From contig VYFB01000068.1 of the NCBI GenBank assembly GCA_009842645.1, positions 10,904 to 74,903 of the forward strand: a stretch of 64,000 nucleotides of DNA, written 5' to 3'. How positions within the stretch are numbered: the first letter of the stretch is position 1; every line of letters starts with the position of its first letter. This document shows, one piece after another, positions 1-64,000 of this stretch. A model generated the notes under the pieces. The model saw only the letters and a program-made list of their open reading frames with translations, made no database searches and was not told where the DNA came from. Origin of the DNA: Nitrospira sp. SB0677_bin_15 (GTDB taxonomy: Bacteria > Nitrospirota > Nitrospiria > Nitrospirales > UBA8639). The position numbers were made by a program, and so were the translations under genes.

Positions 1-1
1 T

Positions 2-160
2 GTACCGGAAGGCACGTATTCCTATGAAGCCAGAGCCAAGTTGATGGTTCATGAGGACGGATTTACCAAGGCCAAGATCGTTTCGCCGTTTGCGAGAGGG
101 ACTCTTGACGTGTCTTCTCCTCGTGCCCTCAGCCCGGCACCCCGCGACTCAGGGACGTGA
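2..160 (+). CDS. 3' end of an unidentified gene (partial, runs off left edge)
   Basis: Open frame from base 2 to TGA at 158-160 (...GTLDVSSPRALSPAPRDSGT*). No start in window and no recognisable motif. Confidence 0.3.
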   Translation, partial: VPEGTYSYEARAKLMVHEDGFTKAKIVSPFARGTLDVSSPRALSPAPRDSGT

Positions 161-177
161 AGAGAACCCGGCGGCGA

Positions 178-936
178 CTATGGCCGATCGACCAGGGTGT
201 TGATGCGATGGGCCAGATGCCCGGCTCCGAACCCGTTGTCGATATTCACCACGCCGATTCCACCGGAACACGTATTCAACATCGTGAGTAGCGGGGCAAG
301 CCCCCCGAAGTGCGCGCCGTAGCCCTGGCTGGTGGGTACGGCAATGAGCGGCGTTTGCACCAGACCGGCCACCACGCTGGGCAGCACGCCATCCATGCCC
401 GCGACGACAATCAGCACGCGCGCGCGTTGGAGACGGTCTACCTGATCGAACAACCGGTGGACCCCGGCCACTCCCACGTCGAAAATCGTGTGGACGGCGC
501 TCCCCATCGTCATTGCGGTTACCTTGGCTTCTTCCGCAACCGGGATATCCGCGGTGCCGGCGGTGACGATCACGATGTCGCCCTTCAAGGGGTTGGGCGT
601 GGACGGTTGAATGACCACAACTCGCGCTGCTTGATGATACGCGGCCTTCCGGCTTACTCGTTTGAGCGCGCGCGCGACGGCGGCATCGGCGCGCGTGGCG
701 AGCACCGGCTGTTTGTGTTTGAGCAGCCCCCGGGTCAGCGTGACGATCTGCTTCTCGGTCTTCCCCTCGCACAGGATCACCTCCGGTGAGCCATGACGCA
801 ACGTGCGATGGTGATCCAGCTTGGCAAATTCCAAATCTTCGTAGGGAAGGGTGCGCAGTTGTTCAAGCGCGTCCGCAATCGACGTGGACCCGGCTTGAAC
901 CGACTGCAGCAGAGATTCGAGGGCCGAAGGGTGCAT
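178..936 (-). CDS. larB: LarB-like nickel-pincer cofactor biosynthesis protein (PurE/AIR-carboxylase fold)
   Basis: 252 aa ORF with ATG at 934-936. PurE-like core IVTAGTADIPVAEEAKVTA...DVGVAGVHRL, with the N-terminal extension typical of LarB. Confidence 0.72.
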   Translation of the reverse strand: MHPSALESLLQSVQAGSTSIADALEQLRTLPYEDLEFAKLDHHRTLRHGSPEVILCEGKTEKQIVTLTRGLLKHKQPVLATRADAAVARALKRVSRKAAYHQAARVVVIQPSTPNPLKGDIVIVTAGTADIPVAEEAKVTAMTMGSAVHTIFDVGVAGVHRLFDQVDRLQRARVLIVVAGMDGVLPSVVAGLVQTPLIAVPTSQGYGAHFGGLAPLLTMLNTCSGGIGVVNIDNGFGAGHLAHRINTLVDRP

Positions 937-942
937 GAGGAG

Positions 943-1992
943 TCAGCGCGCGCGTCCGGAATTTGCGAAAGGAATTTCTTCTTTGGCCGACCGTGACATC
1001 AGGTCGGCGACGATTTGCCTGGGTGGTTTATCCTCAAACAGCATCGCGTGAACGCCTTGAACAATCGGCATCTCCACCTGAAACTGCCGCGCCAATGCCA
1101 TGGCGGCTTTGGTGGTCCGAACACCTTCGGCCACCGTGACCGTTTCGTGCAGAATATCCTCCAACCGCAGGCCTTGACCCAATTGCAATCCCACGGCATG
1201 GTTGCGACTTAAGGCGCCCGTACAGGTCAGTACCAGATCCCCCAACCCTGAAAGACCGTAGAACGTATGCACGTCGGCCCCGAGCGCGACGCCCAGGCGA
1301 ATCACCTCGGCCAATCCTCGTGTGATCAGCGCGGCCCGGGCATTCAGTCCCAACTCCAGACCATCCACGACGCCGGCCGCAATTGCCATGACGTTTTTGA
1401 GCGCCCCTCCCAATTGCGCTCCGATAAGATCCGTGCCGGTGTACACCCGGAACGTTGCGGATATGAACACCGTTTGCAGGTGCGCCGTAAGGCCGGCATC
1501 CTGCCCGGCCAACAATATGGTCGTGGGTTTGTCCCGGCTCACTTCAGCGGCAAAACTGGGCCCCGTGAGCACGGTGATCCCATTCGTCCAGCCGGAGGGC
1601 AGCAGTTCGTCGAGTACCTGGGACATTAATTGATGCGAATCCTCCTCAATCCCCTTTGACGCCACGACAACCGGAAGAGGTTCGGAAAGGGAAGGGGTCA
1701 GTTGCCGGACCACCGGTCGCATGGCATGCGAAGGCACAGCCAGCACGACCAAGCCGGTGCCGGCAACCGCATCCTGAAGAGAATGCGTGGCCGAGAGCGC
1801 CGTAGGAAGGGCGATGCCCGGCAAAAACAAGGCATTTTCCCGTTTGAGATTAATGCTCTCGACGACTTCGGTTTCATAGGCCCAGAGCCTGACGGTAAGC
1901 CCTTGATCCACTAGATGCCTGGCGAGCGTGGTGCCCCAAGCCCCCGCTCCGATAACCGACGCAGTGTGAATAGCAGGCAGAGAAATCGTCAT
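943..1992 (-). CDS. gpsA: NAD(P)H-dependent glycerol-3-phosphate dehydrogenase
   Basis: 349 aa. Rossmann motif VIGAGAWGTTLA at the N-terminus, then GALKNVMAIAAG and the full-length GpsA pattern. Confidence 0.9.
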   Translation of the reverse strand: MTISLPAIHTASVIGAGAWGTTLARHLVDQGLTVRLWAYETEVVESINLKRENALFLPGIALPTALSATHSLQDAVAGTGLVVLAVPSHAMRPVVRQLTPSLSEPLPVVVASKGIEEDSHQLMSQVLDELLPSGWTNGITVLTGPSFAAEVSRDKPTTILLAGQDAGLTAHLQTVFISATFRVYTGTDLIGAQLGGALKNVMAIAAGVVDGLELGLNARAALITRGLAEVIRLGVALGADVHTFYGLSGLGDLVLTCTGALSRNHAVGLQLGQGLRLEDILHETVTVAEGVRTTKAAMALARQFQVEMPIVQGVHAMLFEDKPPRQIVADLMSRSAKEEIPFANSGRAR

Positions 1993-2176
1993 GGCTTTCG
2001 ATATGGCAAGGCAAAAACGGGTGCCGGATTATAAGAACGGCCTTTCGGGGCTGTCAATTCTGGAGAGAACGAAGCAAGAATTATCCACCGGCTGCGTCAT
2101 ACCCGCTTATGTCGCCCGATTCTCTTCCGAATCAGTTGCATTTTACGAGATTTACTGAGTAAAATTACGAGCTATA

Positions 2177-3382
2177 ATGAGTAAAAAGGAATTCATCCGA
2201 CATCATGCGACTGAACTGTTGCGTCGTCTGAATGAACCCCGCCGCTTCCTCCAGGTTGTCGCCGGGGCGCGACAGGTGGGAAAGACCACTTTGAGCACAC
2301 AGGTGGCGGCGAAAGCCGGACTACCATATTGTATCGCCAGTGCGGACGAGCCGACGTTACGCGGCCTCGACTGGCTGGAAACCCAGTGGGAGGTCGCGCG
2401 GGTACTGGCTGCAAAGGCTGGAAAAGACGGCGCGCTTCTGGTCCTGGATGAGATACAGAAAGTCCCGAACTGGTCAGAAACCGTCAAACGCCTGTGGGAC
2501 GAAGATACCCGTTTCCGCAGACCGCTGAAAGTCGTGTTGCTGGGTTCGGCTCCGCTTCTGATCCAGCGCGGGTTGACCGAGAGTTTGGCAGGCCGGTTCG
2601 AGATTCTATCCCTACCGCACTGGAGTTTCCCTGAGATGCGAGACGCGTTCGGTTGGGCGCTGGACATGTACATCTTTTACGGCGCATACCCCGGCGCCGA
2701 ACCGTTGATAAGACAACCGGCTCGCTGGTCCCGCTACATTCGAGATTCGCTGATCGAAACGACGATTGCTCGTGATGTCCTGTTACTTTCCCGTGTGGAT
2801 AAGCCCGCGCTTCTGCGCCGTCTGTTCGAACTTGGTTGCGTCTATTCAGGGCAGATTCTGTCTTATACCAAGATGGTGGGGCAACTCCAGGACGCGGGCA
2901 ACACCGCGACGTTGGCCCACTACCTTGAGTTGTTAGCGGGTGCAGGGATGCTGACCGGTCTGCAAAAGTATGCCGGCTCCGCGGCACGGCAACGAGGATC
3001 GAGCCCCAAGCTTCAGGTGTTCAACACGGCGCTGATCACGGCCCAGTCCGGGATGACCCTCGCCGAAGCGCGCGCCAACCGCGAGTTCTGGGGAAGACTG
3101 GTGGAATCCGCCGTGGGTGCCCACTTGGTCAACGCATCGGCCGGTGGAGCGTGTCAGGTATTCTATTGGCGGGACCGCAACCGCGAGGTGGATTTCGTCG
3201 TCCAGGCGGGCAAGCGCATCATGGCGATCGAGGTGAAAGGCGGACAGTCGCGCCACGCTCTGCCGGGAATGGCCGCTTTTGCCCAAGCCTTTCAGCCGAC
3301 CAGAAAACTGCTCGTAGGCGGCGACGGGCTCGCCGTGGAAACCTTCCTGTCCATGCCGGTTGAGGATTGGTTACTGACATGA
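2177..3382 (+). CDS. AAA ATPase with DUF4143-type C-terminal region
   Basis: 401 aa. Walker A VAGARQVGKTTL, Walker B LLVLDEIQ, and C-terminal EVDFVV...IEVK (restriction-endonuclease-like tail). Paralogous in architecture to 46539-47711. Confidence 0.8.
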   Translation: MSKKEFIRHHATELLRRLNEPRRFLQVVAGARQVGKTTLSTQVAAKAGLPYCIASADEPTLRGLDWLETQWEVARVLAAKAGKDGALLVLDEIQKVPNWSETVKRLWDEDTRFRRPLKVVLLGSAPLLIQRGLTESLAGRFEILSLPHWSFPEMRDAFGWALDMYIFYGAYPGAEPLIRQPARWSRYIRDSLIETTIARDVLLLSRVDKPALLRRLFELGCVYSGQILSYTKMVGQLQDAGNTATLAHYLELLAGAGMLTGLQKYAGSAARQRGSSPKLQVFNTALITAQSGMTLAEARANREFWGRLVESAVGAHLVNASAGGACQVFYWRDRNREVDFVVQAGKRIMAIEVKGGQSRHALPGMAAFAQAFQPTRKLLVGGDGLAVETFLSMPVEDWLLT

Positions 3383-3436
3383 CCAGCATGATCAAATGCA
3401 AGTCGTGAGTGAGCGTGGTCCGGCTGCCACTCCAAC

Positions 3437-4912
3437 TCAGGCCTCCAGCTTGGCCGCAATTTCTCTGAAACTGTTCAGCCCGGCTTCGACGTTTTCAATA
3501 ATGGCTTCTGCCAGATCGTCGGGTTCGGGCAGGTTGTCCAGATCGGTCAGACTTTTATCCTTGAGCCAGAAAATATCCAGGCTGGTTTTGTCGCGCACGG
3601 CGATTTCGTCGTGGGTGAATTTTCGCCACCGGCCTTCGGGGTGTTCTTCGGACCATGTTTCCTTGCGATCATGGCGGTTCTGAGGATTATAGCATCCGAT
3701 GAAATTCTTCAAGTCATCAAGCCGCATGGGTTTTTTCTTCAGGGTATGATGGATATTGGTACGGTAATCGTAGTACCACACTGCTTTCGTCCAGGGATTG
3801 GGGCTTGCGGGTTTGTTGTCAAAAAACAGCACGTTCGCCTTGACGCCCTGAGCGTAGAAGATACCGGTAGGTAAACGTAGAATGGTGTGCAAGTCGGTAT
3901 TTTGCAGGAGTTTCTTGCGAACCGTCTCTCCGGCTCCTCCCTCGAACAATACGTTATCGGGCACCACAACCGCGGCCTGGCCTGTGGTTTTCAGCATGGT
4001 GCGAATGTGTTGGACAAAGTTGAGTTGCTTATTGGACGTGGCGGCCCAAAAATCTTGCCGGTTATAGGTGAAATCTTCTTTTTCCAGTTCGCCTTCTTCA
4101 TTGGTGGCCGTCATGCTGCTTTTCTTCCCGAAGGGCGGATTAGCCAGCACATAGTCATAGCGGTCCCCGCTGTCGGCAATCAGGGAGTCTGTTGGTAACA
4201 CCGTAGACACACCGTCAATCTCACCGATGTTGTGCAGGAACATATTCATCAGACAAAGGCGGCGGGTATTGGCGACAATTTCATTGCCGTGAAAGGTTCG
4301 ATGTTTGAGGAAGGTTTTTTGTGCTTTGTCTAAGTTGTGATTTTCGACCAGAAAATCATAGCTGGCGAGAAAGAACCCGCCTGTCCCACAAGCAGGATCG
4401 GCAATGGTTTTACCTGGCTCCGGGCGTACGCAATCGACCATGGCTTTAATCAGAGCGCGGGGAGTAAAGTACTGCCCTGCCCCGCTCTTGGTATCCTCTG
4501 CGTTTTTCTCCAGGAGGCCTTCGTAAATATCGCCTTTGATATCCGCGCCCATCATAATCCAGGATTCTGTATCAATCATGTCGATCACCCGGAAGAGCAT
4601 TGCCGGATCCTGAATCTTGTTTTGGGCTTTGGTGAAGATTTGCCCGAGCAAACCTTTTTGCTTACTCAGTTCACGAAGTAGTTTGATATAAAATCCTTCT
4701 AGTTCCGCACCTTTCTTGGCTTTCAACGTCTGCCAATCGTATTCAGCGGGAATGCCGACATCGCGGTTATAGGGCGGCTTCCCGTATTCATTAGCCATCT
4801 TGAGGAAAATCAGATAGGTCAATTGTTCCAGATAATCGCCGTAACTCACGCCCGCATCCCGGAGAACGTTACAAAAGCTCCAGACTTTGGAGACAATGGA
4901 TTCGGTATTCAT
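3437..4912 (-). CDS. hsdM: Type I R-M DNA methyltransferase subunit
   Basis: 491 aa. N6-adenine MTase motifs DPACGTGGF and ANPPFG. ATGA overlap with the hsdS stop (4909-4912). Confidence 0.92.
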   Translation of the reverse strand: MNTESIVSKVWSFCNVLRDAGVSYGDYLEQLTYLIFLKMANEYGKPPYNRDVGIPAEYDWQTLKAKKGAELEGFYIKLLRELSKQKGLLGQIFTKAQNKIQDPAMLFRVIDMIDTESWIMMGADIKGDIYEGLLEKNAEDTKSGAGQYFTPRALIKAMVDCVRPEPGKTIADPACGTGGFFLASYDFLVENHNLDKAQKTFLKHRTFHGNEIVANTRRLCLMNMFLHNIGEIDGVSTVLPTDSLIADSGDRYDYVLANPPFGKKSSMTATNEEGELEKEDFTYNRQDFWAATSNKQLNFVQHIRTMLKTTGQAAVVVPDNVLFEGGAGETVRKKLLQNTDLHTILRLPTGIFYAQGVKANVLFFDNKPASPNPWTKAVWYYDYRTNIHHTLKKKPMRLDDLKNFIGCYNPQNRHDRKETWSEEHPEGRWRKFTHDEIAVRDKTSLDIFWLKDKSLTDLDNLPEPDDLAEAIIENVEAGLNSFREIAAKLEA

Positions 4913-6489
4913 ACGGCTACTTTCTTCAGTTTTCGGGCTTTCTGCTTCGGCTTAGCCTTCTCCGCCCTGATCCGCTCCAGCAATACACTTGCAGGCTCAT
5001 CATTGGGGTCTTGCGGCACGAGCCTGCCTTCAAAGGCTTTTTTCAAAAGGCTTTGGCGGAGGGCTTCAGCTTGTTTCAGGCCATTCGCAATATCCTGTTC
5101 GAGTCTTTCGGCAGCGGAAAGGCGGGATTCGATTTGGTCGACGATTTGATTTTGCTCTGCAATCGAAGACACCGGAAATTCTAAGTTTGCCAAGCCTTTC
5201 CCAGTTAGGTGTTTTATTGTCGTGCCGGTGAAAAATTTCGATAGATGCCCATTCGAGGAAGAAAAAAGCATAAAATAATATGCAAACTTATTGGCAATTG
5301 ATTTTGTTGGAAACCTCACCCGATGAAGAGCTTTCTGAATTCGCATGTCTGAATTGCTTTGCTTCCAAATCGCGCACCTACCAGGTTCACCTCCTTCACA
5401 AATAATTAAATCTCCCGACTGTAAACCGTATCTTTCCTTTTCTGCTTCTTCAAATTTCATATTCAGCAAATCAGACAAATCAAAGCTACCCCACCTAACG
5501 TTAATATTTCGAAGGTATGGAATAGGGGTTCCGACATTCTTGGATTTATCCAACATCTTGCCTAGACAAGATTCCAGAACCATATTATGGAACCGAATCC
5601 ACGCCCACCCATCAGGCAGTTTCGGCAACTCTGATAATTCTGCTTCTGTGAGCGGTGGGAGTTCCTTGGGCTTACCGGGTTTGGTGGGTTTCTTGTCCAC
5701 TTTGCCACTGGCCTCCCACGCTTTGACGGCTCGTTTCCAGTCGTCTTGTTGTTGCCGGTAGCGTTGCTCGCGCTCGGCCTTGATTTTCTCCAGCAGCGTT
5801 TCAGCAGACTCTAACTCATCGGCATGTTTCCTGCGCCATTCTTCGGTCAGCTTACCTTCAAAAGCGTTTTTCAGGATCGCCTGACGATAGACTATTAACT
5901 GCTCGCGGGCCATTTTGAAAGATTCAATGCCCTTGTCCAGTTCTGATAACAGTTCTTCGAGTTTGGAAACGATGCGCCGTTGTTCAGGGAGAGGGGGTAC
6001 TGGAAGAGGGATCTGTTTTAATTTGTTTGCATTTACGTTTGGTACAGCGATTCCGAGCTTCTTCTCCGATATTTCCCGCCAATAAAGAGGACTATCTAGA
6101 AAATACTTGAAGAACTTCTTGTCTATATATGGACGGAATCTGATGAGATAAGATGCAAATACAGAGTCCTCTGGTTTCTCTAGGAGATAGCTAAAACCTA
6201 CTGAACCGGCACGAGAAATAACGATGTCCCCTTCTTTGAGTAGATATTTCTCTGGGTCAGCGGGATTAGTTGAACAAAACGGGACCAAATTCCAGTCTAT
6301 CTTTCCTCTTGTAATATCTGTCGTTCTAAGAAGTTTCAGATCCCCCTTATCGCTCGCTTTTGTCGTATATCCATATTGCAGCTGTGAGCATAAGTTACTA
6401 ATTTTGCTTATGCACCACTCTTTTGGGAACTTATACGATTCTATTTTTGAATCATCATGCCGCAACGTTTGATTATCCTCACCCATCAT
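4909..6489 (-). CDS. hsdS: Type I R-M specificity subunit
   Basis: 526 aa. Two target-recognition halves, each ending in a conserved helix (LPEQRRIVSKLEELLSEL... / IAEQNQIVDQIESRLS...LLKKAFEGRL). Visibly AT-rich. ATGA overlap with the hsdR stop. Confidence 0.88.
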   Translation of the reverse strand: MMGEDNQTLRHDDSKIESYKFPKEWCISKISNLCSQLQYGYTTKASDKGDLKLLRTTDITRGKIDWNLVPFCSTNPADPEKYLLKEGDIVISRAGSVGFSYLLEKPEDSVFASYLIRFRPYIDKKFFKYFLDSPLYWREISEKKLGIAVPNVNANKLKQIPLPVPPLPEQRRIVSKLEELLSELDKGIESFKMAREQLIVYRQAILKNAFEGKLTEEWRRKHADELESAETLLEKIKAEREQRYRQQQDDWKRAVKAWEASGKVDKKPTKPGKPKELPPLTEAELSELPKLPDGWAWIRFHNMVLESCLGKMLDKSKNVGTPIPYLRNINVRWGSFDLSDLLNMKFEEAEKERYGLQSGDLIICEGGEPGRCAIWKQSNSDMRIQKALHRVRFPTKSIANKFAYYFMLFSSSNGHLSKFFTGTTIKHLTGKGLANLEFPVSSIAEQNQIVDQIESRLSAAERLEQDIANGLKQAEALRQSLLKKAFEGRLVPQDPNDEPASVLLERIRAEKAKPKQKARKLKKVAV

Positions 6490-9251
6490 GCCACCAATGC
6501 CTCATTCATCTCTTCAATCACCTGATCCATCTCATCACCGAATAACTGCGCCATGCGCCCCAAGCCACCTTGGGCGTTAAATGGGGCATAGTCGAGATCT
6601 TCACGTTCCAGATGAAAGGAATCGGCAATATGCCCTCGGATCATCCGCAGCCATTGCATCTGTTCTTCGTTGAATTTCGTGCCTGCACCGCTATGGCGCT
6701 TCATGATCCAGTTCTGGAAGTTACGGCGAACGGTTTCCGAGTACGGCGAAAGGGTTTCATCAATGCCACAGGCACGCCGGATCAGTGCCACGAGTGCTGT
6801 CAACTCACTCACCGGCTCTTGGCCTTTATAGTCGTCCAGTTGTTTATAAGCCTGCCAGACCCGTAGCGGTGCGAGGTTGGGTTTTTCCTGCTTCAGCCGT
6901 TTCAGAACATCCTTGATCATCTGATAGGTCAATTCTCGTCGGCGGTAGGGTTGGTTATAGAAGATTCGTAGCGCCGTGATTTCATCCTTGTGCGTTTCAA
7001 GGTAAGACGTGAAATCCTGTATGAGTGCCTTGGCTTTCTCCTTGGCCTCTTTGTCCCACCCGGCAAATTCCACCGTGTCGATGTTCACCGTATCAATAAT
7101 CTGGTCGTGGGTGCGGCGGATGTTCTCAAGCAACGTATTCAGTTCACCGGTAAAAACGCTTGTTGCCTCTTTCACCAATTCTTCCTTTGCTGTTCTTAGC
7201 TGTCCTCCCGAAGGTGGGTAGTTGGGAGGAAGGTTATTCACTTCACGGGCCCTTTTCTCCTGTATGTCCGGATTGATAGCATCGAGTAAGCCACGAACAA
7301 CCTGATTGATGGTCTTGCCCTCGGTCTTTTCTGCTATCTGTTTGTGTTCGTCGTCACTCAGTTGTTTGGAAAGCCGGGCCAGGCGGTTAGCCAGGGAAGA
7401 AATGGTTTCTTCATTCTGTGCCCCCATCATCACGGTATAGAGAAGGTCTTTCAGAGGAACGGTCGGTTTTTTCTCCAGTGGCCGGCTATCTGTTTTCAGG
7501 GATTTTGTCACACCAACGGCATCCACAATTACAAAGTGCGTCTTGGCACTGTGCGTTGAAGGTGTCACTTTTTTCAGATCGTCATACTCCAGGGTGCGGG
7601 TTCCCCGTCCTTTCATTTGCTCGAAGTAATTGCGGCTTTTCACGTCACGCATGAAGAGCAGACATTCCAGTGGTTTGACATCGGTCCCCGTCGCGATCAT
7701 GTCTACGGTTACTGCAATACGAGGATTGAAATCATTCCGAAATTGCGCCAAAACGGATTTTGGGTCCTCTTCGGTCTGATACGTCACTTTCTTGCAGAAT
7801 TCGTTGCCTTCCCCAAACTCCTCCCGAACGATCTGGATAATGTCGTCGGCATGGCTATTGGTTTTGGCAAAGGTCAAAGTTTTGGGGATCTCTTTCCGTC
7901 CTGGGAAAATTTCAGGAAGTTTATCCCGGAACGTCCGAATGATGTTTCGGATCTGGCTGGGATTGACCACGTCCTTATCCAAGTCCTTGGAGGAATACCC
8001 GATTTCTTCGTCTACCTCTTCCCATCGTTTTTTTCGGGTCAAGCGGTCCCGCATCTCCACATATTCCTTGGCCGTAATATTCGCGCCCTTTTTGGTAATC
8101 TCTGTTTCGATGGTATACACGTCGTATCCCACGTTCACGCCATCGGCCACAGCCTCTTCATGGGTGTATTCACTCACGACGTTCTCATTGAAAAACCCAA
8201 AGGTGCGTTTGTCCGGGGTTGCGGTCAAACCAATGAGAAACGTGTCGAAGTACTCCAATACTTGCTTCCAAAGGTTGTAGATCGACCGATGACATTCATC
8301 AATGATGACGGAATCAAAGAACTCAATAGGAATTTTCCCGTTATAAATTACGGGCAAGGGGGTTTTAGATAGAACACGTTCGGCGGGGTTTTCCAATTCA
8401 GCGGCTTCGTCCAAAGGCTCTCCTTTCAAGATAGAGTAAAGCCGCTGAATGGTGCTGATGCAAACTTGACTGTCTGAAGCTATATAACTCGATTTAAGGC
8501 GCTGCACGTTATACAGTTCGGTGAATTTCCGGTTGTCATCATTTGGCACATAAGCCATGAATTCCTGCTCAGCCTGTTCACCCAGATTTTTGGTATCTAC
8601 CAGAAAAAGGATTCGTTTCGCGTCGGCGAATTTGAGCAAGCGGTAGATGAACGTAATGGCCGTAAAAGTCTTCCCTGAGCCGGTAGCCATCTGGACCAAG
8701 GCGCGCGGGCGGTTCTCTTTGAATGATTTCTCCAGATTGTTGATAGCCCTGATCTGGCAGTCCCACAATCCTTCAGTATTGAGAATTGGAAGATCCAATA
8801 AGCGGGAACGTAGCGTTTTAGGCCGTGAAATCCATGCTTTGAATGTTTCAGGTCGGTGGAACGAAAATACCGGCTGGGAGCGTGGTTTCGGATCACGGTC
8901 GTCTCGAAACCGTGTCAGGATGCCTGTACTTTCATAGATGAAGGGAAGCGGTTCACTATCGGCAATCCATTTTAGTTTTGCTTTGGCGTAACCCTTAGCC
9001 TGTGTTTCTGCCCAGGTGAGGGCGTGCCCTTCTTCTTCTTTCTTGGCCTCAATAATTCCTACCGGTCGACGGTCCACAAACAGCACATAATCCGCTGGGC
9101 CAATATCCGTGAGATATTCTCTGACGGCCACCCCTGGCCCGGCATTAAAGTCGATGCGCTTTTTGTCTTGGACGACCCAGCCCGCAGCTTCCAACATCCT
9201 GTCGATGTTGTCACGAGCTTTTTGTTCCGGGGTTTGATTCACATGGTCCAT
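6486..9251 (-). CDS. hsdR: Type I restriction endonuclease/helicase subunit
   Basis: SF2 motifs QMATGSGKT and IIDECHRS. N-terminal nuclease-like region ADYVLF...IEAKK. Start moved to ATG 9249-9251 (MDHVNQ...) because the ORF-track start at 9296 overlaps the upstream gene. Confidence 0.9.
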   Translation of the reverse strand: MDHVNQTPEQKARDNIDRMLEAAGWVVQDKKRIDFNAGPGVAVREYLTDIGPADYVLFVDRRPVGIIEAKKEEEGHALTWAETQAKGYAKAKLKWIADSEPLPFIYESTGILTRFRDDRDPKPRSQPVFSFHRPETFKAWISRPKTLRSRLLDLPILNTEGLWDCQIRAINNLEKSFKENRPRALVQMATGSGKTFTAITFIYRLLKFADAKRILFLVDTKNLGEQAEQEFMAYVPNDDNRKFTELYNVQRLKSSYIASDSQVCISTIQRLYSILKGEPLDEAAELENPAERVLSKTPLPVIYNGKIPIEFFDSVIIDECHRSIYNLWKQVLEYFDTFLIGLTATPDKRTFGFFNENVVSEYTHEEAVADGVNVGYDVYTIETEITKKGANITAKEYVEMRDRLTRKKRWEEVDEEIGYSSKDLDKDVVNPSQIRNIIRTFRDKLPEIFPGRKEIPKTLTFAKTNSHADDIIQIVREEFGEGNEFCKKVTYQTEEDPKSVLAQFRNDFNPRIAVTVDMIATGTDVKPLECLLFMRDVKSRNYFEQMKGRGTRTLEYDDLKKVTPSTHSAKTHFVIVDAVGVTKSLKTDSRPLEKKPTVPLKDLLYTVMMGAQNEETISSLANRLARLSKQLSDDEHKQIAEKTEGKTINQVVRGLLDAINPDIQEKRAREVNNLPPNYPPSGGQLRTAKEELVKEATSVFTGELNTLLENIRRTHDQIIDTVNIDTVEFAGWDKEAKEKAKALIQDFTSYLETHKDEITALRIFYNQPYRRRELTYQMIKDVLKRLKQEKPNLAPLRVWQAYKQLDDYKGQEPVSELTALVALIRRACGIDETLSPYSETVRRNFQNWIMKRHSGAGTKFNEEQMQWLRMIRGHIADSFHLEREDLDYAPFNAQGGLGRMAQLFGDEMDQVIEEMNEALVA

Positions 9252-9262
9252 GATGGGGTCTA

Positions 9263-9982
9263 TCAGGTCGTCTTGAAAGCAGGCATTTGATTCCACGTTT
9301 TTTTGTCAAGCACGCGGCCTGTCTGTTTCTTGAACACGCCGCCCCACTGCTTGAAGAAAAACGGGATGCGGCTTCGCAGGCAGTTGTCTCGTATTTCCCG
9401 CACCCAATCCGCCTTCATGGGGCGGGCACCGGGTCCTGATTCTCCGCCTACGATCACCCAATCGATTCCTGCCAAGTCCAAGCCGCGCAACGGCCCCAGT
9501 AATGGTTCGAGAGACAGGAATTTCGTTTGGGCGTTGGATTTTTTCAGTTTTGCCAATCGGTCGAGCCACTCTTTGGATTCGATGCTCGTGCCCAGCCAGA
9601 TATTCGGCGTCCAAATCAGTCCAGGGTCGAGTTTCATGACTCGGTCCGGGCGCTTCGTGAGCATCTGAAACGTATGCTGGGATGCCTGATTCATGACACG
9701 GAACACTGAATCGATAAATGCAGCGGGGACGGATTCGTGGAACAGGTCGCTCATTGAGTTCACGAACACAAGCCGCGGTTTTTTCCACCTGAGAGGTTCT
9801 TCCAGTACGGACTCGTGAATTGTGAGGTCGAACCCGTTCCGGTATTTTTCAACCCCCATTGCTTGGAGCCGCGTGGCCATTCGCTCGGCGTAGCAATGCT
9901 TGCAGCCGTCGCTGATCTTTGTACAGCCCGTCACCGGGTTCCAAGTAGCCTCAGTCCATTCGATGCTCGACTGCGTTGACAT
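9263..9982 (-). CDS. DUF5131 (phage Gp37/Gp68) family protein
   Basis: [36 protein letters not shown] is the family's characteristic N-terminus. Start set at ATG 9980-9982; the longer track ORF adds 49 aa of non-family sequence. Confidence 0.75.
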
Positions 9983-10130
9983 GGCTACATGTGCGTCAGG
10001 ATGTACTCTGCGATTTGGATATTTGCTGGATCGTTTTTCACAATCGTATCGCCATCTTACCGTGCCGGTACTTCTTTTGAAACCGTTTCCTGGCATGTGT
10101 GGAGCCTGTCCGGTGTTGGTTTCCCTCATA

Positions 10131-10214
10131 CCCCCTCACCCCAGCCCTCTCCCACGTTGGGGAGAGGGAGTTGTGGAGTAGAAACTGTCAATGAATGAGT
10201 GAACACATACAACC
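10131..10214. repeat. Family A hairpin repeat (copy A1) plus family B motif (reverse orientation)
   Basis: ccccctcaccccagccctctcccacgttggggagagggag, followed by ...ctgtcaatgaatgagtgaacacatacaacc. Related copies at 10665, 19905, 47932 and 49922 (A) and at 21253, 21507 and 49886 (B). Confidence 0.8.
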
Positions 10215-10306
10215 ACAGTTCCAGACGCCTTTGTCTGTGTCTCGGATTTTGGTGACTCGTGGTTCCCTGCTGGCAATTTCTCTCCTCATGGTTATAATCT
10301 GATGTG

Positions 10307-10657
10307 ATGAACAATCAAAAGACGTGTCAGGCTTGCGGGCATGAATTGGCTGCGGAGGCTCGTTTTTGTACGAGTTGCGGGAGGCGGCTGGTTCAGAAGT
10401 CGCAGACTGAGACTCGGGCCAAGGAGATCCTCAACCTTCGGATCTTGTACGCCATGGCGGGGCTGTTGGTGTTGGCCGTGCTGTTTCCGCCGTGGGAGTC
10501 GTCGCCCGGTTCGCCTCCTGCCTATTTGGGTATGCATTTCATCCTGTCTCCCCCGGAGCCTGAGGCCGTGGTGAGTCGCATCCTCCAGACCGTGGAACTG
10601 GTGACGATCGCTATTGGCGGGATGTATTTGGCTTGGGTGTTTCGGGACAAGGTCTGA
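10307..10657 (+). CDS. Zinc-ribbon membrane protein
   Basis: CQACGHELAAEARFCTSCG double-CxxC ribbon followed by two hydrophobic segments. ATG at 10307. Confidence 0.6.
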   Translation: MNNQKTCQACGHELAAEARFCTSCGRRLVQKSQTETRAKEILNLRILYAMAGLLVLAVLFPPWESSPGSPPAYLGMHFILSPPEPEAVVSRILQTVELVTIAIGGMYLAWVFRDKV

Positions 10658-10664
10658 GAAAGTT

Positions 10665-10702
10665 CCCCCTCACCCCAGCCCTCTCCCTCGTTGGGGAGAG
10701 GG
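10665..10702. repeat. Family A hairpin repeat (copy A2)
   Basis: ccccctcaccccagccctctccctcgttggggagaggg, starting 8 nt after the zinc-ribbon gene stop. Same orientation as A1. Confidence 0.8.
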
Positions 10703-10747
10703 TGTGAATGCCTCTACCCCACCTGACCTCCCCTTACAAAGGGGAGG
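10703..10747. repeat. Family C repeat (copy 1)
   Basis: gaatgcctctaccccacctgacctccccttacaaaggggagg. The reverse complement is similar to 44790-44837. Confidence 0.6.
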
Positions 10748-10757
10748 AAATAACGGA

Positions 10758-11138
10758 CTACTGAAACATCGCCTGCATCTGCGGCGGTCTCTTGATGATT
10801 TTCCCCTTGGCGTCGATGGTGACGAGGGTGGCTGATCCTTCGACGATCAGGCGTTGACTGGTTGTTTCCCGGATCACGTGGGAGAAGGTGATGGCGGTTT
10901 TTCGGGATGCCGAGGCCACCGTTTCGACGTGGAGGGTTTCTCCATAATGCGCCGCCGAGCGGTAAGAGATTTCCGCATGGGTGACCAAAAAGTAGATGCC
11001 TTGCCGTTGAAATTCCGCGACCGAAATTCCGTGTGTGAGCAGGTATTCGGTCCTCGCCCGTTCAAAATATTTGAGGTAGTTGGCGTAATACACCACGCCG
11101 CCGCAGTCGGTGTCCTCATAATAGATTTTGACGTTCAC
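10758..11138 (-). CDS. Acyl-CoA thioesterase, 4HBT/YbgC family
   Basis: VNVKIYYEDTDCGGVVYYANYLKYFERAR...LVTHAEISY is the hot-dog fold thioesterase signature. Start set at GTG 11136-11138, just after the CARF gene stop; the track's longer ORF overlaps that gene. Confidence 0.75.
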   Translation of the reverse strand: MNVKIYYEDTDCGGVVYYANYLKYFERARTEYLLTHGISVAEFQRQGIYFLVTHAEISYRSAAHYGETLHVETVASASRKTAITFSHVIRETTSQRLIVEGSATLVTIDAKGKIIKRPPQMQAMFQ

Positions 11139-11143
11139 CGGCG

Positions 11144-12433
11144 TTACAGCGTCATCTTCGGGAAGACCGGCAAGTTGGAGTCGGTGACGTTGGTCAGTTT
11201 GATGGCCGCGGCATAGAACTGATGAAACCGGTCGGCTTTCGTGGTGTGAAACCCATGGCCCAGGACGCTCTGATGGGCCGCATCCCACAGCGTTTTGAGC
11301 TTGGTCCACTCGTTGACGAAGGTTTGCCCCATGGGATGCCCCAGCCCTGACAGGGCGCGAAATTGGGCATGAAGCGGCAGGTGAAACTTGCCGTCCACGT
11401 CGCTGCTATAACAGGTCCGGCAGGCTTCCTGCAGATCCTTCGGCAATTGGTCAACCTGTACGTCCCAACTCTTGATGCGATACTGTTTCCACAAGTGGTA
11501 CTGGGCATAAGCTTCCAAGGCTCGCAGCAACAGTTGGAGGGCAGAGTCGATTTGCTGCTCTCCGGCACGCCGTTTGGCATGGGCAAGCAGATCATGCGCC
11601 ACGGGAAGCTTGACGTCATCGGGGTCCATGACGATGCTTTCCAAAAATTTCAGGTTGTGTTTGACCCTGGACAGTAGTGATGACATGCCGGCCGGCCCAT
11701 CCCAGACCGAGGCCAACTCCAAGGCCTTGTGCGCGGTTTTGAGTTTGTCCCAGGCGTCCCGGTACTTGAAGCTTTCCCAGGCGGCATAGCCGTCGGCTAA
11801 ATCTGCGAGGCCGTGATACAGCGGTTTGAGGCTTCCCCCGACCAACGATTCAATGCGTCGAAACCGTTTGGCTGCCGATGAGAACCCTCCTTGATTGAAT
11901 AACAGGGCTGCTTCCTGCCGTGCCGGTACGGCTTCTTCGTTCCAGGGGTTTCCTTCCTGCCAGGCGAAGGCCCGGTCTCCGGCCTCGATCACGTCACTCC
12001 CTTCGACTCCGCTCAGGACAGGCAGGGCAGGCTTGCCCGTGCCGCTTCCTGGCGCGGTCAAGCCGACGACTTGCGACATCCACGGCCTGCAGGCGAGCAC
12101 CATTGCTGCGGCAATGGCCGGCGTGGTCCGGCTGAAGTCCACGACAAGCTCTCCGGGTTGCAGGCCCCAGGTCTTCAGCATCTCGGGAAGGCTCCTGGTT
12201 AGCGTTTGATGGACCGCGGTAAAACTCTCGGACTCTTCCGCAAAAATCCAATCCCACCGTTGCGGCATGGTGGTGATGGCCGGTTGAACTTCGGTTTCGA
12301 TGGAGCCTTTTCGGGACTCGGAGACGACGAAACAGAGAAACTCCGGGGCGAGCCGGTTGATGCAGGCTTGCACCGGAATAGGGTCCTCTGACACTGCGAT
12401 GAGTAAGGCTTTGGTCCGATATTCCCCGCTCAT
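11144..12433 (-). CDS. Orphan CARF-domain protein, TIGR02710-like (CARF + HEPN-like helical domain)
   Basis: N-terminal Rossmann-like ALLIAVSEDPIPVQACINRLAPEFLCFVVSE. C-terminal AKRRAGEQQIDSALQLLLRALEAYAQYHL ... HQSVLGHGF resembles the Cas02710 family. Start set at ATG 12431-12433 (MSGEYRT); upstream ORF sequence is repeat-derived. Confidence 0.55.
   Translation of the reverse strand: MSGEYRTKALLIAVSEDPIPVQACINRLAPEFLCFVVSESRKGSIETEVQPAITTMPQRWDWIFAEESESFTAVHQTLTRSLPEMLKTWGLQPGELVVDFSRTTPAIAAAMVLACRPWMSQVVGLTAPGSGTGKPALPVLSGVEGSDVIEAGDRAFAWQEGNPWNEEAVPARQEAALLFNQGGFSSAAKRFRRIESLVGGSLKPLYHGLADLADGYAAWESFKYRDAWDKLKTAHKALELASVWDGPAGMSSLLSRVKHNLKFLESIVMDPDDVKLPVAHDLLAHAKRRAGEQQIDSALQLLLRALEAYAQYHLWKQYRIKSWDVQVDQLPKDLQEACRTCYSSDVDGKFHLPLHAQFRALSGLGHPMGQTFVNEWTKLKTLWDAAHQSVLGHGFHTTKADRFHQFYAAAIKLTNVTDSNLPVFPKMTL
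11999..12032. repeat. Collapsed family I repeat lying in frame inside the CARF CDS
   Basis: cccttcgactccgctcaggacaggcagggcaggc, encoding ...PALPVLSGVEGSD... Shares the cttcgactcc / gctcaggacagg / cagggcaggc blocks with 12501-12579 and 51727-51785. Confidence 0.6.
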
Positions 12434-12500
12434 GACCGCGAAACTATACCATCGCCTTCCGGCAAACTCCAAGCGCCGACTGTGTAGGGGACGGCCCCGT

Positions 12501-12665
12501 GCCTGCCCTGACCCTTCGACTCCAGGCGCAGGGCAACTTACGCCCTTTGACAAGCTCAGGACAGGCTCAGGGTGAACGGAGAGGGGGCCATACAACGATT
12601 TCAGTTTGGCGGTTCCCTCCCTCCGTTCGCCCTGAGCGTAGCGATAGCGAAGTCGAAGGGTGCCG
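12501..12665. repeat. Composite family I + family H repeat (copy 1)
   Basis: gcctgccctgacccttcgactccaggcgc...gctcaggacagg, then ...cctgagcgtagcgatagcgaagtcgaagg. Same composite at 51727-51850. Confidence 0.7.
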
Positions 12666-12914
12666 TCCCGAATTGGCCGGAAGGCAGGTACAGGGACCTG
12701 TTCTTATAGCTCCCCACCGGTTCGCCGGCGGGCTGCGCCCTTGGCTCCCCGACTCCCCCTCAAGGGGGGAGTGATGAAGACAGGGGTAATTTTATAGACC
12801 AATAGGTATAATATAGTTGAGATTTAGGAAGTAGTGGGCCTAGAATCGCTTCTGGCCGTTTCGGCATGAAAGAAGAAACGTTGTTTGTCAGGACCAACAT
12901 TCGTTGGGTTGCCG

Positions 12915-13961
12915 ATGCAGAAAAACATTCCAGTGGTTGATGATGATCCAGACGCCGTGTTCCGCGAGGACGTCGATTCACGGTACGGCACCATCGTAGC
13001 GGACACGCCGGCCATGGCGTCTCTCGTTGCATTGATCAAACGGGCAGCGGATTCGGATGCCACCGTGCTGTTGCTGGGAGAAAGCGGGACGGGCAAGGAA
13101 CTCTTTGCCAGGTCCATCCATCAATGGAGCAGGCGGATTGAGAATCCCTTCGTCGTGCTCAATTGTGTGGCCCTGACCGAGACCCTGCTCGAAAACGAAT
13201 TGTTCGGTCACGAAAAAGGCGCGTTCACGGGCGCGACCGCGCAACAAAAAGGCAAGGTCGAACTGGCCGATAACGGCACCCTCTTTCTGGACGAGATCGG
13301 GGACATGGCACTGGACCTGCAAGCCAAATTGTTGCGTCTTCTACAGGACCGGGAATTTCACCGCGTAGGCGGGACGCACTTGGTTCAGGTCAACATCCGG
13401 GTCATCGCCGCGACGAACTGCGATCTGTCAAAGGCTGTGAGAGAAGGCAAGTTCCGTGAGGACTTATTTCATCGGTTAAACGTGATCAGTTTTTCCATAC
13501 CTCCCTTACGAGACCGACCCGATGAGATTCCTCATTTGGCCGGCCTGTTCTTCCGGCGCTATACCAAGGAGATGGGAAAGCCGGGCATGCGGCTGACGGA
13601 AGCCGCCCTCGGGGCCATGCAGCGGTACCGGTGGCCGGGCAACGTGCGGGAATTGGAGAACGCCGTGGCCCGGGCCGTGGTCCTGTCCACGGACCGCGAA
13701 ATTGGTCCCGAGCATTTACGTCTCCCACAGGATTACGAAGCAAAGTCCCAAGTTCATGAAGAGGAGCCCCAGGTCAGGGAGTCCGGCGCGTTGCTCTACC
13801 ATCAGGCCATGGAACGGTATCGCTATTTTCTGATTGAACAGGCGCTGAAACGCACTCACGGCAACCAGACCAAGGCTGCCGAAGCGCTCGGACTTCAGCG
13901 CTCCTACCTCGCGCGCGTTCTCAAACAGAAACAGGCAGAAAATCGCAAAAACGAGAAGTAG
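12915..13961 (+). CDS. Sigma-54-dependent transcriptional activator lacking a receiver domain
   Basis: AAA+ core [20 protein letters not shown] loop (EKGAFTGA), and a C-terminal Fis-type HTH ([17 protein letters not shown]). Only ~35 aa precede the AAA+ domain. ATG at 12915. Confidence 0.85.
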
Positions 13962-13975
13962 GGCAGCTTCCCGGG

Positions 13976-15820
13976 TCAACCGGCCGGAAGCGTAAAATAA
14001 AATCGGGTCCCGCTGCCTACTGTGCTTTCCACCCAAATCCGTCCTCGATGCAGGTCCACCAGGCTTTTCGTAATTGCCAACCCCAAGCCTGCTCCCCGTG
14101 TCTCCGTCGTCCCGCTGTCGTTCCGGTAGAAGCGATCGAAGACGTTGGGCGCCTCTTCGGGGGCGATGCCACAGCCCGTGTCGGCGACACACACTTGGAT
14201 CGTGGAGTTTTGCAACGGCACGAGTGAAATCGAAATGCGACCGGATGAAGGCGTAAATTTTATGGCGTTGTGAATGAGATTCGTCAGAATCTGAAGAATC
14301 TTGTCCCGGTCTCCCTGTACCGGCGCAAGCTGCGAAGGGGTCGTGGCCTCCAGCACAAGGGATTTCTCTTCCGCTTGGGGGCGCAGATTGTCCAAGGCTT
14401 CAGCGGTCACTTCGGTCAGCGAGACGTCAGTCAACCGTAATGCCACGTGACCGGCTTCGATACGGGACAAGTCCAGCAGGTCGTTCAGCGTTCGCGTCAA
14501 TCGGTCGATGTTATATTTGACCCGCGTGAGATACAAGACTTGTCGCTCACGTAAATCCCCGGTCACGCCGGTCAGCATGTTTTCCACGAAGCCTTTTATG
14601 GAGGTCAGGGGCGTGCGTATTTCGTGCGACGCAATGGAGACGAAGGCGGATTTGCGTTCATCGAGTTCCCGGAGCCGTTCGTTGGCGACTGCGAGGGAGC
14701 GCGTTCGTTCCAGGATCCGGTTTTCCAACTCCGCGTTCAGTGTGCGGAGTTCCACAACGGTGCGTTCCTGTTCGAGATAGGCTTCTCGAAGCTCTTCGTG
14801 TCGGGCATCTACGGAATCCACTTGTTCTTTGAGCAAGGTTTTCTGTTCTTCCACTTTCTTCTTGAGACGATACCAATTCCAGATGAACCAGGAGGCCAAG
14901 CCCGGGATGAGGGTCCGGAGGCTTGCCTCCAACCAGGACCATTCAGGGTGCATCGCTCTGACGTAGACGAAGGCCAGAATGCTCATACACGCCACGGTCC
15001 CGGTCACGACCCATCCACGGGTTTCAGAGAGCGGCTGGGCGGGCCAATGGAATTCCCATTCACAGGACTCGTCCCCATCTGCCATGCATCGGAGGTCCCG
15101 GACGCTGGCGAATCCCAGGTGATGAACCAGTTGCGGCACAGCCAGGAGTCCGGCCTTCGATGCCTGGCAGATGACATAGGCGCACCGGTTCCGATAAGGG
15201 CCAAATTGTTGAGCGACGTGTTCGGTCAGCGTCATACCCAGGACGGCTGAACCATTGGTCACGTTGCGTACGCTGAAACGAAGGGAGTCTTTGGCAAATT
15301 TTTCTCCGAAGCGCGGGAACAGTTCGAAGATTTGCACAACGGAAAACGGACGCCCCAGGGTTTGAATGACGGGAGAAATGAATTTGTGTTTGCCCATTTC
15401 GAATTGAAAGTTCGGATCCTCGGAGATGAGGATGCAGAATTCACCGAGATAAATGGCGAATTCATAAGAATAACTGTGCCAGATGTTTTGTAAGAATTCG
15501 GGGGTCACGTGGTACGAGGGATCGCTGATCCGGGTGTTCAGCGAATCGCAGAGGCGCTCGATGGCTTGCCGACCGGCGGCTTCTCCGTTTTTCTTGCCGA
15601 CGACTTCTTCCAGGTATTCGACGTTTGCCTTGATCGTAATTCCGCTCACGTCGCGGATTTTCCGTCCGTCCGGGGTCACGCCGAACGGACGAAATTGCAT
15701 GACGGGTCTTTCCAGGATGGAATGCTTTTTCGAAAGCAGCTTCATGGAGCCACTCGCAGGTGTGCCGGACGCGGATTCCCGGTTTACCGGAAACGACCCG
15801 GTTGCTACGGGCTCGCTCAT
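13976..15820 (-). CDS. Sensor histidine kinase (unassigned N-terminal sensor region, 2 TM, HisKA, HATPase_c)
   Basis: H-box SIASHEIRTPL, N-box LIHNAIKFT, G-boxes DTGCGI and GAGLGLAI. ATG 15818-15820 overlaps the apaH stop (ATGA). Confidence 0.85.
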   Translation of the reverse strand: MSEPVATGSFPVNRESASGTPASGSMKLLSKKHSILERPVMQFRPFGVTPDGRKIRDVSGITIKANVEYLEEVVGKKNGEAAGRQAIERLCDSLNTRISDPSYHVTPEFLQNIWHSYSYEFAIYLGEFCILISEDPNFQFEMGKHKFISPVIQTLGRPFSVVQIFELFPRFGEKFAKDSLRFSVRNVTNGSAVLGMTLTEHVAQQFGPYRNRCAYVICQASKAGLLAVPQLVHHLGFASVRDLRCMADGDESCEWEFHWPAQPLSETRGWVVTGTVACMSILAFVYVRAMHPEWSWLEASLRTLIPGLASWFIWNWYRLKKKVEEQKTLLKEQVDSVDARHEELREAYLEQERTVVELRTLNAELENRILERTRSLAVANERLRELDERKSAFVSIASHEIRTPLTSIKGFVENMLTGVTGDLRERQVLYLTRVKYNIDRLTRTLNDLLDLSRIEAGHVALRLTDVSLTEVTAEALDNLRPQAEEKSLVLEATTPSQLAPVQGDRDKILQILTNLIHNAIKFTPSSGRISISLVPLQNSTIQVCVADTGCGIAPEEAPNVFDRFYRNDSGTTETRGAGLGLAITKSLVDLHRGRIWVESTVGSGTRFYFTLPAG

Positions 15821-16617
15821 TGACACGTAATCGTATATAGCTTCCGGTCCTCAAGTCTCAGACAGGCTAACTCGTTTCCCCAGACACATCCTCCGTCCAG
15901 CGCGATCATTTTTTCCTCTATGCACGTCCCCAAGGCTGACCAATGCCCGCAGATTATGGTTTCTGTTCGTTGGGTGCAGGAGGGAAGGCGAAACCAGGGA
16001 AAAAGGCCGGATGGTGCCTGTTCCGGCGGACCTTTGAACGCCAGGTCGATATGGCCTTCTTGGGTACACATCCGCATTCTGGTCAGGACGTTCGTGATCG
16101 CGCCAAGTCGCGCAGGGGACGGGAGGGCGTCGGACCAACGGGTCTCCTCACTCCGGTAAATGAAAGGTAAAAGAGTCTGATACCGTTCGGACCTGAGAGC
16201 ATCCTCTACTTCGCCGGCCAATACCACGGCCTGTTCCACGGACCATTGGGGAAGAATGCCGGCATGGACCATCACATAGTCGCCTTCACGATGAATCATG
16301 GATTGGCAACGAAGCCAGTCGAGCAATGCGTTGGCGTCGGGCGCCTCCAGGATTGGTTGCAGCGTGTCCTGTTTCCGGAGCCGCGCGACTCCGCAATGGA
16401 TCGCCAGGACATGCAGGTCGTGGTTGCCCAGCACGACTACGCAACGTCCTTCGAGACCCTTGATGAAGCGCAGCACTTCCAAGGAATGAGGGCCGCGGTT
16501 GACCAAATCGCCGACAAACCACAGCCGGTCCGAAGACGGATCGAATCGAATGCGATCCAACAGTTTTTGGAGAGGGGTCAGGCACCCCTGAATATCGCCG
16601 AATGCATACGTGGCCAT
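15817..16617 (-). CDS. apaH: Symmetrical bis(5'-nucleosyl)-tetraphosphatase
   Basis: MATYAFGDIQGC...WFVGDLVNRGP...GNHD metallophosphatase motifs in ApaH order. Start set at ATG 16615-16617. Confidence 0.85.
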   Translation of the reverse strand: MATYAFGDIQGCLTPLQKLLDRIRFDPSSDRLWFVGDLVNRGPHSLEVLRFIKGLEGRCVVVLGNHDLHVLAIHCGVARLRKQDTLQPILEAPDANALLDWLRCQSMIHREGDYVMVHAGILPQWSVEQAVVLAGEVEDALRSERYQTLLPFIYRSEETRWSDALPSPARLGAITNVLTRMRMCTQEGHIDLAFKGPPEQAPSGLFPWFRLPSCTQRTETIICGHWSALGTCIEEKMIALDGGCVWGNELACLRLEDRKLYTITCQ

Positions 16618-16780
16618 TGGGTTCCTTTCAGCGTATCCTTCTTCAGACCTTAGCCAGAACCTGGGAATGGTGCAAGGAAAATGTGGCTGCGTTCCTTTCA
16701 CCTTGAATCCTCTTGGTGGGTGTAGGTACGATCAGATAGCCAGTGTTGATAGACAAAAGTGGTGGAAAGGACGCCCTGAT

Positions 16781-17440
16781 ATGGAACGGATTCTTGAACC
16801 GGAAATTATGGACGGCGAAGAACAGGCCAAGGTCTATGCGACGGCCGATTTCGCGGAAGAAAATCAGGGGTTCGTTGATCAGTTTCTAGTCCTGTATCCC
16901 GATCTCCAGGAAGGAACCGTGTTGGATTTGGGCTGCGGCCCGGCGGATATTCCGGTCCGGCTTCTGCGCAGTCGTCCGGGGCTGTGCGTCATTGCGGTGG
17001 ATGCGTCCGGTCCCATGCTGCATTGGGCGGAAGAAGCCGTGCGTCAGGCAGGGCTTGAGGACCGGATCAAACTCATCTGCGGGCGGTTCCAGGACGTGCA
17101 GTTGGACGGCCAGGCGGATGCCGTGATCTCCAATAGCCTGGTGCATCACGTGCCCAATGCCTTTCAGTTTTGGTATGCCCTGAAAACCTTGGCCAAGCCC
17201 GGGGCACCCGTGCTTATCATGGATTTGTTGCGACCCGAGACTCCGGAAGAGGCCCGGGCATTGGTCGATCAATACGCGGCTGATGAGCCGGAACAACTGC
17301 GCCACGATTTTTATCATTCCCTGTTGAGCGCCTTCACCGAAGACGAAATCGCAGCTCAGTTGGCGGAAATGAATTTAAGCCGCCTGCTGATCGATGTCCC
17401 CGACGACCGGCATTGGCTCGTATCCGGCCGCGTGTATTAG
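16781..17440 (+). CDS. Class I SAM-dependent methyltransferase
   Basis: VLDLGCGPADIP motif I. ATG at 16781 (MERILEPEIMD...). Confidence 0.7.
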   Translation: MERILEPEIMDGEEQAKVYATADFAEENQGFVDQFLVLYPDLQEGTVLDLGCGPADIPVRLLRSRPGLCVIAVDASGPMLHWAEEAVRQAGLEDRIKLICGRFQDVQLDGQADAVISNSLVHHVPNAFQFWYALKTLAKPGAPVLIMDLLRPETPEEARALVDQYAADEPEQLRHDFYHSLLSAFTEDEIAAQLAEMNLSRLLIDVPDDRHWLVSGRVY

Positions 17441-17503
17441 CGGCCCCATTCGTCAACGGTCTTGACTGCATGAAGACGGGCTGGGTAAGGTGAGACTCCC
17501 CGC

Positions 17504-17577
17504 TGGGGGATCGTCTAGGGGCAAGACAACAGATTTTGGATCTGTGAACCCAGGTTCGATTCCTGGTCCCCCAGCCA
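17504..17577 (+). tRNA. tRNA-Gln (anticodon UUG)
   Basis: Manual cloverleaf: acceptor TGGGGGA/TCCCCCA, anticodon stem ACAGA/TCTGT with loop TTTTGGA, T-arm CCAGG-TTCGATT-CCTGG, encoded CCA end. Confidence 0.85.
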
Positions 17578-17632
17578 ATTTTCTGTCCGGGCTTGGCTAC
17601 TTCACACCAACAACTGCGGGAAGGCCTGAAAC

Positions 17633-18751
17633 GTGAGCGATTCGCCTCGCATGACGTATCAAGGGTCAGGGGTTGATGCGGACCAAGTCGCCCAATCCCT
17701 GGCCGACGTTACCGAGCAGCTTCGTCAGACGTGGACCGTCCCCAAGGGAAAAATCGGCAGCGTTCGTCTGGATTTCGGGTTGTTCGCCAACATCATCGAA
17801 ATCGGTAATAACAGGGGCATTGCCATGACCACGGACGGCGTTGGGTCCAAGGTCCTGGTGGCCCAGCGTATGGGCAAATACGATACGATCGGCATTGATT
17901 GCATTGCCATGAACGTCAACGATCTGCTTTGCGTCGGGGCGACCCCGCTGGCCATGGTGGATTATATCGCGGTGCAGGTGCTTGATCCGGGCTGCCTGGG
18001 GGAACTGGCAAAAGGATTAACCGAGGGTGCCCTGCGCGCCGGCATCTCCATCCCCGGTGGGGAAATTGCGCAGGTCAGGGACGTCATTAAGAGTGAGACA
18101 GGCAAGGACGGTGCAGGATTTGATTTGGCGGGTTCGGCTATCGGGATCGTGGATCTGGACAGGATCATCGTGGGGGAACGTGTCCGTCCGGGCGACGCGA
18201 TTATCGGCATTGAGAGCAACGGGGTGCACAGCAACGGCCTGACCCTGGCGCGCAAGGCGATCGGGCAGGACGTGTCCTTGTATGACAAGGCATTCCCCGA
18301 ACTCGGCCGGTCCTTGGGTGAAGAATTACTTCAGCCGACGCATATCTACACGCGGGAAATCCTGCCCCTCGTTAAAGCGGATTCGGATATCGACGTCAAG
18401 GCCCTGTTCCACATTACCGGTGACGGGTTTCTGAACCTAAGCCGTGTCCCACCTCGAGTCACGTTTGTGATTGAGATGGTTCCCTCGCCGCCTCCGGTCT
18501 TCTCCATCATTCAACAACTGGGTGGGATCGCCGATTCGGAAATGTTCGAGGTCTTCAACATGGGCACCGGCTTCTGTCTGGTGGTCCCGGAAACCCAAGC
18601 CGGCCGGACGCTTGAGCTGGTTGGCAGGTTTGGAAAAAAGGCTTACCGGCTCGGACACGTCACCGAACGGGACCCCGAGGATTGGGAAGTCGTGATCCAC
18701 ACCCCCGATGTGCGGTTCCGCGGAAAAGGGAAATCCTTCACTTCATTTTAG
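17633..18751 (+). CDS. purM: Phosphoribosylformylglycinamidine cyclo-ligase (AIR synthetase)
   Basis: TTDGVGSKVLVA, GIDCIAMNVNDLLCVGATPLAMVDY. Start is either GTG 17633 or ATG 17651. Confidence 0.85.
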   Translation: MSDSPRMTYQGSGVDADQVAQSLADVTEQLRQTWTVPKGKIGSVRLDFGLFANIIEIGNNRGIAMTTDGVGSKVLVAQRMGKYDTIGIDCIAMNVNDLLCVGATPLAMVDYIAVQVLDPGCLGELAKGLTEGALRAGISIPGGEIAQVRDVIKSETGKDGAGFDLAGSAIGIVDLDRIIVGERVRPGDAIIGIESNGVHSNGLTLARKAIGQDVSLYDKAFPELGRSLGEELLQPTHIYTREILPLVKADSDIDVKALFHITGDGFLNLSRVPPRVTFVIEMVPSPPPVFSIIQQLGGIADSEMFEVFNMGTGFCLVVPETQAGRTLELVGRFGKKAYRLGHVTERDPEDWEVVIHTPDVRFRGKGKSFTSF

Positions 18752-18800
18752 CGGTGGGTCAACGACGCGGTGTCCTAGCACCGGCATTGACACATGACCT

Positions 18801-19586
18801 ATGACGTCGCCTTCCAGGATCCGGTACATCAGTAGTGCGCAGAATGCTCACGTGAAGCGATGGTCGGCATTACGGGAGGCTCGTGGGATTGAACGGTTCC
18901 GGCAGTGTCTCGTCTCGGGGGAAAAAGTCGTTCGGGAAACTTTAGCGCAGCATCCCGCGCTGTGTCTCGAGCTCATCCATCTCACCGGGACGCCCCTACC
19001 TTTCTCGATGCCGGCTCACGTTAAAGCCTATGCCCTCACCACTCCGCTTTTCGAGAAGATCGACCTCTTTGGCACGGGGGCTCCGGTCCTGGTCTGTCAA
19101 GTCCCTCTCTGTCCCTTCGCAGACCTTGAGGCTCGACCTCGGGGCCTCGAAATCCTGTGCCCCTTGGGCGATCCGGCGAACGTGGGAGCCTTGATCCGGA
19201 CGGCGGCGGCCTTGGGCGTCGCGCGGGTTATTCTGCTGAAAGAATCAGCCCATCCCTATCATCCCAAAGCGACCCGGGCAGCCAGCGGCACGACGTTCAC
19301 GGTGTCTCTAGCGCAGGGTCCTTCGATTAAGGATTTGCCGGAACCTGCCACGTGGGTGACTCTGGATACGCAGGGTGAAAGTTTGCCCGCGTTTCAATGG
19401 CCAAAAGACATTCGTCTGCTGGTGGGAGAGGAAGGCCTAGGTCTGCCGCCCATCTCCTCCGGCACACGAGTTGCCGTCCCCATGACCGACTCGGTCGAAT
19501 CCCTCAACGCCGTTGTCGCCGCGGGTATGGCGCTGTATGCCTATCGGGTCCAGCATCTCTTGACAAAGCGTGGGCTTCGCAGCTAG
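18801..19586 (+). CDS. TrmH/SpoU-family RNA 2'-O-methyltransferase
   Basis: 261 aa. C-terminal SpoU knot motifs LLVGEEGLGLP and ESLNAVVAAGMALY. Confidence 0.75.
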   Translation: MTSPSRIRYISSAQNAHVKRWSALREARGIERFRQCLVSGEKVVRETLAQHPALCLELIHLTGTPLPFSMPAHVKAYALTTPLFEKIDLFGTGAPVLVCQVPLCPFADLEARPRGLEILCPLGDPANVGALIRTAAALGVARVILLKESAHPYHPKATRAASGTTFTVSLAQGPSIKDLPEPATWVTLDTQGESLPAFQWPKDIRLLVGEEGLGLPPISSGTRVAVPMTDSVESLNAVVAAGMALYAYRVQHLLTKRGLRS

Positions 19587-19662
19587 GGCTATGTCTTGGC
19601 CGCATGGGTAAGGTTCGAACACAATGGTGCCGGGACCATTGTGGCTATCAAGGAGGAATCAC

Positions 19663-19875
19663 ATGCCAGTCAACGTGCTTCGCAAGGATATTCCCAAAGG
19701 AGAAAAACCGCCGGGCTGGGTTTCGGCGCGTGAACGGGACACAAAGTCCGTGGAAGACAAAATGAAAGAAGCCGACTTGGCTGCAGAAGAACAACAAAAA
19801 TTGTGGGAATCGGAAGAAATCGGCATTGTGCGCTGGTCCGGTGAGGAAGGACAGCGTTTCAGCGATCCCGAGTAG
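19663..19875 (+). CDS. Small hypothetical protein
   Basis: 70 aa from ATG 19663, preceded by AGGAGG at 19651-19656. No recognisable domain. Confidence 0.4.
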   Translation: MPVNVLRKDIPKGEKPPGWVSARERDTKSVEDKMKEADLAAEEQQKLWESEEIGIVRWSGEEGQRFSDPE

Positions 19876-19904
19876 CGGTGTTATCTGTCATCCCCGTCTC
19901 ACAA

Positions 19905-19943
19905 CTCCCTCGCCCCTTGAGGGAGAGGGTCGGGGTGAGGGGG
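19905..19943. repeat. Family A hairpin repeat (copy A3, reverse orientation)
   Basis: ctccctcgccccttgagggagagggtcggggtgaggggg, immediately upstream of hemL. Confidence 0.75.
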
Positions 19944-19956
19944 AGAGGTAATCACA

Positions 19957-21240
19957 GTGAAGAGCGCGACGTCGAAAAGATTATTTGCCCATGCACAAAA
20001 ATATATTCCAGGCGGGGTGAACAGCCCGGTCCGCGCGTTTCGGTCGGTCGGCGGGCATCCGTTGTTCATCACGCGTGCGCAGGGCGCCACGGTGACCGAC
20101 GCGGACGGCAACGTGTATCTCGATTACGTGGCCTCGTGGGGACCTATGATCCTGGGACACGCCCATCCGGGAGTGGTGCGGGCCATCCGGCGCGCTGCCG
20201 GCGCGGGGACCAGCTACGGCGCGCCGACAGTACAGGAACTGGAGCTGGCGCGGATGATATGTGAGGCGTTCCCCTCCGTCGACAAAGTTCGACTCGTGAG
20301 TTCCGGCACGGAAGCCGTGATGAGCGCCATCCGGGTGTCGCGGGGCTTCACCAAACGGGACGCCATCCTCAAATTTGAAGGGTGTTACCACGGCCACGCC
20401 GATCACCTGCTGGTGAAGGCGGGGTCCGGGGCCGCGACACTGGGTCTGCCCGACAGCCCGGGCGTGCCCAAGGCTGCGGCACGTCAGACGCTCACCGCGC
20501 CGTATAATGACATCGAGTCGGTCAAGAGCCTGGTGAGAAAACATTGGCGGGATCTGGCTTGTATCATCGTCGAGCCGATCGCAGGCAACATGGGCGTGGT
20601 GTTGCCGCAACCGGACTTTCTCCGGCAACTGCGCACGCTCACCAGGAAACACGGCATCCTCCTGATCTTCGACGAAGTGATTTCCGGATTTCGCGTGGCC
20701 TATGGAGGAGCGCAAACCCTGTACGGCATTGCCCCCGATCTCACGTGCCTGGGGAAAATCATCGGCGGGGGATTGCCGGTCGGCGCCTACGGCGGGTCAA
20801 AGCAGATCATGGATCTGGTGGCGCCGGCAGGTCCTGTGTACCAGGCCGGGACCTTGTCAGGGAACCCGTTGGCCGTGACCGCGGGAATCGAAACGTTGAA
20901 ACGACTCAGGGCCTCCGGGGTATATGAAAAATTGGAACGGCGAGGCAACCAGTTGGCGCAAGGCTTGGCGCAAGCAGCCAAGCAGGCCAGCGTCCCGTTT
21001 TACCAAACGCGGGTCGGTTCCCTGCTGGGTGGGTTCTTTACGGAAGGCCCTGTTGTGGATTACCAATCAGCCAAGAAATCCGATACGGCCCGATACGCCA
21101 AGTTCTTCCACCAGACGTTGAAACGCGGGTCCTACTTCGCCCCCTCCCAATTCGAAGCCGCTTTCGTCTCCACCGCGCATACCGCAGCAGACGTCGAACA
21201 AACCATCAAGGCCGTGCACGAAGCGTTTCGGCGGTTGTAA
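19957..21240 (+). CDS. hemL: Glutamate-1-semialdehyde 2,1-aminomutase
   Basis: 427 aa with GTG start. KYIPGGVNSPVRAF, and DEVISGFR with a downstream lysine region. Confidence 0.92.
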   Translation: MKSATSKRLFAHAQKYIPGGVNSPVRAFRSVGGHPLFITRAQGATVTDADGNVYLDYVASWGPMILGHAHPGVVRAIRRAAGAGTSYGAPTVQELELARMICEAFPSVDKVRLVSSGTEAVMSAIRVSRGFTKRDAILKFEGCYHGHADHLLVKAGSGAATLGLPDSPGVPKAAARQTLTAPYNDIESVKSLVRKHWRDLACIIVEPIAGNMGVVLPQPDFLRQLRTLTRKHGILLIFDEVISGFRVAYGGAQTLYGIAPDLTCLGKIIGGGLPVGAYGGSKQIMDLVAPAGPVYQAGTLSGNPLAVTAGIETLKRLRASGVYEKLERRGNQLAQGLAQAAKQASVPFYQTRVGSLLGGFFTEGPVVDYQSAKKSDTARYAKFFHQTLKRGSYFAPSQFEAAFVSTAHTAADVEQTIKAVHEAFRRL

Positions 21241-21252
21241 TCTTGTCCCAAG

Positions 21253-21590
21253 CTGTCATTCCTGTATGTGTTCAGTCATTCGTTGACCCATTTCATCCTC
21301 TCCTTCTGTCATCCTCGACATCTTTAATCGAGGATCCAGGGTTGTTTTTTGTCGTTGTAGCTGCCGCATCTCATGCGGCTTGGAGAAGCCAAGGGCAGGA
21401 AGCGCCATGAGGCATGTCCCGGACTTTAATCCGGGATAGCGCGGCTACACATGCAAAAAGAAAACCCCTGGATCCCCGATCGGAGTCGGGGATGACGGAG
21501 GGGGAATTGTCAACGAATTAGTGAACATCTACAATTCCCGACCATACAAACTGGATCCCCGATTAAGGATGTCGGGGAGGAATTCAGCGT
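21253..21590. repeat. Composite nested-palindrome (MITE-like) element at the left border of the defence island
   Basis: Inverted family B ends (21253-21287 ctgtcattcctgtatgtgttcagtcattcgttgac / 21507-21535 attgtcaacgaattagtgaacatctacaa). They enclose inverted ttaatcgaggatcca / tggatccccgat...cggggat motifs and gtagctgccgc...gcgcggctac. Related blocks at 47801-47930. Confidence 0.6.
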
Positions 21591-21836
21591 CGTCCTCCTG
21601 CACAGACGGGGATCTTGAAACAGCACAATGGGAGAATCCTTCATATGCGATTCAAAATGACGGGCATAAACGAATTTTTCATCGATGACTAATTGAAAGT
21701 TTAAGGCATGACTGATTGAAAGGTTTCAAGGAGCTGATTAGACGACCAATTACAAGGTTGGGGCAGGTAAGGTTAGTGCCCAGACGCCGTCGCCGAAACT
21801 CACGGAGTGTCTAAAACGCCACAGCCACTTGGACTT

Positions 21837-24647
21837 TTACGCGGCGGTTGCGCGTGAATGGCGCGCCAGGATATCAAGGATGTCACCTGGAGTCTTGGAC
21901 ACGGCCCAAGTCCAGCGACCGAAGCCGCCATGCGCGTTGACGGCGTTGACCCATTCTTCGAGAAACCGGCGCTTGGTTCGGTCTTGCTCGCTGTCCTGAC
22001 CCTTGATTTCCAATATCAACATGTCACCGGACGTGAGCCTGATGAGAAAATCGGGCCGGTATTTCCGCACCACGCCGCGATAGACGTAGAGCACCTCGAA
22101 GCCGAGGTGATCGTTTTTCACCCAGGCCGCTACCGCGGGGTTGTGATCAAGCTCGAAGGATTCTGACGCTTCCCACGTACTGTCATAGACACAAAAATTG
22201 ATATGACTTTTCGCGGTATGCTCGCAGGGCTTACCGGTGTACCATGTCCCCATGTCACCGGTTGAACGGATGGGATGGTCGCGATCAAACACCGGCTCCA
22301 GCTTCTCGGTATTCTCGAAGCGGATTGCTTCCCAGATGTGTTGGACCACCTTGGTCATATTGAGCGTAATGATGAGACGGCGCTTGAGATCGTCGTGAAC
22401 GAATAAGGCGGGAGTGACGTTGATTCGATCCGAACGAATGAACTGCTCGACCAGCCGAACCAACTGGGCCAGCAGGAAAGCCTTACCACCCTGCCAGTTC
22501 GTCTGCATTTGGTCGTAAACATCCCGAGCGGTTTCGAAGATGATCCGTTGAGTTCTGAATTCCTTTGCCAGTTTTCCCAGATCGATAGCCCCGATTTTTG
22601 TAACGTCCGGTTTGCCCTCGACAACCGAGGCAAGCTCCGCAAGTTTGGCTGTCTGGCTGGCGTCGAGTTCCAAGGTCGTCACCCTTTCCAAATCCAGGGA
22701 AAGGTGCGGGTGGTAGACGTGGTCAATACGGATGACGTTCGGCCAGGAAATTTCAAAAGCCGCTTTGTCCGCTACCGGCTCGATAGCCGTTTTCGGTTTC
22801 GGTGGTTCCGGGATGACGCCCTCCGCCGACTCATGCGGCAGGAAAGTGAACGGCACACCGAAAATATTGACGTGCTCCGGTTTGAACAAGCCGGTGTCCG
22901 GGTCGGCCTCGTAGGCGGTCCGTCGCAAGCCGCGTCCGACGACCTGCTCGCAGAGCAACTGACTGGTAAAGGCTCGCAAACCCATGATATGGGTCACGGT
23001 CTTTGCATCCCAACCCTCGGACAACATCCCCACGGAAATTACCTTCTGTATCTGCTCGCCGGGTTTTCCCACTTGGCCGACGGTGTCCACTTGCAAGCGC
23101 AGTCGCTCGGCTTGTTGTTTTTTGGTCAACTTCGGTTTTTGGTCGTCGTCCCCGCCTTCCTTGCTTTCGTCGGCAGCGATCTCTGCAATCGGCTCCTCGG
23201 CGGCCTCGGCTTGCCCCAGTACCTTGGAGTCGATGTGCAAGGTGCGTTCCGGATCGCAAAGCTCGTCGATGTGGACCTTACGGTGATCCAGCGCATACTT
23301 GATTCGAGCCGCAGTCTCGGTTCGGTTGGCGACCGTAATCATGACCGGCGGCGTCTTGAATCCGGTAGCGTCCCAATCCTTGGTGGCTTCGCGCCAGTCG
23401 TACCCTAGCAGGTAATAACCGTTCATGACCAAATCCGGCAGCGGTTCTTCGGGCTTGGCTTTCCTGGTCAAGTCGTCTTTGACCTCCGGGTCGTTGTAGA
23501 TATGGTACAGGCGGGATTTGTAGGTCCTGGCATCAGGCACCGCGTCGTCGCGAATCACGACGCGCGGGGTCTTGACCAATCCGGATTCAATGGCATCGTT
23601 CAAGCCGAAGTCACTCACGATCCAGTCGAACAATGCCTCCTCGGAACTCCGTTTGCCTGATGGCGCAAAAGGCGTGGCGGAGAAGTCGTAGCAAGTGAGA
23701 ATGCCACGTGCCTTGTTTATCCGGTCGAGACCGCCCACCCACTTGGTCGCTTCCTCGATGTCCTCCTTGGCAACGCCTCTGACCTTGGATTCGGCGGGAA
23801 CCCGCCAGGCGTGATGCGCCTCGTCGTTAATGACCAGGACGTTCCGGGCACTCGCCAAGTCGTCCAGCACTTCGCGGACGTAGGCTTCATCGCTCTTGGT
23901 TCCGCGCTTATCCACGCTACGCTTTTTGTCGATCTTCTCCTCGGTTTCCCGGTTGAGCGCGTGCCAGTTGCGGACGATAACCTTGCCTTGGCGCAGTTTG
24001 TCCAGCAGGGACGACGGCACAATGGAGAACTTTTCATAATAGTTTTCCGAGTCGGACGGTTCGAGCACTGCAAGACGGCTTTTAACCGTCAAGCCGGGGG
24101 CAATGATCAAAACATTCCGGGCAAATCGCGCATCCTGCGGATAGGTCACCTTGTTCAGGATATGCCAGGCGACGACCATGGCCATGACGATGGTCTTGCC
24201 CGAACCGGTCGCCAGCTTTGCGCACAAACGTTGGAACGGCCCGCCGTCAGACTGAGGCTCCACGCCGACCTTATCGGCGGCGGACGCTTCCGCAAGCCAG
24301 ATCAGCGTCTCGGCAGCTTCAAGCTGACAAAAGAATAACCGCCGATTATCGAACTCTTCAGGGTTTGTCCAATGTTCCAGCAGTCGCTTCGTGATGCCCG
24401 TGACGCCCGGATACCCGGCTTCGCGCCACGCCCGTACGCGTGGCCGGATCAGATTGACGAGGGGAATTTCAACGAAATGACCTGGGTCATCGAACGATCG
24501 GGAGCCCTCCGAGGCAATGACGTATCCGGCCGGCCGCCGGTCTTCCACAAGCGAGAAAGTGCGTTGCTCATGGTCATAACTCCAGTACTTCGTTGGTTCC
24601 TCGTAAGGTGAGTTGATGATGAGGCGGTCAATAGTCGCCCGTGCCAT
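21837..24647 (-). CDS. res: Type III-like restriction enzyme Res subunit (SF2 helicase + C-terminal PD-(D/E)xK)
   Basis: 936 aa. KLATGSGKT, INDEAHHAW, C-terminal YRPDFLIRL...LILEIKG nuclease motif. N-terminus IINSPYEEPTKYW is typical of this Res family. Confidence 0.85.
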   Translation of the reverse strand: MARATIDRLIINSPYEEPTKYWSYDHEQRTFSLVEDRRPAGYVIASEGSRSFDDPGHFVEIPLVNLIRPRVRAWREAGYPGVTGITKRLLEHWTNPEEFDNRRLFFCQLEAAETLIWLAEASAADKVGVEPQSDGGPFQRLCAKLATGSGKTIVMAMVVAWHILNKVTYPQDARFARNVLIIAPGLTVKSRLAVLEPSDSENYYEKFSIVPSSLLDKLRQGKVIVRNWHALNRETEEKIDKKRSVDKRGTKSDEAYVREVLDDLASARNVLVINDEAHHAWRVPAESKVRGVAKEDIEEATKWVGGLDRINKARGILTCYDFSATPFAPSGKRSSEEALFDWIVSDFGLNDAIESGLVKTPRVVIRDDAVPDARTYKSRLYHIYNDPEVKDDLTRKAKPEEPLPDLVMNGYYLLGYDWREATKDWDATGFKTPPVMITVANRTETAARIKYALDHRKVHIDELCDPERTLHIDSKVLGQAEAAEEPIAEIAADESKEGGDDDQKPKLTKKQQAERLRLQVDTVGQVGKPGEQIQKVISVGMLSEGWDAKTVTHIMGLRAFTSQLLCEQVVGRGLRRTAYEADPDTGLFKPEHVNIFGVPFTFLPHESAEGVIPEPPKPKTAIEPVADKAAFEISWPNVIRIDHVYHPHLSLDLERVTTLELDASQTAKLAELASVVEGKPDVTKIGAIDLGKLAKEFRTQRIIFETARDVYDQMQTNWQGGKAFLLAQLVRLVEQFIRSDRINVTPALFVHDDLKRRLIITLNMTKVVQHIWEAIRFENTEKLEPVFDRDHPIRSTGDMGTWYTGKPCEHTAKSHINFCVYDSTWEASESFELDHNPAVAAWVKNDHLGFEVLYVYRGVVRKYRPDFLIRLTSGDMLILEIKGQDSEQDRTKRRFLEEWVNAVNAHGGFGRWTWAVSKTPGDILDILARHSRATAA

Positions 24648-24738
24648 TACGTCACCGCCGGCAGGAACAGCAATGGTTCAAGAAGGAAAATCAAAACAGA
24701 AAGATACATCTTACGCAGTTTATGGGGCACATCCAGAA

Positions 24739-25308
24739 TCACAAGGCCAAATCAGCAAAAGCCACTATAGGTCCCAAAAATTTCTTAATGTTAATACCCT
24801 CGTACCGTTCCTCTTCTATCTTTCCTGGCCTGCTTTTCACGGGCTGTTTATCAAGTCTCTCGTTTATTCTCTCACCGATAAGAACGTAACTCATACTTGG
24901 CGTCGGAATCGTTTCTCTGCTTTCAATGCGGCAAACAGCGAGGAGATACCCCAGTAGCGGACGTGATCTCCGTAACTGTTCTTTAGGATGACGGTTTCCA
25001 CCCAGAGTTTTCTTCAATTCGATAAACATCGCATGATACGCTTCTCCATTTTAGTAGATCAGCAGATAATCGCAGATCTTTTTCCAATCTCCCGTTTTCA
25101 GAACTGACAAATGGCCAAATTTCCTGGTGAACTGAATCGTGGTGAGAGAGTCAGGAACACCCGAGACGACCACTATCATATCTGGCTGGTTCTCATTTTT
25201 CTCCCGAAGAGTGATGTCGTTGCTGGTATTTGGTGCTGTTGCCAGAACCTTTCCATCCAACACGTTCTCTATCTGGAAGTTCAGAGTCGCCTTACCTTTC
25301 TGCATCAT
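24739..25308 (-). pseudogene. PD-(D/E)xK-like partner of the ABC ATPase, interrupted by one in-frame TAA
   Basis: ORFs 25051-25308 and 24739-25029 are in the same frame, separated only by TAA (25051-25053). The joined reading ...ICDYLLIY*NGEAYHAMFIELKKTLGG... has a D...ExK pattern. It aligns with CCDYFVTNNDSVFLIEETQ and the shared QPDM of the 47978-48445 protein. ATGA overlap with the ATPase stop. Confidence 0.55.
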
Positions 25309-26879
25309 GACTCAGTACCCCTCACTCGAGATGCCAGTTCATTCGAAGCACGGTTGATTTTGTCGATTGTTGTGTCAAAAATCGGCATTTCTACGCCAAA
25401 TTTATCTACTGCACATTTGGTTAGGCGGTTCTCTTCCGCGACGTACCCTCGAATTGAATCTGGTTCAAGGAAATCGTCTTCCTTATACCCAAGCTTCCTC
25501 ACCACTTTGTCTTTACCCTCAAAGGAGTTGCTTAGCATGATGAGATTGTTGATTTCCTTCACGAGATAGTCACTGTGAGTTGTAATCAAAACTTTCAAGC
25601 CAGTCCGTACCAATCGAGCCAACAGTCGTGCCAACAGAATCTGGTTGGTTGTATCGAGATGACTCTCCGGTTCGTCGATAATGAGGAGGTGATTTTTCTG
25701 AGCGACGTGACGTAAGAAGAAATACAAGTCGGACAACCCACGTGCCGAAGAGGAAGCAAGATGAAGCGGTATGCTGAAGCTGTGTTCTTTGTTGCGTGTT
25801 GTGGATTTGAATTTGATATCGTCACCTGAGCTTTTATAGTAACCCCTTATCATATCCTTTATCTCGTCAAACAACTTGTGTTCATGAAGCTCACTTGTCT
25901 GCTTTTGGAAATCAGATAAATTTCTGGTGTAATCAATGTTGTCTTTGATGGGAAGAGCATAGCGGCTGGTGGTTTTGTCGATCAGGAAAAATGGAGAAAA
26001 GTGCTTTCTGTTTTTTTCAGCTCCCACCTTCTGTAGCAAATCCACCAATTGATTCTTAGTAAAGTCGAGTTCTTTGTAGAAGAGCGAGATGCCAAATCGT
26101 TCAGCAGACAGGACGAATGGAGCCCAAAAAAGCTCTGGAAAGAGAAACCGAAGATAAAGGCGTGGAATTAAGAATAATGCCTCGTCGTCAAAGGATGAGT
26201 TGTGTTGCTTCTCAGTGCGGTCTCTGGTTAGAACAATTTTTTCACCGTTGTATCGTATGGAAAACACGTCTCCCGATGGAAATTTTTCTTCAAGAGAATG
26301 ATTTTTGGGAAACTCACCAATCAACTCAACGTTGAGCGAGGCTCTTTTGAAATCATCTGGTGAAGAACTGAACACACCATAAAGAGCTGTTTTTGAAAAA
26401 CTTTGGGCCAAACTCTTAATCACTTTCTTTCGTTCTTGATCAAGATTCTCTCGATCTATGGTCCATGTGGCTTGGCCTTCCTTCATTGCTCGCCGGACCA
26501 ACATCCCTATTCTTTGCGGCAAGTTGCGCCATTTGTCGTGCAGCGGCTTCCCTTCTTTCCCGCTTCCCACATCCTCAACGTACTCGTCTTCGTCGGCGTA
26601 ATGCTCTCGATCGGGATACTCATCATCAGGGTCGGCCTCATTTGTGTCGTCATTCTGCGCGATGTCATCGTTGCCTATAAGAAAATGTCTAGCATTTGGC
26701 CACGAGTACCACATTTTCAAGAAGCCGTATAGCGTATATACTAGATACGTCTTGCCCGTATTGTTACAGCCAGCAACGATTGTGAGATCTCCCAATTCCA
26801 ATTCAGCGTGATTAACGGGACCAATATCTGTGAATAGAAATTTCACTGATGGAGACTGATGATTGTTGGTGGGCTCCAT
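25305..26879 (-). CDS. ABC-type (AAA_15/AAA_21-like) ATPase
   Basis: 524 aa. Walker A AGCNNTGKT, acidic insert NDDTNEADPDDEYPDREHYADEDEYVED, signature-like SSSARGL, Walker B LLIIDEPESHLD, H-loop ITTHSD. AT-rich. Confidence 0.75.
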   Translation of the reverse strand: MEPTNNHQSPSVKFLFTDIGPVNHAELELGDLTIVAGCNNTGKTYLVYTLYGFLKMWYSWPNARHFLIGNDDIAQNDDTNEADPDDEYPDREHYADEDEYVEDVGSGKEGKPLHDKWRNLPQRIGMLVRRAMKEGQATWTIDRENLDQERKKVIKSLAQSFSKTALYGVFSSSPDDFKRASLNVELIGEFPKNHSLEEKFPSGDVFSIRYNGEKIVLTRDRTEKQHNSSFDDEALFLIPRLYLRFLFPELFWAPFVLSAERFGISLFYKELDFTKNQLVDLLQKVGAEKNRKHFSPFFLIDKTTSRYALPIKDNIDYTRNLSDFQKQTSELHEHKLFDEIKDMIRGYYKSSGDDIKFKSTTRNKEHSFSIPLHLASSSARGLSDLYFFLRHVAQKNHLLIIDEPESHLDTTNQILLARLLARLVRTGLKVLITTHSDYLVKEINNLIMLSNSFEGKDKVVRKLGYKEDDFLEPDSIRGYVAEENRLTKCAVDKFGVEMPIFDTTIDKINRASNELASRVRGTES

Positions 26880-26914
26880 GGTGTGTTCCTTTGTATGGTG
26901 AACGTCAGATAACC

Positions 26915-26989
26915 TGCAATCTTTGTCATCCTCAGGCTTTTAAAGTCCTGATCGTCAATGACTTTGACCATGATGCGTTTGTACTCACC
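26915..26989 (-). other. Relic of a Mod C-terminal coding end (copy 3, decayed)
   Basis: Reverse-strand reading GEYKRIMVKVIDDQDFKSLRM..., compared with the mod end SGENKRIAVKIIDDRGIESLKIIEVE*. Confidence 0.55.
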
Positions 26990-27293
26990 GACCTCACGTA
27001 GATCGTCTCAGTGGATTAGAGAATCGCCTTGCGGCGGATGTAATTCTGGATCTGTTCAACACCCTGCCAACTGACAAGATCAACTTTGCATTCGAATATC
27101 GTCGCCAACTCTGCCTCCATCCAGGTTATGTCGAATAGAGTATGAGGGCTTCTTCCTCAAAACGTGCCAACCCGTCCATGTCGCTTTCGGGAGACCGAAA
27201 TCGTCTTGTAGCGAACAGGGCCAGTTCTGTCACCTGCCACCGTATACAAAAGGCGGCGATTTCGTCTTGCGGTATGGTCACTTGTGAGTTCAT
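26990..27293 (-). pseudogene. Decayed MntA-type nucleotidyltransferase (second copy)
   Basis: Nucleotide-similar to 28593-28903. It reads MNSQVTIPQDEIAAFCIRWQVTELALFA... An 8-nt deletion removes the GS motif codons, then a -1 shift and TAA follow. ATG overlaps the DUF2235 stop (ATGA). Confidence 0.65.
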
Positions 27294-28476
27294 TGCTTTG
27301 CCGCTTTAGTCGATTTTGGAATTTTGTATTCCCGTAACCCGCTGATTCCTTCTATCTTGTTGCTGAGGTTGCCGTTATTCAATAGTAGTTTGAAACTGAG
27401 TCCGCGCAGTGCTGGTGGCCGGTAGCCGGTAACTTTATCAAATCGCTCTTTGACGCATTGATACAGAATAGGGAGGTCATTTAGATTCTTGCTTGGTCGG
27501 TCATTGACGTTGACCCGAATCATGCGAGGTTCCTGAGCCCCGATTTCTGTCAGCAAGCCTGAATGAGTGTGCAAAATGCCTTGGATCATCGGATTGATCG
27601 CAATGTCGTCTACGGTCAGCCCCGCCATCGCTTTGCCTTGTTGTACAAGCAAATTCTTGATACCAGCTTGATTACCTGGTTTTATAGCAATATCTTTACC
27701 CAAAGTCGCTTCGCACTGTTTGATCATAAACCGAAGCGCTTGATCAGACAGTCCATCAAACCAATAACCCCCACCAATATCGCTGTGGACGCCGGGGAAC
27801 CAGACCTCCAAAATGCGGTCTGGGTTCTTCCCATCCTTGTTAATTAGCGTTGGATCAAAAGGCACGCGGTCTTCATCAAGTGATACGATGTGCACAGCCC
27901 GCTGCACTCGTGCATTCAAAGTACCATTCTCGAACACCACGTCGCTACTAATCTTCTCACCTTTTCGGTGTATGCCGTTCATGGCGGCGACGGTGTCGAA
28001 TACACCCAAGAAAGAGACGGTGCACTTATTCTTGTCGTTAAGGATCTGGCTGACGAATTTCCGAGCCAATGCCGCACCTCGGCTAAAACCAAAACCACGA
28101 TTCGATCATTGTCCTCATAACATTTCTCGAAATCATTTCGTGCCTCGCGAAGAATCCTGGCTGCGTCCCCCCATTTTGGTGCCACAGTCATATTTACGAA
28201 CTTCTGAGCTTTTGAGATCAGCCAACCCACCAACGGGACCCATTGGCCGTCTTCACGGGTACCGATGCCGTTGTAGTAGTGAGTTATCTGATCCTCGCCG
28301 TTTAGTGTTTTTGTCGAGGAGTTGTCGGCCTCTATTCCTCCACCCATCAGGATGTGGAGTTTGAGTACGTTGCTTACACTTTCATCTTCGGCAAACTGTT
28401 TGGCATCGCTCGGTTCATTACCAGTGCCGTCAAAACTAAAAACGAGAGTTTTGTGTATCCGTTCGTTTTTTGACAT
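27290..28476 (-). pseudogene. DUF2235 (Tle1-like alpha/beta hydrolase) gene with a frameshift
   Basis: N-terminal part (27979-28476) reads LVFSFDGTGNE...YYNGIGT. C-terminal part (27290-28069) reads ARKFVSQ...GVFDTVAAM...FPGVHSDIGGGY. The frames join if the run aaaa at 28091-28094 (tttt on the coding strand) gains one base, restoring RIVVFGFSRGAALARKF. Confidence 0.75.
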
Positions 28477-28514
28477 TGGTACTCTCCTATCAAGCCCTTT
28501 GTTATTATTGGCCC

Positions 28515-28592
28515 TCACTCTATCTCCACAATCTTCAAACTCTCGATGCCCCGGTTGTCGATGACTTTGACAATGCTGCGTTTGTACTCACC
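28515..28592 (-). other. Relic of a Mod C-terminal coding end (copy 2)
   Basis: Reverse-strand reading GEYKRSIVKVIDNRGIESLKIVEIE* (TGA at 28515-28517). About three quarters nucleotide identity to 29790-29867 by eye. Confidence 0.65.
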
Positions 28593-28903
28593 GACCTCAC
28601 GTAGATCGTCTTGGCGGATTGGAGGATAGATTTGCGGCGGATGTAGTTTTCGCTCTGTTCAACGCCTTGCCAACTCACAAGATCAACTTTGCGTCCGAAT
28701 ATCGTCGCCAACTCTTCCTCCATGCGGTCTAGATCGAACAGGGTATGTCGGGCTTTTTCCTCAAAACGTGCCAATACGTCTACGTCGCTTTCGGGACCGA
28801 AATCGTCGCGTAGCACGGAACCGAACAAAGCCCGTTCCGTCACCCGCCACCGTTTACAAAAGGCGGCGATCTCGTCTCGCGGTATATTGATATGCGCGTT
28901 CAT
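28535..28903 (-). CDS. MntA-type minimal nucleotidyltransferase (no HepT partner)
   Basis: MNAHINIPRDEIAAFCKRWRV..LFGSVLRDDFGPESDVDVLA (GS...DxD pol-beta NTase motif). ATG 28901-28903 overlaps the TIR-like gene stop (ATGA). The last ~20 codons read out of frame through the Mod-end relic. Confidence 0.75.
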   Translation of the reverse strand: MNAHINIPRDEIAAFCKRWRVTERALFGSVLRDDFGPESDVDVLARFEEKARHTLFDLDRMEEELATIFGRKVDLVSWQGVEQSENYIRRKSILQSAKTIYVRSVSTNAALSKSSTTGASRV

Positions 28904-29790
28904 GCCTGAAATGCCCGGTTCGCGTCGACTGAGATTCCGGTGGTCTTTAGCTCTTGAATAAGTTTTGACTGCCAACCTCCAGAGGCATCCAATGGAATGT
29001 ACACAACGCCCGCATAATCAGATGGTATCTCCACGTCTCCCTTGGTCAGGGCGCAGACGCCCTCTCGGCCAAGCCGTCCGATGAAAAACCCCAATTCGAA
29101 AATCACGTTCTGTCGTGCCCGTGGGCTGAGGTTGTTCCTGTCGCTCTGAAGCGAACCGGCATCGTCGGGTGTCAGCAAAGCTACGGCAAACTGCGCATCC
29201 GCATGATATTCGAACTTCTCGATGATTGTGCGGCCCGCATTCGGTTGTTCCTGAAGTATCACTGGCTTGAGACCCAGTTTTTCTAGGAATCTCGACACTT
29301 GATCTCTGGTGCCTTCATCTCTGCCGTGAATGACAAAGACTTTATCCGAATTTGGTGGGGCGTTTATTAGTGCCCCCGAAGATTTTAGCGTCTGCTCTCC
29401 GTCTTGCTGTTTTTTCTTTCGGGTCCTAGAAGACGTTCTCTGATTGTCATCTTCCCAATACTCCTCGACCTCTTTAATCATCGATTCTAGGAATGACGCC
29501 GCTAATTCCAATCCCCTAACGTAGGCTTCTTGGCACACAGAAGGGATCGATAACATGTCAAGGAACACATCATCAGGAGTATCCCATGTCTTTGTTGGAT
29601 CATAATTGATATTGTTGAATCGATGAATCTGGGCTGAGTCGTCCCCAAAGGTATTGCTGATGGCGAGCCCTGTATCTATTTTCCACCCCTCAAACTGCGG
29701 TGAATCATAAGATAATTGCTTCAATTCAGGTATCGCATCTAGGACCTCCTTCAGACGTTCTATCGCCTTGGCTTTGGGCTGTCGCGCCAT
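28900..29790 (-). CDS. TIR-like (CAP12/PycTIR-type, PF10137-like) domain protein with an unassigned N-terminal domain
   Basis: C-terminal KVFVIHGRDEG...FAVALLTPDD...RARQNVIFELGFFIGRLGR...PSDYAGVVY matches the TIR-like nucleotide-binding family. ATG 29788-29790 overlaps the mod TGA by 1 nt. Confidence 0.72.
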   Translation of the reverse strand: MARQPKAKAIERLKEVLDAIPELKQLSYDSPQFEGWKIDTGLAISNTFGDDSAQIHRFNNINYDPTKTWDTPDDVFLDMLSIPSVCQEAYVRGLELAASFLESMIKEVEEYWEDDNQRTSSRTRKKKQQDGEQTLKSSGALINAPPNSDKVFVIHGRDEGTRDQVSRFLEKLGLKPVILQEQPNAGRTIIEKFEYHADAQFAVALLTPDDAGSLQSDRNNLSPRARQNVIFELGFFIGRLGREGVCALTKGDVEIPSDYAGVVYIPLDASGGWQSKLIQELKTTGISVDANRAFQA

Positions 29791-32378
29791 CACTCCACCT
29801 CGATGATTTTCAAGCTCTCGATGCCCCGGTCGTCGATGATTTTGACCGCGATGCGCTTGTTCTCACCTGACACAAAGGGCAGGGAGGTGGTGCCGCGATA
29901 GGTTTCGATCAGGTCCGTGTCGATTTCGGCTTTGAGGTTCTTGGCAAGTTTCGCCCAGCCGTCTTCGTCACCGGCCATGGGGAAAAATACCTGGCGGGGG
30001 AACAGACTGCGCCCGTCATAGTCAGGGTCCAGCATCCACATGGCAATCCTGTCCCTGCCGCCGGATTCCACGTTGCCGGTTTTGGTGTTGTAGTAGTCGA
30101 AACCTCGGACCGAGACACGGAGCTTGCCTTTGTCCTCCCTATCCGGGACCCCTTCAAGTTCCACGTCCGGCTGGCCGATTAGCCAGAAGCTCTCGTTGCT
30201 TGCGCGCTTTTTCTTGAGGTCATTGGTCAGCAGGTCGGCGTTCATCTGTGCCTTCAACAGTGTGACGCCGGGCCAGTTGGTCTCGTCGATGTCCTTCGCC
30301 GCCTCGGGGTCGAACTGGAAGGCTGCGAAAATAATGATCGTGGGCTTGGGAACAAGGGTCTGAGCTTCCTCAATGGCGAGGGCTACCTGCCGTTGTTCCA
30401 TCGGCGCGTGGTCCGGTCCGAACGAGATCACCACGCGTTCGGGATTCTCGGCTGTTCCTCCGTCACGAATGCGATCCGCGCCGGTGCTATCAGGCCGGGT
30501 TTCTCCCTCGGCGTGCAGCCATCTGGTGCCCGGCAATGGCTCCAACCGCGCAAACGAGATGCGTTGCCCTGCCTTGCCACGTATGCCGGTTTTGAACAAC
30601 TCGTCGCGCCAATCAGCTTGCCGTAGAGTCTGTCCTGTACGCGCCACGGAGTGATCCGCGGGCTGTTTATCGACGATTTCGTCCAAAGGCTTCACCGCTG
30701 GAGCGGGAACCGCTTCGACCGTGAATGGTCCGGTGACACGTGTTTTGGTCTTGTCCACTAGCGGCTGGTCATGGCGCGTTATGGCAGAGGACGGCTCTTC
30801 GTTTGCTAAAATTTTGGGCGAAACTTTGGGGACAGTCTTATAATTGAAGCCACTCCCTACGCCTTCTTGGGAATGAGCCAATTTGTAGTAGTCGTAAACG
30901 GAAGTCATCAGGCGCTGTTTGGTCAGAGTGAGGGCCACCCGGGAGGTATCGCAAGTGATCCAGCGACGGCCCCATTGCTCGGCAACGTGAGCGGTGGTGC
31001 CGGAGCCGCAGGTGGGGTCAAACACCAAATCGCCCGGGTCGGTGGTCATTAAAATGCAGCGTTGAATTGCTTTGATGGAAGTCTCTACAACATATTTTTT
31101 TTCACTTGGAAACATCTGTGCGGGCCAGATGTTGTTAATTCTTCGGCCCGGCACTTCATCTTCGTATTTCTTCCATCTGAGTGAATCCTGTCCCTCCAAG
31201 GCTTCCAGTCGTCCCAATTTCGCCAGTTGATCCAATCCCTCCGGATTGGAAATAGACCACTGTCTATTCTTAGCACAGTGAAAAGTTCTGTTGTTGTACA
31301 CATAGGGTTCCGATCGCCCGGTAGTGGAAACACCTTGCGAATCCAGACCGGTGCGTTCATACAGACGCGCGCCTAGGGGCAAATATCTGTCAGGATCGAA
31401 ACGCTCTTCGTCGGTTGGCTTTCGACAACTTCCGTCGGGTAATTCCACCATGACGTGCCAACTGAAGTAGTCAATGATTTCCGTGCGGGTCAGGGTCTCA
31501 TACAATTGCCGATACTTCACGCGGTCCTTGTCCTTTGCGTACCACAGCAAATAATCGGCTACTTGTGGTAAGTGAGCCGTAGAACTGCCACTCGTCGTCG
31601 CGAAGGATATGGTCGCCACCCGATTTGTCGAACCAAAAACATCATCCAAGACCATACCTGCACGGTGCACGTTCTCATCGCCAATCTGCACAAAACACGA
31701 TCCACTATCCACTAACAACTCTCTTGCCAACAACAGGCGGTCCCTCAGATAAGCAAGATAAGAGTGGATGCCGAGTTCCCATGTATCGCGGAAAGCGCGG
31801 ATGGTCTCCGGCTCCTGGGTCAGATCCTCGTCCTTGCCGTCGGTCACGTCTCGTTTGTTCACAAACGGCTGGAAGTTCGAACCGTAGCGGATGCCGTAGG
31901 GCGGGTCGATGTAGACCATCTGGACCTGGCCGCCAAGTCCTTCCTTTTCCAACAGGCTGTTCATGACCAGCAGACTGTCGCCTGCGATCAGGCGGTTGGT
32001 CCAATTGTGCCGGTGTTTGTAGAACTCGATGGCTTGGCGGATCGGCGGGTTTTCTTCGGGCGCGGCGAACAGCGCCATTTGCGGTTTCGCGCCATTTCGT
32101 TTCCGCACGGCTTCGACAATGGTGCGCGGGTCGATGCGCTCGTGAACGTGAAGCGAGACGGTCGGTACTTCGAAGGACGTGTGCTCCGCCTTGCCGGCCC
32201 ATTGCAGTTGCGGATCAAGGTGAGGATCGTAGGCGTAAGTCTTCTTGCCTGAATCCCTGTCCGTATCCGGCGTCACCAAGCCAACCGGCGGATTGTTCAC
32301 GCGCTCTTTGTCAGTATGCGCGTAAGTCTCGATGTCCCTTTTCGCGCTCTTCTTAGGACTTTTCTTTGGCTTCGCCAT
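29790..32378 (-). CDS. mod: Type III-like DNA methyltransferase (beta-class N6A/N4C)
   Basis: 862 aa. VYIDPPYG (motif IV) precedes FDPTCGSGTTAHVA (motif I). Confidence 0.9.
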   Translation of the reverse strand: MAKPKKSPKKSAKRDIETYAHTDKERVNNPPVGLVTPDTDRDSGKKTYAYDPHLDPQLQWAGKAEHTSFEVPTVSLHVHERIDPRTIVEAVRKRNGAKPQMALFAAPEENPPIRQAIEFYKHRHNWTNRLIAGDSLLVMNSLLEKEGLGGQVQMVYIDPPYGIRYGSNFQPFVNKRDVTDGKDEDLTQEPETIRAFRDTWELGIHSYLAYLRDRLLLARELLVDSGSCFVQIGDENVHRAGMVLDDVFGSTNRVATISFATTSGSSTAHLPQVADYLLWYAKDKDRVKYRQLYETLTRTEIIDYFSWHVMVELPDGSCRKPTDEERFDPDRYLPLGARLYERTGLDSQGVSTTGRSEPYVYNNRTFHCAKNRQWSISNPEGLDQLAKLGRLEALEGQDSLRWKKYEDEVPGRRINNIWPAQMFPSEKKYVVETSIKAIQRCILMTTDPGDLVFDPTCGSGTTAHVAEQWGRRWITCDTSRVALTLTKQRLMTSVYDYYKLAHSQEGVGSGFNYKTVPKVSPKILANEEPSSAITRHDQPLVDKTKTRVTGPFTVEAVPAPAVKPLDEIVDKQPADHSVARTGQTLRQADWRDELFKTGIRGKAGQRISFARLEPLPGTRWLHAEGETRPDSTGADRIRDGGTAENPERVVISFGPDHAPMEQRQVALAIEEAQTLVPKPTIIIFAAFQFDPEAAKDIDETNWPGVTLLKAQMNADLLTNDLKKKRASNESFWLIGQPDVELEGVPDREDKGKLRVSVRGFDYYNTKTGNVESGGRDRIAMWMLDPDYDGRSLFPRQVFFPMAGDEDGWAKLAKNLKAEIDTDLIETYRGTTSLPFVSGENKRIAVKIIDDRGIESLKIIEVE

Positions 32379-32383
32379 GGTTC

Positions 32384-32402
32384 ATCCTCAGATATTGAGG
32401 AT
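32384..32402. promoter_or_regulatory. Perfect 7-bp inverted repeat overlapping the mod ribosome-binding site
   Basis: atcctca-gatat-tgaggat, 6-24 nt upstream of the mod ATG. On the coding strand the GAGGA of the right arm is the likely SD. Confidence 0.3.
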
Positions 32403-32503
32403 TCTACAAGACCAGGAATCTGCCGCTAGGCTATGAGAACGGTTGCTCTTCATTCTTGGTGTGAGGAAATGAGGGGCATGGTCGTTTTTTCTGTCATCCC
32501 GTT

Positions 32504-32923
32504 CTAAGAGGTATTTCTCTTCATGAGAACGGTGTATCCATCTTGCTCAAAATGGTGGTCATTAGTCAGGATCTCTGTAATTGATTCCGAATCCATAGCG
32601 TTCATGGAAATACAATCTTGTAAACTATATCCTTTGTCAGGTCGTTCCTCGTATCGCCTCAGGCCCCTTTGAAAGGAATCTCGGGATTGGGGAATAACTT
32701 TTACATTTGGATTACCTAAAATCCCGCGAACGACTCGTACCACTATGTCTCGCAAACGCGGCCTTTTTGATAGAGCTGTCAAAAATTCCGTAAGTACCTC
32801 CTCCGTGGTCACAAGCCGTGCATTTCCCAATTGTTCCCGTGCATCTTCCGCCGCTTGTCTCCATTGGTCTTTTGGATTTGCAATTGCAATCCAATATACG
32901 GTGTCCACAAACACTTTTTTCAT
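32504..32923 (-). CDS. PIN-domain ribonuclease (VapC-like)
   Basis: 139 aa. Acidic quartet context FVDT, TTEEVLTEF, LQDCIS, TNDHHF. ATGA overlap with the upstream ORF. Confidence 0.8.
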   Translation of the reverse strand: MKKVFVDTVYWIAIANPKDQWRQAAEDAREQLGNARLVTTEEVLTEFLTALSKRPRLRDIVVRVVRGILGNPNVKVIPQSRDSFQRGLRRYEERPDKGYSLQDCISMNAMDSESITEILTNDHHFEQDGYTVLMKRNTS

Positions 32924-33846
32924 TCTTCTTCCCCGCCGTACAGATAATGGTCCAATCTATCCGTAAGGTCGGGGGGGAGCCTATCCCACTCCTCATCTGG
33001 TACGTCTTTGGCAATCTTAGCTATTACATCCTCAATGCGCGGAGCGCTTGAATCGAAAATCGGATCTTCATCCCTGACAAGCTTGAGGCTATCCACATTG
33101 ATGATTCGCTTTAGCGTTCCTTGCGGAGTAAATTCACCATGGCCTCGTACTGCGAGGTGCACAAACTGGTGTTCCTTGAGAGCGGTTGTCACTTCTGATT
33201 CCTGCTCTTCCGTAAATGTAACGAAAGCATTCGTTCGTTCGTCGAGCCAGATCTGAAACTTTCTTTGCCGGACATCGGCTTCAAGGACACGCCCAGTTAT
33301 ATTTACTTCGTCTTCATATGGCTGCTCGGCCAACTCTCTTAGACGCTGACGTTCAAGCTTTGCAACTTGCGCTGGATGATTCCCACGCTGTGCGAATCCT
33401 AACGCATCATTCTCTGAGAGACTTTCTCCCCAACGAGCGTATTCAGGTAGAAGTTCCTTTGGACATTCTTCTGGTAGCTGTGTGTTGTCATGAACTGCTC
33501 TGAACACACGATAGATAACATCTACGGCTTCGGTTAGTTCCCGAGCTATTTCTGGTTCCTGGTCCAAGTAGTCGAGTTGCACCGGCTCTTCAATAGACAC
33601 TTCGAGTGGAATGACGGTGCTGCCGTCTTCGATCGTGCGGAAGCACAAACGCGTTCGGTCTTCAAAGTTTGACGGCAATCGTTCACGACCTGGATTTGTC
33701 CTCCGCCAAATGACTTTGGCCGTCTCGGCAACCATCTTCTGGAAGTGTTCGAGTTCGCGCAGTGCGGTGAGATCAAGTGCGTGATCGCTGAAACGTTCGC
33801 CATGGAAGTGCAGTCTTACCACTTCTTTCCATTGCTTGGTCATCAT
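32920..33846 (-). CDS. Hypothetical 308-aa protein in antitoxin position upstream of PIN
   Basis: Long ORF with ATG-ATG at 33841-33846, overlapped by the TGA of a Mod-end relic. No recognised domain. Acidic C-terminal tail ...DEEWDRLPPDLTDRLDHYLYGGEEE. Confidence 0.6.
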   Translation of the reverse strand: MMTKQWKEVVRLHFHGERFSDHALDLTALRELEHFQKMVAETAKVIWRRTNPGRERLPSNFEDRTRLCFRTIEDGSTVIPLEVSIEEPVQLDYLDQEPEIARELTEAVDVIYRVFRAVHDNTQLPEECPKELLPEYARWGESLSENDALGFAQRGNHPAQVAKLERQRLRELAEQPYEDEVNITGRVLEADVRQRKFQIWLDERTNAFVTFTEEQESEVTTALKEHQFVHLAVRGHGEFTPQGTLKRIINVDSLKLVRDEDPIFDSSAPRIEDVIAKIAKDVPDEEWDRLPPDLTDRLDHYLYGGEEE

Positions 33847-33920
33847 TTCACCTCCCCCACCTTGAGGCTAATTCCACAGTCATCAATGCCCTTCACAACG
33901 ATGCGCTTCAATTTGTTCAC
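33843..33920 (-). other. Relic of a Mod C-terminal coding end (copy 4)
   Basis: Reverse-strand reading VNKLKRIVVKGIDDCGISLKVGEVK*, with its TGA overlapping the ATG of ORF308. Confidence 0.5.
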
Positions 33921-33944
33921 GGGCGGGAGCTGTTTCCGCCGGAT

Positions 33945-34187
33945 TTATTCGTCATCATCGTCGTCATCTTCATCCTCGGCTTCCAGGGCGGCTTGGCGCA
34001 TTTGTTCTTCCATGGCGTTGTGGATCAGCATCCGGATGAACATCGAGATGACGGAGCCTTTTTCCAGTGTCCCGCCGGGCGGGACGGCGATCCGGCCTTC
34101 TTCGACCATTTTGTCCAACCATTTTTTCTGGTCGGGGGTCACGTGGAGTGGAATTTCAATGAGCGGAATCTTGCCGAACATATCCAT
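33945..34187 (-). CDS. Small protein, possible ribbon-helix-helix fold with poly-acidic tail
   Basis: 80 aa from ATG 34185-34187, preceded by AAGGAGG. IEIPLHVTPDQKKWLDKMVEEG..., tail EAEDEDDDDDDE. Confidence 0.45.
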   Translation of the reverse strand: MDMFGKIPLIEIPLHVTPDQKKWLDKMVEEGRIAVPPGGTLEKGSVISMFIRMLIHNAMEEQMRQAALEAEDEDDDDDDE

Positions 34188-34207
34188 AAGACAACCCTCC
34201 TTATTCA

Positions 34208-34351
34208 AGGAACCTCTGATTTAATGCACTATCGGGCGCATGGCTGCGTTGTGTCCTCGCTCAACCTTCACCTATCTCTATGATAAGCCTCAGGTTTCGC
34301 TCCGGGACGCCTTGCCCTGCATCCCGCTATCACAATAAATCAGAGGTTCCT
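34208..34351. mobile_element. 144-bp MITE-like element (copy 1) with perfect 16-bp terminal inverted repeats
   Basis: aggaacctctgattta ... taaatcagaggttcct. The interior is near-identical to 46264-46395. Confidence 0.65.
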
Positions 34352-34375
34352 CAATAACAAACAAAAATAAATGCG

Positions 34376-35191
34376 TTAACGGGATAATCTGAGCACGTCG
34401 GCCATGCCGTACAGGCCCGGGGGCTGATGGACGACCCACTCTGCGGCGCGCAGGGCGCCGTGCGCGAACGGGTCGCGGTTGTGGGCGCGGTGCGTGATCT
34501 CGATGCGTTCTCCGGGTCCGGCATAGAGCACGGTATGGTCACCCACGATGTCTCCGGCTCTCACGGTCTGGATGCCAATTTCGTTTTTCGTGCGTTCCCC
34601 GATGAGGCCGTGACGTGCGTAGACTCCCGCTGCCTCCAGGTCCCAGTCTTTGGCCGCGGCCAGGACTTCGGCGAGTTTCAGCGCGGTGCCGCTCGGTGCG
34701 TCCTTCTTTTTGTTGTGGTGCGCATCAATGATTTCGAGGTCGTAGTCATCGCCGAGTGCTTGAGCCACCTTTCCGATTATCCGGAGCAGCACCGTAATCC
34801 CGACGCTCATGTTGGGCGCCTGAACGCAGGGGATCGACTCTGCGTGTTGGCGAAGTTGGTCCATGTCGGTAGAAGACAATCCCGTGGTGCCGATGACCAT
34901 GGCCCGTTTGTGCTGGACGGCTTGCGCCAAATGGTGCAGTGTGGCTTCCGGTGCGGTGAAGTCGATGACGACGTCGCTTTGGGACAAGGCCTGCGTGAAG
35001 TCGTCCGTCAACGCGACGCCGAGCGGTCCGCAGCCGGCCACGTCCCCGGCGTCTTTGCCGAGGGCCGGGTGTCCTTTTGCTTCCGTAGCGCCGGTCAGTT
35101 GCAGCCGGGCCGATTCGTTGACAAGGGCGACGAGGCGTTTGCCCATTCGTCCGGCGGCGCCGGTGATCGTGACGTTGATCGGGGAATTCAT
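34376..35191 (-). CDS. dapB: 4-hydroxy-tetrahydrodipicolinate reductase
   Basis: 271 aa. VTITGAAGRMGK Rossmann motif and HHNKKKDAPSGTA motif. Confidence 0.92.
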   Translation of the reverse strand: MNSPINVTITGAAGRMGKRLVALVNESARLQLTGATEAKGHPALGKDAGDVAGCGPLGVALTDDFTQALSQSDVVIDFTAPEATLHHLAQAVQHKRAMVIGTTGLSSTDMDQLRQHAESIPCVQAPNMSVGITVLLRIIGKVAQALGDDYDLEIIDAHHNKKKDAPSGTALKLAEVLAAAKDWDLEAAGVYARHGLIGERTKNEIGIQTVRAGDIVGDHTVLYAGPGERIEITHRAHNRDPFAHGALRAAEWVVHQPPGLYGMADVLRLSR

Positions 35192-35308
35192 AACGCAATC
35201 GGGTGAGGTTCAAGGAGCCTGCATGCCTGGGTTGGCCCAGGGCAACTACGAGATCCTTCGCTTCGCTCAGGATGACAACTCTCGGAAAACAGGGGAGCCG
35301 TCATGGCG

Positions 35309-36181
35309 TTAGAGTAACCCGGTCTCTTTCATGACCTGCCGGAGCCGTTCACGGTTGTCCGGCGACATCGGCGTGAGCGGGAGCCGAAGTTCGGGTTCGA
35401 TTTTGTTCATCATGGCCAGGGCTTCTTTGACCGGAATGGGGTTGGTCTCATAGAACAGGGCATTGAACAGCGACGCGAGTTTGAAATGAGAGGCGCGCGC
35501 GTCGGCAACGTTTCCGGCCAGGGCGGCGTTCACCAGAGCGGCCATGTCTTTCGGCGCCACGTTGGCGGTGACTGTAATCACGCCCTTGGCTCCCAGCGCC
35601 ATCATCGGCAGGGTCAGGGAATCGTCGCCGGAGAGCACGGTCAAATCGTCGCCGCATAGGTGAATGATGTCGGAGACTTGCCCCAATGACCCGCTGCCTT
35701 CCTTGATCCCCACCACGTTTTCGAGTTTGGCAATCCGCGCAATTGTGGCCGGGGTCATGTTCACGCTGGTACGCCCAGGTATGTTGTAGAGGATCAATGG
35801 CAGATCCACGGCCTTGGCCACGGCCGCATAGTGTTGATACAGGCCTTCCTGTGTGGGCTTGTTGTAATAGGGCGTGATGAGGAGCGCGCCGTCCGCGCCG
35901 GCCTGTTTGGCGTGGGCGGTAAAAGCGATCGCTTCGTCCGTGGCATTCGAGCCGGTGCCGGCAATCACCGGGACTCGCCGGTTCACAACCTCCACGGTGA
36001 ACGCCACGACGTGCTCGTGTTCTTCGTGCGAGAGCGTGGCGGATTCCCCCGTGGTCCCGCAGGGCACGATGCCGTGCGTGCCGTTGGCGATTTGAAACTC
36101 GATCAACTCGCGATACGCGGTTTCGTCGAATGCGCCGTTCTTGAACGGGGTGACGATAGCGACTAGAGATCCTGAAAACAT
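35309..36181 (-). CDS. dapA: 4-hydroxy-tetrahydrodipicolinate synthase
   Basis: 290 aa. GTTGESATLS, YNIPGRT, and active-site lysine context VGIKEGSG. Confidence 0.92.
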   Translation of the reverse strand: MFSGSLVAIVTPFKNGAFDETAYRELIEFQIANGTHGIVPCGTTGESATLSHEEHEHVVAFTVEVVNRRVPVIAGTGSNATDEAIAFTAHAKQAGADGALLITPYYNKPTQEGLYQHYAAVAKAVDLPLILYNIPGRTSVNMTPATIARIAKLENVVGIKEGSGSLGQVSDIIHLCGDDLTVLSGDDSLTLPMMALGAKGVITVTANVAPKDMAALVNAALAGNVADARASHFKLASLFNALFYETNPIPVKEALAMMNKIEPELRLPLTPMSPDNRERLRQVMKETGLL

Positions 36182-36241
36182 CGTGCGGCCTTTGGTTGTA
36201 AATATATCGGAGTAACTGTGCGGGACGGCTTGCGTCCGCGC

Positions 36242-37510
36242 TTACGCCTTTGCCTCAAGAAACGCGGGAATCCGTTCCCCGCGCACGAGATCGTCGAACG
36301 TCTCGCGGTCCCGGATCACGAAATGTTCCCCACCCTTCACCAGGATCTCCGGCACACGGGGTCTCGAATTATAATTAGACGCCATGGTGAATCCATAGGC
36401 TCCCGCGGACATTACCGCCAGGAGATTACCGGCTTTCACTTTGGGCATGGTCCGGCCTTGCGCGAGAAAATCCCCGGACTCGCAAACGGGTCCCACCACG
36501 TCGAACACTGCGTCCGGGGCATTCGGAACCTGACGAACCGGCAGGATGTCGTGATGGGCCTGATACAGGCTGGGTCGCAGCAAATCGTTCATTGCCGCGT
36601 CCACGATGGCGAAGTTCTTCGTGCCGGTCTCCTTGATGTAGAGGACGTGCGTCAACATCACGCCGGCGTTTCCCGCGATCACGCGGCCGGGTTCCATGAT
36701 GATCTCACACTGCGACGCTTTCAGGAGCGGCATGATGGCTTCGGCGTACTCCGTGGGAAGCGGCGGCGTTTCGTCCGAATACGTAATGCCGAGTCCCCCC
36801 CCAATGTTGAGATACCGGATCGGAATGTCCCGGCTCTTCAAGGTCTCGATCAGCCCCACCACTCTTTTCAGGGAGTCGACGAAGGGACTGACCTGCGTCA
36901 GTTGAGAGCCGATGTGCGCGTGCACCCCGATAACCTCGACGTTGGGGAGCGACGCCGCAGTCGTGAAATCTTCCAGTGCCCGGTCCGCGCCGATCCCGAA
37001 TTTACTCTTTTTCAACCCCGTCGTGATATAGGGATGAGTCTGGGGGTCGATGTCCGGGTTGACCCGGAGCGCCACGCGCGCGCGCAGGCCTTTTCCTCTC
37101 GCCACGTCATTGATGGCTTGGAGTTCCGCTGGCGATTCCACGTTGAACAACAGGATGTCGGAGTCCAGGGCGTAGCCGATTTCTTCCGGACTCTTGCCGA
37201 CCCCTGCAAACACGATTTTGCTTGGGGGGATGCCGGCTTGCAACGCGCGAAACAATTCACCGCCCGATACGATGTCGGCCCCGCTTCCCAGTGACGCCAT
37301 CAGCCGGAGAATGGCCAGGTTGGAATTAGCCTTCATGGCGAACGCGATGAGGTGAGGGACTGCAGCAAAGGCTTGGTCAAAGGCTCGAAAATGGCGGGTC
37401 AGCGTCGCGTGACTGTAGATATAGCAGGGCGTGCCCTGTTCCTTCGCCAGGCGTTCGAGCGGGACGTCTTCACAGAAGAGCGCATCATTGTGATAGTGAA
37501 AGTCATGCAT
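36242..37510 (-). CDS. lysA: Diaminopimelate decarboxylase
   Basis: PLP-fold motifs AMKANSN, HAHIGSQ, GGGLGI, CESGD. Start set at ATG 37508-37510. Confidence 0.9.
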   Translation of the reverse strand: MHDFHYHNDALFCEDVPLERLAKEQGTPCYIYSHATLTRHFRAFDQAFAAVPHLIAFAMKANSNLAILRLMASLGSGADIVSGGELFRALQAGIPPSKIVFAGVGKSPEEIGYALDSDILLFNVESPAELQAINDVARGKGLRARVALRVNPDIDPQTHPYITTGLKKSKFGIGADRALEDFTTAASLPNVEVIGVHAHIGSQLTQVSPFVDSLKRVVGLIETLKSRDIPIRYLNIGGGLGITYSDETPPLPTEYAEAIMPLLKASQCEIIMEPGRVIAGNAGVMLTHVLYIKETGTKNFAIVDAAMNDLLRPSLYQAHHDILPVRQVPNAPDAVFDVVGPVCESGDFLAQGRTMPKVKAGNLLAVMSAGAYGFTMASNYNSRPRVPEILVKGGEHFVIRDRETFDDLVRGERIPAFLEAKA

Positions 37511-39374
37511 CTTGCGGCAACTCGTCAAACAGTTCGGGGTCGAGCAGCGTCAACCCTTCGAGGGCCGAATGAAACGCGTCTTGTAATTTCCGGTAACGCA
37601 GTTTCGCGTAAGGCGCGACCGCCTTGAGCACGTCCTGATCCATGAGCATCCGGATGGCCCCGGGAGTGGCCTGCCGGAGATGCTCGAAGTTGACGACGAT
37701 GTCCATCCGGGCTTTCTGCGCGGCGTCCTTGATGCGCTCCAGGAGTTCCCTGGCGTTCAGATGATCCAACGTGCCTTCCAGGTCGATAAACAGCGCCACG
37801 GGCGTATCGTGGCGCCGGCCCTTGATGTTCAGGAACAACTCGTGCGGCTTCGCGGGCACCTTGATCTTGTGCAGGGCGTTGGGAATGAGTTGTCCGGTAT
37901 CCAGCGAGGGCAGCTTCGCCTGCAAGTTCTTGAGCACGGCCGCAATGGGAGAGAGTTTCCCCTGAGGACAGGATCGTTTGACCAGCTTGCGAAATTCGTA
38001 ATTCATCTCGATGCGGGGGATCAGGCGCTGGCTGGTATGCCGGAGTCGATGCCAAATGGATCTCAACGAATAGAACTCATGGTTGACCCAGAAGAAGCCT
38101 TCCTGCAGTTGTTCCGGCGTCATCCGTTTTGGGCGAAACACCACGTGCTTCCCGTCGTATTTTGCCCAGTCCCGATCGAAGATCCGGCCCTCGCGGGTAT
38201 ACCGTTCATATAAGGCAGTACCGGGGAGGGGCGTCAGGACGTTAAAATATGCCAACTCCACGCGATTGCGGATGAGAAAGTTCAGTGTGGATTCGAACAC
38301 GGCCTCATCGTCGTTATCGAACCCGAACACCATGCCCGGATTCACCATAATGCCATGGTCGTGGAACATCTTGATCTGGTCTTCGAATTTTCTGACCTGG
38401 TTGAAGCCCTTGTTGGTTTCAGCCAGGGAATTATCGGAGATCGATTCCATGCCCACGAACACCGAGATGCAGCCGCTGTCCGCCGCCAACTTGACCATCT
38501 CCGGATCGTCTCCCAAAAACAGGGTGGATTGGCATCCCCATTTGATGTTCAGGGATTTCATGGCCTGCCACAACTCCCGGCAATAGGCACGGTGACTGTT
38601 GTGCAGGTCGTCTACGAAGGCCACGATCGATCCTTCTTCGAGCCCCACCCAGACTTTCGCGGCGATGGTCATGGCTTCCCGTAACGTTCCCGTTGCCATG
38701 CGCTCGACCAACTCGGCTCGTATCCATTCTTTGACGTTCCTGATTTCTTCGATGACTTCCGGCACTGGCCGACGTCTGGTGGTTTTCCCGTTGAAGGGCG
38801 ACACGCTACAAAACTCGCAATCGAAATGGCAGCCGCGCGTCGTGAACGTGCAATGCCGTGTCATGTAGGAATCCGGGCTGAGGAGCTGGATATTCGGGGC
38901 ACGGTAGTTGTCCAGCGCGGGGAATTGCTCCATCCGGTAGATGCGTTTCATCTGCCCGGCCTCGAAGTCTGCGATGGCTTGCGGCCACAGGTCTTCGGCT
39001 TCCCCGCATACGATGGTATCACAATATCGCAGGGCTTCCTCCGGACAATAGGTGGGGTGGACGCCGCCGAGAACCACGGTTTTGCCGCGTTTGCGAAATT
39101 CCATGGCGAGTTCATAGGCCCGCGGGGCATAGCAGGTCATCACGGAAATACCCACCAGGTCGCAGGGCTGATCGAAGTCGATGGACTGGACTGCCTCATC
39201 CACGAGCCGCACGTCCCATGTGGGCGGGGTGTACGCGGCGATGACGGGCAAACTGAGTTTGGGAAACCAGATGGAACGCCGCTCGCTCGCAGTCATGCGA
39301 TACGGATTGTTCCTGGGGTAGGGATCGAGGAGAAGTAGCGTCCGGGTTGTCTCGCGTCCTGCGTGTTCGTCCAT
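37503..39374 (-). CDS. B12-binding-domain radical SAM protein with STAS-like C-terminal extension
   Basis: 623 aa. N-terminal cobalamin-binding-like region, CHFDCEFC (CxxxCxxC) cluster motif, and a C-terminal ~110 aa (LFIDLEGTLDHLNARELLERI...IVVNFEHLRQATPGAIRML) resembling an anti-sigma antagonist/STAS fold. Confidence 0.75.
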   Translation of the reverse strand: MDEHAGRETTRTLLLLDPYPRNNPYRMTASERRSIWFPKLSLPVIAAYTPPTWDVRLVDEAVQSIDFDQPCDLVGISVMTCYAPRAYELAMEFRKRGKTVVLGGVHPTYCPEEALRYCDTIVCGEAEDLWPQAIADFEAGQMKRIYRMEQFPALDNYRAPNIQLLSPDSYMTRHCTFTTRGCHFDCEFCSVSPFNGKTTRRRPVPEVIEEIRNVKEWIRAELVERMATGTLREAMTIAAKVWVGLEEGSIVAFVDDLHNSHRAYCRELWQAMKSLNIKWGCQSTLFLGDDPEMVKLAADSGCISVFVGMESISDNSLAETNKGFNQVRKFEDQIKMFHDHGIMVNPGMVFGFDNDDEAVFESTLNFLIRNRVELAYFNVLTPLPGTALYERYTREGRIFDRDWAKYDGKHVVFRPKRMTPEQLQEGFFWVNHEFYSLRSIWHRLRHTSQRLIPRIEMNYEFRKLVKRSCPQGKLSPIAAVLKNLQAKLPSLDTGQLIPNALHKIKVPAKPHELFLNIKGRRHDTPVALFIDLEGTLDHLNARELLERIKDAAQKARMDIVVNFEHLRQATPGAIRMLMDQDVLKAVAPYAKLRYRKLQDAFHSALEGLTLLDPELFDELPQDA

Positions 39375-39461
39375 GCAACGATCTCCCTTACTCTAGTGTC
39401 GAGTCAACAGGTTGAGAATGGTCGAAATTTATCTGAATCACGTCGTTTCGCTCAAGGCCGG

Positions 39462-39701
39462 TTATTGGTTTCCCACGGGTTGAAGAGGGGGCAGCCAAGG
39501 CGGACACCCAGGTCCGCCCCTACAGGGCTCCTCCGGGGTCGAGCGTTTCTCTTCGGCTTGGCGCTGGGCACGGATCTTAGCTTCGATCCCGATATCTTCC
39601 GGAGCGATTGGGGCGCCCATCACCCCGCAGCCCGCAAACGACAACAGCATGGCCGAAACGAGAATGCGAAGAAGAACGGGGGGCGCAGAATCGGATACCA
39701 T
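39462..39701 (-). CDS. Small lipoprotein (LptM/YifL-like position upstream of lysA)
   Basis: Lipobox LLSFAGCGVMG. 79 aa with ATG at 39699-39701. Confidence 0.5.
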   Translation of the reverse strand: MVSDSAPPVLLRILVSAMLLSFAGCGVMGAPIAPEDIGIEAKIRAQRQAEEKRSTPEEPCRGGPGCPPWLPPLQPVGNQ

Positions 39702-39703
39702 CT

Positions 39704-41137
39704 TCAGGCTTTCTTGGCGAGGCGTGCTTCCCAGGCGTTCACTTGCCGGGTCACCTGCTTTCGGGCAGTGGCCCCGGTTTGAACTTTCCGGTCAACGGCT
39801 CCTTCAATAGTCAGGTACCGCAACGCGTCCTTGGAAAAATGCGGGGACGCGCCCTTGAGATCGGCCAACGAGAGTTGATGCCAGTCCACCTGACGCTCCA
39901 GACAGTATCGCACCAATTGACCGATGATACCATGGGCTTCCCGAAAGGGGATGCCCTTTTTTACCAGGTAATCGGCCAACTCGGTGGCCAGGAGAAACCC
40001 CGACCCCACGGCTTCCGACAGCACGTCGCGGCGGACGCGAAGCCGCCGGATCAACTCGGCGTAGATCACCAGCGAATCCAGCACGGTTCCCATGGCGTCA
40101 AAAAGAGGCTCCTTGTCTTCCTGCAGGTCCCGATTGTAACTCAGGGGGAGCCCCTTGAGGGTCGTCATGATCGAGAGAAGATGACCGTACACCCGGCCGG
40201 TTTTGCCGCGGACCAGCTCGGGCACGTCCGGGTTTTTTTTCTGGGGCAGCATACTGCTGCCGGTGCAAAAGCCGTCCGGTAAGTCCACAAAGGAAAATTC
40301 AGACGACGCCCATAGGACAAGTTCTTCGCTCAACCGTGACAGGTGCATCATGATGATGGCCAGTACCCCGAGCGTTTCCGCCACGTAATCCCGGTCCGAG
40401 ACTCCGTCCAGGCTGTTGCGGGTCAGGGCGGGAAACTCCAGCAGCTTCGCGGTGAAGGCCCGGTCAATCGGATAATTGTTGCCGGCCAGGGCGCCTGAAC
40501 CAAGGGGCATGACGTTGACGCGTTTCAGGGCGTCCCGTACGCGGGCGTTGTCACGTTCCAGCATTTCCACGTACGCCAGAAAATGATGGGCCAGCGAGAC
40601 GGGCTGGGCGCGTTGAAGATGGGTGTACCCGGGAATGATCACATCGAGGTTCTCCCTGGCTTGTTCAACGAACGCCCGTTGCAAATCCTGAATGTGCGAC
40701 TCCACCGTTCGAAGGTGGTCTCGCAGGTAAAGACGAAGATCCAGGGTGACCTGATCGTTCCGGCTCCGGCCGGTATGGAGCTTGCCGCCGACCGGGCCCA
40801 CAAGTTCCGTCAACCGGCGCTCCACCGCCATGTGGATGTCTTCATCCGAATCCGCAAACGGAAACCGGTTTTCACGAAGCTCGTCTCGAACCAGTTCAAG
40901 TCCGTGCATCAGGGTGCGGCGTTCCGCCCGGGTCAGGATCGTGGCTTTTTCCAGGGCCTGGCAATGGGCGAGGCTGCCTTGGATGTCGTATTCGAACAAC
41001 TGTCGATCAAACGGCAGGGAGGACGTAAAACGTTCGACCAACGCATGCGTCGGTTCGACGAATCGCCCTGTCCATGCCTTTGTAGGGACAACCCCCCGTG
41101 GTTGTCCTTTGCCCTGTGTACGCTTGCGGGAGCTCAT
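39704..41137 (-). CDS. argH: Argininosuccinate lyase
   Basis: 477 aa. [12 protein letters not shown] fumarate-lyase signature. ATGA overlap with argG. Confidence 0.92.
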
Positions 41138-42399
41138 TTCGATCGCCGGGTTTTTCCACGGGAGGCGCCACGGGACCGGGCTGTCTCCCGGGATTTAATG
41201 ATCGCCAGGCGCAAGGCATTGAGCCGGATAAACCCTTGGGCATCCTGCTGGCGATACCCCTCGTCCTCTTCGAACGTTGCGAGGTCTTCCCGGTACAGCG
41301 ACGACTCGGACCGGCGGCCCGTGACCGTGCAATTCCCCTTGTACAATTTAATCCGGACCGTGCCGTTCACTCCGCGTTGGGCCTCATCCATGAGTTTCTG
41401 CAGCATCACGCGTTCGGGAGCGAACCAATAGCCGTAATACACGAGTTCCGCGTACCGTGCAATCAAGCCGTCGCGCAGGTGCAGCACCTCCCGGTCCATG
41501 GTCAGGGATTCGATACCGCGGTGCGCCACGTGCAGGATCGTCCCGCCTGGAGTTTCATAGACCCCGCGAGACTTGATGCCCACGTAGCGGTTTTCCACCA
41601 GGTCTACCCGTCCGATGCCATGTTGCCCCCCGAGCCGGTTAAGGAACTCGAGAAGGTTGGCCGGAGACAGGCGCCGGCCGTTCACCGCGACCGGGTTTCC
41701 GTGCTCGAATGCGATTTCAATCCGGCGGGACCTGTCCGGCGCGCGTTCCGGGGAAACCGTCATCTGAAAAATGGATTCGGGTGGGGCTTTCCAGGGGTCT
41801 TCGAGGATTCCGCCTTCGTAACTCACGTGAAACAGGTTCAGGTCCATGCTGTAGGGTTTCGCCTTGGTGGCGGTGACGGGGATCCCGTGTTTGCGGGCGT
41901 ACCGGATCAACTCACCGCGGGACTGCAACGACCACTCCCGCCACGGCGCGATGATGGCGATATCGGGATTGATGGCCGTATACGTGAGTTCGAACCGGAC
42001 CTGATCGTTGCCTTTGCCGGTGGCGCCGTGACTCACGGCCTGAGCTTTTTCCTGTTGCGCGATTTCGATCTGGCGCCGGGCGATCAGCGGACGCGCGATC
42101 GAGGTGCCCAACAAATACGAGCCTTCGTACACGGCATTGGCGCGGAGCATGGGAAAGACGTAGTCCTTGACGAACGTTTCCCGAAGATCCTCCACGTAGA
42201 CTTTCGCCGCCCCCACGGCCACGGCCTTGTTCTTGATAGCTCGGAGATCTTCGCCCTGACCGAGGTCCGCGCAGAAGGCGATGACGTCGGCCTTGTATTC
42301 CGTCCTGAGCCATTGCAGGATGACCGAGGTATCGAGCCCGCCTGAATAGGCCAGAACGACTTTGCTGATCGCGTTGGATTGCGGTGAACGTGTCGGCAT
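41134..42399 (-). CDS. argG: Argininosuccinate synthase
   Basis: 421 aa. [10 protein letters not shown]-loop-like motif and [14 protein letters not shown]. Confidence 0.92.
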
Positions 42400-42415
42400 C
42401 GTGGTATGAAGATGG

Positions 42416-43504
42416 TCAGGGCCAGGGCCGCCCCAGCCACTCCGTTAAGATCGCTTTTTGAACGTGCAGGCGGTTTTCCGCCTGCCGAAGGACCACGGAC
42501 TGCGGGCCGTCCAGCACCGCCGCGGTAATTTCTTCACCCCGGTGAGCCGGAAGACAATGCAACACGATGGCCGAGGATTTGGCCCGGCTGAGGAGTCGTT
42601 CGTTTAATTGGTAGGGGGCTAGAATTTTCACCCGTTCGGCTTGTTCCTGCTCCTGTCCCATACTCGTCCAGACGTCCGTATAGAGCGCATCGGCGTTCTC
42701 CGCGGCCTCACCGGGGTCATGCACGATCTCGATGGTCGCGCCCGTGCGGCCGGCTTCTTCGCGGCTGCGTTCGACGATGCCGGGATCGGGTTGGTATTCC
42801 GGCGGGCATCCGATCACGACGTGCATCCCGACTTTCGCCCCGGCTTCGATCAATGAATTCGCCACGTTGTTCCCGTCCCCCACGTACGCGAGTTTGAGAC
42901 CGTGGAACACGTCTTCGGTGAAAGATTCTTTGACTTCCATGAGCGTGAACAGGTCGGCCAGGGCCTGACAGGGATGACACAGGTCCGTCAACCCGTTGAT
43001 GACCGGCACGGTGGCATGGCGGGCCCATTCCTCCAGCGTGGACTGCTCGAACGTGCGGATCACGAGCCCGTCCAGGTACCGGGACAGCACGAGGGCCGTA
43101 TCGCCGAGGCTTTCGCCCCGGCTGAGTTGGATGGTATCCGACGGCAGGAACAAGGCCTGCCCGCCCAATTGATGCATGCCCGCTTCAAAGGAAACCCGCG
43201 TGCGGGTCGAGGGTTTCTCGAACAGCAGGCCCAAGGTCAATCCCGAAAGCCATTGAGAAGCCGGACCGGACCGCGGGGTCGCCTTCAGTTCGCGCGCAAT
43301 GCGAAACAGGCGGAAGATCCGGCTGCCGGACAGGCCGGAGACAGCCAGTAAGTCTTTCGTGCCGCCTTGCGGCGTCGCCGGTGGGGCCGCCGAAACGCCG
43401 GGTTCTGAAAAGGATTGTCCCAAGAGTGTCATGTAGGGGACGGCCCCCATGCCGTCCATGATCCCAATTGAATTGCGTGTAACGTCATTTTTGCCCGTCT
43501 TCAT
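42416..43504 (-). CDS. argF: Ornithine carbamoyltransferase
   Basis: [34 protein letters not shown] 43502-43504 overlaps the argD stop. The N-terminal ~45 aa are an extension of uncertain reality. Confidence 0.85.
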
Positions 43505-44712
43505 GAATGCGAAAGCGACTCGAGTCGTTTCTGCAACACGCCCAACAATACGTCCAACAATCGATCGATCTCGTTATTGGTCACAATCAACGGCGGCACG
43601 AAGCGAAGCACGTTGCCCACGGTGCAGTTGATCAACAGGCGTCGTGCCAAACAGTCCCGAACGACCGGTTGCCCGTCGATGGATAACTCCATGCCTTGCA
43701 GGAGCCCAAGGCCGCGAACCGCGGTGACCACGGAAAGCCGGTTCTGCAACGATTGGAGTCCCTTGTGCAGGTAGGCCCCGGCAGCCCGGCAGCGTTCGAG
43801 CAGACGGTCATCCAGTAAGGCGTCAAACGTGGCCAGGGCGCCGGCACAGGCCAGGGGATTCCCGCCGAACGTGGACGCATGAGAACCCGGACCGAACGCT
43901 TGCGCCACGTCGTCGGTGGCGAGACAGGCGCCGATGGGAAGCCCGCCGCCCAAACCCTTGGCCAGGGTCATGATATCCGGCTGCACGTTGTAGTGTTCAT
44001 ACGCAAAGAGGGTGCCGGTTCTGCCCATGCCGGTCTGGACTTCATCGAAAATCAACAGCACGTCGCGGTTCCGGCAGAGCGCGTGGAGTTGTTTCAGAAA
44101 CGCTGCCTCGGCCACCACCACGCCGCCTTCGCCCTGTATGGGTTCAAGCATCACCGCGGCGGTGCGTTGATTCATTTGGCGTTCGATCGTGGACACGTCG
44201 TTGAAATCGGCGTATTTGAACCCTTGTGGGAGGGGAGCGAATCCCTGCTGCACTTTGGCCTGTCCCGTTGCCGTCAAGGTGGCCAGGGTTCGGCCGTGAA
44301 ACGAGTTGCGCATAGTGATGATCTCGTGCCGGTCCGGGCCGTATTTGTCAAAGGAATATTTGCGGGCGAGCTTGATGGCGGCTTCGTTGGCTTCGGCCCC
44401 GCTGTTGCAGAAGAACACCTTGTCGGCAAAGGAATGCGCGACCAATCGCTCCGCGAGCAGTACCTGTGGTTCGGAATAATACAGGTTCGACGTATGCAGA
44501 AGATGCCGGGCTTGTCGCTCGATAGCCGTGACCAGGTCAGGATGCCCGTGTCCCAGCGCATTGACCGCGATGCCTGCGACAAAATCCAGGTATTCCCGGT
44601 CCTCCGCGTCATAGACCTTGCACCCCTTGCCCCGCACCAGGCTGACGGGAAACCGGGCATACGTATTCATGATCGTCCGGGCGGAACGCTGTTGCAGATC
44701 TTCAGTCAGCAT
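43501..44712 (-). CDS. argD: Acetylornithine aminotransferase
   Basis: Class III aminotransferase: FCNSGAEANEAAIKLAR, DEVQTGMGRTG, LAKGLGGG. ATG at 44710-44712 is preferred over the track's GTG at 44751. Confidence 0.88.
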   Translation of the reverse strand: MLTEDLQQRSARTIMNTYARFPVSLVRGKGCKVYDAEDREYLDFVAGIAVNALGHGHPDLVTAIERQARHLLHTSNLYYSEPQVLLAERLVAHSFADKVFFCNSGAEANEAAIKLARKYSFDKYGPDRHEIITMRNSFHGRTLATLTATGQAKVQQGFAPLPQGFKYADFNDVSTIERQMNQRTAAVMLEPIQGEGGVVVAEAAFLKQLHALCRNRDVLLIFDEVQTGMGRTGTLFAYEHYNVQPDIMTLAKGLGGGLPIGACLATDDVAQAFGPGSHASTFGGNPLACAGALATFDALLDDRLLERCRAAGAYLHKGLQSLQNRLSVVTAVRGLGLLQGMELSIDGQPVVRDCLARRLLINCTVGNVLRFVPPLIVTNNEIDRLLDVLLGVLQKRLESLSHS

Positions 44713-44789
44713 AACGACGAAACCTCGCGTATAAACAGGCGAATCTAACACAGGGCTTCTCAGTGACGCAACGGAACGGCGTCGCTATT

Positions 44790-44837
44790 CCCCTCCTTTG
44801 TAAGGAGGGGCGAGGGGAGGTAGAGGTATTTGCATTC
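44790..44837. repeat. Family C repeat (copy 2, reverse orientation)
   Basis: cccctcctttgtaaggaggggcgaggggaggtagaggtatttgcattc. Confidence 0.55.
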
Positions 44838-45082
44838 GTCATTTACACTGTCTGAAAGTTTACGCTATAGTGCTTTTGTCTGCTTCATCAAAGCGACCCC
44901 TCTGTCGGGTCGCCTGCTCAATATAAGAGCCTCGCATCGTCTTCGTGGGTAGCTCCCACGTCAGACGATGTTGTATCCAAAAGGGTAAATACGCAGGGTC
45001 TCCAAGATGCTTTGGTGAGGCAGACACGGCCCGACCATGTGCGGATCGGACCGTTGGCCATCATTTTCACTACAAGGAGGGT

Positions 45083-46255
45083 ATGATGAAACATTTTCAT
45101 CTGGGGACGATCACGCTCAGTATCGGGCTTTTGCTCAGTGCCTGTGGGGGCGGAGGGGGAGGGTCTATGAATGGCATGATGGAGACAGGAGATACGCCAT
45201 CTGATCCTCAACCGCCACCTTCAGAAATGCAGACTGCGGAAATGCAGACTGCGTTCAGTGGGACACAGACGAGGAATGTCTCTGATCTCACGTACGCTTC
45301 AGCAACTCAGGTAGCAACTCAGTCGTTAAATGCCAGTCAGCAACCCAGTACCCCTATCTTTGGCAGCGTTGTCCAAGCCTTTACTTCTCCCAGGCTCTCC
45401 GATGTAACCGGGATTGAGACAACGTTTAATGGCAGCCGGTTCACCCTTCAAATCAATCGTCAGGATGGAAGTTCGACCACATTGGATACCGACCATGACG
45501 ACGTTTTGGACGTTGAGGAGATTTCGCCTTCTGAGAATCAAGTTACTAACAGAAACGCTGCGGAAGGCTATGTCTACAGGCTGAATGAATCTCCATTGAC
45601 GTTGACGGCTGCGGGAGTGTCTGTGGAGTGGGCCAGCACCGATTTTACCGATTATCTGTCCGGAGGCTATTGGGTGCACGTCGATATTAATGCGCAACAC
45701 GCTGAAATCGGGGCATTTATAGACGGGCCGGAATTTGAAAGGACCATACAGGTACCTGTCACCGGTACGGCCACGTATACCGGCAGGGCAGGCGGTGTGT
45801 ACGTTTCACGTTATGGAACAGATTTCCCCGGTGTTCCTTCGGGAACATTGGAACAAGGTGAGTACACGGGACGAGCCAGGCTGACGGCTGATTTTGAGTC
45901 CAGCCGGATCTCAGGACGGATTGACAATATCGGTCTGTACCACGTCAGTACTATGGAACCTGATGGAACAATAGATTATTATCCAAGTTTACAAAACACA
46001 GACTATGAGGGCATCCTCGGTGCCGCGCCTATAAACCAGACCGGAACTTTTGAAGGTCAAGGTGTGACGCTGACACATCCTCAAGTTCAAATCACCTCTT
46101 CGGGCTCATGGGCAGGCAGGTTTTCAATCAGTGATAACGCTGCGGGCAACCCGCGAGCCGTCGCGGGAACACATCGCGCGTCCTTCACAACTGCTGGAGA
46201 CAGTACTGGCATATTTGTAGGGGCATTCTACGGGGCCACTGAGCGGTTTGAATAA
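45083..46255 (+). CDS. Lipoprotein with TbpB-like beta-barrel C-terminal region
   Basis: ATG 45083 preceded by AAGGAGG. Lipobox LLLSACGGGGGGS. C-terminal pattern GTATYTGRAGGVY...ARLTADFESSRISGRI...GTFEG...GIFVGAFYG resembles transferrin-binding-protein-like lipoproteins. Confidence 0.5.
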   Translation: MMKHFHLGTITLSIGLLLSACGGGGGGSMNGMMETGDTPSDPQPPPSEMQTAEMQTAFSGTQTRNVSDLTYASATQVATQSLNASQQPSTPIFGSVVQAFTSPRLSDVTGIETTFNGSRFTLQINRQDGSSTTLDTDHDDVLDVEEISPSENQVTNRNAAEGYVYRLNESPLTLTAAGVSVEWASTDFTDYLSGGYWVHVDINAQHAEIGAFIDGPEFERTIQVPVTGTATYTGRAGGVYVSRYGTDFPGVPSGTLEQGEYTGRARLTADFESSRISGRIDNIGLYHVSTMEPDGTIDYYPSLQNTDYEGILGAAPINQTGTFEGQGVTLTHPQVQITSSGSWAGRFSISDNAAGNPRAVAGTHRASFTTAGDSTGIFVGAFYGATERFE

Positions 46256-46263
46256 TGAACTTG

Positions 46264-46434
46264 AGGAACCTCTGATTTAGTGCACTATCGGGCGCATGGC
46301 TGCGTTGTGTCCTCGCTCAACCCTCACTTATCTCTATGATAAGCTTCGGGTTTCGCTGCGGGACGTCTTGCCCTGCATCCCGCTATCACAATAAACCTGT
46401 CCTTGACGTTCTTAATCGAGGATCAGAGGTTCCT
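46264..46434. mobile_element. MITE-like element (copy 2) carrying a ~27-bp internal insertion
   Basis: Same left end aggaacctctgattta. The right end tcagaggttcct is displaced by cctgtccttgacgttcttaatcgagga (46396-46422), which contains the ttaatcgagga motif seen at 21330 and 47840. Confidence 0.65.
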
Positions 46435-46538
46435 TGATACCCTGGCTCGGACACACACCCGAGCCAGGGTATTTTTCATCGAAGGACAGGAGTAGCCGAT
46501 TGGGCAACTCCCCATTCTGTCAGCGGATGAGTGAACGG

Positions 46539-47711
46539 TTACGAAGACGCCGGAAGAAAGCTCCCCTTCGAAGCCATCTCGACAGCCTGTTCATAAGGGA
46601 GAACGGTAATGTTTCCGACCTTGAGCACCCGTTTGCCTCGATAGACCCCAAAGGCCTGCCGGATATCGCCTGACCGTAGCAGGACATTCAGCCCTTTATT
46701 GAATCGTTCTTTCCAGGTACAGGAAGATTTTATTTCAAAGCCGACCGCCTGCCTGCCTCTTTTCCAAATCAGATCCACTTCGTTGCCGGATTCCGTGCGC
46801 CAGTAAAAAAACTGCGCTCCGTGAGAGCGCCACGAATTGAGCGCCCTGAATTCATTGAGGATAAAGGTTTCAAACAGGACGCCTACATCAATCTCTGATG
46901 GCTTGTCCCGGTGCAAACCCGCCAAAGCCCGCTGCACCCCGGAATCAAAAAGATAGAATTTGGGATGGGCGACTTCCTTGATTTTGGCTTTGTTACGGTA
47001 GGCAGGTAAGTACCAGCCCAGCAGCGTGTCTTCGAGGATACTGAAATATCCCTGGACCGTAGACCGGGCGACGCCCACGTCCCTGGCGACGTTGGTGATG
47101 TTCAATAGCTGCCCGTTCATCAGGGCGGCGACGGAGAGAAACCGGTAGAAACTGTCGAGATTTCTGACGAGGGCTTCCTGCTGAATTTCCTCTTTCAGGT
47201 AAGTCTCGACGTACGCATCCAGAAATTCAATTTTCTCTTCGCTGGTGGCCGACGTGACGCTCAAGGGCAATTGCCCGTAGCGCAAGACGTCCGGCAACCT
47301 GAAGTCCTCGCCGATCTCAAGCATGCTCAACGGAAACATCCTCTTTGACAAGGCCCGGCCCGCCAGCATGTTGGCATGGGACCTCTTGAGTTTCCGGGCG
47401 CTCGAACCGGACAGGGCAAACCGATAGCCGTGCCGGCTCTCGAACAACAGGGCATGAACCTCATCCAATAATTCTGGAAGCTTTTGTATCTCGTCGATAA
47501 TGATCCAGGCCTTCTTGTTTCTCAGTGCCGCCACTTCCTGGGCAAGCAGGGACGGGTCTCGTTTGTATCGAAGATATTCATCGGATTTCAGCAGGTTGAT
47601 ACTCAAGGCCGCATGGCCGAGACGTTGATCCAGCCACACGGATTTCCCCGTCCCTCGCGGGCCGAAGAGAAAAAAACTTTTTTCAGGTAGCGTGAGTATG
47701 CGAGAGTACAT
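46539..47711 (-). CDS. AAA ATPase with DUF4143-type C-terminal region (second copy of this architecture)
   Basis: 390 aa. Walker A FGPRGTGKS, Walker B IIIDEIQ, C-terminal EVDLIW...FEIKS. Confidence 0.8.
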   Translation of the reverse strand: MYSRILTLPEKSFFLFGPRGTGKSVWLDQRLGHAALSINLLKSDEYLRYKRDPSLLAQEVAALRNKKAWIIIDEIQKLPELLDEVHALLFESRHGYRFALSGSSARKLKRSHANMLAGRALSKRMFPLSMLEIGEDFRLPDVLRYGQLPLSVTSATSEEKIEFLDAYVETYLKEEIQQEALVRNLDSFYRFLSVAALMNGQLLNITNVARDVGVARSTVQGYFSILEDTLLGWYLPAYRNKAKIKEVAHPKFYLFDSGVQRALAGLHRDKPSEIDVGVLFETFILNEFRALNSWRSHGAQFFYWRTESGNEVDLIWKRGRQAVGFEIKSSCTWKERFNKGLNVLLRSGDIRQAFGVYRGKRVLKVGNITVLPYEQAVEMASKGSFLPASS

Positions 47712-47800
47712 GTCGTCAATTCCGTTAAATTTACCGTAAAAATAACGGAATCACCGGCAATCGTCAATCACTCAGACCGTGCAACACATCAAATGGTCAT

Positions 47801-47930
47801 CTTCGATCCCCGATTACGAACGTCGGGGACAGGCTATTTTTAATCGAGGATCCAGCGTCTTAGCTTTTTCTTCTGTAGTGGTAGCTGCGCCCTCCCTGTT
47901 CAAAGACAGGGACATGCCTCATGGCGCATT
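47801..47930. repeat. Block of gatccccgat/cggggac, ttaatcgaggatcca and gtagctgcgc motifs
   Basis: Shares the three sub-motifs with the 21253-21590 composite. Confidence 0.5.
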
Positions 47931-47931
47931 T

Positions 47932-47971
47932 CTCCCTCTCCCCAAGGTGGGAGAGGGCCGGGGTGAGGGGG
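47932..47971. repeat. Family A hairpin repeat (copy A4, reverse orientation)
   Basis: ctccctctccccaaggtgggagagggccggggtgaggggg. Confidence 0.75.
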
Positions 47972-47977
47972 CATCGT

Positions 47978-48445
47978 TCAGGCATCCAACTGACTGTCTT
48001 TCAAGTTGTCAATGTATCGCCTGTCCTCCGGAGTGGATAGACCACTAACAACAAGCCAGAAACAATATTTCTTTTCGCCGACAAGGTTTTTTATCTCGGG
48101 AAATTTATTCATTAAGCGGGCTAGGACCAGTAAGGAACCATAAACCTTTAAACAATTTTCCGTTTTCACTTTTTCATCGACGAAATTTTTCTGGTCATTG
48201 TCGTTTAAGTACTGAACCTCCCTTTTCCATCTCTTTATGCTTTTTAGTAATTGTGTCTCCTCAATAAGAAAAACTGAATCGTTGTTTGTCACAAAATAGT
48301 CGCAGCAAGCACATGTGCCCAAACCCGCGTCTTTCCTCATATCAGGTTGCGGTGAGTTGCCATCCATGCGATAGGCGCGGTGGATTTCACTTAGAGGCAT
48401 ATTAGCGAGTTCGATGGGTTCCAGGAATTTTTCAAGGGCAATCAT
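47978..48445 (-). CDS. Small partner protein of ATPase 2 (PD-(D/E)xK-like core, homologous to 24739-25308)
   Basis: 155 aa. ATGA overlap with the ATPase C-terminal ORF. Shared blocks QPDM, CDYFV and FLIEE with the other locus. AT-rich. Confidence 0.5.
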   Translation of the reverse strand: MIALEKFLEPIELANMPLSEIHRAYRMDGNSPQPDMRKDAGLGTCACCDYFVTNNDSVFLIEETQLLKSIKRWKREVQYLNDNDQKNFVDEKVKTENCLKVYGSLLVLARLMNKFPEIKNLVGEKKYCFWLVVSGLSTPEDRRYIDNLKDSQLDA

Positions 48446-49735
48446 AGCCCCTCCAAGTACAGATTGGAGAAGGGCTTGGTTAATTCCTGCTTGATCGCGG
48501 CTATTCTGATTTCAAAATCTTCATCGACCTCACGGCCATTGACAGGAAATTGGTTGAGTTCAACGAGTTGCTCGTCATCAGGATTTTTCTTTACGTGAAC
48601 TTCCAGCCACTTGAGTATGTCAGCACTGTGCGTGGCAATGACGACGTTCATGCCTTGGCGTGACAACTCGAAAAGAGTTTCCGCCATGATGACTTGCCAG
48701 GCCGGATGCAGATGCGCCTCCGGCTCGTCAATAAAAAGAAACGACCCTTTATCCAGTATCTTCCTCTCGATCAGCAGTGCCAGGATGCCGAGATTGGCAA
48801 TTCCCATGGCCGTAACGGGTAGAGAGAAATTGCGGCCATTTTCATGGAACGACAAATTGCCGGTTTCGGAAATTGCCATCTTTCCGCCAATGACATCGCT
48901 GCTGGTCAACCGTTCATACACAGCAGGGAACGCCATGTCTCCGGTGTATTCAAACTTCAATGCCCTGGCGAGATCATAGAAATATCCTGGAATACCGCTG
49001 CAACTGTTTTATCCCCGAGATATAGGTGTCGAATCTGATTTCTCCATTTGAAAATTCAAAACTTCCAAAGTCTTCTACGCTGACTTTCGATGAGGTATTT
49101 CCGTCACCTCTGAGATCAGAAATTTTTGTTACTTGAAAGTTTTGAATCAGGTTCCCCCGAATTTTGTACTGCATCCCAGCAACAATGAATTTTTTTGCAT
49201 TTGCTTGGTTGAGGGTTTTTTGCAATTCGGCCAAGGAACGTTTCATGTTTTCTAAAGCTACCGTCTTCCACGACCTTTCCTGGAATGGCGGAGGTTTATC
49301 AACAAGGCTAGAGGATCCCTTTTGCTCGTCCTCTGATTCGAATGACCCCGAAATACTTGCGGTCATCTCCTGCATCTTTTCCGTTTGGCTGATTAGCTTG
49401 GGAATCATTTGATCTAACTCGTCAATTGAAGCTCCCCTCGTAATATCTTTCAGTCTGTAAAATTCGGGCAGCATGGCACCTATTAAACGTGCTTGTATCG
49501 AGCCATCTCTCACCCATGGCTGCATCATCACCAAAGCATTCTCGGCCGGACTTACCAAATGATCCATATACGTCTCGGCAGGGTTGGCATTCATGGCGTC
49601 AAAAAGCGAATACAGGAGCTTGGAGACAAAGCTCTTCCCTGTATTGTTCGGTCCCGCAAACACGGTGAACCTTCCAATACGGAGTTCTGAATCGGCGAGT
49701 TTTCCGATATTTTTAATCTCGACTTTGAAGTTCAT
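48442..49735 (-). pseudogene. ABC-type ATPase (paralogue of 25305-26879) split by a frameshift
   Basis: N-terminal ORF 48974-49735 (Walker A FAGPNNTGKS) and C-terminal ORF 48442-48960 (Walker B FLFIDEPEAHL, IATHSAD) are in different frames. The switch lies within ~48960-49010. Confidence 0.65.
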
Positions 49736-49885
49736 GGCCTGTCAATTTATGTGCGAAAGCTGTGTCATGCAGCATGGGACTACCTCGGCAAATTTTTGCC
49801 GACACCAAAATTCAGTGATACGCGACCAGGATGAAGCATAAACGCCCTGTTTCCTCCAGACAAGCCTAACCTGCCTTTCCCTAAG

Positions 49886-49960
49886 CTGTCATTTTTGTAT
49901 GTGTTCAATCATTCGTTGACACCCCTCACCCCAGCCCTCTCCCGCCGTGGGGAGAGGGGG
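49886..49960. repeat. Family B motif plus family A hairpin (copy A5)
   Basis: gctgtcatttttgtatgtgttcaatcattcgttgac + cccctcaccccagccctctcccgccgtggggagaggggg. Inverted relative to A4. Confidence 0.8.
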
Positions 49961-50050
49961 TTCGCCTTTTCTTTTCTGCTGCCCTCGCCATTTTCAGCCA
50001 TGTCTCCGCCCGGTGGCCTTCGGGAACAGTCGCATGGTATAACCTCAACC

Positions 50051-50743
50051 ATGAGAGCGTGCGATTCCTGCGAACAACAGAATCCTGATGATGCCCGGTT
50101 CTGCCTGCGTTGCGGCAAGGAGTTTCCTGCGGAAGCAGCGGCTGAGGCTGAGACCGGGACGGATCAGGAGGAGCAGTATTGGCGGACGTTGATCGGTCCC
50201 GGGAGATGTATCCAGTTCACGTTGACGAGCGGCTGGTCGTGGAAACCCGCGTGGGACTATTACCGGCGTGCGTTTCAACGGTTTCACACCGCACAAGGCC
50301 CCCGCTTTTCGCTCACGTGGAACTGGGCCCCGTTTTTGGTCGAACCCTTTCTCTGGTTTCTGTATCGCAAAATGTACCTGTTTGCGTTCGTGTACTTTAT
50401 CGGCCCCATCGTGTCCGTGTTTATCACCAGCGATATCACGGTGCCGATTGTGTGGTCGATCATCGCCAGCGCGAGCGCCAATTACGTGTATTACTGGCAC
50501 CTGAGAGACCTGTTGTTGAAGGCAAAAGCCCGAACCGCCCTGGACCACGCAACCCGCATGCGTCAGCTCATGGATGAAGGCGGCGTACAATCTTATGTGT
50601 TCTGGTTGGTGGCGGCGTCATTCTTATTGAAGATCGGCGTCTTCTTTGCCGTGTTCGGCGAAGCGCCGCTCGAGGACGGGTTTCCCTTGCCTGACGGGGA
50701 GCCCGGCGGGGAGGAGACGGAGGGCCGCAGGATGTTCCTGTGA
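50051..50743 (+). CDS. Zinc-ribbon + DUF2628-like membrane protein
   Basis: ATG 50051 (MRACDSCEQQNPDDARFCLRCG). The NWAPFLVEPFLWFLYRKMY motif is typical of DUF2628. Upstream ORF sequence is repeat-derived. Confidence 0.6.
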   Translation: MRACDSCEQQNPDDARFCLRCGKEFPAEAAAEAETGTDQEEQYWRTLIGPGRCIQFTLTSGWSWKPAWDYYRRAFQRFHTAQGPRFSLTWNWAPFLVEPFLWFLYRKMYLFAFVYFIGPIVSVFITSDITVPIVWSIIASASANYVYYWHLRDLLLKAKARTALDHATRMRQLMDEGGVQSYVFWLVAASFLLKIGVFFAVFGEAPLEDGFPLPDGEPGGEETEGRRMFL

Positions 50744-50763
50744 CGGCCGTGAACGAATCGGGA

Positions 50764-51600
50764 TCAGTGGCCAGGCCCGGCCGGTTGCGACAGTTCCCAC
50801 CCGAACCATGATTGGAACCACTCATAATCGCTTTGGTAGGCCGTATGCGCCGTGGGCAGTCCGTCGTCGCTTTTCTCCTTCAACAGGGTATAGGTCCGGG
50901 GCCAGTTTTTGGTCCACCAGGATTTGAGTTCGCCCGGGGTAAACGGATGGTCATTGGGCTGACGAATGCCGGCGGCCGTAATCACATCGGTGAGCAGTGG
51001 CCAATAGCGGTCCTTCCCCAGGTTCAGGGTGCGAAAATGTTCACGGAGCAGAAACACGACCCATAACTCGGCACTGTGTTTCTTGTTGTGCTTAAAGGGT
51101 TGCGTCTGTCGCAGGGGAATGGGATCGAAGTCTTTGATGATCGAGGTATAGTCCGGTCCGCCGTAACTGCCCGCGACTTTGGCGATGTCCTGTAACATGT
51201 TGGCCAACTCGACCTCGACGATCGGGGAAGCCGAAGGTGCCGTTTGGCCGGCCAGGGGATTGGGCGTCGTCAAGAGGTCGATCAGGGGTTTGAGTTCGCG
51301 CAGGCGCGTCACTGCGGCATTGAGAATCTGCGCCGATTCCAACCAGTAGTCCGGATCGTGTTTGGAGACGCGTTCACGACCCGGCGGGGGCAACACGATG
51401 GGGATCCAATGGCGCACCAGGACGAACAGGATGTACGGCATGTCCCCATCGACTTCCGCCACGCGGTCCAACACGTTGTGGGGCGTGACCGCGTTTTCAA
51501 AGAACTGCTCGACTTTCTCCTCGATGTTGAGCCGTTGCGCCAGCGTGATCCACCACCGGGCATCGAGGCGAGGTCGGTCGGGTTGAGTCATAGGCGGCAT
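50764..51600 (-). CDS. Hypothetical protein
   Basis: 278 aa from ATG 51598-51600 (MPPMTQPDRP...). No recognised domain. The track's longer ORF reads through the I/H repeat. Confidence 0.5.
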   Translation of the reverse strand: MPPMTQPDRPRLDARWWITLAQRLNIEEKVEQFFENAVTPHNVLDRVAEVDGDMPYILFVLVRHWIPIVLPPPGRERVSKHDPDYWLESAQILNAAVTRLRELKPLIDLLTTPNPLAGQTAPSASPIVEVELANMLQDIAKVAGSYGGPDYTSIIKDFDPIPLRQTQPFKHNKKHSAELWVVFLLREHFRTLNLGKDRYWPLLTDVITAAGIRQPNDHPFTPGELKSWWTKNWPRTYTLLKEKSDDGLPTAHTAYQSDYEWFQSWFGWELSQPAGPGH

Positions 51601-51726
51601 GACGGTTGTCTCGGAGACGTGATTCTGTCTGGAACTGACGGGGAGCGGGACGTGCTTGGCATGGTACGGGGTGCGGCAGAGCAAAGCAAGGGGAGAGCAC
51701 CGGGTGGTCTGTAGGGGCGAACCGGA

Positions 51727-51850
51727 GCCTGCCCTGAGCGTCCTTCGACTCCAAGCGCGTAGTGCCTTACGCTCAGGATGCACGGAGAAGTCCCCCGCTC
51801 GTCCTGAGCGTAGCGGAGCGAAGTCGAAGGAAGCGAATGGGTGTTCGCCC
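51727..51850. repeat. Composite family I + family H repeat (copy 2)
   Basis: gcctgccctgagcgtccttcgactccaagcgc...gctcaggatg, then cctgagcgtagcggagcgaagtcgaagg. Confidence 0.7.
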
Positions 51851-51872
51851 GGTTCGCACATAAGGAGGGAGC

Positions 51873-52478
51873 ATGAAACACGTCGTCCTGATTCGCCACG
51901 GTGAATCACAATGGAATCTCGAAAACCGGTTTACCGGGTGGATGGACGTCCCCCTTAGCTCCAGGGGTGAACAGGAAGCGCGGGAAGCCGGGGAGAAACT
52001 CCGGGCTTTCCAGTTTGATCATGCCTTTACCTCCGTGTTGACGCGGGCCATCAGGACCTTGGAGATCGTGTTGGACGTCATCGGACAATCCGGGCTGCCG
52101 GTCGAACGACACCAGGCGTTGAACGAACGTATGTACGGCGAATTGCAAGGCCTCAATAAGGCCGAAACGGTAAAACAATACGGAGAGGCCCAGGTGAAAT
52201 TGTGGAGAAGAAGTTACGACGTGCGCCCCCCGGGCGGAGAAAGTCTCAAGGACACGGCCGACCGCGTGTTGCCTTATTACCGGGAACACATATGGCCCCG
52301 CCTGGCCAAGGACGAGACGCTCCTGGTCGTGGCCCACGGCAACAGCCTGCGCGCCCTTGTCATGCACCTCGACCGGCTCTCGCGCGAAGACGTGCTCGAA
52401 CTCAACATCCCCACCGGCGCCCCGCTGCTGTATGAACTGGACGATCAGGGACATGCCGTCTCGCATCGGTATTTGTAA
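51873..52478 (+). CDS. gpmA: 2,3-bisphosphoglycerate-dependent phosphoglycerate mutase (short form)
   Basis: [18 protein letters not shown] histidine-phosphatase motif. AAGGAGG upstream of ATG 51873. Confidence 0.85.
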
Positions 52479-52628
52479 CCCTCCGTTTTCCCATCTGTTG
52501 CCAGGGACATCACAAAAGAACAACTCAGCAAGGTCAGGAACGAAACATGTAAGAATGAGCCTGGAGCTACAGCGGGCCTTTGGGTTGAGAAGGGAAAAAG
52601 CCACGAAGTTCCAACCCAGCTATGCTGC

Positions 52629-53345
52629 TTAGGGCCACAGGTGATATCTTAGGGCAAATATCCAAGTATCACTGGGGTTGTCCCCGTGGATTTTCCTGTA
52701 ATTGAAGTTGATTCCGAGGTTCGCATGAACTCGGCGCTCCAGTGTAAACCACAGCATGTTGTTCTCGTATTGACCGGTCGAGAAGTTGGCTACGAAGCCG
52801 TCAAGCTCCCACTTGGGCCACGGCAGGGTCCGTATCCCGACCTCAGCATAGTGACCGTCCCCTATCTCGGTGTCGACGATTCCGAATCCGGGGACTTTGA
52901 CGTCCGTTTCCGAATTCGCGTAGCCCAACCGGTACTGTAAGGTCATGCCCTCACCGATGCGCTGCTTGACCCCCCCTCCCAGGAGGTAGCCTCTGCGCTC
53001 TCCTTTAACGCCGGGGGCAACATCGCCAAGATCAATGGTAGTTCCCTGGTAGCCGCCGAAAACGTGGAACGGTTCCGCGACCTCGAAACTGAAGCCCAGA
53101 GTCAGCCCCTCAGAGCCCTGATGGGTGTTCGACACCTCATACTCCAGACTGACGTAGGTGTAGGAAACTTCTGTGTAGTATGCAGGAAACTTCTGTGTAG
53201 GAGAAACTTCTTCGAGTTCGGGCTCTTCTGCCTTGGCTATCTGTCCCGCGCTGGCCAGTACCAAGGCAAGGCTCATGCCCAGAACCAACGCCGCTCCGCT
53301 GATCTTCTCTGAATCTTTCAGCCACATGATCGTCCTTCTTCTCAC
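52629..53345 (-). CDS. Outer-membrane beta-barrel protein
   Basis: Signal peptide (...ALVLASAGQIAKAEE), alternating-hydrophobicity strands, and a C-terminal aromatic end (YHLWP). Confidence 0.6.
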   Translation of the reverse strand: MRRRTIMWLKDSEKISGAALVLGMSLALVLASAGQIAKAEEPELEEVSPTQKFPAYYTEVSYTYVSLEYEVSNTHQGSEGLTLGFSFEVAEPFHVFGGYQGTTIDLGDVAPGVKGERRGYLLGGGVKQRIGEGMTLQYRLGYANSETDVKVPGFGIVDTEIGDGHYAEVGIRTLPWPKWELDGFVANFSTGQYENNMLWFTLERRVHANLGINFNYRKIHGDNPSDTWIFALRYHLWP

Positions 53346-53643
53346 TTCACTCGGTCTTTTCCGCCTGAGCCCAAGACGCCCTCGACGTGATCATCATCCC
53401 GCTTGCTGCATGATTTTGATCCAGTCTAAAATAAGGGGCTGTTCTAGCTAAAGGTTAATGGTGTGCGTGTTTAGACCAGATTCGAAGCTGCCTTAAAATG
53501 AGTTTGGTGATTGGCCCATTGGATATACGCTCGGTTATCCCAAACGTTTTGCTTAGTTGGTTATGTTTCGCCCCGATTACCCCGTAACATTTTTTGTCGG
53601 TTTTGGCAATCATCTCCCTGCCGTTTGTGCGCCGCGGACTTCT

Positions 53644-54141
53644 CTATCTCAGGGTTTCCTCCAGTTCGGCGACGAGTTCGCCGATCTCGTCGATCGGGAC
53701 CAGGTCGAGCAAAACCGCCAGCATGTTTTGCCGGGAGTGGGAGGCAATGACGTGATCGTCCTCGAGCCCCTCTGCTGCGTCACTTAAGACCGCAATGGGT
53801 TCCCCGCCCTGTTGCGTGATGTCTTCCCAGGTCCGGTGCTTGCGTTCCATCGCGGCATAAAACTCATCGATGGGAACGTGGACCAGCCCGAACCGGCTGC
53901 CCCATTTTTCATGGACCTGCTCATGAATGGCTTGGTGCATCCGGCTGCAAACGGGTTCGGGAATACTCACGCGTACGGCGCAGGTGATCCAATACAGACT
54001 CAGGGCTAACAGTTCTTTGGTGACGGCTTGCGCCTGTTGAGCGGTGAAGGTCAGTCCGTACTCTTCGAGGAAATCGGGGGCGACGGACGGAGGGATGAGT
54101 TGAACAAGAGCTTTCGCGGTTTCCTGGGCTTGTTCAGTCAT
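53644..54141 (-). CDS. Hypothetical protein
   Basis: 165 aa from ATG 54139-54141 (MTEQAQETAK...). No recognised domain. Confidence 0.45.
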   Translation of the reverse strand: MTEQAQETAKALVQLIPPSVAPDFLEEYGLTFTAQQAQAVTKELLALSLYWITCAVRVSIPEPVCSRMHQAIHEQVHEKWGSRFGLVHVPIDEFYAAMERKHRTWEDITQQGGEPIAVLSDAAEGLEDDHVIASHSRQNMLAVLLDLVPIDEIGELVAELEETLR

Positions 54142-54261
54142 GGCATGTTCGGGTGAGGGCTTCTGCCGATCGCCTGCGCAGCATACGCAGCAGGGCGTGA
54201 TTGAGGCAAGCGCTTCGCTTGACACTGAAACTTGGCGAATGCCACGCTTCACACGTGCAGG

Positions 54262-54288
54262 CTGTAGGGGCGGACCCCTGTGTCCGCC
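54262..54288. repeat. Family G GC-hairpin (copy G1)
   Basis: tgtaggggcggacccctgtgtccgccc, stem ggggcggac/gtccgcccc. Confidence 0.75.
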
Positions 54289-54317
54289 CTCTCAAGGAAA
54301 GGGGCGTTGACGGGTTG

Positions 54318-54701
54318 ATGGCAGACCTCTTCATGGGTTTGACGAGCTTGGCTTGGGGGTTGGCCGGGCTGATAGTAGCCGTTGTGCCCGCCGTGGCGCT
54401 CGTTTGGGCCAAGCCGATTCTCCTGGACCCCTGGCCACGCTTCTGGTTCGGGCAGACGATCCTGCTGTTCGGGTTGTTGTTGATGATCGGCACTACGGCT
54501 CTCAAGGGGTTTTGGGTCTGGGCGGCGTGCGGCGCGCTGGCCACGATCAAGGCCTGTCTGTTGCTGGGGGCCCCGGTGTCGTGGCGGGAACGGGTGTTGC
54601 GATGGCTCGGCACGTGGCCGCCGTGGCTGTACCGGGTCGGCGGGACAGTCGACCTGGCCCTGGCGATTGGGTTGACCGCAGACCTCATGCTCCATGGCTG
54701 A
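54318..54701 (+). CDS. Small integral membrane protein
   Basis: 127 aa from ATG 54318, with four hydrophobic segments. Confidence 0.5.
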   Translation: MADLFMGLTSLAWGLAGLIVAVVPAVALVWAKPILLDPWPRFWFGQTILLFGLLLMIGTTALKGFWVWAACGALATIKACLLLGAPVSWRERVLRWLGTWPPWLYRVGGTVDLALAIGLTADLMLHG

Positions 54702-54711
54702 GAAGGACGCC

Positions 54712-55008
54712 ATGATTTCATCGAATGAGCAGGACCTGACCAGATTGTGGGATATCCATCAGGCGGCGGAATGGCCGGTCGGGGTGGGCTTCCATGAAGG
54801 TGAACTCATGACCCTGGATACGGTCGTCAGCGGGTGCGCCGCCTATTATTTTGAAGAACGTGAACTCGACCCGCAGCGCGTGGCGATCCTTGAAGATTGC
54901 CTGTCCGACCTGGAGGCCGTCCTGCCGGAATTGAGCGAAGCCTCCTTGGACTATTTCGAGCGGGTCAAGCAATTGGGCGGGTTGCTGCTGGAAACGGGTC
55001 GCCGGTGA
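54712..55008 (+). CDS. Hypothetical protein
   Basis: ORF 54694-55008. ATG 54712 avoids overlap with the previous gene. The stop overlaps the next ATG (TGATG). Confidence 0.4.
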   Translation: MISSNEQDLTRLWDIHQAAEWPVGVGFHEGELMTLDTVVSGCAAYYFEERELDPQRVAILEDCLSDLEAVLPELSEASLDYFERVKQLGGLLLETGRR

Positions 55009-56009
55009 TGAAACGTGCAGGGAACAACGATCGTTGTTCCCTACTGGCAATAGCATCCGTCGTTCTTTGCTTCATCCTGTCAACGGGGACCACGGCAACG
55101 GGCGCGGAGTTCACGTTCATGGCCCTGGGCGACATGCCCTATGGCTCGCGTGAGCAAGCCTACCCTGCGTACAAGGCGTTGATCGCGGCGATCAACCGCC
55201 GGGCGCCCGTCTTTACCATCCACGTCGGCGACACCAAGTCGGGCCTGGACGGCTGCTCCGACGAACTGCTGCTGGAGCAGCGGGATTTCATGAACAGTTT
55301 CACGTCGGCCCTTATCTACATCCCCGGGGACAACGAGTGGACCGACTGCCATCGCTTGCTGGCCGGTGCGTATGATCCGCTCGAACGGCTGGCATTCATC
55401 CGCAGGCACTACTTCCCGGCGGACGAGAGTCTCGGCGGGCAACCGATGCGTCTTGAGCGTCAGGCGGACGTGATGCCCGGCTTCGAGCCGTTTGTGGAAA
55501 ACAGCCGGTTCAAGTGGAGAGGCGTGTGGTTTATGACCGCGCACGTGGTCGGCTCCAACAACAATCTCGATGACGCCGCGGATTCTGATGCGACTCGAGA
55601 ATTCCTTCCACGTGACGAGGCGAATCGAGCGTGGCTGGCAGACTCGTTTGACAAGGCGATGGCTGCTGACGCCGGGGCCGCGGTCATCGCTATTCATGCC
55701 GACATGTTCGGGGACGGGTTCAATCCGGATGAGGAATCCTTTGCCCGCGTTTCAGGCTTCAAGGCTTTCGGAGAAACGCTTGCCGCGAAGGCCCGGTCCT
55801 TCCGGAAACCGGTCCTGCTGCTGTTCGGGGACAGTCACACGTTCCGAATCTTTCACCCCTTTCCTCGCTTGGCCGGTAACCTGATTGCCGTGGAGGTGTA
55901 CGGCGGAGAACACATGCACGCTGTAGAGGTCACGGTGGATCCGGGTGTGGCTCCCATATTCACGTTCAAGCCCGTGCGGAACCCCGCTTTGCCCTTGCCC
56001 ATTGATTGA
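55008..56009 (+). CDS. Secreted calcineurin-like metallophosphoesterase
   Basis: Signal peptide, then FMALGDMPYG, HVGDTKSG, PGDNEWTDC motifs. Confidence 0.7.
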   Translation: MKRAGNNDRCSLLAIASVVLCFILSTGTTATGAEFTFMALGDMPYGSREQAYPAYKALIAAINRRAPVFTIHVGDTKSGLDGCSDELLLEQRDFMNSFTSALIYIPGDNEWTDCHRLLAGAYDPLERLAFIRRHYFPADESLGGQPMRLERQADVMPGFEPFVENSRFKWRGVWFMTAHVVGSNNNLDDAADSDATREFLPRDEANRAWLADSFDKAMAADAGAAVIAIHADMFGDGFNPDEESFARVSGFKAFGETLAAKARSFRKPVLLLFGDSHTFRIFHPFPRLAGNLIAVEVYGGEHMHAVEVTVDPGVAPIFTFKPVRNPALPLPID

Positions 56010-56069
56010 CTGGTCAAAACCCCTATGCTACGTTTTTTGTTCAATCTGAAACATGAGTAGACGAACCCT

Positions 56070-56984
56070 ATGGAAAAAGACCTGAAAAGCATTCTGGGTA
56101 AACTGCAATACACCGACGATGCCAAGGTCGTTCAGCAGATCACCCAGCAAACCCGGCAGGTACAGGACCGCATGGCGGGGATCAAGCACAAGATTGTGGT
56201 GATGAGCGGCAAGGGCGGTGTCGGGAAAAGCATGACCACGGTCAATTTGGCCTTGGCCTTGGGACGGCAAGGCCACAGGGTCGGGATCATCGACGTGGAT
56301 CTGAACGGGCCGTGCGTGCCCCGTATGATGGGGATTCTGGGCAAGGGGCTTGAGGTTACGCCGGACGGGGCGCGGCCGCCGGAAGGGCCATACGGCATCA
56401 AAGTGGCGTCCATGGATTTCTTGCTCAATGAGACGGCTCCCGTGCGATGGAAAGGCCCGATGGATTTGAGTCCCGTGTGGCTCGGGCTCATGGAAATGAA
56501 CGTGATCCGCGAGTTCCTGGCTGATATTCTCTGGGGCGACCTGGATTATCTGTTGGCCGATCTCCCCCCGGGCGCCGCAGCAGATAAGCCGCCGGTCATC
56601 GCCGGATTCCTACCGGACCTGGCCGGCGCAGTGGTGGTCACGACGCCGTCGGAAGTGGCTTCGAACGTGGTGCAGAAGTCGATCGGCTATGCCACGGAAC
56701 TGGGGATCACGATCTTGGGCGTGGTCGAAAACATGAGCTACTACCGGTGCCCGTCATGTGGCGCAGAGAATGAGCTGTTCGAAGGCAACACCGAGGGCAT
56801 GTGCGAAGCGCTCAACCTGCCGTTGTTGGGCCGTATTCCCTTTGACCGGAACTTTGCGAAGACGTTCGATAAAGGGACGCCGTTGTTGGATGGGGAGTAC
56901 CCCACGAACCGGCGCTATACGGATATTGTCGGCCGCATCCAGTCGATGTTGGATTACAAAAGAGTGCTGGCCGAAAATTTGTAG
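56070..56984 (+). CDS. apbC: Mrp/NBP35-family Fe-S cluster carrier ATPase
   Basis: VMSGKGGVGKSMTTVNLA deviant Walker A, and a CPSCG cysteine pair. Confidence 0.9.
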   Translation: MEKDLKSILGKLQYTDDAKVVQQITQQTRQVQDRMAGIKHKIVVMSGKGGVGKSMTTVNLALALGRQGHRVGIIDVDLNGPCVPRMMGILGKGLEVTPDGARPPEGPYGIKVASMDFLLNETAPVRWKGPMDLSPVWLGLMEMNVIREFLADILWGDLDYLLADLPPGAAADKPPVIAGFLPDLAGAVVVTTPSEVASNVVQKSIGYATELGITILGVVENMSYYRCPSCGAENELFEGNTEGMCEALNLPLLGRIPFDRNFAKTFDKGTPLLDGEYPTNRRYTDIVGRIQSMLDYKRVLAENL

Positions 56985-57008
56985 GGGCGGACCTGCGTGT
57001 CCGCCCCA
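56981..57008. repeat. Family G GC-hairpin (copy G2)
   Basis: gtaggggcggacctgcgtgtccgcccca. The TAG within it (56982-56984) is the apbC stop codon. Confidence 0.75.
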
Positions 57009-57055
57009 TTGAACTCAGAGGTTCCTTACCTTTAACTTTCCCGCGTGAGGCCACT

Positions 57056-57799
57056 ATGAAATTTGTCTGCTTGAACTGCGAAACCTATATGAGTTTTGAA
57101 AAAGTGGAGAAACCCGCCGAAGGCTCGCTCGGAGTGTTTTTCGCCTGTCCTTCCTGCGAAGCGAAGGTATCCATGGTGACGAATCCTGGCGAAACCCAAA
57201 TGGTCAGTTCTCTGGGCGTCCAGCTTGGCGGGCGGACGGTGGACCCTTCTCCATTGGAAATGACACGGGGGACGTTGAAGGAAGACGCCGGGACTCCGGC
57301 CGCGTCGGGGTCCATGACGGACTATCTGAACGAAAAAATCCACGCCGGACAGAGCGCGAACCCCGCGCCCGGCGCGACCGCCAAAGAGGGCGAGTCCGGC
57401 GGCTGTCCGTTTTCCGCGATGGTCGCGCAGATGGGATTAACTGGCGGCGAGTCCTCCACCGGCACACAACCGGCAGCACTGCAATGGAGTCCCGACGCGC
57501 AGGAACGGTTGGACAAGCTGCCGTCGTTCGTGCAGCCGATGGTGAAGGGCAGCGTGGAAACGTACGCGCGGAAGCACGGCTATTCGACCGTGACGCTCCA
57601 AGTCATGGATGATTCCAAGAATTCATCGAACGGCTTGAGTTGGTCGCCGGAAGCCGAGCAGCGCCTGCGCAACATCCCGGATTTCATTCAACCCATGGCC
57701 CGCAAGGAAATCGAACGGCTGGCCCAGGAACGTGGCGAGACCACGGTCTCTGCCGAACTCATGGACGAAGCCAAGGAAAAGTTCATGAAGTTTATGTGA
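57056..57799 (+). CDS. Zinc-ribbon protein with two PCP-reductase-type (PF08369-like) repeats
   Basis: CLNCETY...CPSCEAK, then duplicated W(S)P(D/E)A(Q/E)(E/Q)RL..(L/I)P.F(V/I)QPM... helices. Confidence 0.6.
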   Translation: MKFVCLNCETYMSFEKVEKPAEGSLGVFFACPSCEAKVSMVTNPGETQMVSSLGVQLGGRTVDPSPLEMTRGTLKEDAGTPAASGSMTDYLNEKIHAGQSANPAPGATAKEGESGGCPFSAMVAQMGLTGGESSTGTQPAALQWSPDAQERLDKLPSFVQPMVKGSVETYARKHGYSTVTLQVMDDSKNSSNGLSWSPEAEQRLRNIPDFIQPMARKEIERLAQERGETTVSAELMDEAKEKFMKFM

Positions 57800-58084
57800 C
57801 GCAGAGTCTGGACCAAGGTGTACGGCAAGGTCGGGATCATCGCGGATACGCGCCTTCATGACCTCCGCCACGCGCACGCCTCGCACGCGGTGATGAGCAG
57901 CGAGAGTCTACACATCGCCGGGTGCTTACTCGGACATCGGCGCGCCAGCACCACCAACCGCTACGTCCATCTTGACGATGTGCCCCTGAGCGAGGCGGCT
58001 GAACGTGTGGCGGTGGTGATTGACGCAAAGTTGTCCCATAAGAACCAAAACGTTACTGAGAAAAATAATGAAGTTCGAACTTGA
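57800..58084 (+). pseudogene. 5'-truncated tyrosine recombinase (C-terminal ~90 codons only)
   Basis: ...RLHDLRHAHASHAV...LLGHRRASTTNRYVHL (HxxR, H and catalytic Y boxes). The reading frame opens directly after the preceding gene's TGA with no N-terminal or core-binding domains. Confidence 0.7.
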
Positions 58085-58763
58085 AACAACGCTGAGAGGC
58101 GCTACAAATCTTGAACTCCTCGAAGAACTTCGGCGCTGCGCAAGCGAGTTGGGGCGAGATACGATTACCCAAGCTGGGTTTGCCAAAATAGGCAAAGGGC
58201 ACCCAACAACGATCACTCGTAGATTTGGTTCGTGGCCGCAAGCACTTGATATGGCTGGTCTGCGGCCTAGCCGATCCAAAATAGGCATTTCTGACGATGA
58301 ACTCTTTGAGAACCTCAGAAACGTTTGGATGTTCTTGAAACGTCAACCACGGTATGGTGAGATTAGTAAACCGCCTTCTCAATTTAGCACCAGTCCATAC
58401 GAAAAGCGTTTTGGTGGGTGGACCAATGCGCTCAAAAAGTTTGTTGAATGGGTTAATGAGGAGGATGAATCGAAACATGTTCCGAAAGCACGTAAACACA
58501 TTGTTCCTGACAATCGACCATCAAGGGACCAATCATCTCGTAGAACGAAGCGCAATATATCAGAACGCCAAAGATTTCGGATTCTATTGAATGCGGGATT
58601 TCGTTGTCAGTCTTGCGGTGCATCTCCGTTGACTTCTTCCGGTACAGAGCTTCATGTAGACCACATAATGCCGTGGTCCAAAGGTGGAGAAACAATCGAC
58701 GATAACCTCACCTGCAAATGTAAACAATGTAACCTCGGGAAGGGGAATGCGTTTAAGTATTGA
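58068..58763 (+). CDS. HNH endonuclease with N-terminal homing-endonuclease-associated repeats
   Basis: Two ...FGSWPQAL / FGGWTNAL repeat units, then HVDHIMPWSKGGETIDDNLTCKCKQCNLGKGN. AT-rich. ATG 58068. Confidence 0.75.
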   Translation: MKFELETTLRGATNLELLEELRRCASELGRDTITQAGFAKIGKGHPTTITRRFGSWPQALDMAGLRPSRSKIGISDDELFENLRNVWMFLKRQPRYGEISKPPSQFSTSPYEKRFGGWTNALKKFVEWVNEEDESKHVPKARKHIVPDNRPSRDQSSRRTKRNISERQRFRILLNAGFRCQSCGASPLTSSGTELHVDHIMPWSKGGETIDDNLTCKCKQCNLGKGNAFKY

Positions 58764-58815
58764 AGTGTCACGCTTCTGCAATTGCTTGCGGAAGCGTGGA
58801 GCATGATTGAGAGCT

Positions 58816-59220
58816 TCACCCGAGGTGTCGATTGACGAATTCCCGTGGCGTTATGATCTGAACATTTTCATAGCCGGATATGGTCAGCAGATCGCTGTCA
58901 CCGCTGATAATTGTTTGCGTGGCGCTCGCTAAAGCGCAGGCAATGAACATATCGTCATCCGCGTCGTGTGAAGCTGGTTCGGGTAACGGCAACGGATCCA
59001 CAATGTGACAGTTTTGGACAATCAGAATAAGAATTTGAGTAATTTCGATATTCGGATATCGAAGGGAAAGTCGTTCGCAGACTTCAAAGTATTCCTCCAG
59101 AATCTCGTGTGAGACGACAAATACGAGTTGGCCGTGAAGCCATGCCTCCAGGATTCGCGCTGGCGGTCCGTCGAAGAAGATACCCGATATGAGAACGTTG
59201 GTATCTACGACGACTTTCAT
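58816..59220 (-). CDS. PIN-family toxin
   Basis: MKVVVDTNVLISG...; 134 aa. ATGA overlap with the upstream antitoxin. Confidence 0.75.
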   Translation of the reverse strand: MKVVVDTNVLISGIFFDGPPARILEAWLHGQLVFVVSHEILEEYFEVCERLSLRYPNIEITQILILIVQNCHIVDPLPLPEPASHDADDDMFIACALASATQTIISGDSDLLTISGYENVQIITPREFVNRHLG

Positions 59221-59480
59221 TTCCCGGAACGGACTTCCGAGATAACGGATTTGACTTCGGCCCGCTTCAAGCCGGCTTTTCTCGCCTGCTTTCTGGCGTT
59301 TGCTAGCAGGGTGGCAAATTCGCCCATTGAGGGTGGGGAGATGGCTTTCATGATGACCGTATCCTTGTTGGCGATCACCACGAATTGAGTCCCGGCCTCA
59401 AGCCCCAGGCGTTTTCGAATCTCTTCGGGAATGACAACCTGTCCCTTCGAAGACATCTTTGTCGTCGTCAGTTCTGCCAT
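59217..59480 (-). CDS. AbrB/MazE/SpoVT-family antitoxin
   Basis: SSKGQVVIPEEIRKRLGLEAGTQFVV swapped-hairpin motif. Confidence 0.75.
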   Translation of the reverse strand: MAELTTTKMSSKGQVVIPEEIRKRLGLEAGTQFVVIANKDTVIMKAISPPSMGEFATLLANARKQARKAGLKRAEVKSVISEVRSGK

Positions 59481-59597
59481 ATGGGTTCCCTCCTTTCTGC
59501 AATCTTACTGGTAAGATTATCGTACTCGCCCTTTCACCAGTTGTGCAACCATATTCTGGGTTGTTGAAAAAACATTGCTCCCTTTACCCAACTCCCT

Positions 59598-60227
59598 TTA
59601 CCCAAACACCTTCCAATTCGCATACGGCTTCAGGCGGTAAATCTCTTCCACGGGCGTCTTCAGCATGACGCCCCGTTGCTCCAGCAGGTCGGCGGTCTGC
59701 CGCAGGGGCAACCCGACGATGGTGGGATAATCTCCTTCAATTTTCTCGATGAACCGCGCCCCTTCCCCTTGAATTGAATAAGCTCCGGCTTTGCCTAAAC
59801 TTTCTTCAGTCTCCAGGTAGTGCCGGAGTTCCTGGTCTGTGAATGCCGTCATCCTGACCAGGGCGGTTTCGCCCCGGACGACGGTCACGGATACGGTCTC
59901 GTGAATGAGCGCGATGCCGGTGTGTACCTGGTGAGTGCGTCCCCGGAGTTGACAGAGCATGGTTTCGGCGTCGTCGAGGTCCTGCGGCTTGCCCACCAGT
60001 GTTCCATCGATCTCAATCACCGTGTCGCTCCCCAGTACCAGATTATCAGGGTGCCGGTGTGCGATAGAGCGGGCTTTGTCGAGCGCGAATTGTTTCGCTT
60101 GCTCACGAGGCGAAAGGCCGGGCGAAGGAATTTCCTCGACCGTGGGCGGGACGACCTCGAACGTGATACCGAGCAGGGTCAGCAGTTCGCGGCGGCGCGG
60201 AGAGGTGGAAGCCAGGATGACGGACAC
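59598..60227 (-). CDS. maf: Maf-like nucleoside triphosphate pyrophosphatase
   Basis: ILASTSPRRRELL, GSDTVI, GKAGAYSIQG. GTG start at 60225-60227. Confidence 0.85.
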   Translation of the reverse strand: MSVILASTSPRRRELLTLLGITFEVVPPTVEEIPSPGLSPREQAKQFALDKARSIAHRHPDNLVLGSDTVIEIDGTLVGKPQDLDDAETMLCQLRGRTHQVHTGIALIHETVSVTVVRGETALVRMTAFTDQELRHYLETEESLGKAGAYSIQGEGARFIEKIEGDYPTIVGLPLRQTADLLEQRGVMLKTPVEEIYRLKPYANWKVFG

Positions 60228-60242
60228 GGGGCTCGTAGCGGA

Positions 60243-61403
60243 TTACGCCGGTGCTGCGGTGAAGGCTTCGACGTCGGGTGCGACGTGCCGTGAGACGTAT
60301 TCGTGCAGCAATCGCTCAACGTCCTTAGAATTGTTGGTCTTGACCATATCGGCGCGCAGGGCGGCCGCATGTGGAAAGCCGCTGCAGTACCACCCCAGAT
60401 GTTTGCGCATACGCGGGAAACGGGGAGCGTCATGAAACCGTTCAAACGTGTGGGCATGCTTCAGGATCATGTCGAACCGGTCTTCACGGGAAACCGCAGG
60501 TTCGGGAACCGGACATTGGTGGTAGGGGCGGACCTGTGTGTCCGCCCTGGCCTGCACGGCTTCCCGGACCGCTTCTTTGCCGTGGAAGATCCACGGGTTG
60601 CCCAGAGCCGCCCGGCCGATAAGAATGCCGTCTACCCCGCTCGCAAGGATGCGGGCGATGGCTTCGTTCAAGGAGCCGATGTCGCCGTTACCCAACACGA
60701 GAATGCCTTGTTCGCGGATTTGAGCCGCAGCCTCGGCGATCGCGTCCCAATCCGCGTCGCCCCGGTACATTTGTTTCAACGTGCGACCGTGGATGGATAT
60801 GACCTGGGGCCGGCCTTGGGCGAGGCACGCGCTCCATTCCTTGATAATGACGGAGTCATACCCCAGGCGCGTCTTTACTGAAAGCGGAAGGGCGGAACGC
60901 GGGGTGGGCTGATGGTCCTGTGAGGCACGCGCCATGCGCACTTTTTCGACGATGCCGGGTTTGAGTCCGGCTTCGGCCAGGGTTTGCCCGTCTGCCCAAT
61001 CACGAAGCCCGCGTTCGGTCGCGGCCATGATGTCCAGCGCCAGTTCCGGCGTTTTGATGAGTCCGGCGCCGCACCCGGACGACGCCACGTTTTTCGACGG
61101 ACACCCCATGTTGATATCCAGGCCGTCGAACCCGAGTTCGCTCACCACGTGGGCGGCCTGGTAAAACAACAGCGGCTCTTTGCCGTACAACTGGGCCACG
61201 ATCGGGCGTTGCCCGTCGGTGTACCGTAACGGCTCCCAGCCCATAACCCGGCCCTGGCAAATATCGTGGACGTTGGTGAATTCGGTAAAGATCACGTCCG
61301 GCCTCCCGTAGGTGGCGACAACGTGGCGGAACGCAATATCAGTGACCCCGTCCATGGGAGCCAACCCGATGATGGGACGCGGAAGATGATGCCAGAAGCT
61401 CAT
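60243..61403 (-). CDS. dus: tRNA-dihydrouridine synthase (DusB/C-like, not DusA-like)
   Basis: IGLAPMDGVTDIAFR, DINMGCP, HGRT. Start at ATG 61401-61403 (MSFWHH), supported by the relic copy that begins MNFWHQ. Confidence 0.85.
   Translation of the reverse strand: MSFWHHLPRPIIGLAPMDGVTDIAFRHVVATYGRPDVIFTEFTNVHDICQGRVMGWEPLRYTDGQRPIVAQLYGKEPLLFYQAAHVVSELGFDGLDINMGCPSKNVASSGCGAGLIKTPELALDIMAATERGLRDWADGQTLAEAGLKPGIVEKVRMARASQDHQPTPRSALPLSVKTRLGYDSVIIKEWSACLAQGRPQVISIHGRTLKQMYRGDADWDAIAEAAAQIREQGILVLGNGDIGSLNEAIARILASGVDGILIGRAALGNPWIFHGKEAVREAVQARADTQVRPYHQCPVPEPAVSREDRFDMILKHAHTFERFHDAPRFPRMRKHLGWYCSGFPHAAALRADMVKTNNSKDVERLLHEYVSRHVAPDVEAFTAAPA
60523..60547. repeat. Family G GC-hairpin (copy G3) lying in frame inside the dus CDS
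   Basis: taggggcggacctgtgtgtccgccc, translated on the minus strand as ...ARADTQVRPYH... Confidence 0.7.
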
Positions 61404-61408
61404 GGTTG

Positions 61409-61711
61409 TCATGAGTTCTCAAATTTTGAAACAACATCCATATTTTTATGAAGAATTCTGACGATTTCAATAAAACTTTCCGTGCCGTTTCGGTAAAAAA
61501 TAATATGGCTTGCGTGAGGAAATTTTTGGTAGCCAATTTTTATAGAATCGCAGGCTTTGCTCATTGACGGGGTGTTGGCGAGCAAATGGAAAACATCATC
61601 AAAATGCTTAAGGTAGATATTGCGCTGGTTGCGTCCCCACTGCTTTTCGGTAAATCTCGCAATCGCTTTCAGGTCAGCCTTTGCCGCATTGGTGAGCACA
61701 AACGGCTTCAT
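61409..61711 (-). CDS. parE: ParE/RelE-family toxin
   Basis: 100 aa. ...AKADLKAIARFTEKQWG...HIIFYR...IEIVRILH. ATGA overlap with parD. The stop lies 5 nt from the dus ATG. Confidence 0.75.
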   Translation of the reverse strand: MKPFVLTNAAKADLKAIARFTEKQWGRNQRNIYLKHFDDVFHLLANTPSMSKACDSIKIGYQKFPHASHIIFYRNGTESFIEIVRILHKNMDVVSKFENS

Positions 61712-61950
61712 TGACGAGTTTCTTCATCCAGTTCAACTATCAATGTCTCATAGCTGTAGTCAGAAATACCGCTTTGTTCTCCGTCTTCCAGCGCGCGGCG
61801 CAGGGTTCCAAGCCTGTTCTCGGAGTTCTCAAGCAATCGGAGAGCGGCTCGCACCACTTCGCTGGCCGAGCCATAACGGCCACTTTCAATCTGGTGAGCA
61901 ATGAATCCATCAAAATGTTCGCCGAGCGTAATGCTGGTATTTTTCGCCAT
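61708..61950 (-). CDS. parD: ParD-family RHH antitoxin
   Basis: MAKNTSITLGEHFDGFI...GRYGSASEVVRAALRLLE. ATG at 61948-61950. Confidence 0.75.
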   Translation of the reverse strand: MAKNTSITLGEHFDGFIAHQIESGRYGSASEVVRAALRLLENSENRLGTLRRALEDGEQSGISDYSYETLIVELDEETRQ

Positions 61951-62067
61951 ATCCCGATCCTTAATACCGATATGTACCAAATTTTGGTATAAAACTCATA
62001 ACAAGTCAATCAACTACGCGCCTCCGGTCGTAACAAAACGGCCCTGGTTATTGAGGCTTGGCAACAT

Positions 62068-62122
62068 GCATGGGAGCCAACCCGATGATGGGCCGCGGAA
62101 GCTGATGCCAGAAGTTCATGGC
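62068..62122 (-). other. Relic copy 1 of the dus 5' end (start codon plus ~17 codons)
   Basis: Reads MNFWHQLPRPIIGLAPMH, against dus MSFWHHLPRPIIGLAPMD. Roughly 90% nucleotide identity to 61350-61406 by eye. Confidence 0.75.
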
Positions 62123-62158
62123 CGATCAGGATATCTTCTTATCTGCCGACAATCTTGA

Positions 62159-62545
62159 TCATGCCGGCTCGACATCAGTGTGGGTGAAATCCTCGCCTTT
62201 GAACAGAAGCGGTTCTCCTGTCGTTTTTGCGAGAGCGTAGGCAAAACAGTCGCCGAAATTCAACGCTGCCCGGTGGTTCCCCTTGCCGAAACGCCGCCAA
62301 GCGAGGCGGGCGGCGTTGACATGTTCAGACGTGACAGGAACCAACTCGACCTCCGCTTTCTCCAATAGCACATCCAGCTCATGTCCTGCCTTGGCTCCAC
62401 TCCGGCTTTCGACAACCATTGCCGCCTCAAGCAACGCGATCGCCGACATGCGACGGGGCCATGCCGCGACTATCGCATCTTCATAACGCCCCGCGTCTGG
62501 TTCGTCGAGCAGGATGGCAAGGAGGGCCGATGTATCGATAATCAT
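62159..62545 (-). CDS. vapC: VapC PIN-domain toxin
   Basis: MIIDTSALLAILLDEPD..., ...NFGDCFAYALA. Confidence 0.82.
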   Translation of the reverse strand: MIIDTSALLAILLDEPDAGRYEDAIVAAWPRRMSAIALLEAAMVVESRSGAKAGHELDVLLEKAEVELVPVTSEHVNAARLAWRRFGKGNHRAALNFGDCFAYALAKTTGEPLLFKGEDFTHTDVEPA

Positions 62546-62799
62546 TTGGGTAAGCCGTGCTCATCGTAGAGCAAGTCGCCATGCTCGATGGCCGAGGGTC
62601 CCGGCTTCATGAGCTTGGCACAACGCTTGGCTATGGCACGCAACTCCCCAGCCAGGGCTTCCGCGCTACGTTCACGCTTCTCGCGCTCCAGGCGTTCGCG
62701 CAACGCCACGGTAATCGCGCCGGTCATGGTCTCGCCGGTCAATTTAGCTAGCTCACCAGCGAGCCTGCAGGTTTCGTCGTTTTTGATGTTCAGGCCCAT
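62542..62799 (-). CDS. vapB: VapB-family antitoxin
   Basis: 85 aa. MGLNIKNDETCRLAGELAKLTGETMTGAITVALRERL. ATGA overlap with vapC. Confidence 0.7.
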   Translation of the reverse strand: MGLNIKNDETCRLAGELAKLTGETMTGAITVALRERLEREKRERSAEALAGELRAIAKRCAKLMKPGPSAIEHGDLLYDEHGLPK

Positions 62800-62911
62800 C
62801 CCGTTTCCAATGGTAGAAAAAATATTTGCCTTCTACCCTACGCGATGCCGCGATCATATGCAACACGGTGACTCTCTTTCTTCACCAGAGGGGCGTACTA
62901 AATTGGAAAGG

Positions 62912-62996
62912 GAGGTGGCGATGACGTGGTAGAACGCAATATCGGCAACCCCGTCTATGGGAGCCAATCCGATGATGGGCTGTGGAGGAGGGTGAT
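62912..62996 (-). other. Relic copy 2 of the dus 5' end (codons ~4-30, no start codon)
   Basis: Reads ...PQPIIGLAPIDGVADIAFYHVIAT, against dus ...PRPIIGLAPMDGVTDIAFRHVVAT. Corresponds to 61309-61393. Confidence 0.7.
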
Positions 62997-63005
62997 GCTA
63001 AAAAC

Positions 63006-64000
63006 TTATACGTGTTCCAGTTTCTTTATCAGGTAAGGAAGCACGCACACATCATCTTTGTTGTATTCGAAAACTCTTGAATCGATTTTTCTCTTCTCCT
63101 TGATGTGCAACAAGTATGCCGAAGCCACATAGAGGCCTCCCATGTCTGGATGCTTAAACTCATAGCCTAAGTGCTTGCCAAGATCTTTTAGGGCATATTT
63201 CTGTATGGGAAAGATGAAGCTATTCCTTATGGATTTACACAGATCAATGTGGGGAATGGAGGAAAAATTTTTACAATCAAGACCATTCCTTTTCAAAGCA
63301 TTACAAACCACACTCCAATCAAAATTGGTTCCAGAATAGCTCACAAGAGTTACCCCGGATTTTTTACCTAGAAATTCAAGAAATGCCTTTAGCATAATTT
63401 TTTCCTGTTTCCAGTCTTTTGCAAAGAACTGTTCAAATTTTTCGTCATGTAAAATCCCGATAAGCCAAATTCTCCGCTGGTTCAGATCGGTTTCAATGTC
63501 AAAGAACATCAAGTTGTTTTGGGGCAGGTTAGTCTCCGAACTCCGCAAGATCCTGTTTTCCATTACCGAGATTGCATTTAGTTTTGCTTTCTCAACGAAA
63601 TTTTTTGGAAGGTTAGTTTTTTGGGAGATCCGTTCCAGATTCTTTGCTTTTGCCATCTGCGGAATAGTTTTGATTCCAGCCTGTTCGAACCGAAACGCCC
63701 TTTTCTGTTTGATTCCGTGAAGTCGTTCCAGAGAATTCGGGTCGATAAGTTGACGTGTGTCGGACCATCGTATGTGCGGAGGAAACTCTGATTCAAATTC
63801 AATCAGTGCCAGATTTCCGGGTGCTCTGTCATGGTCATGTGACGAGACATTTGCAATCAAGGTTTCGCCGAATTGCTTTGAATGCCGTCCCCCTAAATGG
63901 CAATGACCGCATACGACTAGTTCTACAAGATTCTTTTGGATAAATCTTGTCAGAGCTTTTGAGCCTATGCGATGAATTCCCTCTTGTTCGGAAGCAAATC
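63006..64000 (-). CDS. Metallophosphoesterase fused to RNase H-like (YprB-type) exonuclease domain; partial, runs off right edge
   Basis: The frame stays open upstream of the track's TTG start: ...EGIHRIGSKALTRFIQKNLVELVVCGHCHLGGRH... (GHxH phosphoesterase motif). It continues into FFDIETD...SYSGTNFDW...YNKDDV. Strongly AT-rich. Confidence 0.6.
   Translation of the reverse strand, partial: FASEQEGIHRIGSKALTRFIQKNLVELVVCGHCHLGGRHSKQFGETLIANVSSHDHDRAPGNLALIEFESEFPPHIRWSDTRQLIDPNSLERLHGIKQKRAFRFEQAGIKTIPQMAKAKNLERISQKTNLPKNFVEKAKLNAISVMENRILRSSETNLPQNNLMFFDIETDLNQRRIWLIGILHDEKFEQFFAKDWKQEKIMLKAFLEFLGKKSGVTLVSYSGTNFDWSVVCNALKRNGLDCKNFSSIPHIDLCKSIRNSFIFPIQKYALKDLGKHLGYEFKHPDMGGLYVASAYLLHIKEKRKIDSRVFEYNKDDVCVLPYLIKKLEHV

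Follow-up and report, generated by a model that had tools for sequence, protein, structure and literature searches.

What does a protein catalogued as a CRISPR effector do when its gene lies away from any cas gene? The question is raised by a locus in the window analysed here, a stretch of 64,000 nucleotides from Nitrospira sp. SB0677_bin_15, which encodes a member of the proteins that databases call 'TIGR02710 family CRISPR-associated CARF protein'. The first-pass annotation described it as an orphan cyclic-oligonucleotide sensor possibly repurposed for a non-nuclease output. Our analysis leads us to a related answer, that the protein is quite probably an exapted, catalytically dead Csm6 with a predicted role outside defence. 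The gene and the three domains of its product are the following.

11144..12433, minus strand: gene for a disarmed Csm6-like protein with degenerate CARF, 6H and degenerate HEPN domains, 429 aa, stop included
12050..12433, minus strand: CARF-like Rossmann domain with degenerate signature motifs, residues 1-128, in which strands and helices alternate from E9-13 to E119-126 in the AF2 model
11642..11920, minus strand: Csm6 6H helical middle domain, residues 172-264 (PF22205; model helices 168-268; dN/dS 0.11-0.25)
11189..11596, minus strand: HEPN-like domain without the catalytic Arg and Asn, residues 280-415 (PF09670)

Family membership is clear. The ATG start of the 429-aa open reading frame is common to the orthologues, all of which have the N terminus MSGEYRTKALL. 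In profile searches the protein matches TIGR02710 with 115.7 bits (cut-off 83.9), Pfam PF09670 (Csm6 HEPN) over residues 280-415 with 69.9 bits (cut-off 27, E 2.6e-19) and PF22205 (Csm6_6H) over residues 172-264 with 47.2 bits (cut-off 27.6, E 2.4e-12), and the PADLOC profile CARF1--CARF_HEPN covers its full length with 525 bits. The AF2 model, with a pLDDT of 84, displays a three-domain CARF, 6H and HEPN fold. A phmmer search of the PDB with the single protein sequence found nothing relevant; the best Foldseek matches of the model are all Csm6 from Thermus thermophilus (TtCsm6, TTHB152; PDB 8JH1, 8JBC, 5FSH and 8JBB), with E values of about 1e-11 over about 450 columns at 17-18% identity, while the CARF-only structures Cam1, Can2 and Sso2081 match the part comprising residues 1-128. 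The window protein shares with TtCsm6 the layout of CARF, six-helix/HTH and HEPN domains and, with TtCsm6 and the TIGR02710 family at large, the core residues W219, D281, R288, R289, E307, H393-G394 and the NPW of positions 162-164. Profiles, PADLOC and fold thus agree with the initial description of a TIGR02710-like CARF-HEPN protein.

The signature motifs of the CARF domain are strongly altered at both of their positions.

12377..12397, minus strand: CARF motif I position, residues 13-19, AVSEDPI instead of (S/T)VGG(S/T)P (alignment to canonical representatives)
12119..12139, minus strand: CARF motif II position, residues 99-105, DFSRTTP instead of DxTGGTK (aligned to DLTSGTK137 of TtCsm6)

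Across 109 canonical representatives, motif I shows G15 in 107, G16 in 98 and Ser or Thr at position 17 in 93, where the window protein has Ser, Glu and Asp. The equivalence of this motif to G58-T59-S60 of TtCsm6 is deduced from its position after strand 1 rather than from a direct alignment; the T59A/S60A double mutant of TtCsm6 motif I loses both cA4 cleavage and RNA degradation (PMC10897365). For motif II, profile alignment places P105 at K137 of TtCsm6, a residue whose mutation to Ala abolishes cA4 binding and RNase activation (PMC10897365). This position is Lys in 108 of the 109 canonical representatives (99%) and Pro in 95% of the 119 members of the clade to which the window protein belongs. 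G16, G103 and Y124 are lost too, with no Tyr at the position of TtCsm6 Y161. Unlike TtCsm6, the window protein therefore has no equivalents of K137, Y161 or the GG(S/T)P of motif I, nor, as seen below, of R415 and N416. With both motifs lost, and with 124 of the 134 gene-bearing genomes showing no full-size Cas10 by three profiles run over the genome sample, the proposal of a cyclic-oligonucleotide (cOA) sensor loses its footing: as judged from its residues, cOA sensing by the window protein is unlikely. Five residues of the CARF pocket region (W60, D61, W62, D99 and T104) are nonetheless invariant, the Trp residues lying on the predicted third strand (E59-64). Since the domain is also under purifying selection (dN/dS 0.13-0.33), a different ligand may be bound.

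In the HEPN domain, the stretch equivalent to the catalytic motif reads as follows.

11252..11278, minus strand: degenerate R-X4-6-H stretch, A386-H387-Q-S-V-L-G-H393-G394 (family alignments)

The canonical motif in the 109 representatives consists of Arg (109/109), Asn (108/109), xSILA, His (109/109) and then Gly. In a profile alignment that needed a mixed profile (a clade-only profile aligned to TtCsm6 only up to profile position 304), A386, H387 and H393 fall opposite R415, N416 and H422 of TtCsm6, each of which, when mutated alone to Ala, abolishes RNase activity (PMC10897365). Position 386 is Arg in 100% of the canonical members and Ala in 90% of the 119 clade members, and the Asn found in 99% of the canonical members at position 387 is replaced by His. 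The motif column hence bears out the earlier remark that the motif is without its Arg and extends it to Asn, so that, on these alignments, the HEPN RNase site is without both catalytic residues. More widely, N285, D297, R301, Y303 and R386, all conserved in canonical members, are lost, and D281, R288, R289, E307, H393 and G394 are retained.

Could the active site have been rebuilt? The protein would in that case still be an RNase, with H393 and the clade-specific H285, R402 or K321 standing in for the canonical Arg/Asn pair. There is material for such an arrangement: H393 persists in 93% of the clade and G394 in 100%, H285 is present in 96% of the clade in place of an Asn that is 98% conserved, R402 (100% of the clade), K321 and Q405 are invariant in the clade only, and the domain evolves with a dN/dS of 0.12-0.21. 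The retained H393 and the newly conserved H285 and R402 thus leave room for an alternative catalytic site, and HEPN families with alternative residues or with His alone have been described (PMC3710099). However, both positions at which one substitution (R415A or N416A) suffices to kill TtCsm6 are replaced here, D297, R301, Y303 and other family-conserved positions have gone, and some clade members have Tyr, Gln or Gly for H393 itself. We consider a rebuilt RNase unlikely. Because the gene lies outside any CRISPR locus and the Arg, together with the Asn, is gone, a non-nuclease role, as first suggested, is likely. There is precedent in HEPN families whose R-X4-6-H motif is missing or incomplete, namely MtlR, the Swt1 HEPN and HEPN-T/PaREP1 ('lacks R but H is conserved'), for which non-catalytic RNA-binding or regulatory roles have been proposed (Anantharaman et al. 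2013, PMC3710099). The window protein resembles them in keeping the HEPN fold without the catalytic Arg, although it belongs to a different HEPN family; Csm6 (Cas_Cas02710) is given in the same survey as motif-conserved, with no inactive branch noted (PMC3710099). In the literature on Nitrospira CARF proteins, TIGR02710 and inactive CARF-HEPN proteins, the scope of which did not extend to the CARF classification of Makarova et al. 2020, we found no description of this branch.

A pseudogene can be excluded. The overall dN/dS is 0.15-0.26 against 12 orthologues (0.11-0.33 per domain), reading frames are intact in those 12, and every variant of a repeat-derived insert in the coding sequence is in frame. 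The insert and its presumed source are the following.

12000..12032, minus strand: repeat-derived in-frame insert, 33 nt, encoding about PALPVLSGVEG (DNA alignment with nine orthologues)
12501..12665, no strand assigned: composite repeat element lying immediately upstream of the gene and representing the family from which the insert derives (sequence shared with the insert)

In this comparison, five orthologues are without the insert and four carry variants of 24-39 nt at the same site, all in frame. It sits in a disordered surface loop (pLDDT of 37 for loop 130-145 in the AF2 model). Its core, CCTGAGC..GTCGAAGGG, recurs in the upstream composite, and the core segment CCTGAGCGGAGTCGAAGGG matches the repeat upstream of the gene; positions 12434-12600 contain GTCCTGAGCTTGTCAAAGGG...GGAGTCGAAGGGTCAGGGCAGGC. 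The composite also creates a spurious N-terminal extension of the reading frame, from a TTG at 12595. Of the in-frame REP-derived segment initially proposed at 11999-12032, the repeat origin and the frame stand, and the coordinates become 12000-12032 (33 nt).

Immediately downstream of the Csm6-like gene lies an enzyme gene.

10758..11138, minus strand: YbgC/FadM-type 4HBT acyl-CoA thioesterase, 126 aa, GTG start (89.4 bits with TIGR00051, cut-off 68.7)

As the first-pass annotation had noticed, only 5 nt separate the TAA stop (11144-11146) of the Csm6-like gene from the GTG of the thioesterase, and the two genes are probably co-transcribed in the window genome. A promoter and terminator scan of 10550-12900 found nothing on the minus strand above shuffle level. 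Control of the operon by a divergent sigma54 activator was considered and rejected: no TGG[CT][AG][CT]-N5-[TC]TGC[ATC] site occurs within 350 nt upstream in 79 loci, and in Nitrospiraceae the activator is not adjacent. The thioesterase also matches Pfam 4HBT_2 and 4HBT. It resembles YbgC/FadM acyl-CoA thioesterases in its hot-dog 4HBT fold family and in its N-terminal YYEDTD stretch, which we take to be typical of YbgC. It falls below the cut-off of the tol-pal-associated YbgC equivalog (TIGR02799, 107.5 bits against 141.35), and tolQRAB-pal is not beside it, MotA/ExbB-family genes being found on two other contigs. Nothing else in the genome matches TIGR00051; it looks like the sole YbgC homologue and is thus probably a housekeeping enzyme.

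This proximity invites the idea, a modified form of the first-pass proposal, that the CARF-like domain senses cOA, another adenine nucleotide or a CoA derivative and thereby controls the thioesterase. Of 80 related loci, 64 have a thioesterase gene downstream and in the same orientation, even where CARF identity falls to 49%, and the spacer is 5-20 nt in the closest relatives of the window and in several more distant loci; moreover, four of the five same-genus genomes that have no Csm6-like gene have no thioesterase either, and the invariant pocket residues would suit a sensor. Yet each gene is also found without the other. Four complete genomes keep the Csm6-like gene with no thioesterase match anywhere, another genome has cleanly deleted it and kept the thioesterase, and a single deletion can remove two adjacent genes jointly. 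In Nitrospiraceae the gap widens to 46-556 nt and at times to 1.4-1.9 kb. The missing cOA-binding Lys and the probable housekeeping nature of the enzyme also speak against such control, which we regard as improbable; the case for the thioesterase as the output of the protein is weak, the pairing being frequent but not obligatory.

How the gene relates to CRISPR can be seen at three scales. No cas genes were seen in the flanking sequence inspected, which ran from about 6.5 to 15.8 kb in the window, nor within 6-8 kb of the gene in any neighborhood examined, that of Ca. Nitrospira defluvii included. The description of an orphan without CRISPR-Cas therefore holds for these flanks but not for the genome, whose search revealed a type III-A locus on another contig, with Csm1-5 and Cas1, a Cas10 with intact HD and GGDD motifs and CARF genes of its own (TIGR02584 and TIGR02221). 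At the scale of the order, 134 of the 151 Nitrospirales genomes sampled carry one copy of the Csm6-like gene, and 26 of the 27 genera are represented among them; it was not found in the other 17 genomes, five of them of the same genus, which indicates a dispensable role. By the three profiles mentioned above, full-size Cas10 occurs in 10 of the 151 genomes (Csm1 in six, Cmr2 over cut-off in four more) and a Cas10 palm domain over cut-off in 12. Two Cas10-bearing genomes harbor a canonical paralogue with SVGGS.EP, DFTGGTK and RNxSxLAHG intact, in one case 18 kb from Cmr2, and both retain the disarmed gene elsewhere. The latter thus departs from TtCsm6 and the TIGR02710 family in being away from cas genes, single-copy and probably vertically inherited across an order in which most genomes show no Cas10. 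The gene might alternatively encode, in trans, a working ancillary effector or regulator of the type III-A system that responds to cOA made by Cas10. This would fit the III-A genes, with their intact Cas10 motifs, and the formal TIGR02710 match, but it is hardly credible given that the III-A locus has its own CARF genes, that so few gene-bearing genomes have full-size Cas10, that neither the Lys for cA4 binding nor the catalytic Arg/Asn pair is left, and that the two genomes just mentioned carry a separate intact paralogue.

The exapted, catalytically dead Csm6 is the reading that accounts best for these observations: residues for binding and for RNA cutting have been lost, purifying selection persists, and the gene occupies one housekeeping site in most Nitrospirales, which together point to a probable new job outside defence. 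In an unrooted tree, a branch with SH-aLRT support of 100 separates the motif-less proteins from the rest, partly degenerate members branching first; speaking of 'loss' here rests on the motifs being common to TtCsm6. For one intermediate, P0128, the related-locus search yielded no genome locus. The neighbors of the gene, a gmhA-like isomerase, a GSU2086-family protein and the ybgC-like thioesterase, are conserved housekeeping genes. From tree and distribution, we infer that the motifs disappeared in a single lineage, which moved out of type III CRISPR loci and settled at a fixed chromosomal site, between the divergent gmhA-like isomerase/GSU2086-family pair and the thioesterase, whence it would have been inherited vertically through Nitrospirales. 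The outcome would be a nearly core yet dispensable single-copy gene, held by purifying selection in all three domains. Its product probably works without catalysis, by binding or scaffolding RNA, another protein or a new small ligand, and is probably a homodimer by analogy with Csm6. Binding may involve the surfaces conserved in the clade (W60, W62, H285, K321, W323, W376, R402, Q405 and a WGGPxG loop), and would be independent of cOA signaling and of the type III-A system of the window genome.

An exaptation of this kind has a parallel. RtcR, in which a CARF domain is fused to a sigma54 AAA+ activator, is a transcription factor without HEPN whose role lies outside CRISPR defence. Like RtcR, the window protein would represent a CARF-fold module moved from cOA signaling to a housekeeping or regulatory role; unlike RtcR, it keeps the whole Csm6 body and has no DNA-binding or AAA+ domain fused to it. 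A more specific version of the dead-Csm6 reading, in which the remodeled CARF pocket (W60/D61/W62, Pro for Lys) binds a non-cOA ligand and the dead-HEPN dimer relays the signal through binding to RNA or to a protein partner, is quite doubtful in its particulars. Candidate ligands would be CoA, acyl-CoA or another adenine-containing metabolite, or a dinucleoside polyphosphate. Were it true, a CRISPR ancillary nuclease would have been domesticated into core physiology, serving nitrite-oxidizing Nitrospirales as a housekeeping protein that regulates envelope or lipid metabolism and works with the YbgC-like thioesterase where that enzyme is present.

For most Nitrospirales, key nitrite oxidizers, the name 'CRISPR-associated' is misleading, and censuses of defence systems that rely on it would count too many 'orphan cOA effectors'. 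The clade shows cleanly how a defence effector was stripped of the residues for sensing and for nuclease activity while partly degenerate relatives are still extant; the disarmed form afterwards became established throughout an order as a nearly core gene. It is also a testable case, as the cultured Ca. N. defluvii carries the gene and the order also supplies intact paralogues that can serve as controls.

The Csm6-like gene occupies a 429-codon frame running from an ATG at 12433 to the TAA stop at 11144-11146, and the N terminus that it encodes, MSGEYRTKALL, is common to 12 of 12 orthologues. The longer ORF that opens with a TTG at 12595 was rejected as an artefact created by an upstream repeat element. 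The first-pass annotation of a TIGR02710 CARF-HEPN protein is strengthened by profiles and fold alike: the protein scores 115.7 bits against TIGR02710 (cut-off 83.9), Pfam matches Csm6_6H (residues 172-264) and Csm6 HEPN (residues 280-415), and the PADLOC CARF1--CARF_HEPN profile covers its full length with 525 bits. An AlphaFold2 model with 24 homologues as input (mean pLDDT 84) predicts an N-terminal Rossmann-like domain followed by all-helical domains. Among PDB structures, Foldseek ranks the four entries of Thermus thermophilus Csm6 highest (TtCsm6; E about 1e-11, about 450 columns, 17-18% identity), then other Csm6 proteins and CARF-only proteins.

Features around the Csm6-like gene
11144-12433, reverse strand: Csm6-like gene
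12000-12032, reverse strand: 33-nt in-frame insert derived from a genomic repeat
10758-11138, reverse strand: YbgC/FadM-type 4HBT thioesterase gene, 126-codon frame from a GTG at 11138
12885-13961, forward strand: sigma54 activator, 358 aa from a TTG, most of the receiver domain missing

Searching 1.8 billion representative proteins with a profile yielded 2115 relatives. A first alignment took in 116 full-length representatives, and a second set 119 close members of the motif-less clade against 109 canonical relatives with intact motifs.

Motifs in canonical proteins, in the protein from the window, and in its clade
CARF motif I: canonical (S/T)VGG(S/T)P; here AVSEDP; clade variable
CARF motif II: canonical DxTGGTK (K in 108/109); here DFSRTTP; clade P in place of K in 95%
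HEPN motif: canonical R (109/109) N (108/109) xSILA H (109/109) G; here A-H-QSVLG-H-G; clade A in place of R in 90% and the His kept in 93% of the 119 members

Further positions conserved in canonical proteins are gone (Y124, N285, D297, R301, and Y303), and the structural core is retained (D281, R288, R289, E307, W219, and NPW 162-164). A mixed profile aligns DLTSGTK137 of TtCsm6 with DFSRTTP105, Y161 with G124, and GR415-N416-SALLV-H422-G with A386-H387-QSVLG-H393-G. In TtCsm6, the K137A mutant completely loses binding of cyclic tetra-adenylate (cA4) and its RNase is no longer activated; with T59A and S60A combined in motif I, neither cleavage of cA4 nor degradation of RNA remains; and R415A, N416A, and H422A each alone abolish RNase activity (PMC10897365). 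Judged by the family's own rules, the protein is expected to lack both cA4 binding and RNA cleavage. The Arg-less HEPN motif initially noticed is real, with A386 at the invariant R position, and the loss is wider than first seen. With both Arg and Asn of the HEPN site replaced, the non-nuclease output then proposed is well founded; the accompanying idea of a cyclic oligoadenylate sensor is not supported, the CARF motifs being lost and a Pro standing at the K137 position. That a protein with the motif His and structural core kept, and this Arg and Asn replaced, is an RNase using an alternative site is unlikely.

In pairwise comparisons with 12 orthologues, dN/dS is 0.15-0.26 (CARF 0.13-0.33, 6H 0.11-0.25, HEPN 0.12-0.21, linker up to 0.69), and on these sequence comparisons the gene is functional. 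The repeat-derived in-frame segment reported earlier is confirmed: its core CCTGAGC..GTCGAAGGG recurs in a composite element just upstream of the gene, it lies in a predicted loop (pLDDT 37, AlphaFold2), and several close orthologues have no insert at this site, where others have variants of 24-39 nt, every one of a length divisible by three. The repeat composite at 12501-12665 coincides with the missing receiver part of the sigma54 activator, whose orthologue in a relative of 92% identity has 460 aa and a Response_reg domain.

The order-wide arrangement, identical in Ca. Nitrospira defluvii, consists of a GSU2086-family protein of unknown function (NF052581, 421 bits) and a gmhA-like SIS isomerase, both divergent, then the Csm6-like gene and the thioesterase. 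The isomerase, upstream in most Nitrospirales loci (e.g., L086, L087, and L104), shows 62-72% identity across the order and exceeds the Csm6-like gene in conservation. In the window's subclade the isomerase pair has been lost, leaving a sigma54 response regulator and a histidine kinase directly beside the gene; a sigma54 -24/-12 motif upstream of it is absent in 79/79 loci. The thioesterase (89.4 bits against TIGR00051, cut-off 68.7) is the sole TIGR00051 match in its genome, with no tol-pal-type genes adjoining.

As first noted, the thioesterase GTG follows the stop at 11144 after 5 nt. In the closest relatives, as in several loci further removed, the gap is 5-20 nt; most Nitrospiraceae have 46-556 nt, and four loci 1.4-1.9 kb. 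The co-occurrence put forward for checking was borne out in part: 64/80 loci have the thioesterase downstream in the same orientation, and each gene is found without the other. Among the remaining 16, six have <0.7 kb of downstream sequence, two keep only a remnant of the thioesterase, and eight have no thioesterase. Genome-wide searches found no thioesterase match in four complete genomes keeping the Csm6-like gene (G061, G070, G092, and G140); in another (G014) that gene is cleanly deleted and the thioesterase directly adjoins the isomerase; four genomes lack both. The pair is not obligatory. The two genes are probably co-transcribed, within a conserved housekeeping neighbourhood. A sensor-effector relation between their products is possible but unsupported; the thioesterase is a weak candidate for the output, the link being conserved but not obligatory, and a sensor of a new ligand coupled to it is decidedly unlikely. 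G061, G070, G092, and G140, all of one genus, are also four of the few genomes with type III Cas10, which may reflect shared ancestry only, as they are close kin on a branch of 67-79% identity.

In an unrooted maximum-likelihood tree, the motif-less proteins fall on one side of a branch (SH-aLRT 100), opposite all 109 canonical representatives. Read from a canonical tip as root, partly degenerate members branch first, such as P0128, which still has the Arg and Lys; an early-branching Nitrospiria lineage retains GGSP together with the Asn. On this tree the proteins form a single old lineage and did not arise by local accident. Among 151 sampled Nitrospirales genomes, the gene is present in 134 (128/142 high-quality; 26/27 genera), almost always in single copy. 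By three profiles, on which all Cas10 counts rest, Csm1 occurs in 6/151, Cmr2 over its cut-off in 4 more, and the Cas10 palm domain over its cut-off in 12/151 (10 with full-size Cas10 ORFs), so at least 122 genomes carry the gene without recognisable Cas10. Two Cas10-bearing genomes (G042 and G132) have an extra TIGR02710 paralogue whose motifs are intact (SVGGS.EP, DFTGGTK, and RNxSxLAHG) and which lies 18 kb from Cmr2 in G042, and both retain the Csm6-like gene elsewhere. In a 16-Mb assembly, the orthologue (G084:C19:2787216-2788366) is split into two matches by one TAG, possibly as a pseudogene or through an assembly fault. Orthologues of 39-63% identity to Nitrospirales queries on contigs binned as Nitrospinota, Azonexus, Prosthecobacter, and Rhodocyclaceae MAGs (L035, L101, L103, and L125) could reflect mis-binned Nitrospira contigs or transfer.

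The gene had been called an orphan, which it is not at the level of the genome; the presence of CRISPR-Cas there is the only detail in which the initial observation was not confirmed. No cas genes were seen in the flanks read, which are part of the window, or in any orthologue neighbourhood examined; its own genome (2.55 Mb, 99% complete), however, contains the type III and cyclase loci below.

Contig C4, L005:5679-18960: complete type III-A module with Csm1-5, Cas1, two CARF genes, and a 317-aa ORF without assignment
Contig C16, L128, about 5494-5916: SMODS-family (CD-NTase-like) nucleotide cyclase, 44 bits, over the Pfam cut-off

The C4 Cas10 has intact HD and GGDD motifs, the module's own CARF genes are of TIGR02584 (NE0113-type) and TIGR02221 (TM1812-type), and no repeat array was detected on this 19.4-kb contig; the cyclase may belong to a CBASS-type system. 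The order-wide distribution of the Csm6-like gene indicates that it is independent of this type III-A system, and a type III effector acting in trans is very improbable given the many genomes with the gene and no recognisable Cas10.

We found no published description of this branch in the literature searched; the main CARF classification lay outside that search, and an earlier description is possible. Residues invariant only in the clade (W60, W62, H285, K321, W323, C338, Q357, W376, R402, and Q405), like the WGGPxG loop at 244-249, are better read as new functional surfaces than as simple decay. We consider it probable that the gene encodes a Csm6 derivative that is catalytically dead and has been exapted for a non-defence, probably non-catalytic role.

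Follow-up and report, generated by a model that had tools for sequence, protein, structure and literature searches.

Results

Layout of a Type III restriction-modification locus in Nitrospira

The window, the 64-kb stretch of DNA analysed as a whole, derives from a sponge-associated Nitrospira and carries a Type III restriction-modification (R-M) operon between dapB and hemL. The methyltransferase gene mod (29790..32378, minus strand; 862 aa) matches PF01555, the PADLOC model MTase_III (2e-156) and EcoP15I Mod (4zcf_A, 3e-13). The restriction subunit gene res (21837..24647, minus strand; 936 aa) matches PF04851 (ResIII) and PADLOC REase_III, and its translation contains the motifs GSGKT, DEAH and a C-terminal D...EIK. 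Identity of Res to the Res proteins of 70 or more related loci is 57-92%, and a PDB sequence search with Res gave zero matches. Like EcoP15I-type systems, the operon combines a PF01555 Mod related to EcoP15I Mod with a Res containing a ResIII helicase domain, in the order mod then res. Unlike them, its Mod and Res are divergent and the two genes lie 5.1 kb apart. Their co-orientation and wide separation, noticed in an earlier sequence-only reading, were borne out: both are on the minus strand, with a gap of 5142 bp.

The left chromosomal flank, hemL (19957..21240, plus strand), and the right flank, dapB (34376..35191, minus strand), were assigned from their translations. The hemL flank is also found at L062, L083, L084, L089 and L095 (L numbers designate homologous loci), and the dapB flank at L001, L081-L085, L089 and L095-L097. 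Between dapB and mod lies o87 (33945..34208, minus strand), a small acidic-tailed ORF conserved in Nitrospira loci, with copies 88-98% identical in L001, L062, L081-L085, L089 and L095-L097; a family search with it gave zero matches. The 13-kb island between hemL and dapB is, as had been described, bordered by repeats. A repeat search of the 64-kb window found short interspersed repeats at both edges, with further copies within the window: 34208-34339 recurs at 46264-46395 with 95% identity, 21242-21307 is also present at 49875-49940, and 21402-21464 has an inverted copy at 47865-47927.

Relics of the mod 3' end are real and significant

The last 30 codons of mod (29790-29882) contain a sequence that recurs in the locus. 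A profile HMM of the last 30 residues of 79 Mod alleles was searched against all six frames of the window, and matched the true mod end (62 bits) and exactly three other sites, all on the mod strand. Relic 2 (28515..28598, minus strand; 41.8 bits, match 28518-28598, stop 28515-28517) is a well-preserved mod 3' end of 26 codons plus stop that precedes a DUF2235 gene. Relic 3 (26908..26995, minus strand; 19.8 bits, match 26924-26995) precedes an ABC module; its 3' half is decayed and lacks a stop. Relic 4 (33843..33920, minus strand; 15.9 bits, match 33849-33911, stop 33843-33845) comprises about 24 codons plus stop and lies upstream of the intact mod. In 300 dinucleotide-preserving shuffles of the whole window, the maximum score was 13.0 bits (median 5.9) and none of the 300 reached 15.9. 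The claim that the last ~26 mod codons recur three more times on the same strand thus holds against shuffled controls for all three relics. Repeat detection independently recovered an 82-nt family with three copies, at 26908-26989, 28511-28592 and 29786-29867. The stop/start overlaps described earlier were also confirmed, as ATGA at the relic 4/ORF308 junction and TGATG at the mod/TIR junction.

The treatment of relics 2 and 3 as independent copies was rejected, their 5' halves lying inside a ~350-bp direct repeat. This repeat comprises a nucleotidyltransferase (MNT) gene and the relic 5' half (28555-28903 versus 26945-27293), with ~82% identity overall and 97-100% at the MNT/relic junction.

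Cargo genes of the window

Family matches agreed with the cargo assigned earlier to each mod-end copy, namely ORF308 + PIN, TIR-like + NTase, DUF2235 + NTase, and ABC ATPase + partner. The ORF308-PIN module is located upstream of mod, and the TIR-MNT, DUF2235-MNT' (the prime marking a second MNT copy) and ABC-partner modules between mod and res, all on the minus strand. ORF308 (32920..33846) matches PADLOC PDC-M32A (6e-46), and directly follows an intact mod in L046, L056, L143 and L098. Its partner (32504..32923, PF01850) encodes a PIN domain, a pairing also present in L056, L095 and L098. The TIR-domain gene (28900..29793; CAP12/Pycsar-type TIR; PF10137, 3e-39; PDC-S35, 7e-81) has a start that overlaps the mod stop, and a TIR gene follows an intact mod in 30 loci.

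The adjacent MNT nucleotidyltransferase gene (28535..28903; PF01909, PDC-S09) lacks a HepT partner and is fused, at its natural end and out of frame, to relic 2; normal MNT alleles end in TIYAA followed by the stop codon and overlap the HepT gene. The DUF2235/Tle1-like hydrolase gene (27290..28476, PF09994) is split by a 1-nt frameshift near 28060, giving two overlapping ORFs that match the N- and C-terminal parts. Intact homologues are 395-398 aa and 78-82% identical, and the truncated products are the same in other assemblies (P0125, P0166). The second MNT copy (26996..27293), whose ATG overlaps the DUF2235 stop, is a pseudogene with indels and stops and ~82% DNA identity to the intact MNT. 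The locus resembles MNT-HepT (MntA/HepT) toxin-antitoxin systems in its PF01909 nucleotidyltransferases and in its basal alleles, in which MNT overlaps HepT directly upstream of res, and differs in that both window copies are without HepT, one fused to a mod relic and the other a pseudogene.

The ABC-type ATPase gene (25305..26879; 524 aa) matches PADLOC PD-T4-4_A (1e-105) and Pfam AAA_15 and AAA_21, and is 91% identical to its counterpart in L081. In the partner gene (24739..25308, ~192 codons; PDC-M47B/PD-T4-4_B-like), one in-frame stop breaks the frame into 85-aa and 96-aa ORFs. It aligns as a single frame, with 73% identity, to the 192-aa gene of L081, which itself matches PDC-M47B. The displaced modules of the window are thus damaged by one frameshift, one nonsense codon and one pseudogene.

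The mod-res junction is a landing place for defence modules

The distance from mod to res and the intervening genes were tabulated for 132 homologous loci, 68 from genomes and 64 from metagenomes. In 49 of the 132, mod abuts or overlaps res, and in about 70 the two genes are separated by 0.3-6.8 kb of co-oriented defence cargo, so a constant abutment of mod and res was not seen. The gap ranges from -7 to 6798 bp in the genome loci (12 abut, ~50 with cargo); among the metagenome loci, 37 abut and 20 have more than 300 bp between mod and res. The cargo includes Iet, PD-T4-4, PDC-S35 TIR, MNT-HepT, PDC-M32 and PDC-M41, as well as NsnB/HEC-03-like ATPases and a ubiquitin-like cluster, and the first cargo ORF begins on or at the mod stop in roughly half of the loci with cargo. 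This variable cargo supports the earlier suggestion that the R-M locus is a cassette-accumulating defence hotspot.

The mod-end profile detected no relic in most cargo-bearing loci, including the 4-7 kb stacks of L010, L039 and L065; stacks must therefore also arise by other routes. Among the 160 loci sampled, only a few outside the Nitrospira lineage showed relics (L037, L043, L118).

Modules are shuffled among orthologous loci and keep cargo-specific relics

Orthologous loci between dapB and hemL form a series among Nitrospira. The basal state, mod-TIR-MNT-HepT-res (L089, L091, L092), already has TIR-MNT-HepT between mod and res. Other loci read TIR-MNT-relic-ABC (L081, L095), TIR-MNT-relic-M78-DUF4411 (L001), TIR-MNT-relic-M78-DUF4411-relic-ABC (L097), TIR-MNT-relic-M78-DUF4411-relic-DUF2235-MNT (L084), TIR-relic-DUF2235-MNT-relic-M78-DUF4411 (L085), TIR-relic-TIR_2 followed by MNT-HepT (L083), and TIR-MNT-relic-o324-MNT-HepT (L038). 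The same modules thus occur in different orders among strains, each cargo type keeping its own relic variant. Most of the data are metagenome-assembled genomes, and mixing of strains could in principle affect the precise succession of modules seen in the window, but stacks of this kind are also present in chromosome-level and long-read assemblies (L001, L083).

Relic 3' halves together with the 45 nt downstream cluster by cargo and not by locus. The nearest relatives of relic 2 are the relics before DUF2235 in L084 and L085 (identity 0.88-0.89). The 3' half and downstream spacer of relic 3 are orthologous to the pre-ABC relics in L081, L095 and L097, and the ABC relic has a 4-5-codon extension, as do true mod ends preceding ABC in Latescibacterota. 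Orthologues of relic 4 occur in L095 and L096 (16.9 bits) and, decayed and with an in-frame stop, in L097, and its nearest true end is that of the L098 mod, which precedes ORF308. The sequence-only reading had taken the copies for ends of different mod alleles and not local duplications. This stands for the 3' halves, which group by cargo, and fails for the 5' halves of relics 2 and 3, which are shared through local duplication.

Of the eight cargo types found behind a relic, five (ABC, ORF308, M78/DUF4411, IetA and o324) are located directly after an intact mod in other genomes. Together with the shuffled orders and the cargo-specific relics, this upholds the view that modules travel with the mod end.

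Scars of allele fusion

In two loci, a res 5' fragment is followed by a mod 3' fragment. L098 reads mod-ORF308-PIN-res(1-52)-relic(-23 codons)-AbiU2-MNT-MNT-HepT-res, and L043 has res(1-105), ~60 bp, then a relic and IetA. These delta-res/delta-mod junctions are direct scars of allele fusion. In L037, an internally deleted mod lies upstream of the intact mod, in parallel to relic 4 of the window; immediately before ABC, it forms an in-frame 55-codon mini-ORF that retains the native start and the final ~22 codons.

Discussion

Proposed origin of the stacked modules

We propose, with a probability of roughly 0.7, that cargo-bearing Type III operon alleles were joined, that the internal res-mod pair was deleted, and that MNT + relic repeats then made it possible for homologous recombination to reshuffle the modules. 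In this Mod/Res family, the start of the first cargo gene usually coincides with the mod stop codon or comes immediately after it, which couples each cargo module physically to the tail of its carrier mod allele. Two mod-cargo-res alleles could become joined through recombination, either unequal or illegitimate, or when a circularised incoming copy integrates through a single crossover. The internal genes made redundant, res of the first allele and mod of the second, would then be deleted, leaving of that mod only a ~22-32-codon stub before the second cargo. At one such junction in the Nitrospira lineage, the MNT antitoxin gene would have been fused at its end to about mod codon -30, with loss of the HepT toxin gene. 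Homology for later module swaps, insertions and reorderings may then have come from this MNT + relic unit along with the true mod end and res. The anatomy of the locus, the significance of the relics, the hotspot, the shuffling of modules among strains, the cargo-specific relic variants and the delta-res/delta-mod scars are observed directly, whereas we infer the sequence of events, the route of recombination and any co-expression. If the proposal is true, loci of this kind expand by fusion between variants of one operon.

Some observations run against this proposal. Random deletion end points would not give uniformly short relics (10-32 codons), for which progressive trimming up to the cargo expression signals is a suggested explanation. 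Among the loci searched, no allele has an intact mod directly before DUF2235, TIR_2 or AbiU2, and no tandem mod-cargo-res-mod-cargo-res intermediate was seen in the loci surveyed. Mean pairwise DNA identity is 0.68-0.70 at the mod 3' end and 0.79 in the best mod windows; the 3' end is therefore not obviously a preferred substrate for homologous recombination.

An unlikely explanation, although one that can coexist with the scar model, is that relics are retained for function, the last ~25 mod codons supplying the cargo with a ribosome-binding site, a translational-coupling context or a promoter. Selection against deletions that remove relics would explain their short length and their position exactly before cargo, and the ~6 independent events indeed all have 5' boundaries 10-32 codons from the mod stop, none longer. 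Stop/start overlaps are kept at relic 4/ORF308, in L043 (TAATG, IetA) and in L118 (ATGA, M78-like gene), and the L037 mini-ORF remains in frame. However, the relics linked to MNT are not in its reading frame and lack a start codon of their own, and the DUF2235 ATG lies ~40 nt past the relic stop. Relics also decay, with in-frame stops in L038 and L097, low scores in L001 and L081, and loss of the relic 3 stop, and a promoter scan over the locus found sites no more numerous than in shuffles. The relics look like deletion or recombination scars and not working parts.

Far less probable is an integron-like cassette system, in which the mod end would be the attachment site used by a site-specific recombinase to insert and excise relic + cargo units. 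It would fit modules that are bounded by a recurring sequence, retain their own copy of it and vary in order between strains. Yet gene tables of the window locus and the orthologous loci contain no integrase or recombinase gene in or beside them, boundaries vary between events from -10 to -32 codons, and the repeat search found no inverted repeats within the locus. Inclusion of res 5' fragments in some scars, the free decay of relics, and the absence of relics from most cargo-bearing loci of the family also argue against it. Nothing points to a dedicated or site-specific mechanism.

Least credible, and already disfavoured, is the view that the resident mod 3' end was copied locally, for example through slippage during replication or through tandem duplication, and that unrelated genes were inserted after each copy at a later stage. 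It would suit the direct repeat shared by relics 2 and 3 and the 80% identity of relic 2 to the resident mod end, but not relic 3' halves closest to same-cargo relics of other genomes, an ABC relic extension typical of foreign mod alleles preceding ABC, the match of relic 4 to the L098 end preceding ORF308, or the same cargo after intact mod elsewhere.

Relation to known systems

A literature search found no paper describing mod-end-tagged cargo stacking for Type III R-M; the closest analogues appear to be embedded defence systems and the orphan modules of CDI/Rhs loci. The classic case of embedding is prrC inside the Type IC hsd locus EcoprrI. Orphan modules and C-terminal displacement in polymorphic toxins were reportedly described by Jackson and co-workers in 2009, in work that Poole and colleagues cite.

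Embedded defence systems ('guilt-by-embedding') were surveyed in Hma, BREX, DISARM and Type I R-M hosts, not Type III, by Payne, Hughes, Fineran & Jackson (bioRxiv 10.1101/2024.01.29.577857), who raise linked transfer and co-regulation, leave the origin of embedding open, mentioning only a 'genomic sink' idea, and report no host-gene remnants before embedded modules. The Nitrospira locus is similar in that additional defence genes, co-oriented with the host immune operon, sit between its genes, and several genes of the window match PDC models from that study (PDC-S35, PDC-S09, PDC-M32A, PDC-M47B). It differs in that the host is a Type III operon whose scars document the route.

In CDI (cdiA-CT/cdiI) and Rhs loci, orphan toxin/immunity modules accompany C-terminal displacement (Poole et al. 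2011, PMC3150448). As in the mod loci, modules are arrayed behind a full-length gene, each opening with a conserved 3'-region fragment of it; in other bacteria these modules are attached to full-length genes, their order varies between strains, and the fragment they share provides homology through which a module can be reloaded onto the main gene. In CDI/Rhs loci the fragment and a variable toxin domain form one reading frame and one protein, whereas the cargo of mod relics consists of separate genes, the stub encoding nothing useful, and comprises anti-phage systems instead of secreted toxins with immunity proteins. In further contrast to CDI/Rhs, some mod-relic scars include the res 5' end, and one module of the window lies upstream of the full-length mod.

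Gene order and family assignments

Reading leftward from dapB (34376-35191), which marks its right end, the locus comprises a small conserved ORF (o87, 33945-34208), relic 4 (33843-33920), ORF308 (32920-33846, matching PDC-M32A), a PIN gene (32504-32923) and mod (29790-32378; PF01555, 3.5e-29; PADLOC MTase_III, 1.8e-156), relics being extra copies of the last ~26 mod codons. A TIR-domain gene (28900-29793; PF10137, PDC-S35) and an MNT nucleotidyltransferase (28535-28903; PF01909, PDC-S09) follow, and then relic 2 (28515-28598), a frameshifted DUF2235 gene (27290-28476), a second MNT present as a pseudogene (about 26996-27293), relic 3 (26908-26995), an ABC ATPase (25305-26879; PD-T4-4_A, 1e-105), its PDC-M47B-like partner with one in-frame stop (24739-25308) and res (21837-24647; PF04851). 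All of these features lie on the reverse strand, while hemL, beyond res, is on the forward strand. The cargo shares the strand of mod and res throughout, and is located either between them or just upstream of mod.

A Mod protein identical to that of the window is recorded for Nitrospira sp. SB0677_bin_15, a sponge MAG. The window Mod is similar to the EcoP15I Mod protein (4zcf_A, 2.9e-13) and to 6k0w_B (1.6e-15) in a PDB sequence search, and is an N6/N4 methyltransferase related to known Mod proteins, as in Type III R-M systems. Res matches PF04851 ResIII (4e-9) and, weakly, PADLOC REase_III; its translation, read by eye, contains GSGKT, DEAH and a C-terminal D...EIK motif, the SF2 helicase/ATPase and nuclease motifs of a Type III restriction subunit, and a PDB sequence search with Res returned no match. 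The two genes are separated by 5142 bp, so that the direct mod-res adjacency of Type III operons is absent here. HepT (PF01934) was absent from the window, leaving MNT without the overlapping partner with which it is paired in the related loci L083, L089, L038 and L098.

Orthologues of o87 (80-87 aa, with a poly-Asp/Glu tail; for example L001 9583-9930) lie between dapB and mod wherever this region is present in the Nitrospira loci examined. PADLOC gave no match for the ORF and the gene tables list no Pfam domain for it; it may encode a regulator of the R-M operon.

Repeated mod ends in the window

A profile of the C-terminal 30 residues in 79 Mod alleles, used in a six-frame search of the window, recovered the true mod end and three further matches on the same strand, with scores of 41.8, 19.8 and 15.9 bits. 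When the entire 64-kb window was shuffled 300 times with its dinucleotides preserved, scores peaked at 13.0 bits, with a median maximum of 5.9 bits, which rules out chance similarity. An independent repeat search grouped three of the four mod-end copies into a single 82-nt family. Since all three relics exceed every shuffle and the repeat search also finds three copies, the threefold recurrence of the last mod codons described in the sequence-only reading, for which it had proposed a shuffled control, is confirmed.

That reading also took the copies for ends of different mod alleles rather than recent local duplications. The comparison by cargo described below agrees with distinct alleles, but relics 2 and 3 are not independent of each other: their 5' halves lie inside a direct repeat of ~350 bp that takes in the MNT gene and ~40 nt at the relic's start. 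Over its full length the repeat has ~82% identity, rising to 97-100% at the MNT/relic junction, whereas identity between the two relics drops to ~55% in the 3' half and to background beyond it. Such a sharp change within the relic fits a crossover inside it.

The mod-res junction as a cargo site

Related loci were collected as 80 genome loci, many in sponge-associated MAGs that span more than 10 phyla, and 80 metagenome loci. In 68 of the genome loci res follows mod, at a distance of -7 to 6798 bp; 12 overlap or abut, 6 have short gaps and about 50 contain 0.3-6.8 kb of cargo. The 64 metagenome loci comprise 37 that abut, 7 with short gaps and 20 with more than 300 bp between the two genes. 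Cargo is thereby present in ~74% of the genome loci, against 31% in the general metagenome sample. The first cargo ORF begins on or at the mod stop codon in approximately half of the cargo-bearing genome loci. Rather than mod invariably abutting res, about 70 related loci carry co-oriented nested genes, as in the window, and the earlier proposal that this R-M locus is a cargo hotspot with modules linked to the mod 3' end is supported by the related loci.

Cargo types across loci include TIR with MNT, MNT-HepT, a PD-T4-4-like ATPase with its partner, ORF308 with PIN, IetA/IetS, PDC-M41, NsnB/HEC-03-like ATPases, a multiubiquitin-E1/JAB cluster, and an RmrA-like M78 peptidase with DUF4411; by family assignment, they are known or candidate defence genes.

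Mod is highly conserved and widespread, and all of the 120 best matches listed are at least 76% identical. The family is shared at 62-90% Mod identity by many phyla; identity is 62-85% over Nitrospirales, Poribacteria, Latescibacterota, Bryobacterales, Gammaproteobacteria, Dehalococcoidia, Spirochaetia and even Methanobacteriota MAGs, and the closest relatives (~70-90%) are largely from sponge-symbiont MAGs. Taken together, these data imply recent horizontal spread of the R-M operon within sponge microbiomes.

Several variants were noted among these loci. A recurrent 4.7-4.9-kb mod-res cargo block (L037 14619-17540; also L039, L042, L043 and L065) encodes an AAA_15 ATPase, a multiubiquitin-domain protein, a JAB and ThiF/E1 protein and small ORFs, and its predicted content resembles a ubiquitin-like conjugation defence cluster. 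In L012 (12494-12745) and L035 (12467-12718), mod has no stop and reads through into an ORF308 C-terminal remnant followed by an intact PIN gene, while L028 (12594-12968) retains a partial ORF308 (residues 180-304) after mod; from these remnants, ORF308 was largely deleted in place. Long Mod alleles of 993-1009 aa occur in L048, L052, L062, L084, L095 and L097. In tblastn, residues ~10-741 and ~755-862 are placed ~450-475 nt apart, near window residue 745, indicating a putative in-frame insertion of ~135-145 aa that is missing from the window Mod.

Stacked modules in orthologous Nitrospira loci

In several Nitrospira assemblies the operon occupies the same position between dapB and hemL. Its simplest order, dapB-o80-mod-TIR-MNT-HepT-res-hemL with all genes overlapping, occurs in L089, L091 and L092 (o80 being the counterpart of o87). 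Stacked forms are TIR-MNT-relic-ABC (L081, L095), TIR-MNT-relic-M78-DUF4411 (L001), TIR-MNT-relic-M78-DUF4411-relic-ABC (L097), TIR-MNT-relic-M78-DUF4411-relic-DUF2235-MNT (L084), TIR-relic-DUF2235-MNT-relic-M78-DUF4411 (L085, L086), TIR-relic-TIR_2 followed by MNT-HepT (L083), and TIR-MNT-relic-o324-MNT-HepT (L038, o324 being a further cargo gene). One or two relics per locus were found in L001, L038, L081-L086 and L095-L098, and three in the window; relic 4-ORF308-PIN upstream of mod is common to the window and L095-L097. The MNT/relic junction is homologous across all stacked Nitrospira loci. Normal MNT alleles end in ...TIYAA and a stop codon overlapping the HepT start, and in the stacked alleles mod sequence from about codon -30, counted back from the mod stop, takes the place of HepT at the MNT end.

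A DUF559/Vsr-like endonuclease gene (PF04480 and PF18741) is located just upstream of mod in several Nitrospira loci (L081 9510-9986; L083 9519-9983; L084 1472-1882), and the same domain is fused to Mod in proteins of 1030-1035 aa (P0047, P0053). In L083, a 168-nt 3' fragment of this gene (18052-18219) recurs just downstream of res, so that direct repeats enclose the whole mod...res unit; they could mark a former circular or tandem junction.

Each cargo type has its own relic variant

Relics and true mod ends were compared over their final 45 nt plus the 45 nt that follow. Relic 2 is nearest to the relics before DUF2235 in L084 and L085 (0.88-0.89 identity), relic 3 to those before ABC in L095, L097 and L081, and relic 4 to those before ORF308 in L095 and L097, followed by the L098 true mod end before ORF308. 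The M78 relics of L001, L084 and L085 likewise cluster (0.83-0.94), and ABC relics carry a 4-5-codon extension that is also present on true mod ends before ABC in the Latescibacterota loci L002 and L003. Among 183 sequences, ABC, ORF308, M78, IetA and o324 were found behind a relic in some genomes and behind an intact mod in others, while DUF2235, TIR_2 and AbiU2 were found behind relics only. From the cargo-specific relics and the same cargo behind intact mod elsewhere, modules travel with a mod end, and the relics descend from the separate mod alleles that formerly carried each cargo.

The closest DUF2235 homologues (78-82% identity) all lie behind relics in Nitrospira loci; an intact mod directly before DUF2235 was not found among them, and an exact-pattern scan of metagenome contigs gave no match to the relic/DUF2235 junction. 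More distant homologues (66-67% identity) are placed before mod in L099 (7001-15176) and after res in L101 (954-8176), with no relic preceding either, so the tie of DUF2235 to Type III-like operons is broader than the relic mechanism.

Formation and decay of relics

In two loci the join itself is visible, as remnants of both R-M genes at a module boundary. L098 has the order mod-ORF308-PIN-res(codons 1-52)-mod relic(last 23 codons)-AbiU2-MNT-MNT-HepT-res, and L043 contains a res fragment (codons 1-105) and, ~60 bp further on, a mod relic with a stop codon that runs into the IetA start; IetA lies directly behind intact mod in L024 and L036. Scars of this type are left when two complete mod-cargo-res units are joined and the inner res and mod are then lost. 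L037 presents the mirror case: internal deletion has reduced one mod to its first 32 and last ~22 codons, joined in frame as a mini-ORF, and behind it lie ABC with its partner, a second mod that is intact, further cargo and res, a layout matching relic 4-ORF308-PIN-mod in the window. L118, a non-sponge metagenome contig, also contains a relic, of 10 codons, which meets an M78-like gene in an ATGA overlap. About six independent relic-forming events were counted. Once the first Nitrospira MNT/relic junction existed, MNT, relic, true mod end and res would have provided homology for further exchange.

The most likely mechanism is ordinary recombination between alleles followed by deletion, rather than dedicated cassette machinery. 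The preserved scars, mod stubs and sometimes res stubs before each module, point to fusion of alternative operon alleles and then loss of redundant R-M genes. Tandem two-operon intermediates were not seen among the related loci, and in other phyla no relic could be detected in many of the multi-module stacks. The mod 3' end was also considered as the best-conserved DNA patch and preferred crossover site; its identity is 0.68-0.70 versus 0.79 in the top windows, and preferential crossover there is unsupported because other stretches of mod are better conserved. The independent relics are all short (10-32 codons), and single random deletions would usually leave longer pieces of mod. Their length most likely reflects stepwise trimming, putatively halted at cargo translation signals, which fits the preserved stop/start overlaps and the L037 mini-ORF.

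The relics appear to be scars rather than working parts. Those of L038 and L097 contain in-frame stops, those of L001 and L081 are heavily decayed, relic 3 has no stop, and those linked to MNT are read in a different frame from it and lack a start codon. The displaced window modules are themselves decaying, with the DUF2235 frameshift, the second MNT pseudogene and the nonsense codon in the ATPase partner, and the truncated DUF2235 products are the same in other assemblies.

The recombinase that the sequence-only reading had suggested seeking at relic boundaries did not emerge: no integrase or recombinase gene is present among window ORFs at 19-37 kb or in the gene tables of the orthologous loci. 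A general repeat search found no inverted pair, as would bound attC-like cassettes, within 21.8-34.3 kb. In both respects the array differs from integron arrays. An Rfam/tRNA scan of the window detected only tRNA-Gln at 17.5 kb and nothing associated with the island, and promoter and terminator sites were no more numerous than in shuffles. IS elements were present in only L087 and L098 among the related loci examined. L087, a close operon relative in a transposase-rich, non-dapB context, has an IS3-family transposase pair (HTH_Tnp_1 and rve; 13170-14332) between mod and a Z1-domain gene/res.

Comparison with known composite loci

Orphan cdiA-CT/cdiI and rhs-CT/rhsI modules open with part of the main gene, and other strains have them attached to full-length genes (PMC3150448). 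The window array is similar in that its modules lie beside a full-length gene and each opens with a fragment of the conserved 3' region; ABC, ORF308, M78, IetA and o324 also have the full-length joint elsewhere, and no such joint was found for DUF2235, TIR_2 or AbiU2. However, the relics end at a stop or decay, with no in-frame fusion to a variable toxin domain and immunity gene, and the array does not belong to this class because its cargo consists of separate anti-phage genes rather than alternative C-termini.

Defence genes nested in Hma, BREX, DISARM and Type I R-M operons have been used for gene discovery (bioRxiv 10.1101/2024.01.29.577857). That survey left the origin of nesting open, and its text and methods name only these four hosts (bioRxiv 10.1101/2024.01.29.577857). 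The present locus likewise has co-oriented extra genes nested in a multi-gene defence operon, with cargo of the PD-T4-4_A, PDC-S35, PDC-S09, PDC-M32A and PDC-M47B families in the window and IetA/IetS, PDC-M41, NsnB/HEC-03-like, RmrA-like M78 and E1/JAB-multiubiquitin genes in relatives, but its host operon is Type III. Our literature search found no description of cargo between Type III mod and res, or of methylase-gene stubs before embedded modules. Embedding is extended by these loci to a Type III R-M family shared across many phyla, with a testable model for the building of composite defence loci. Because the build-up steps of a composite locus are preserved, the locus would be of clear interest for defence-island research; it offers a natural population in which to follow module gain, reordering and decay, and the orphan mod 3' end is a simple sequence signature for module boundaries and candidate defence genes.

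A bolder and, in our estimate, improbable extension is that the mod 3' end and MNT act as a portable docking sequence, turning the Type III operon into a 'defence integron' that needs no integrase. Each incoming allele would contribute its cargo through recombination at the mod end, older modules would be pushed downstream as poorly expressed archives, and recombination between the true end and a relic would remove the modules in between and return an archived system to the first, expressed slot. If so, sponge-symbiont populations would switch second-line defences rapidly and reversibly.

Other repeats in the window

Interspersed repeats of 41-132 nt, with 77-95% identity and in some cases palindromic, occur throughout the window, both island borders included. 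They lie at 10128-10171, 10665-10705, 47932-47974 and 49921-49961, and in the pairs 34208-34339 with 46264-46395 and 21242-21307 with 49875-49940. They behave as MITE/REP-type elements and are not confined to the R-M island. Direct repeats of 53-82 nt (62-94% identical) spaced ~0.7-1.6 kb apart at 61310-63008 suggest paralogous genes or repeated domains.

Follow-up and report, generated by a model that had tools for sequence, protein, structure and literature searches.

Organisation of the locus

The window, a stretch of 64,000 nucleotides from contig VYFB01000068.1 of Nitrospira sp. SB0677_bin_15, carries two adjacent genes, designated here A and B, in the interval that separates mod from res in a type III restriction-modification (R-M) system (Table 1). 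Gene A encodes an ABC-type ATPase and the small gene B is divided by one stop codon. An earlier note on this DNA, made without database searches, had described the pair as an ABC-ATPase with a small module of restriction-endonuclease fold (PD-(D/E)xK-like), and this description was right. Three ORFs were found as it had listed them; translation put the two small ones in one frame with the TAA as the sole stop between them, and gene A ends in an ATGA that it shares with the start of B.

Table 1. Features of the A-B pair and of the genes around it, in window positions.
Feature	Position	Strand	Remarks
Type III restriction subunit Res	21837..24647	(-)	936 aa; directly downstream of B; Pfam ResIII, PADLOC REase_III
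Gene B, PD-(D/E)xK-like putative effector	24739..25308	(-)	PDC-M47B / PD-T4-4_B family; 189 codons, pseudogenised by one nonsense codon
3' ORF of B	24739..25029	(-)	96 aa
Second derived change in B	24949..24951	(-)	GAG to GGG (E120G), linked to the stop; E is the majority residue in close homologues
E97-L98-K99 codons (ExK motif)	25012..25020	(-)	Downstream of the stop; strand 90-101 of the model
5' ORF of B	25051..25308	(-)	85 aa
In-frame TAA, codon 86 of B	25051..25053	(-)	From CAA (Gln); C-to-T on the coding strand, window base 25053
D80 codon (CDY motif)	25069..25071	(-)	Putative metal-binding Asp; upstream of the stop; start of strand 81-87 in the AF2 model
A stop / B start overlap, ATGA	25305..25308	(-)	Predicted translational coupling, read from sequence
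Gene A, ABC-type (AAA_15/AAA_21) ATPase	25305..26879	(-)	PD-T4-4_A / PDC-M47A family; 524 aa, apparently intact
Acidic insert of the ATPase	26505..26654	(-)	About residues 76-125, after the Walker A helix; lineage-specific
Duplicated MNT fragment	27126..27293	(-)	Cargo between mod and A
Tle1-like hydrolase, frameshifted	27290..28518	(-)	Cargo between mod and A
MNT-type nucleotidyltransferase	28535..28975	(-)	Cargo between mod and A
TIR-like PDC-S35 gene	28900..29793	(-)	Cargo between mod and A
Type III methyltransferase Mod	29790..32378	(-)	862 aa; upstream; Pfam N6_N4_Mtase, PADLOC MTase_III 1.8e-156

The ATPase encoded by gene A

Among the PADLOC profiles, gene A matched PD-T4-4_A over nearly its full length (E 1.2e-105) and PDC-M47A (2.7e-88); the Pfam matches were AAA_15 (6e-20) and AAA_21 (5.5e-14), and a search against PDB sequences returned only generic ABC transporters at about 1e-5. 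The Walker A (AGCNNTGKT), Walker B (LLIIDEPESHLD), signature and H-loop (TTHSD) motifs are kept in relatives; Walker A, Walker B and the THS of the H-loop had already been pointed out. ATPases adjoining homologues of B share 51-64% identity with gene A, and nine contigs encode a protein identical to it. The acidic insert, which had likewise been singled out as unusual, is missing from each of the four homologous ATPases (463-491 aa) that were aligned, and the PADLOC profile alignment of gene A skips across it from profile position of about 47 to 61.

Gene B and its family

The joined B protein matched PDC-M47B at 4.9e-7 over residues 23-129, a region that spans the stop, with another PDC-M47B match at 9e-5. 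Its match to the PD-T4-4_B profiles was weak (E 0.007-0.03), and the alignment again runs across the stop. An intact orthologue, P0001, gave 2.8e-7 with PDC-M47B and 5.7e-4 with PD-T4-4_B, and within an alignment of 76 family members PDC-M47B was matched by 71 and PD-T4-4_B by 54 (best E 9e-8). Judged by profile similarity, B is a divergent subfamily nearer to the candidate system PDC-M47 than to canonical PD-T4-4_B. The earlier note had been unable to place the pair in a named defence system; the PADLOC matches, PD-T4-4_A / PDC-M47A for the ATPase with PDC-M47B and PD-T4-4_B for the small protein, put it in a system that is already catalogued.

The search for intact orthologues and for their co-occurrence with the ATPase, which had been proposed as a check, yielded about 125 homologues of B. 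Nearly every one is a single protein, mostly of 175-200 aa though some were called shorter, and the nearest has 189 aa and is 96% identical. Metagenome-assembled genomes from many phyla carry the subfamily, among them lineages characteristic of sponge symbionts. Related loci were searched for with an alignment of 15 sequences as query. In all 54 loci examined, the ATPase or its remnant lies directly upstream of B in the same direction. A motif scan of these loci found CDY..ELK unbroken in 49; as to the remaining five, in three the gene was missed by the scan or the motif differs, and two (L056 and L057) are truncated remnants. No intact homologue of B was found to be organised as two adjacent genes. 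The single-protein homologues bear out the claim that the two small ORFs are one gene, cut between the D and the ExK.

Reading across the stop is thus supported by the intact orthologues. The other support that had been offered for it, a paralogue of B at 47978..48445, did not hold, as no significant similarity was found: BLASTP gave an E value of 2.3, single-sequence hhalign a probability of 0.4%, and profile-profile comparison a probability of only 25% (E 7.5e-4 over 47 columns including CDY..IE). The QPDM block said to be shared by the two is not a conserved part of the B family, in which M44 alone comes close to invariance, and the two blocks do not line up when the profiles of the two families are aligned. 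The gene at 47978..48445 belongs to a second ATPase-plus-effector pair, likewise decayed.

Predicted fold of B

In the alignment of 76 homologues, no variation was seen at C79, E97, L98, K99, Q111, S115 and P117, and at least 90% of the sequences keep D80. The spacing of the acidic residues is D80-x16-E97 and not the D-x17-E reported before. An AF2 model of an intact orthologue (pLDDT 86.6, pTM 0.86) has a beta-beta-beta-alpha-beta core, in which a hairpin of strands 81-87 and 90-101 is followed by helices at 106-130 and a strand at 138-147; the stop codon falls inside the hairpin. Foldseek searches with this model against PDB and BFVD gave no match at E <= 0.001, the best being 0.05 in PDB and 0.009 in BFVD; the lists, which hold weak matches only, are enriched in restriction endonucleases, VRR-NUC, Mrr and UL24. 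Nothing was matched when the joined protein was run against Pfam and NCBIfam, and a PDB sequence search with the B-family profile gave zero matches at E up to 1. At the motif, weak but specific profile similarity to PD-T4-4_B and Shedu SduA was seen. As Foldseek, Pfam and PDB returned no significant match, the assignment of a nuclease fold is based on the motif, the topology and the classification of relatives in the literature. On these grounds the core of B appears to be a variant PD-(D/E)xK-like one, in which the model places D80 and E97-x-K99 on a beta-hairpin next to a helix with conserved Q111/R/S.

The absence of significant matches in the Pfam and structure searches would also agree with a small protein that lacks catalysis and serves the ATPase as adaptor or regulator, or that is some other toxin, its PD-(D/E)xK motif being coincidental. 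We consider this highly improbable, because conservation that is complete or nearly so across the 76 diverse homologues falls precisely on the D, ExK and Q positions, these sit on the hairpin-plus-helix core, and the profile likeness to PD-T4-4_B and SduA, weak as it is, falls on the same motif. Furthermore, mutation of the motif lysine in the relative WonB abolishes both defence and toxicity (PMC12137116).

The nonsense codon in B

Codon 86 of B reads CAA in five related loci (L001-L005), namely in four sibling contigs whose ATPase is 100% identical to that of the window and in one 94%-identical relative, and TAA in the window, L006 and L061. The two other assemblies with TAA are Logan SRR9841436 and ENA ERZ23491927, which were made by different pipelines but possibly from the reads of the same sample. 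It is accompanied within 840 bp by four linked derived substitutions, E120G in B and R26H, R28Q and M145L in Res, whereas over the 11.8 kb upstream the sibling assemblies are identical to the window, with zero derived changes. Since siblings with an identical ATPase read CAA and two other assemblies read TAA, the stop is most likely a real nonsense allele at the level of the strain, as far as the assemblies tell, and not a site of read-through.

That the TAA is instead a sequencing or assembly artefact, and that the strain has an intact and functional B, seems very unlikely to us. A single base is concerned, the source is a metagenome-assembled genome, and the siblings that are identical across the 11.8 kb read CAA, all of which could be expected of an error. 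However, the codon is repeated in the Logan and ENA assemblies, and its linkage with four derived substitutions gives the pattern of a haplotype rather than of random error.

The earlier note had named decay, error and read-through as possible origins of the stop. Of these, decay has held. Stop-codon reassignment and read-through were rejected, since TAA works as a regular terminator in the window, closing 13 of 49 long ORFs, and since sister strains have CAA. More generally, a split B could still work through read-through or suppression, or by re-association of an 85-aa and a 96-aa fragment, the second being started from the ATG at 25029. This ATG follows the stop and has a distant Shine-Dalgarno-like GGAG 12-17 nt upstream, and the rest of the frame is undamaged save for one missense change. 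Still, functioning of the split form is extremely unlikely: none of the intact homologues consists of two adjacent genes and the truncated genes of L056 and L057 are remnants, the TAA is an ordinary terminator here, codon 86 encodes Gln in the nearest strains, and re-initiation at M94 would drop hairpin residues 86-93 and part D80 from the ExK. The strain-level nonsense allele is therefore retained as the reading of the stop and, as the nuclease gene is intact in sister strains, the window shows ordinary gene decay and not a new system.

Targeted inactivation of B was also considered and was rejected, the two changes in B alone being within background. The five-change cluster in B and Res is non-random in position; that all five changes are non-synonymous is, taken alone, not significant. 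That the five derived changes lie only in B and the N-terminal part of Res might be a trace of selection that disarmed a coupled restriction/abortive module, although we regard this as unlikely.

Relationship to known systems

PD-T4-4 comes from E. coli ECOR58 and was discovered in E. coli through functional selection (Vassallo et al. 2022, PMC9519451). The literature counts its B protein among the PD-(D/E)xK proteins and treats the A protein as a P-loop/ABC ATPase (PMC10952713; bioRxiv 10.1101/2025.07.10.664194; bioRxiv 10.1101/2024.01.29.577857). The window pair resembles it as a two-gene operon with an AAA_15/AAA_21 ABC-type ATPase first and a small PD-(D/E)xK-type protein second. It differs in the extra acidic insert of about 50 aa in the ATPase, in a B that bears only a weak resemblance to the PD-T4-4_B profiles and is a pseudogene in the window strain, and in its setting, since it sits inside a type III R-M operon in a sponge Nitrospira and not in an ICE-like element of E. 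coli. PDC-M47, a candidate in PADLOC-DB v2, supplies the best profile for B and a strong one for A; it is a purely bioinformatic candidate, and the window copy is broken.

Phage challenge data come from E. coli PD-T4-4 and from WonAB (PMC9519451, PMC12137116). The functional picture comes from WonAB, the best experimental model, which was found in the WASA-1 prophage of Vibrio cholerae and is related to PD-T4-4 according to its authors (PMC12137116). It too combines an ABC ATPase with a small variant PD-(D/E)xK nuclease, and the kinship of the window pair with it is taken from that description; WonB, at 16 kDa, is the smaller protein. WonAB depends on its ATPase motifs as well as on the lysine of the nuclease, WonB is toxic only in the presence of WonA, and the infection is aborted via translation shutdown with both proteins required (PMC12137116). 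The same authors report that ATPase inserts and C-terminal extensions vary among WonAB-like systems (PMC12137116). Operons of an 'OLD-ABC ATPase + novel REase' (Krishnan et al. 2020), as far as they are presented in PMC12137116, have the same architecture as the window pair.

PARIS (AriAB), Gabija (GajAB), OLD and Septu have in common with the window pair the superfamily of the ATPase. Gene A matched AriA at 1e-19 and GajA, Old and PtuA at 1e-7 to 1e-10, far more weakly than PD-T4-4_A. The effectors of these systems are, in contrast, Toprim or HNH nucleases, fused or separate. A Toprim domain was not found in A or B with Pfam and PADLOC profiles, the AriA, GajA and Old matches being confined to the ATPase, and an HNH domain is absent from the window pair.

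By its sequence features, namely the profile match of A, that of B (weak for PD-T4-4_B) and the adjacency with A upstream, the pair belongs to the PD-T4-4 / PDC-M47 family; the two genes are not both complete, B being interrupted at codon 86. Taken together, the locus very probably represents a PD-T4-4 / PDC-M47 family two-gene system, related to WonAB, in which B has been disarmed by the TAA and which is carried as cargo between mod and res. By analogy with WonAB, a dimer of the ATPase would hold and control the nuclease and, once infection is sensed, would license it to cut nucleic acid so that the infection is aborted, both proteins being needed. The change of CAA to TAA at codon 86 would end translation inside the catalytic hairpin; with the stop at this place, D80 would be split from E97-x-K99, the effector would be non-functional and the module disarmed. 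Intact B appears to be retained by sister strains of the same sponge-associated Nitrospira population.

Position between mod and res

Nesting of A-B between type III mod and res was found in the window and in 12 of the 54 related loci. Loci of the mod-A-B-res type are labelled Nitrospirales, Caldilineaceae, Binatia, Versatilivoraceae and others, and three Binatia loci have the bare mod-A-B-res unit. Many of the lineages bearing mod-(cargo)-A-B-res are known from sponges. It seems unlikely that the A-B pair is more than mere cargo, that is, a recurrent and functionally integrated accessory of this type III R-M cassette. The pattern of an embedded defence has already been described for Hma, BREX, DISARM and type I R-M, and the position of A-B between mod and res adds type III R-M to it.

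The analysis corrects the view of this module. What had seemed unplaceable belongs to a catalogued defence family, and its stop would be a strain-level knockout rather than recoding or a new split nuclease. A toxic defence effector thus appears to show presence/absence-of-function polymorphism within one symbiont population.

Layout and reading frame of genes A and B

The start codon of B, a small nuclease-like gene, overlaps the stop codon of A, an ABC-type ATPase gene, as ATGA. Translation of 24739..25308 in a single frame gave 189 codons with one internal stop, ...KICDYLLIY*NGEAYHAMFIELKK..., and B residues are numbered in this joined frame. The observation of the earlier note was confirmed as described, since the ORFs of 524, 85 and 96 aa, the shared frame, the single TAA and the ATGA overlap are all present in the sequence, and the ATPase motifs it cited are found in A and conserved among relatives. 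The poly-acidic stretch of A (approximately residues 76-125) is likewise present and is an insertion, missing in four homologous ATPases of 463-491 aa. Two details needed correction: the D and E of B are separated by 16 residues rather than 17, and the "QPDM block" does not characterize the B family.

Features of the window discussed in the text
Feature	Position	Strand	Remarks
Type I R-M operon	within 3437..10129	-	hsdM 491 aa, hsdS 526 aa, hsdR 936 aa
PDC-M41B/PDC-M30B candidate gene	9263..10129		E 1e-113 to 1e-116
Site of DUF4143/AAA_14 gene in siblings	21221..21783		gene absent here in window
Type III Res	21837..24647		one flank of A-B pair
B C-terminal ORF	24739..25029	-	96 aa; ORF listing
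B internal stop	25051-25053		TAA
B N-terminal ORF	25051..25308	-	85 aa; ORF listing; comes after A
A ORF	25305..26879	-	524 aa; ORF listing
MNT copy upstream of A	26954..27275
ORF with this MNT copy	27126..27293		55 aa
Tle1-like/DUF2235 gene	27290..28518	-	179 aa + 259 aa
Other MNT copy	28557..28885
Type III Mod	29790..32378		other flank of A-B pair
PIN-domain gene	32504..32923	-
PDC-M32A-like gene	32920..33846	-	308 aa
DUF4143 ATPase	46539..47711
Second ABC-ATPase + small-protein pair	47978..49735	-	decayed
Second-pair small protein	47978..48445
Second-pair ATPase, two frames	48974..49735 + 48442..48960

A search with the joined B product returned 125 homologues, most of them 175-200 aa long and some called shorter. 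Nearly all are single proteins, and the 85-aa and 96-aa ORFs had therefore been read rightly as one broken gene. The nearest homologue, P0001, is an intact orthologue of 189 aa (96% identity, 100% query coverage), and Gln occupies the stop position in the nearest orthologues. In the alignments C79, E97-L98-K99, Q111, S115 and P117 were invariant, and D80-Y81, R113/R114, Y121 and D153-K154-Q155 nearly so. A motif scan found the CDY...ELK stretch unbroken in 49 of 54 genomic loci, which comprise the loci of four diverse B homologues and 50 from a scan of species-representative genomes. The scan took a wrong-frame ORF in L029 and L030, where tblastn gave a single match each; L044 has ELE instead of ELK, and L056 and L057 carry truncated B remnants. 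Co-occurrence with the ATPase held: the four diverse homologues (39-63% identity) each lie immediately downstream of an AAA_15/AAA_21 ATPase, and an ATPase or ATPase remnant was found by tblastn directly upstream of B in 54/54 loci. Among the labels of the host MAGs are Nitrospirales, Caldilineaceae and other Chloroflexota, Latescibacterota, Binatia, Vicinamibacterales, Poribacteria, Dadabacteria and Poriferisodalis. Many of these lineages are typical of sponge symbionts, and the strain of the window belongs to a sponge-associated Nitrospira population.

Family assignment and the second pair

Pfam matches of A were to AAA_15/AAA_21 alone, the joined B product had no Pfam match, and an NCBIfam search added nothing specific. 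Against PADLOC-DB, A matched PD-T4-4_A (E 1.2e-105) and PDC-M47A (2.7e-88), the AriA, GajA, Old and PtuA profiles being much poorer matches. Joined B matched PDC-M47B (4.9e-7, residues 23-129), weakly PD-T4-4_B (0.007-0.03, residues 71-167) and faintly the Shedu nuclease core (residues 78-101), and all these alignments span stop position 86. PDC-M47B was matched by 71 of 76 B-family members and PD-T4-4_B by 54 of 76 (best E 9e-8). PD-T4-4 is a two-gene system recovered in E. coli through functional selection (PMC9519451), with a B protein classed as PD-(D/E)xK and an A protein classed as an ABC/P-loop ATPase (PMC10952713; bioRxiv 10.1101/2025.07.10.664194; bioRxiv 10.1101/2024.01.29.577857), and WonAB of V. 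cholerae was described as kin to PD-T4-4 and to "OLD-ABC ATPase + novel REase" operons (PMC12137116). From these matches and this literature, the pair is already catalogued, an outcome listed beforehand in the earlier note as refuting its claim of novelty. The architecture, an ABC-ATPase with a small PD-(D/E)xK-like protein, had been recognized correctly; the statement that it could not be placed in a named system was wrong. The A-B locus thus belongs to the known PD-T4-4/PDC-M47 family, as a divergent member that has become pseudogenised.

The small protein of the second pair had been taken as a paralogue of B supporting the reading across the stop. Its similarity to B was not significant (BLASTP E 2.3; single-sequence hhalign probability 0.4%), and profile-profile comparison of B with a 28-sequence alignment of that small protein's own family reached 25% probability (E 7.5e-4, 47 columns including CDY...IE). 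It was rejected as a paralogue on these values and therefore gives no support to the B reading frame, although the profile similarity may represent remote homology of the nuclease core. The ATPase of this pair is split over two frames (an intact relative has 455 aa), and the small protein stops at 155 of ~187 aa, followed by repeat-like GC-rich sequence. The C-terminal half of the ATPase has HEC-02A and NsnB as best PADLOC matches, and the DUF4143 ATPase adjoins the pair. In the family of this second small protein CDY...IEET...K100 is invariant, and the family may be distantly related to REase-fold proteins.

Predicted structure of B

The AlphaFold2 model of the intact orthologue, built from an alignment of 76 sequences, had a mean pLDDT of 86.6 and a pTM of 0.86. 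It begins with strands 32-38, 41-49 and 55-59 and helix 65-69, continues with strand 81-87, preceded directly by D80, and strand 90-101 carrying E97 and K99, and ends, after this hairpin, with helices 106-113 and 116-130 (Q111, R113/114, S115), strand 138-147 and a C-terminal sheet. The model is compatible with a PD-(D/E)xK core, and stop codon 86 falls inside the hairpin bearing the putative catalytic residues. The truncated 85-aa product would be without ExK, and a re-initiation product from M94 would be without D80. Foldseek found no significant match for the model in PDB or BFVD; among the weak matches, REase-fold proteins were enriched (Bse634I, N.BspD6I, FokI, BamHI, Upx, DdmD, VRR-NUC, Mrr, UL24). 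The predicted PD-(D/E)xK fold of B is thus supported but not proven.

The in-frame stop among sibling strains

The exact A protein was present on nine contigs. In four of these (two ENA scaffolds and the NCBI MAGs GCA_009843795.1 and GCA_009841415.1) B was called as one 189-aa protein, and DNA alignment showed CAA at the window's TAA and one more difference in B, GAG to GGG in the window (E120G). The Logan assembly of SRR9841436 was 100% identical to the window across 3,987 bp, TAA included, and an ENA scaffold from SAMN12347678 had the same 85-aa + 96-aa split; an assembly error is unlikely. Read-through was rejected on the sibling CAA and on the use of TAA as an ordinary terminator, ending 13 of 49 long ORFs in the window. 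The TAA is most simply read as a genuine nonsense allele carried by a separate haplotype of the population.

Compared with the sibling contig L003, the window had zero differences across 25054..36879 (11.8 kb), then five changes inside 840 bp (24215..25053): Q86* and E120G in B, and R26H, R28Q and M145L in Res, the last adjoining the helicase Walker A. All five are non-synonymous or nonsense, and outgroup comparison showed five of five window states to be derived. The next 2.07 kb had no change; beyond it, a divergent patch covers the res 3' end and further, and flanking gene content differs too. The cluster could be a recombination patch, or could result from local relaxed or positive selection. 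Just downstream of res, siblings carry a PDC-S01-like DUF4143/AAA_14 ATPase gene (L002/L003 15094..16584) that the window lacks at this site, where the res 3' end diverges (~30 differences within 360 bp); the pattern resembles an indel or recombination junction peculiar to the strain.

Surrounding defence genes and proposed role of the pair

Between the flanking Mod and Res genes the pair is accompanied by a TIR-like PDC-S35 gene, an MNT nucleotidyltransferase and a frameshifted Tle1-like hydrolase. Of the 54 related loci, 12 show the mod...A-B-res nesting as well (L007, L010-L012, L015, L018, L031, L033, L037, L046, L048, L053). They come from several phyla, and three of them, in Binatia, are bare mod-A-B-res without other cargo (L033, L046, L053). 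Defence genes embedded within multi-gene defence systems have been described (bioRxiv 10.1101/2024.01.29.577857). Functional coupling between the pair and the type III R-M cassette that repeatedly encloses it is conceivable but, on the evidence so far, unlikely.

The Tle1-like alpha-beta hydrolase gene consists of two overlapping ORFs in different frames. This split was called identically in all sibling contigs, and the frameshift therefore predates the B nonsense mutation. The MNT region is duplicated (~330 bp, 83% identity). Because one copy sits just upstream of A, and an MNT gene immediately precedes the ATPase in L010 (also with HepT), L038 and L040, the arrangement suggests insertion of the Tle1-like gene into an older MNT-A-B order. 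Elsewhere, the type I R-M operon is complete-looking, with GC of 0.46-0.49 in its region against ~0.57 in the flanks, and one gene there matches PADLOC candidates. Upstream of mod lie the PDC-M32A-like gene (PADLOC candidate, 6e-46) and the PIN-domain gene, which make the defence island longer.

In WonAB, mutations of the ATPase motifs and of the nuclease lysine each abolish defence, and WonB toxicity requires active WonA (PMC12137116). By analogy, we infer that intact members of the B subfamily follow the same logic: the small nuclease would be the effector, and the ATPase both its sensor and its licensing factor, and in the strain of the window the module would be disarmed.
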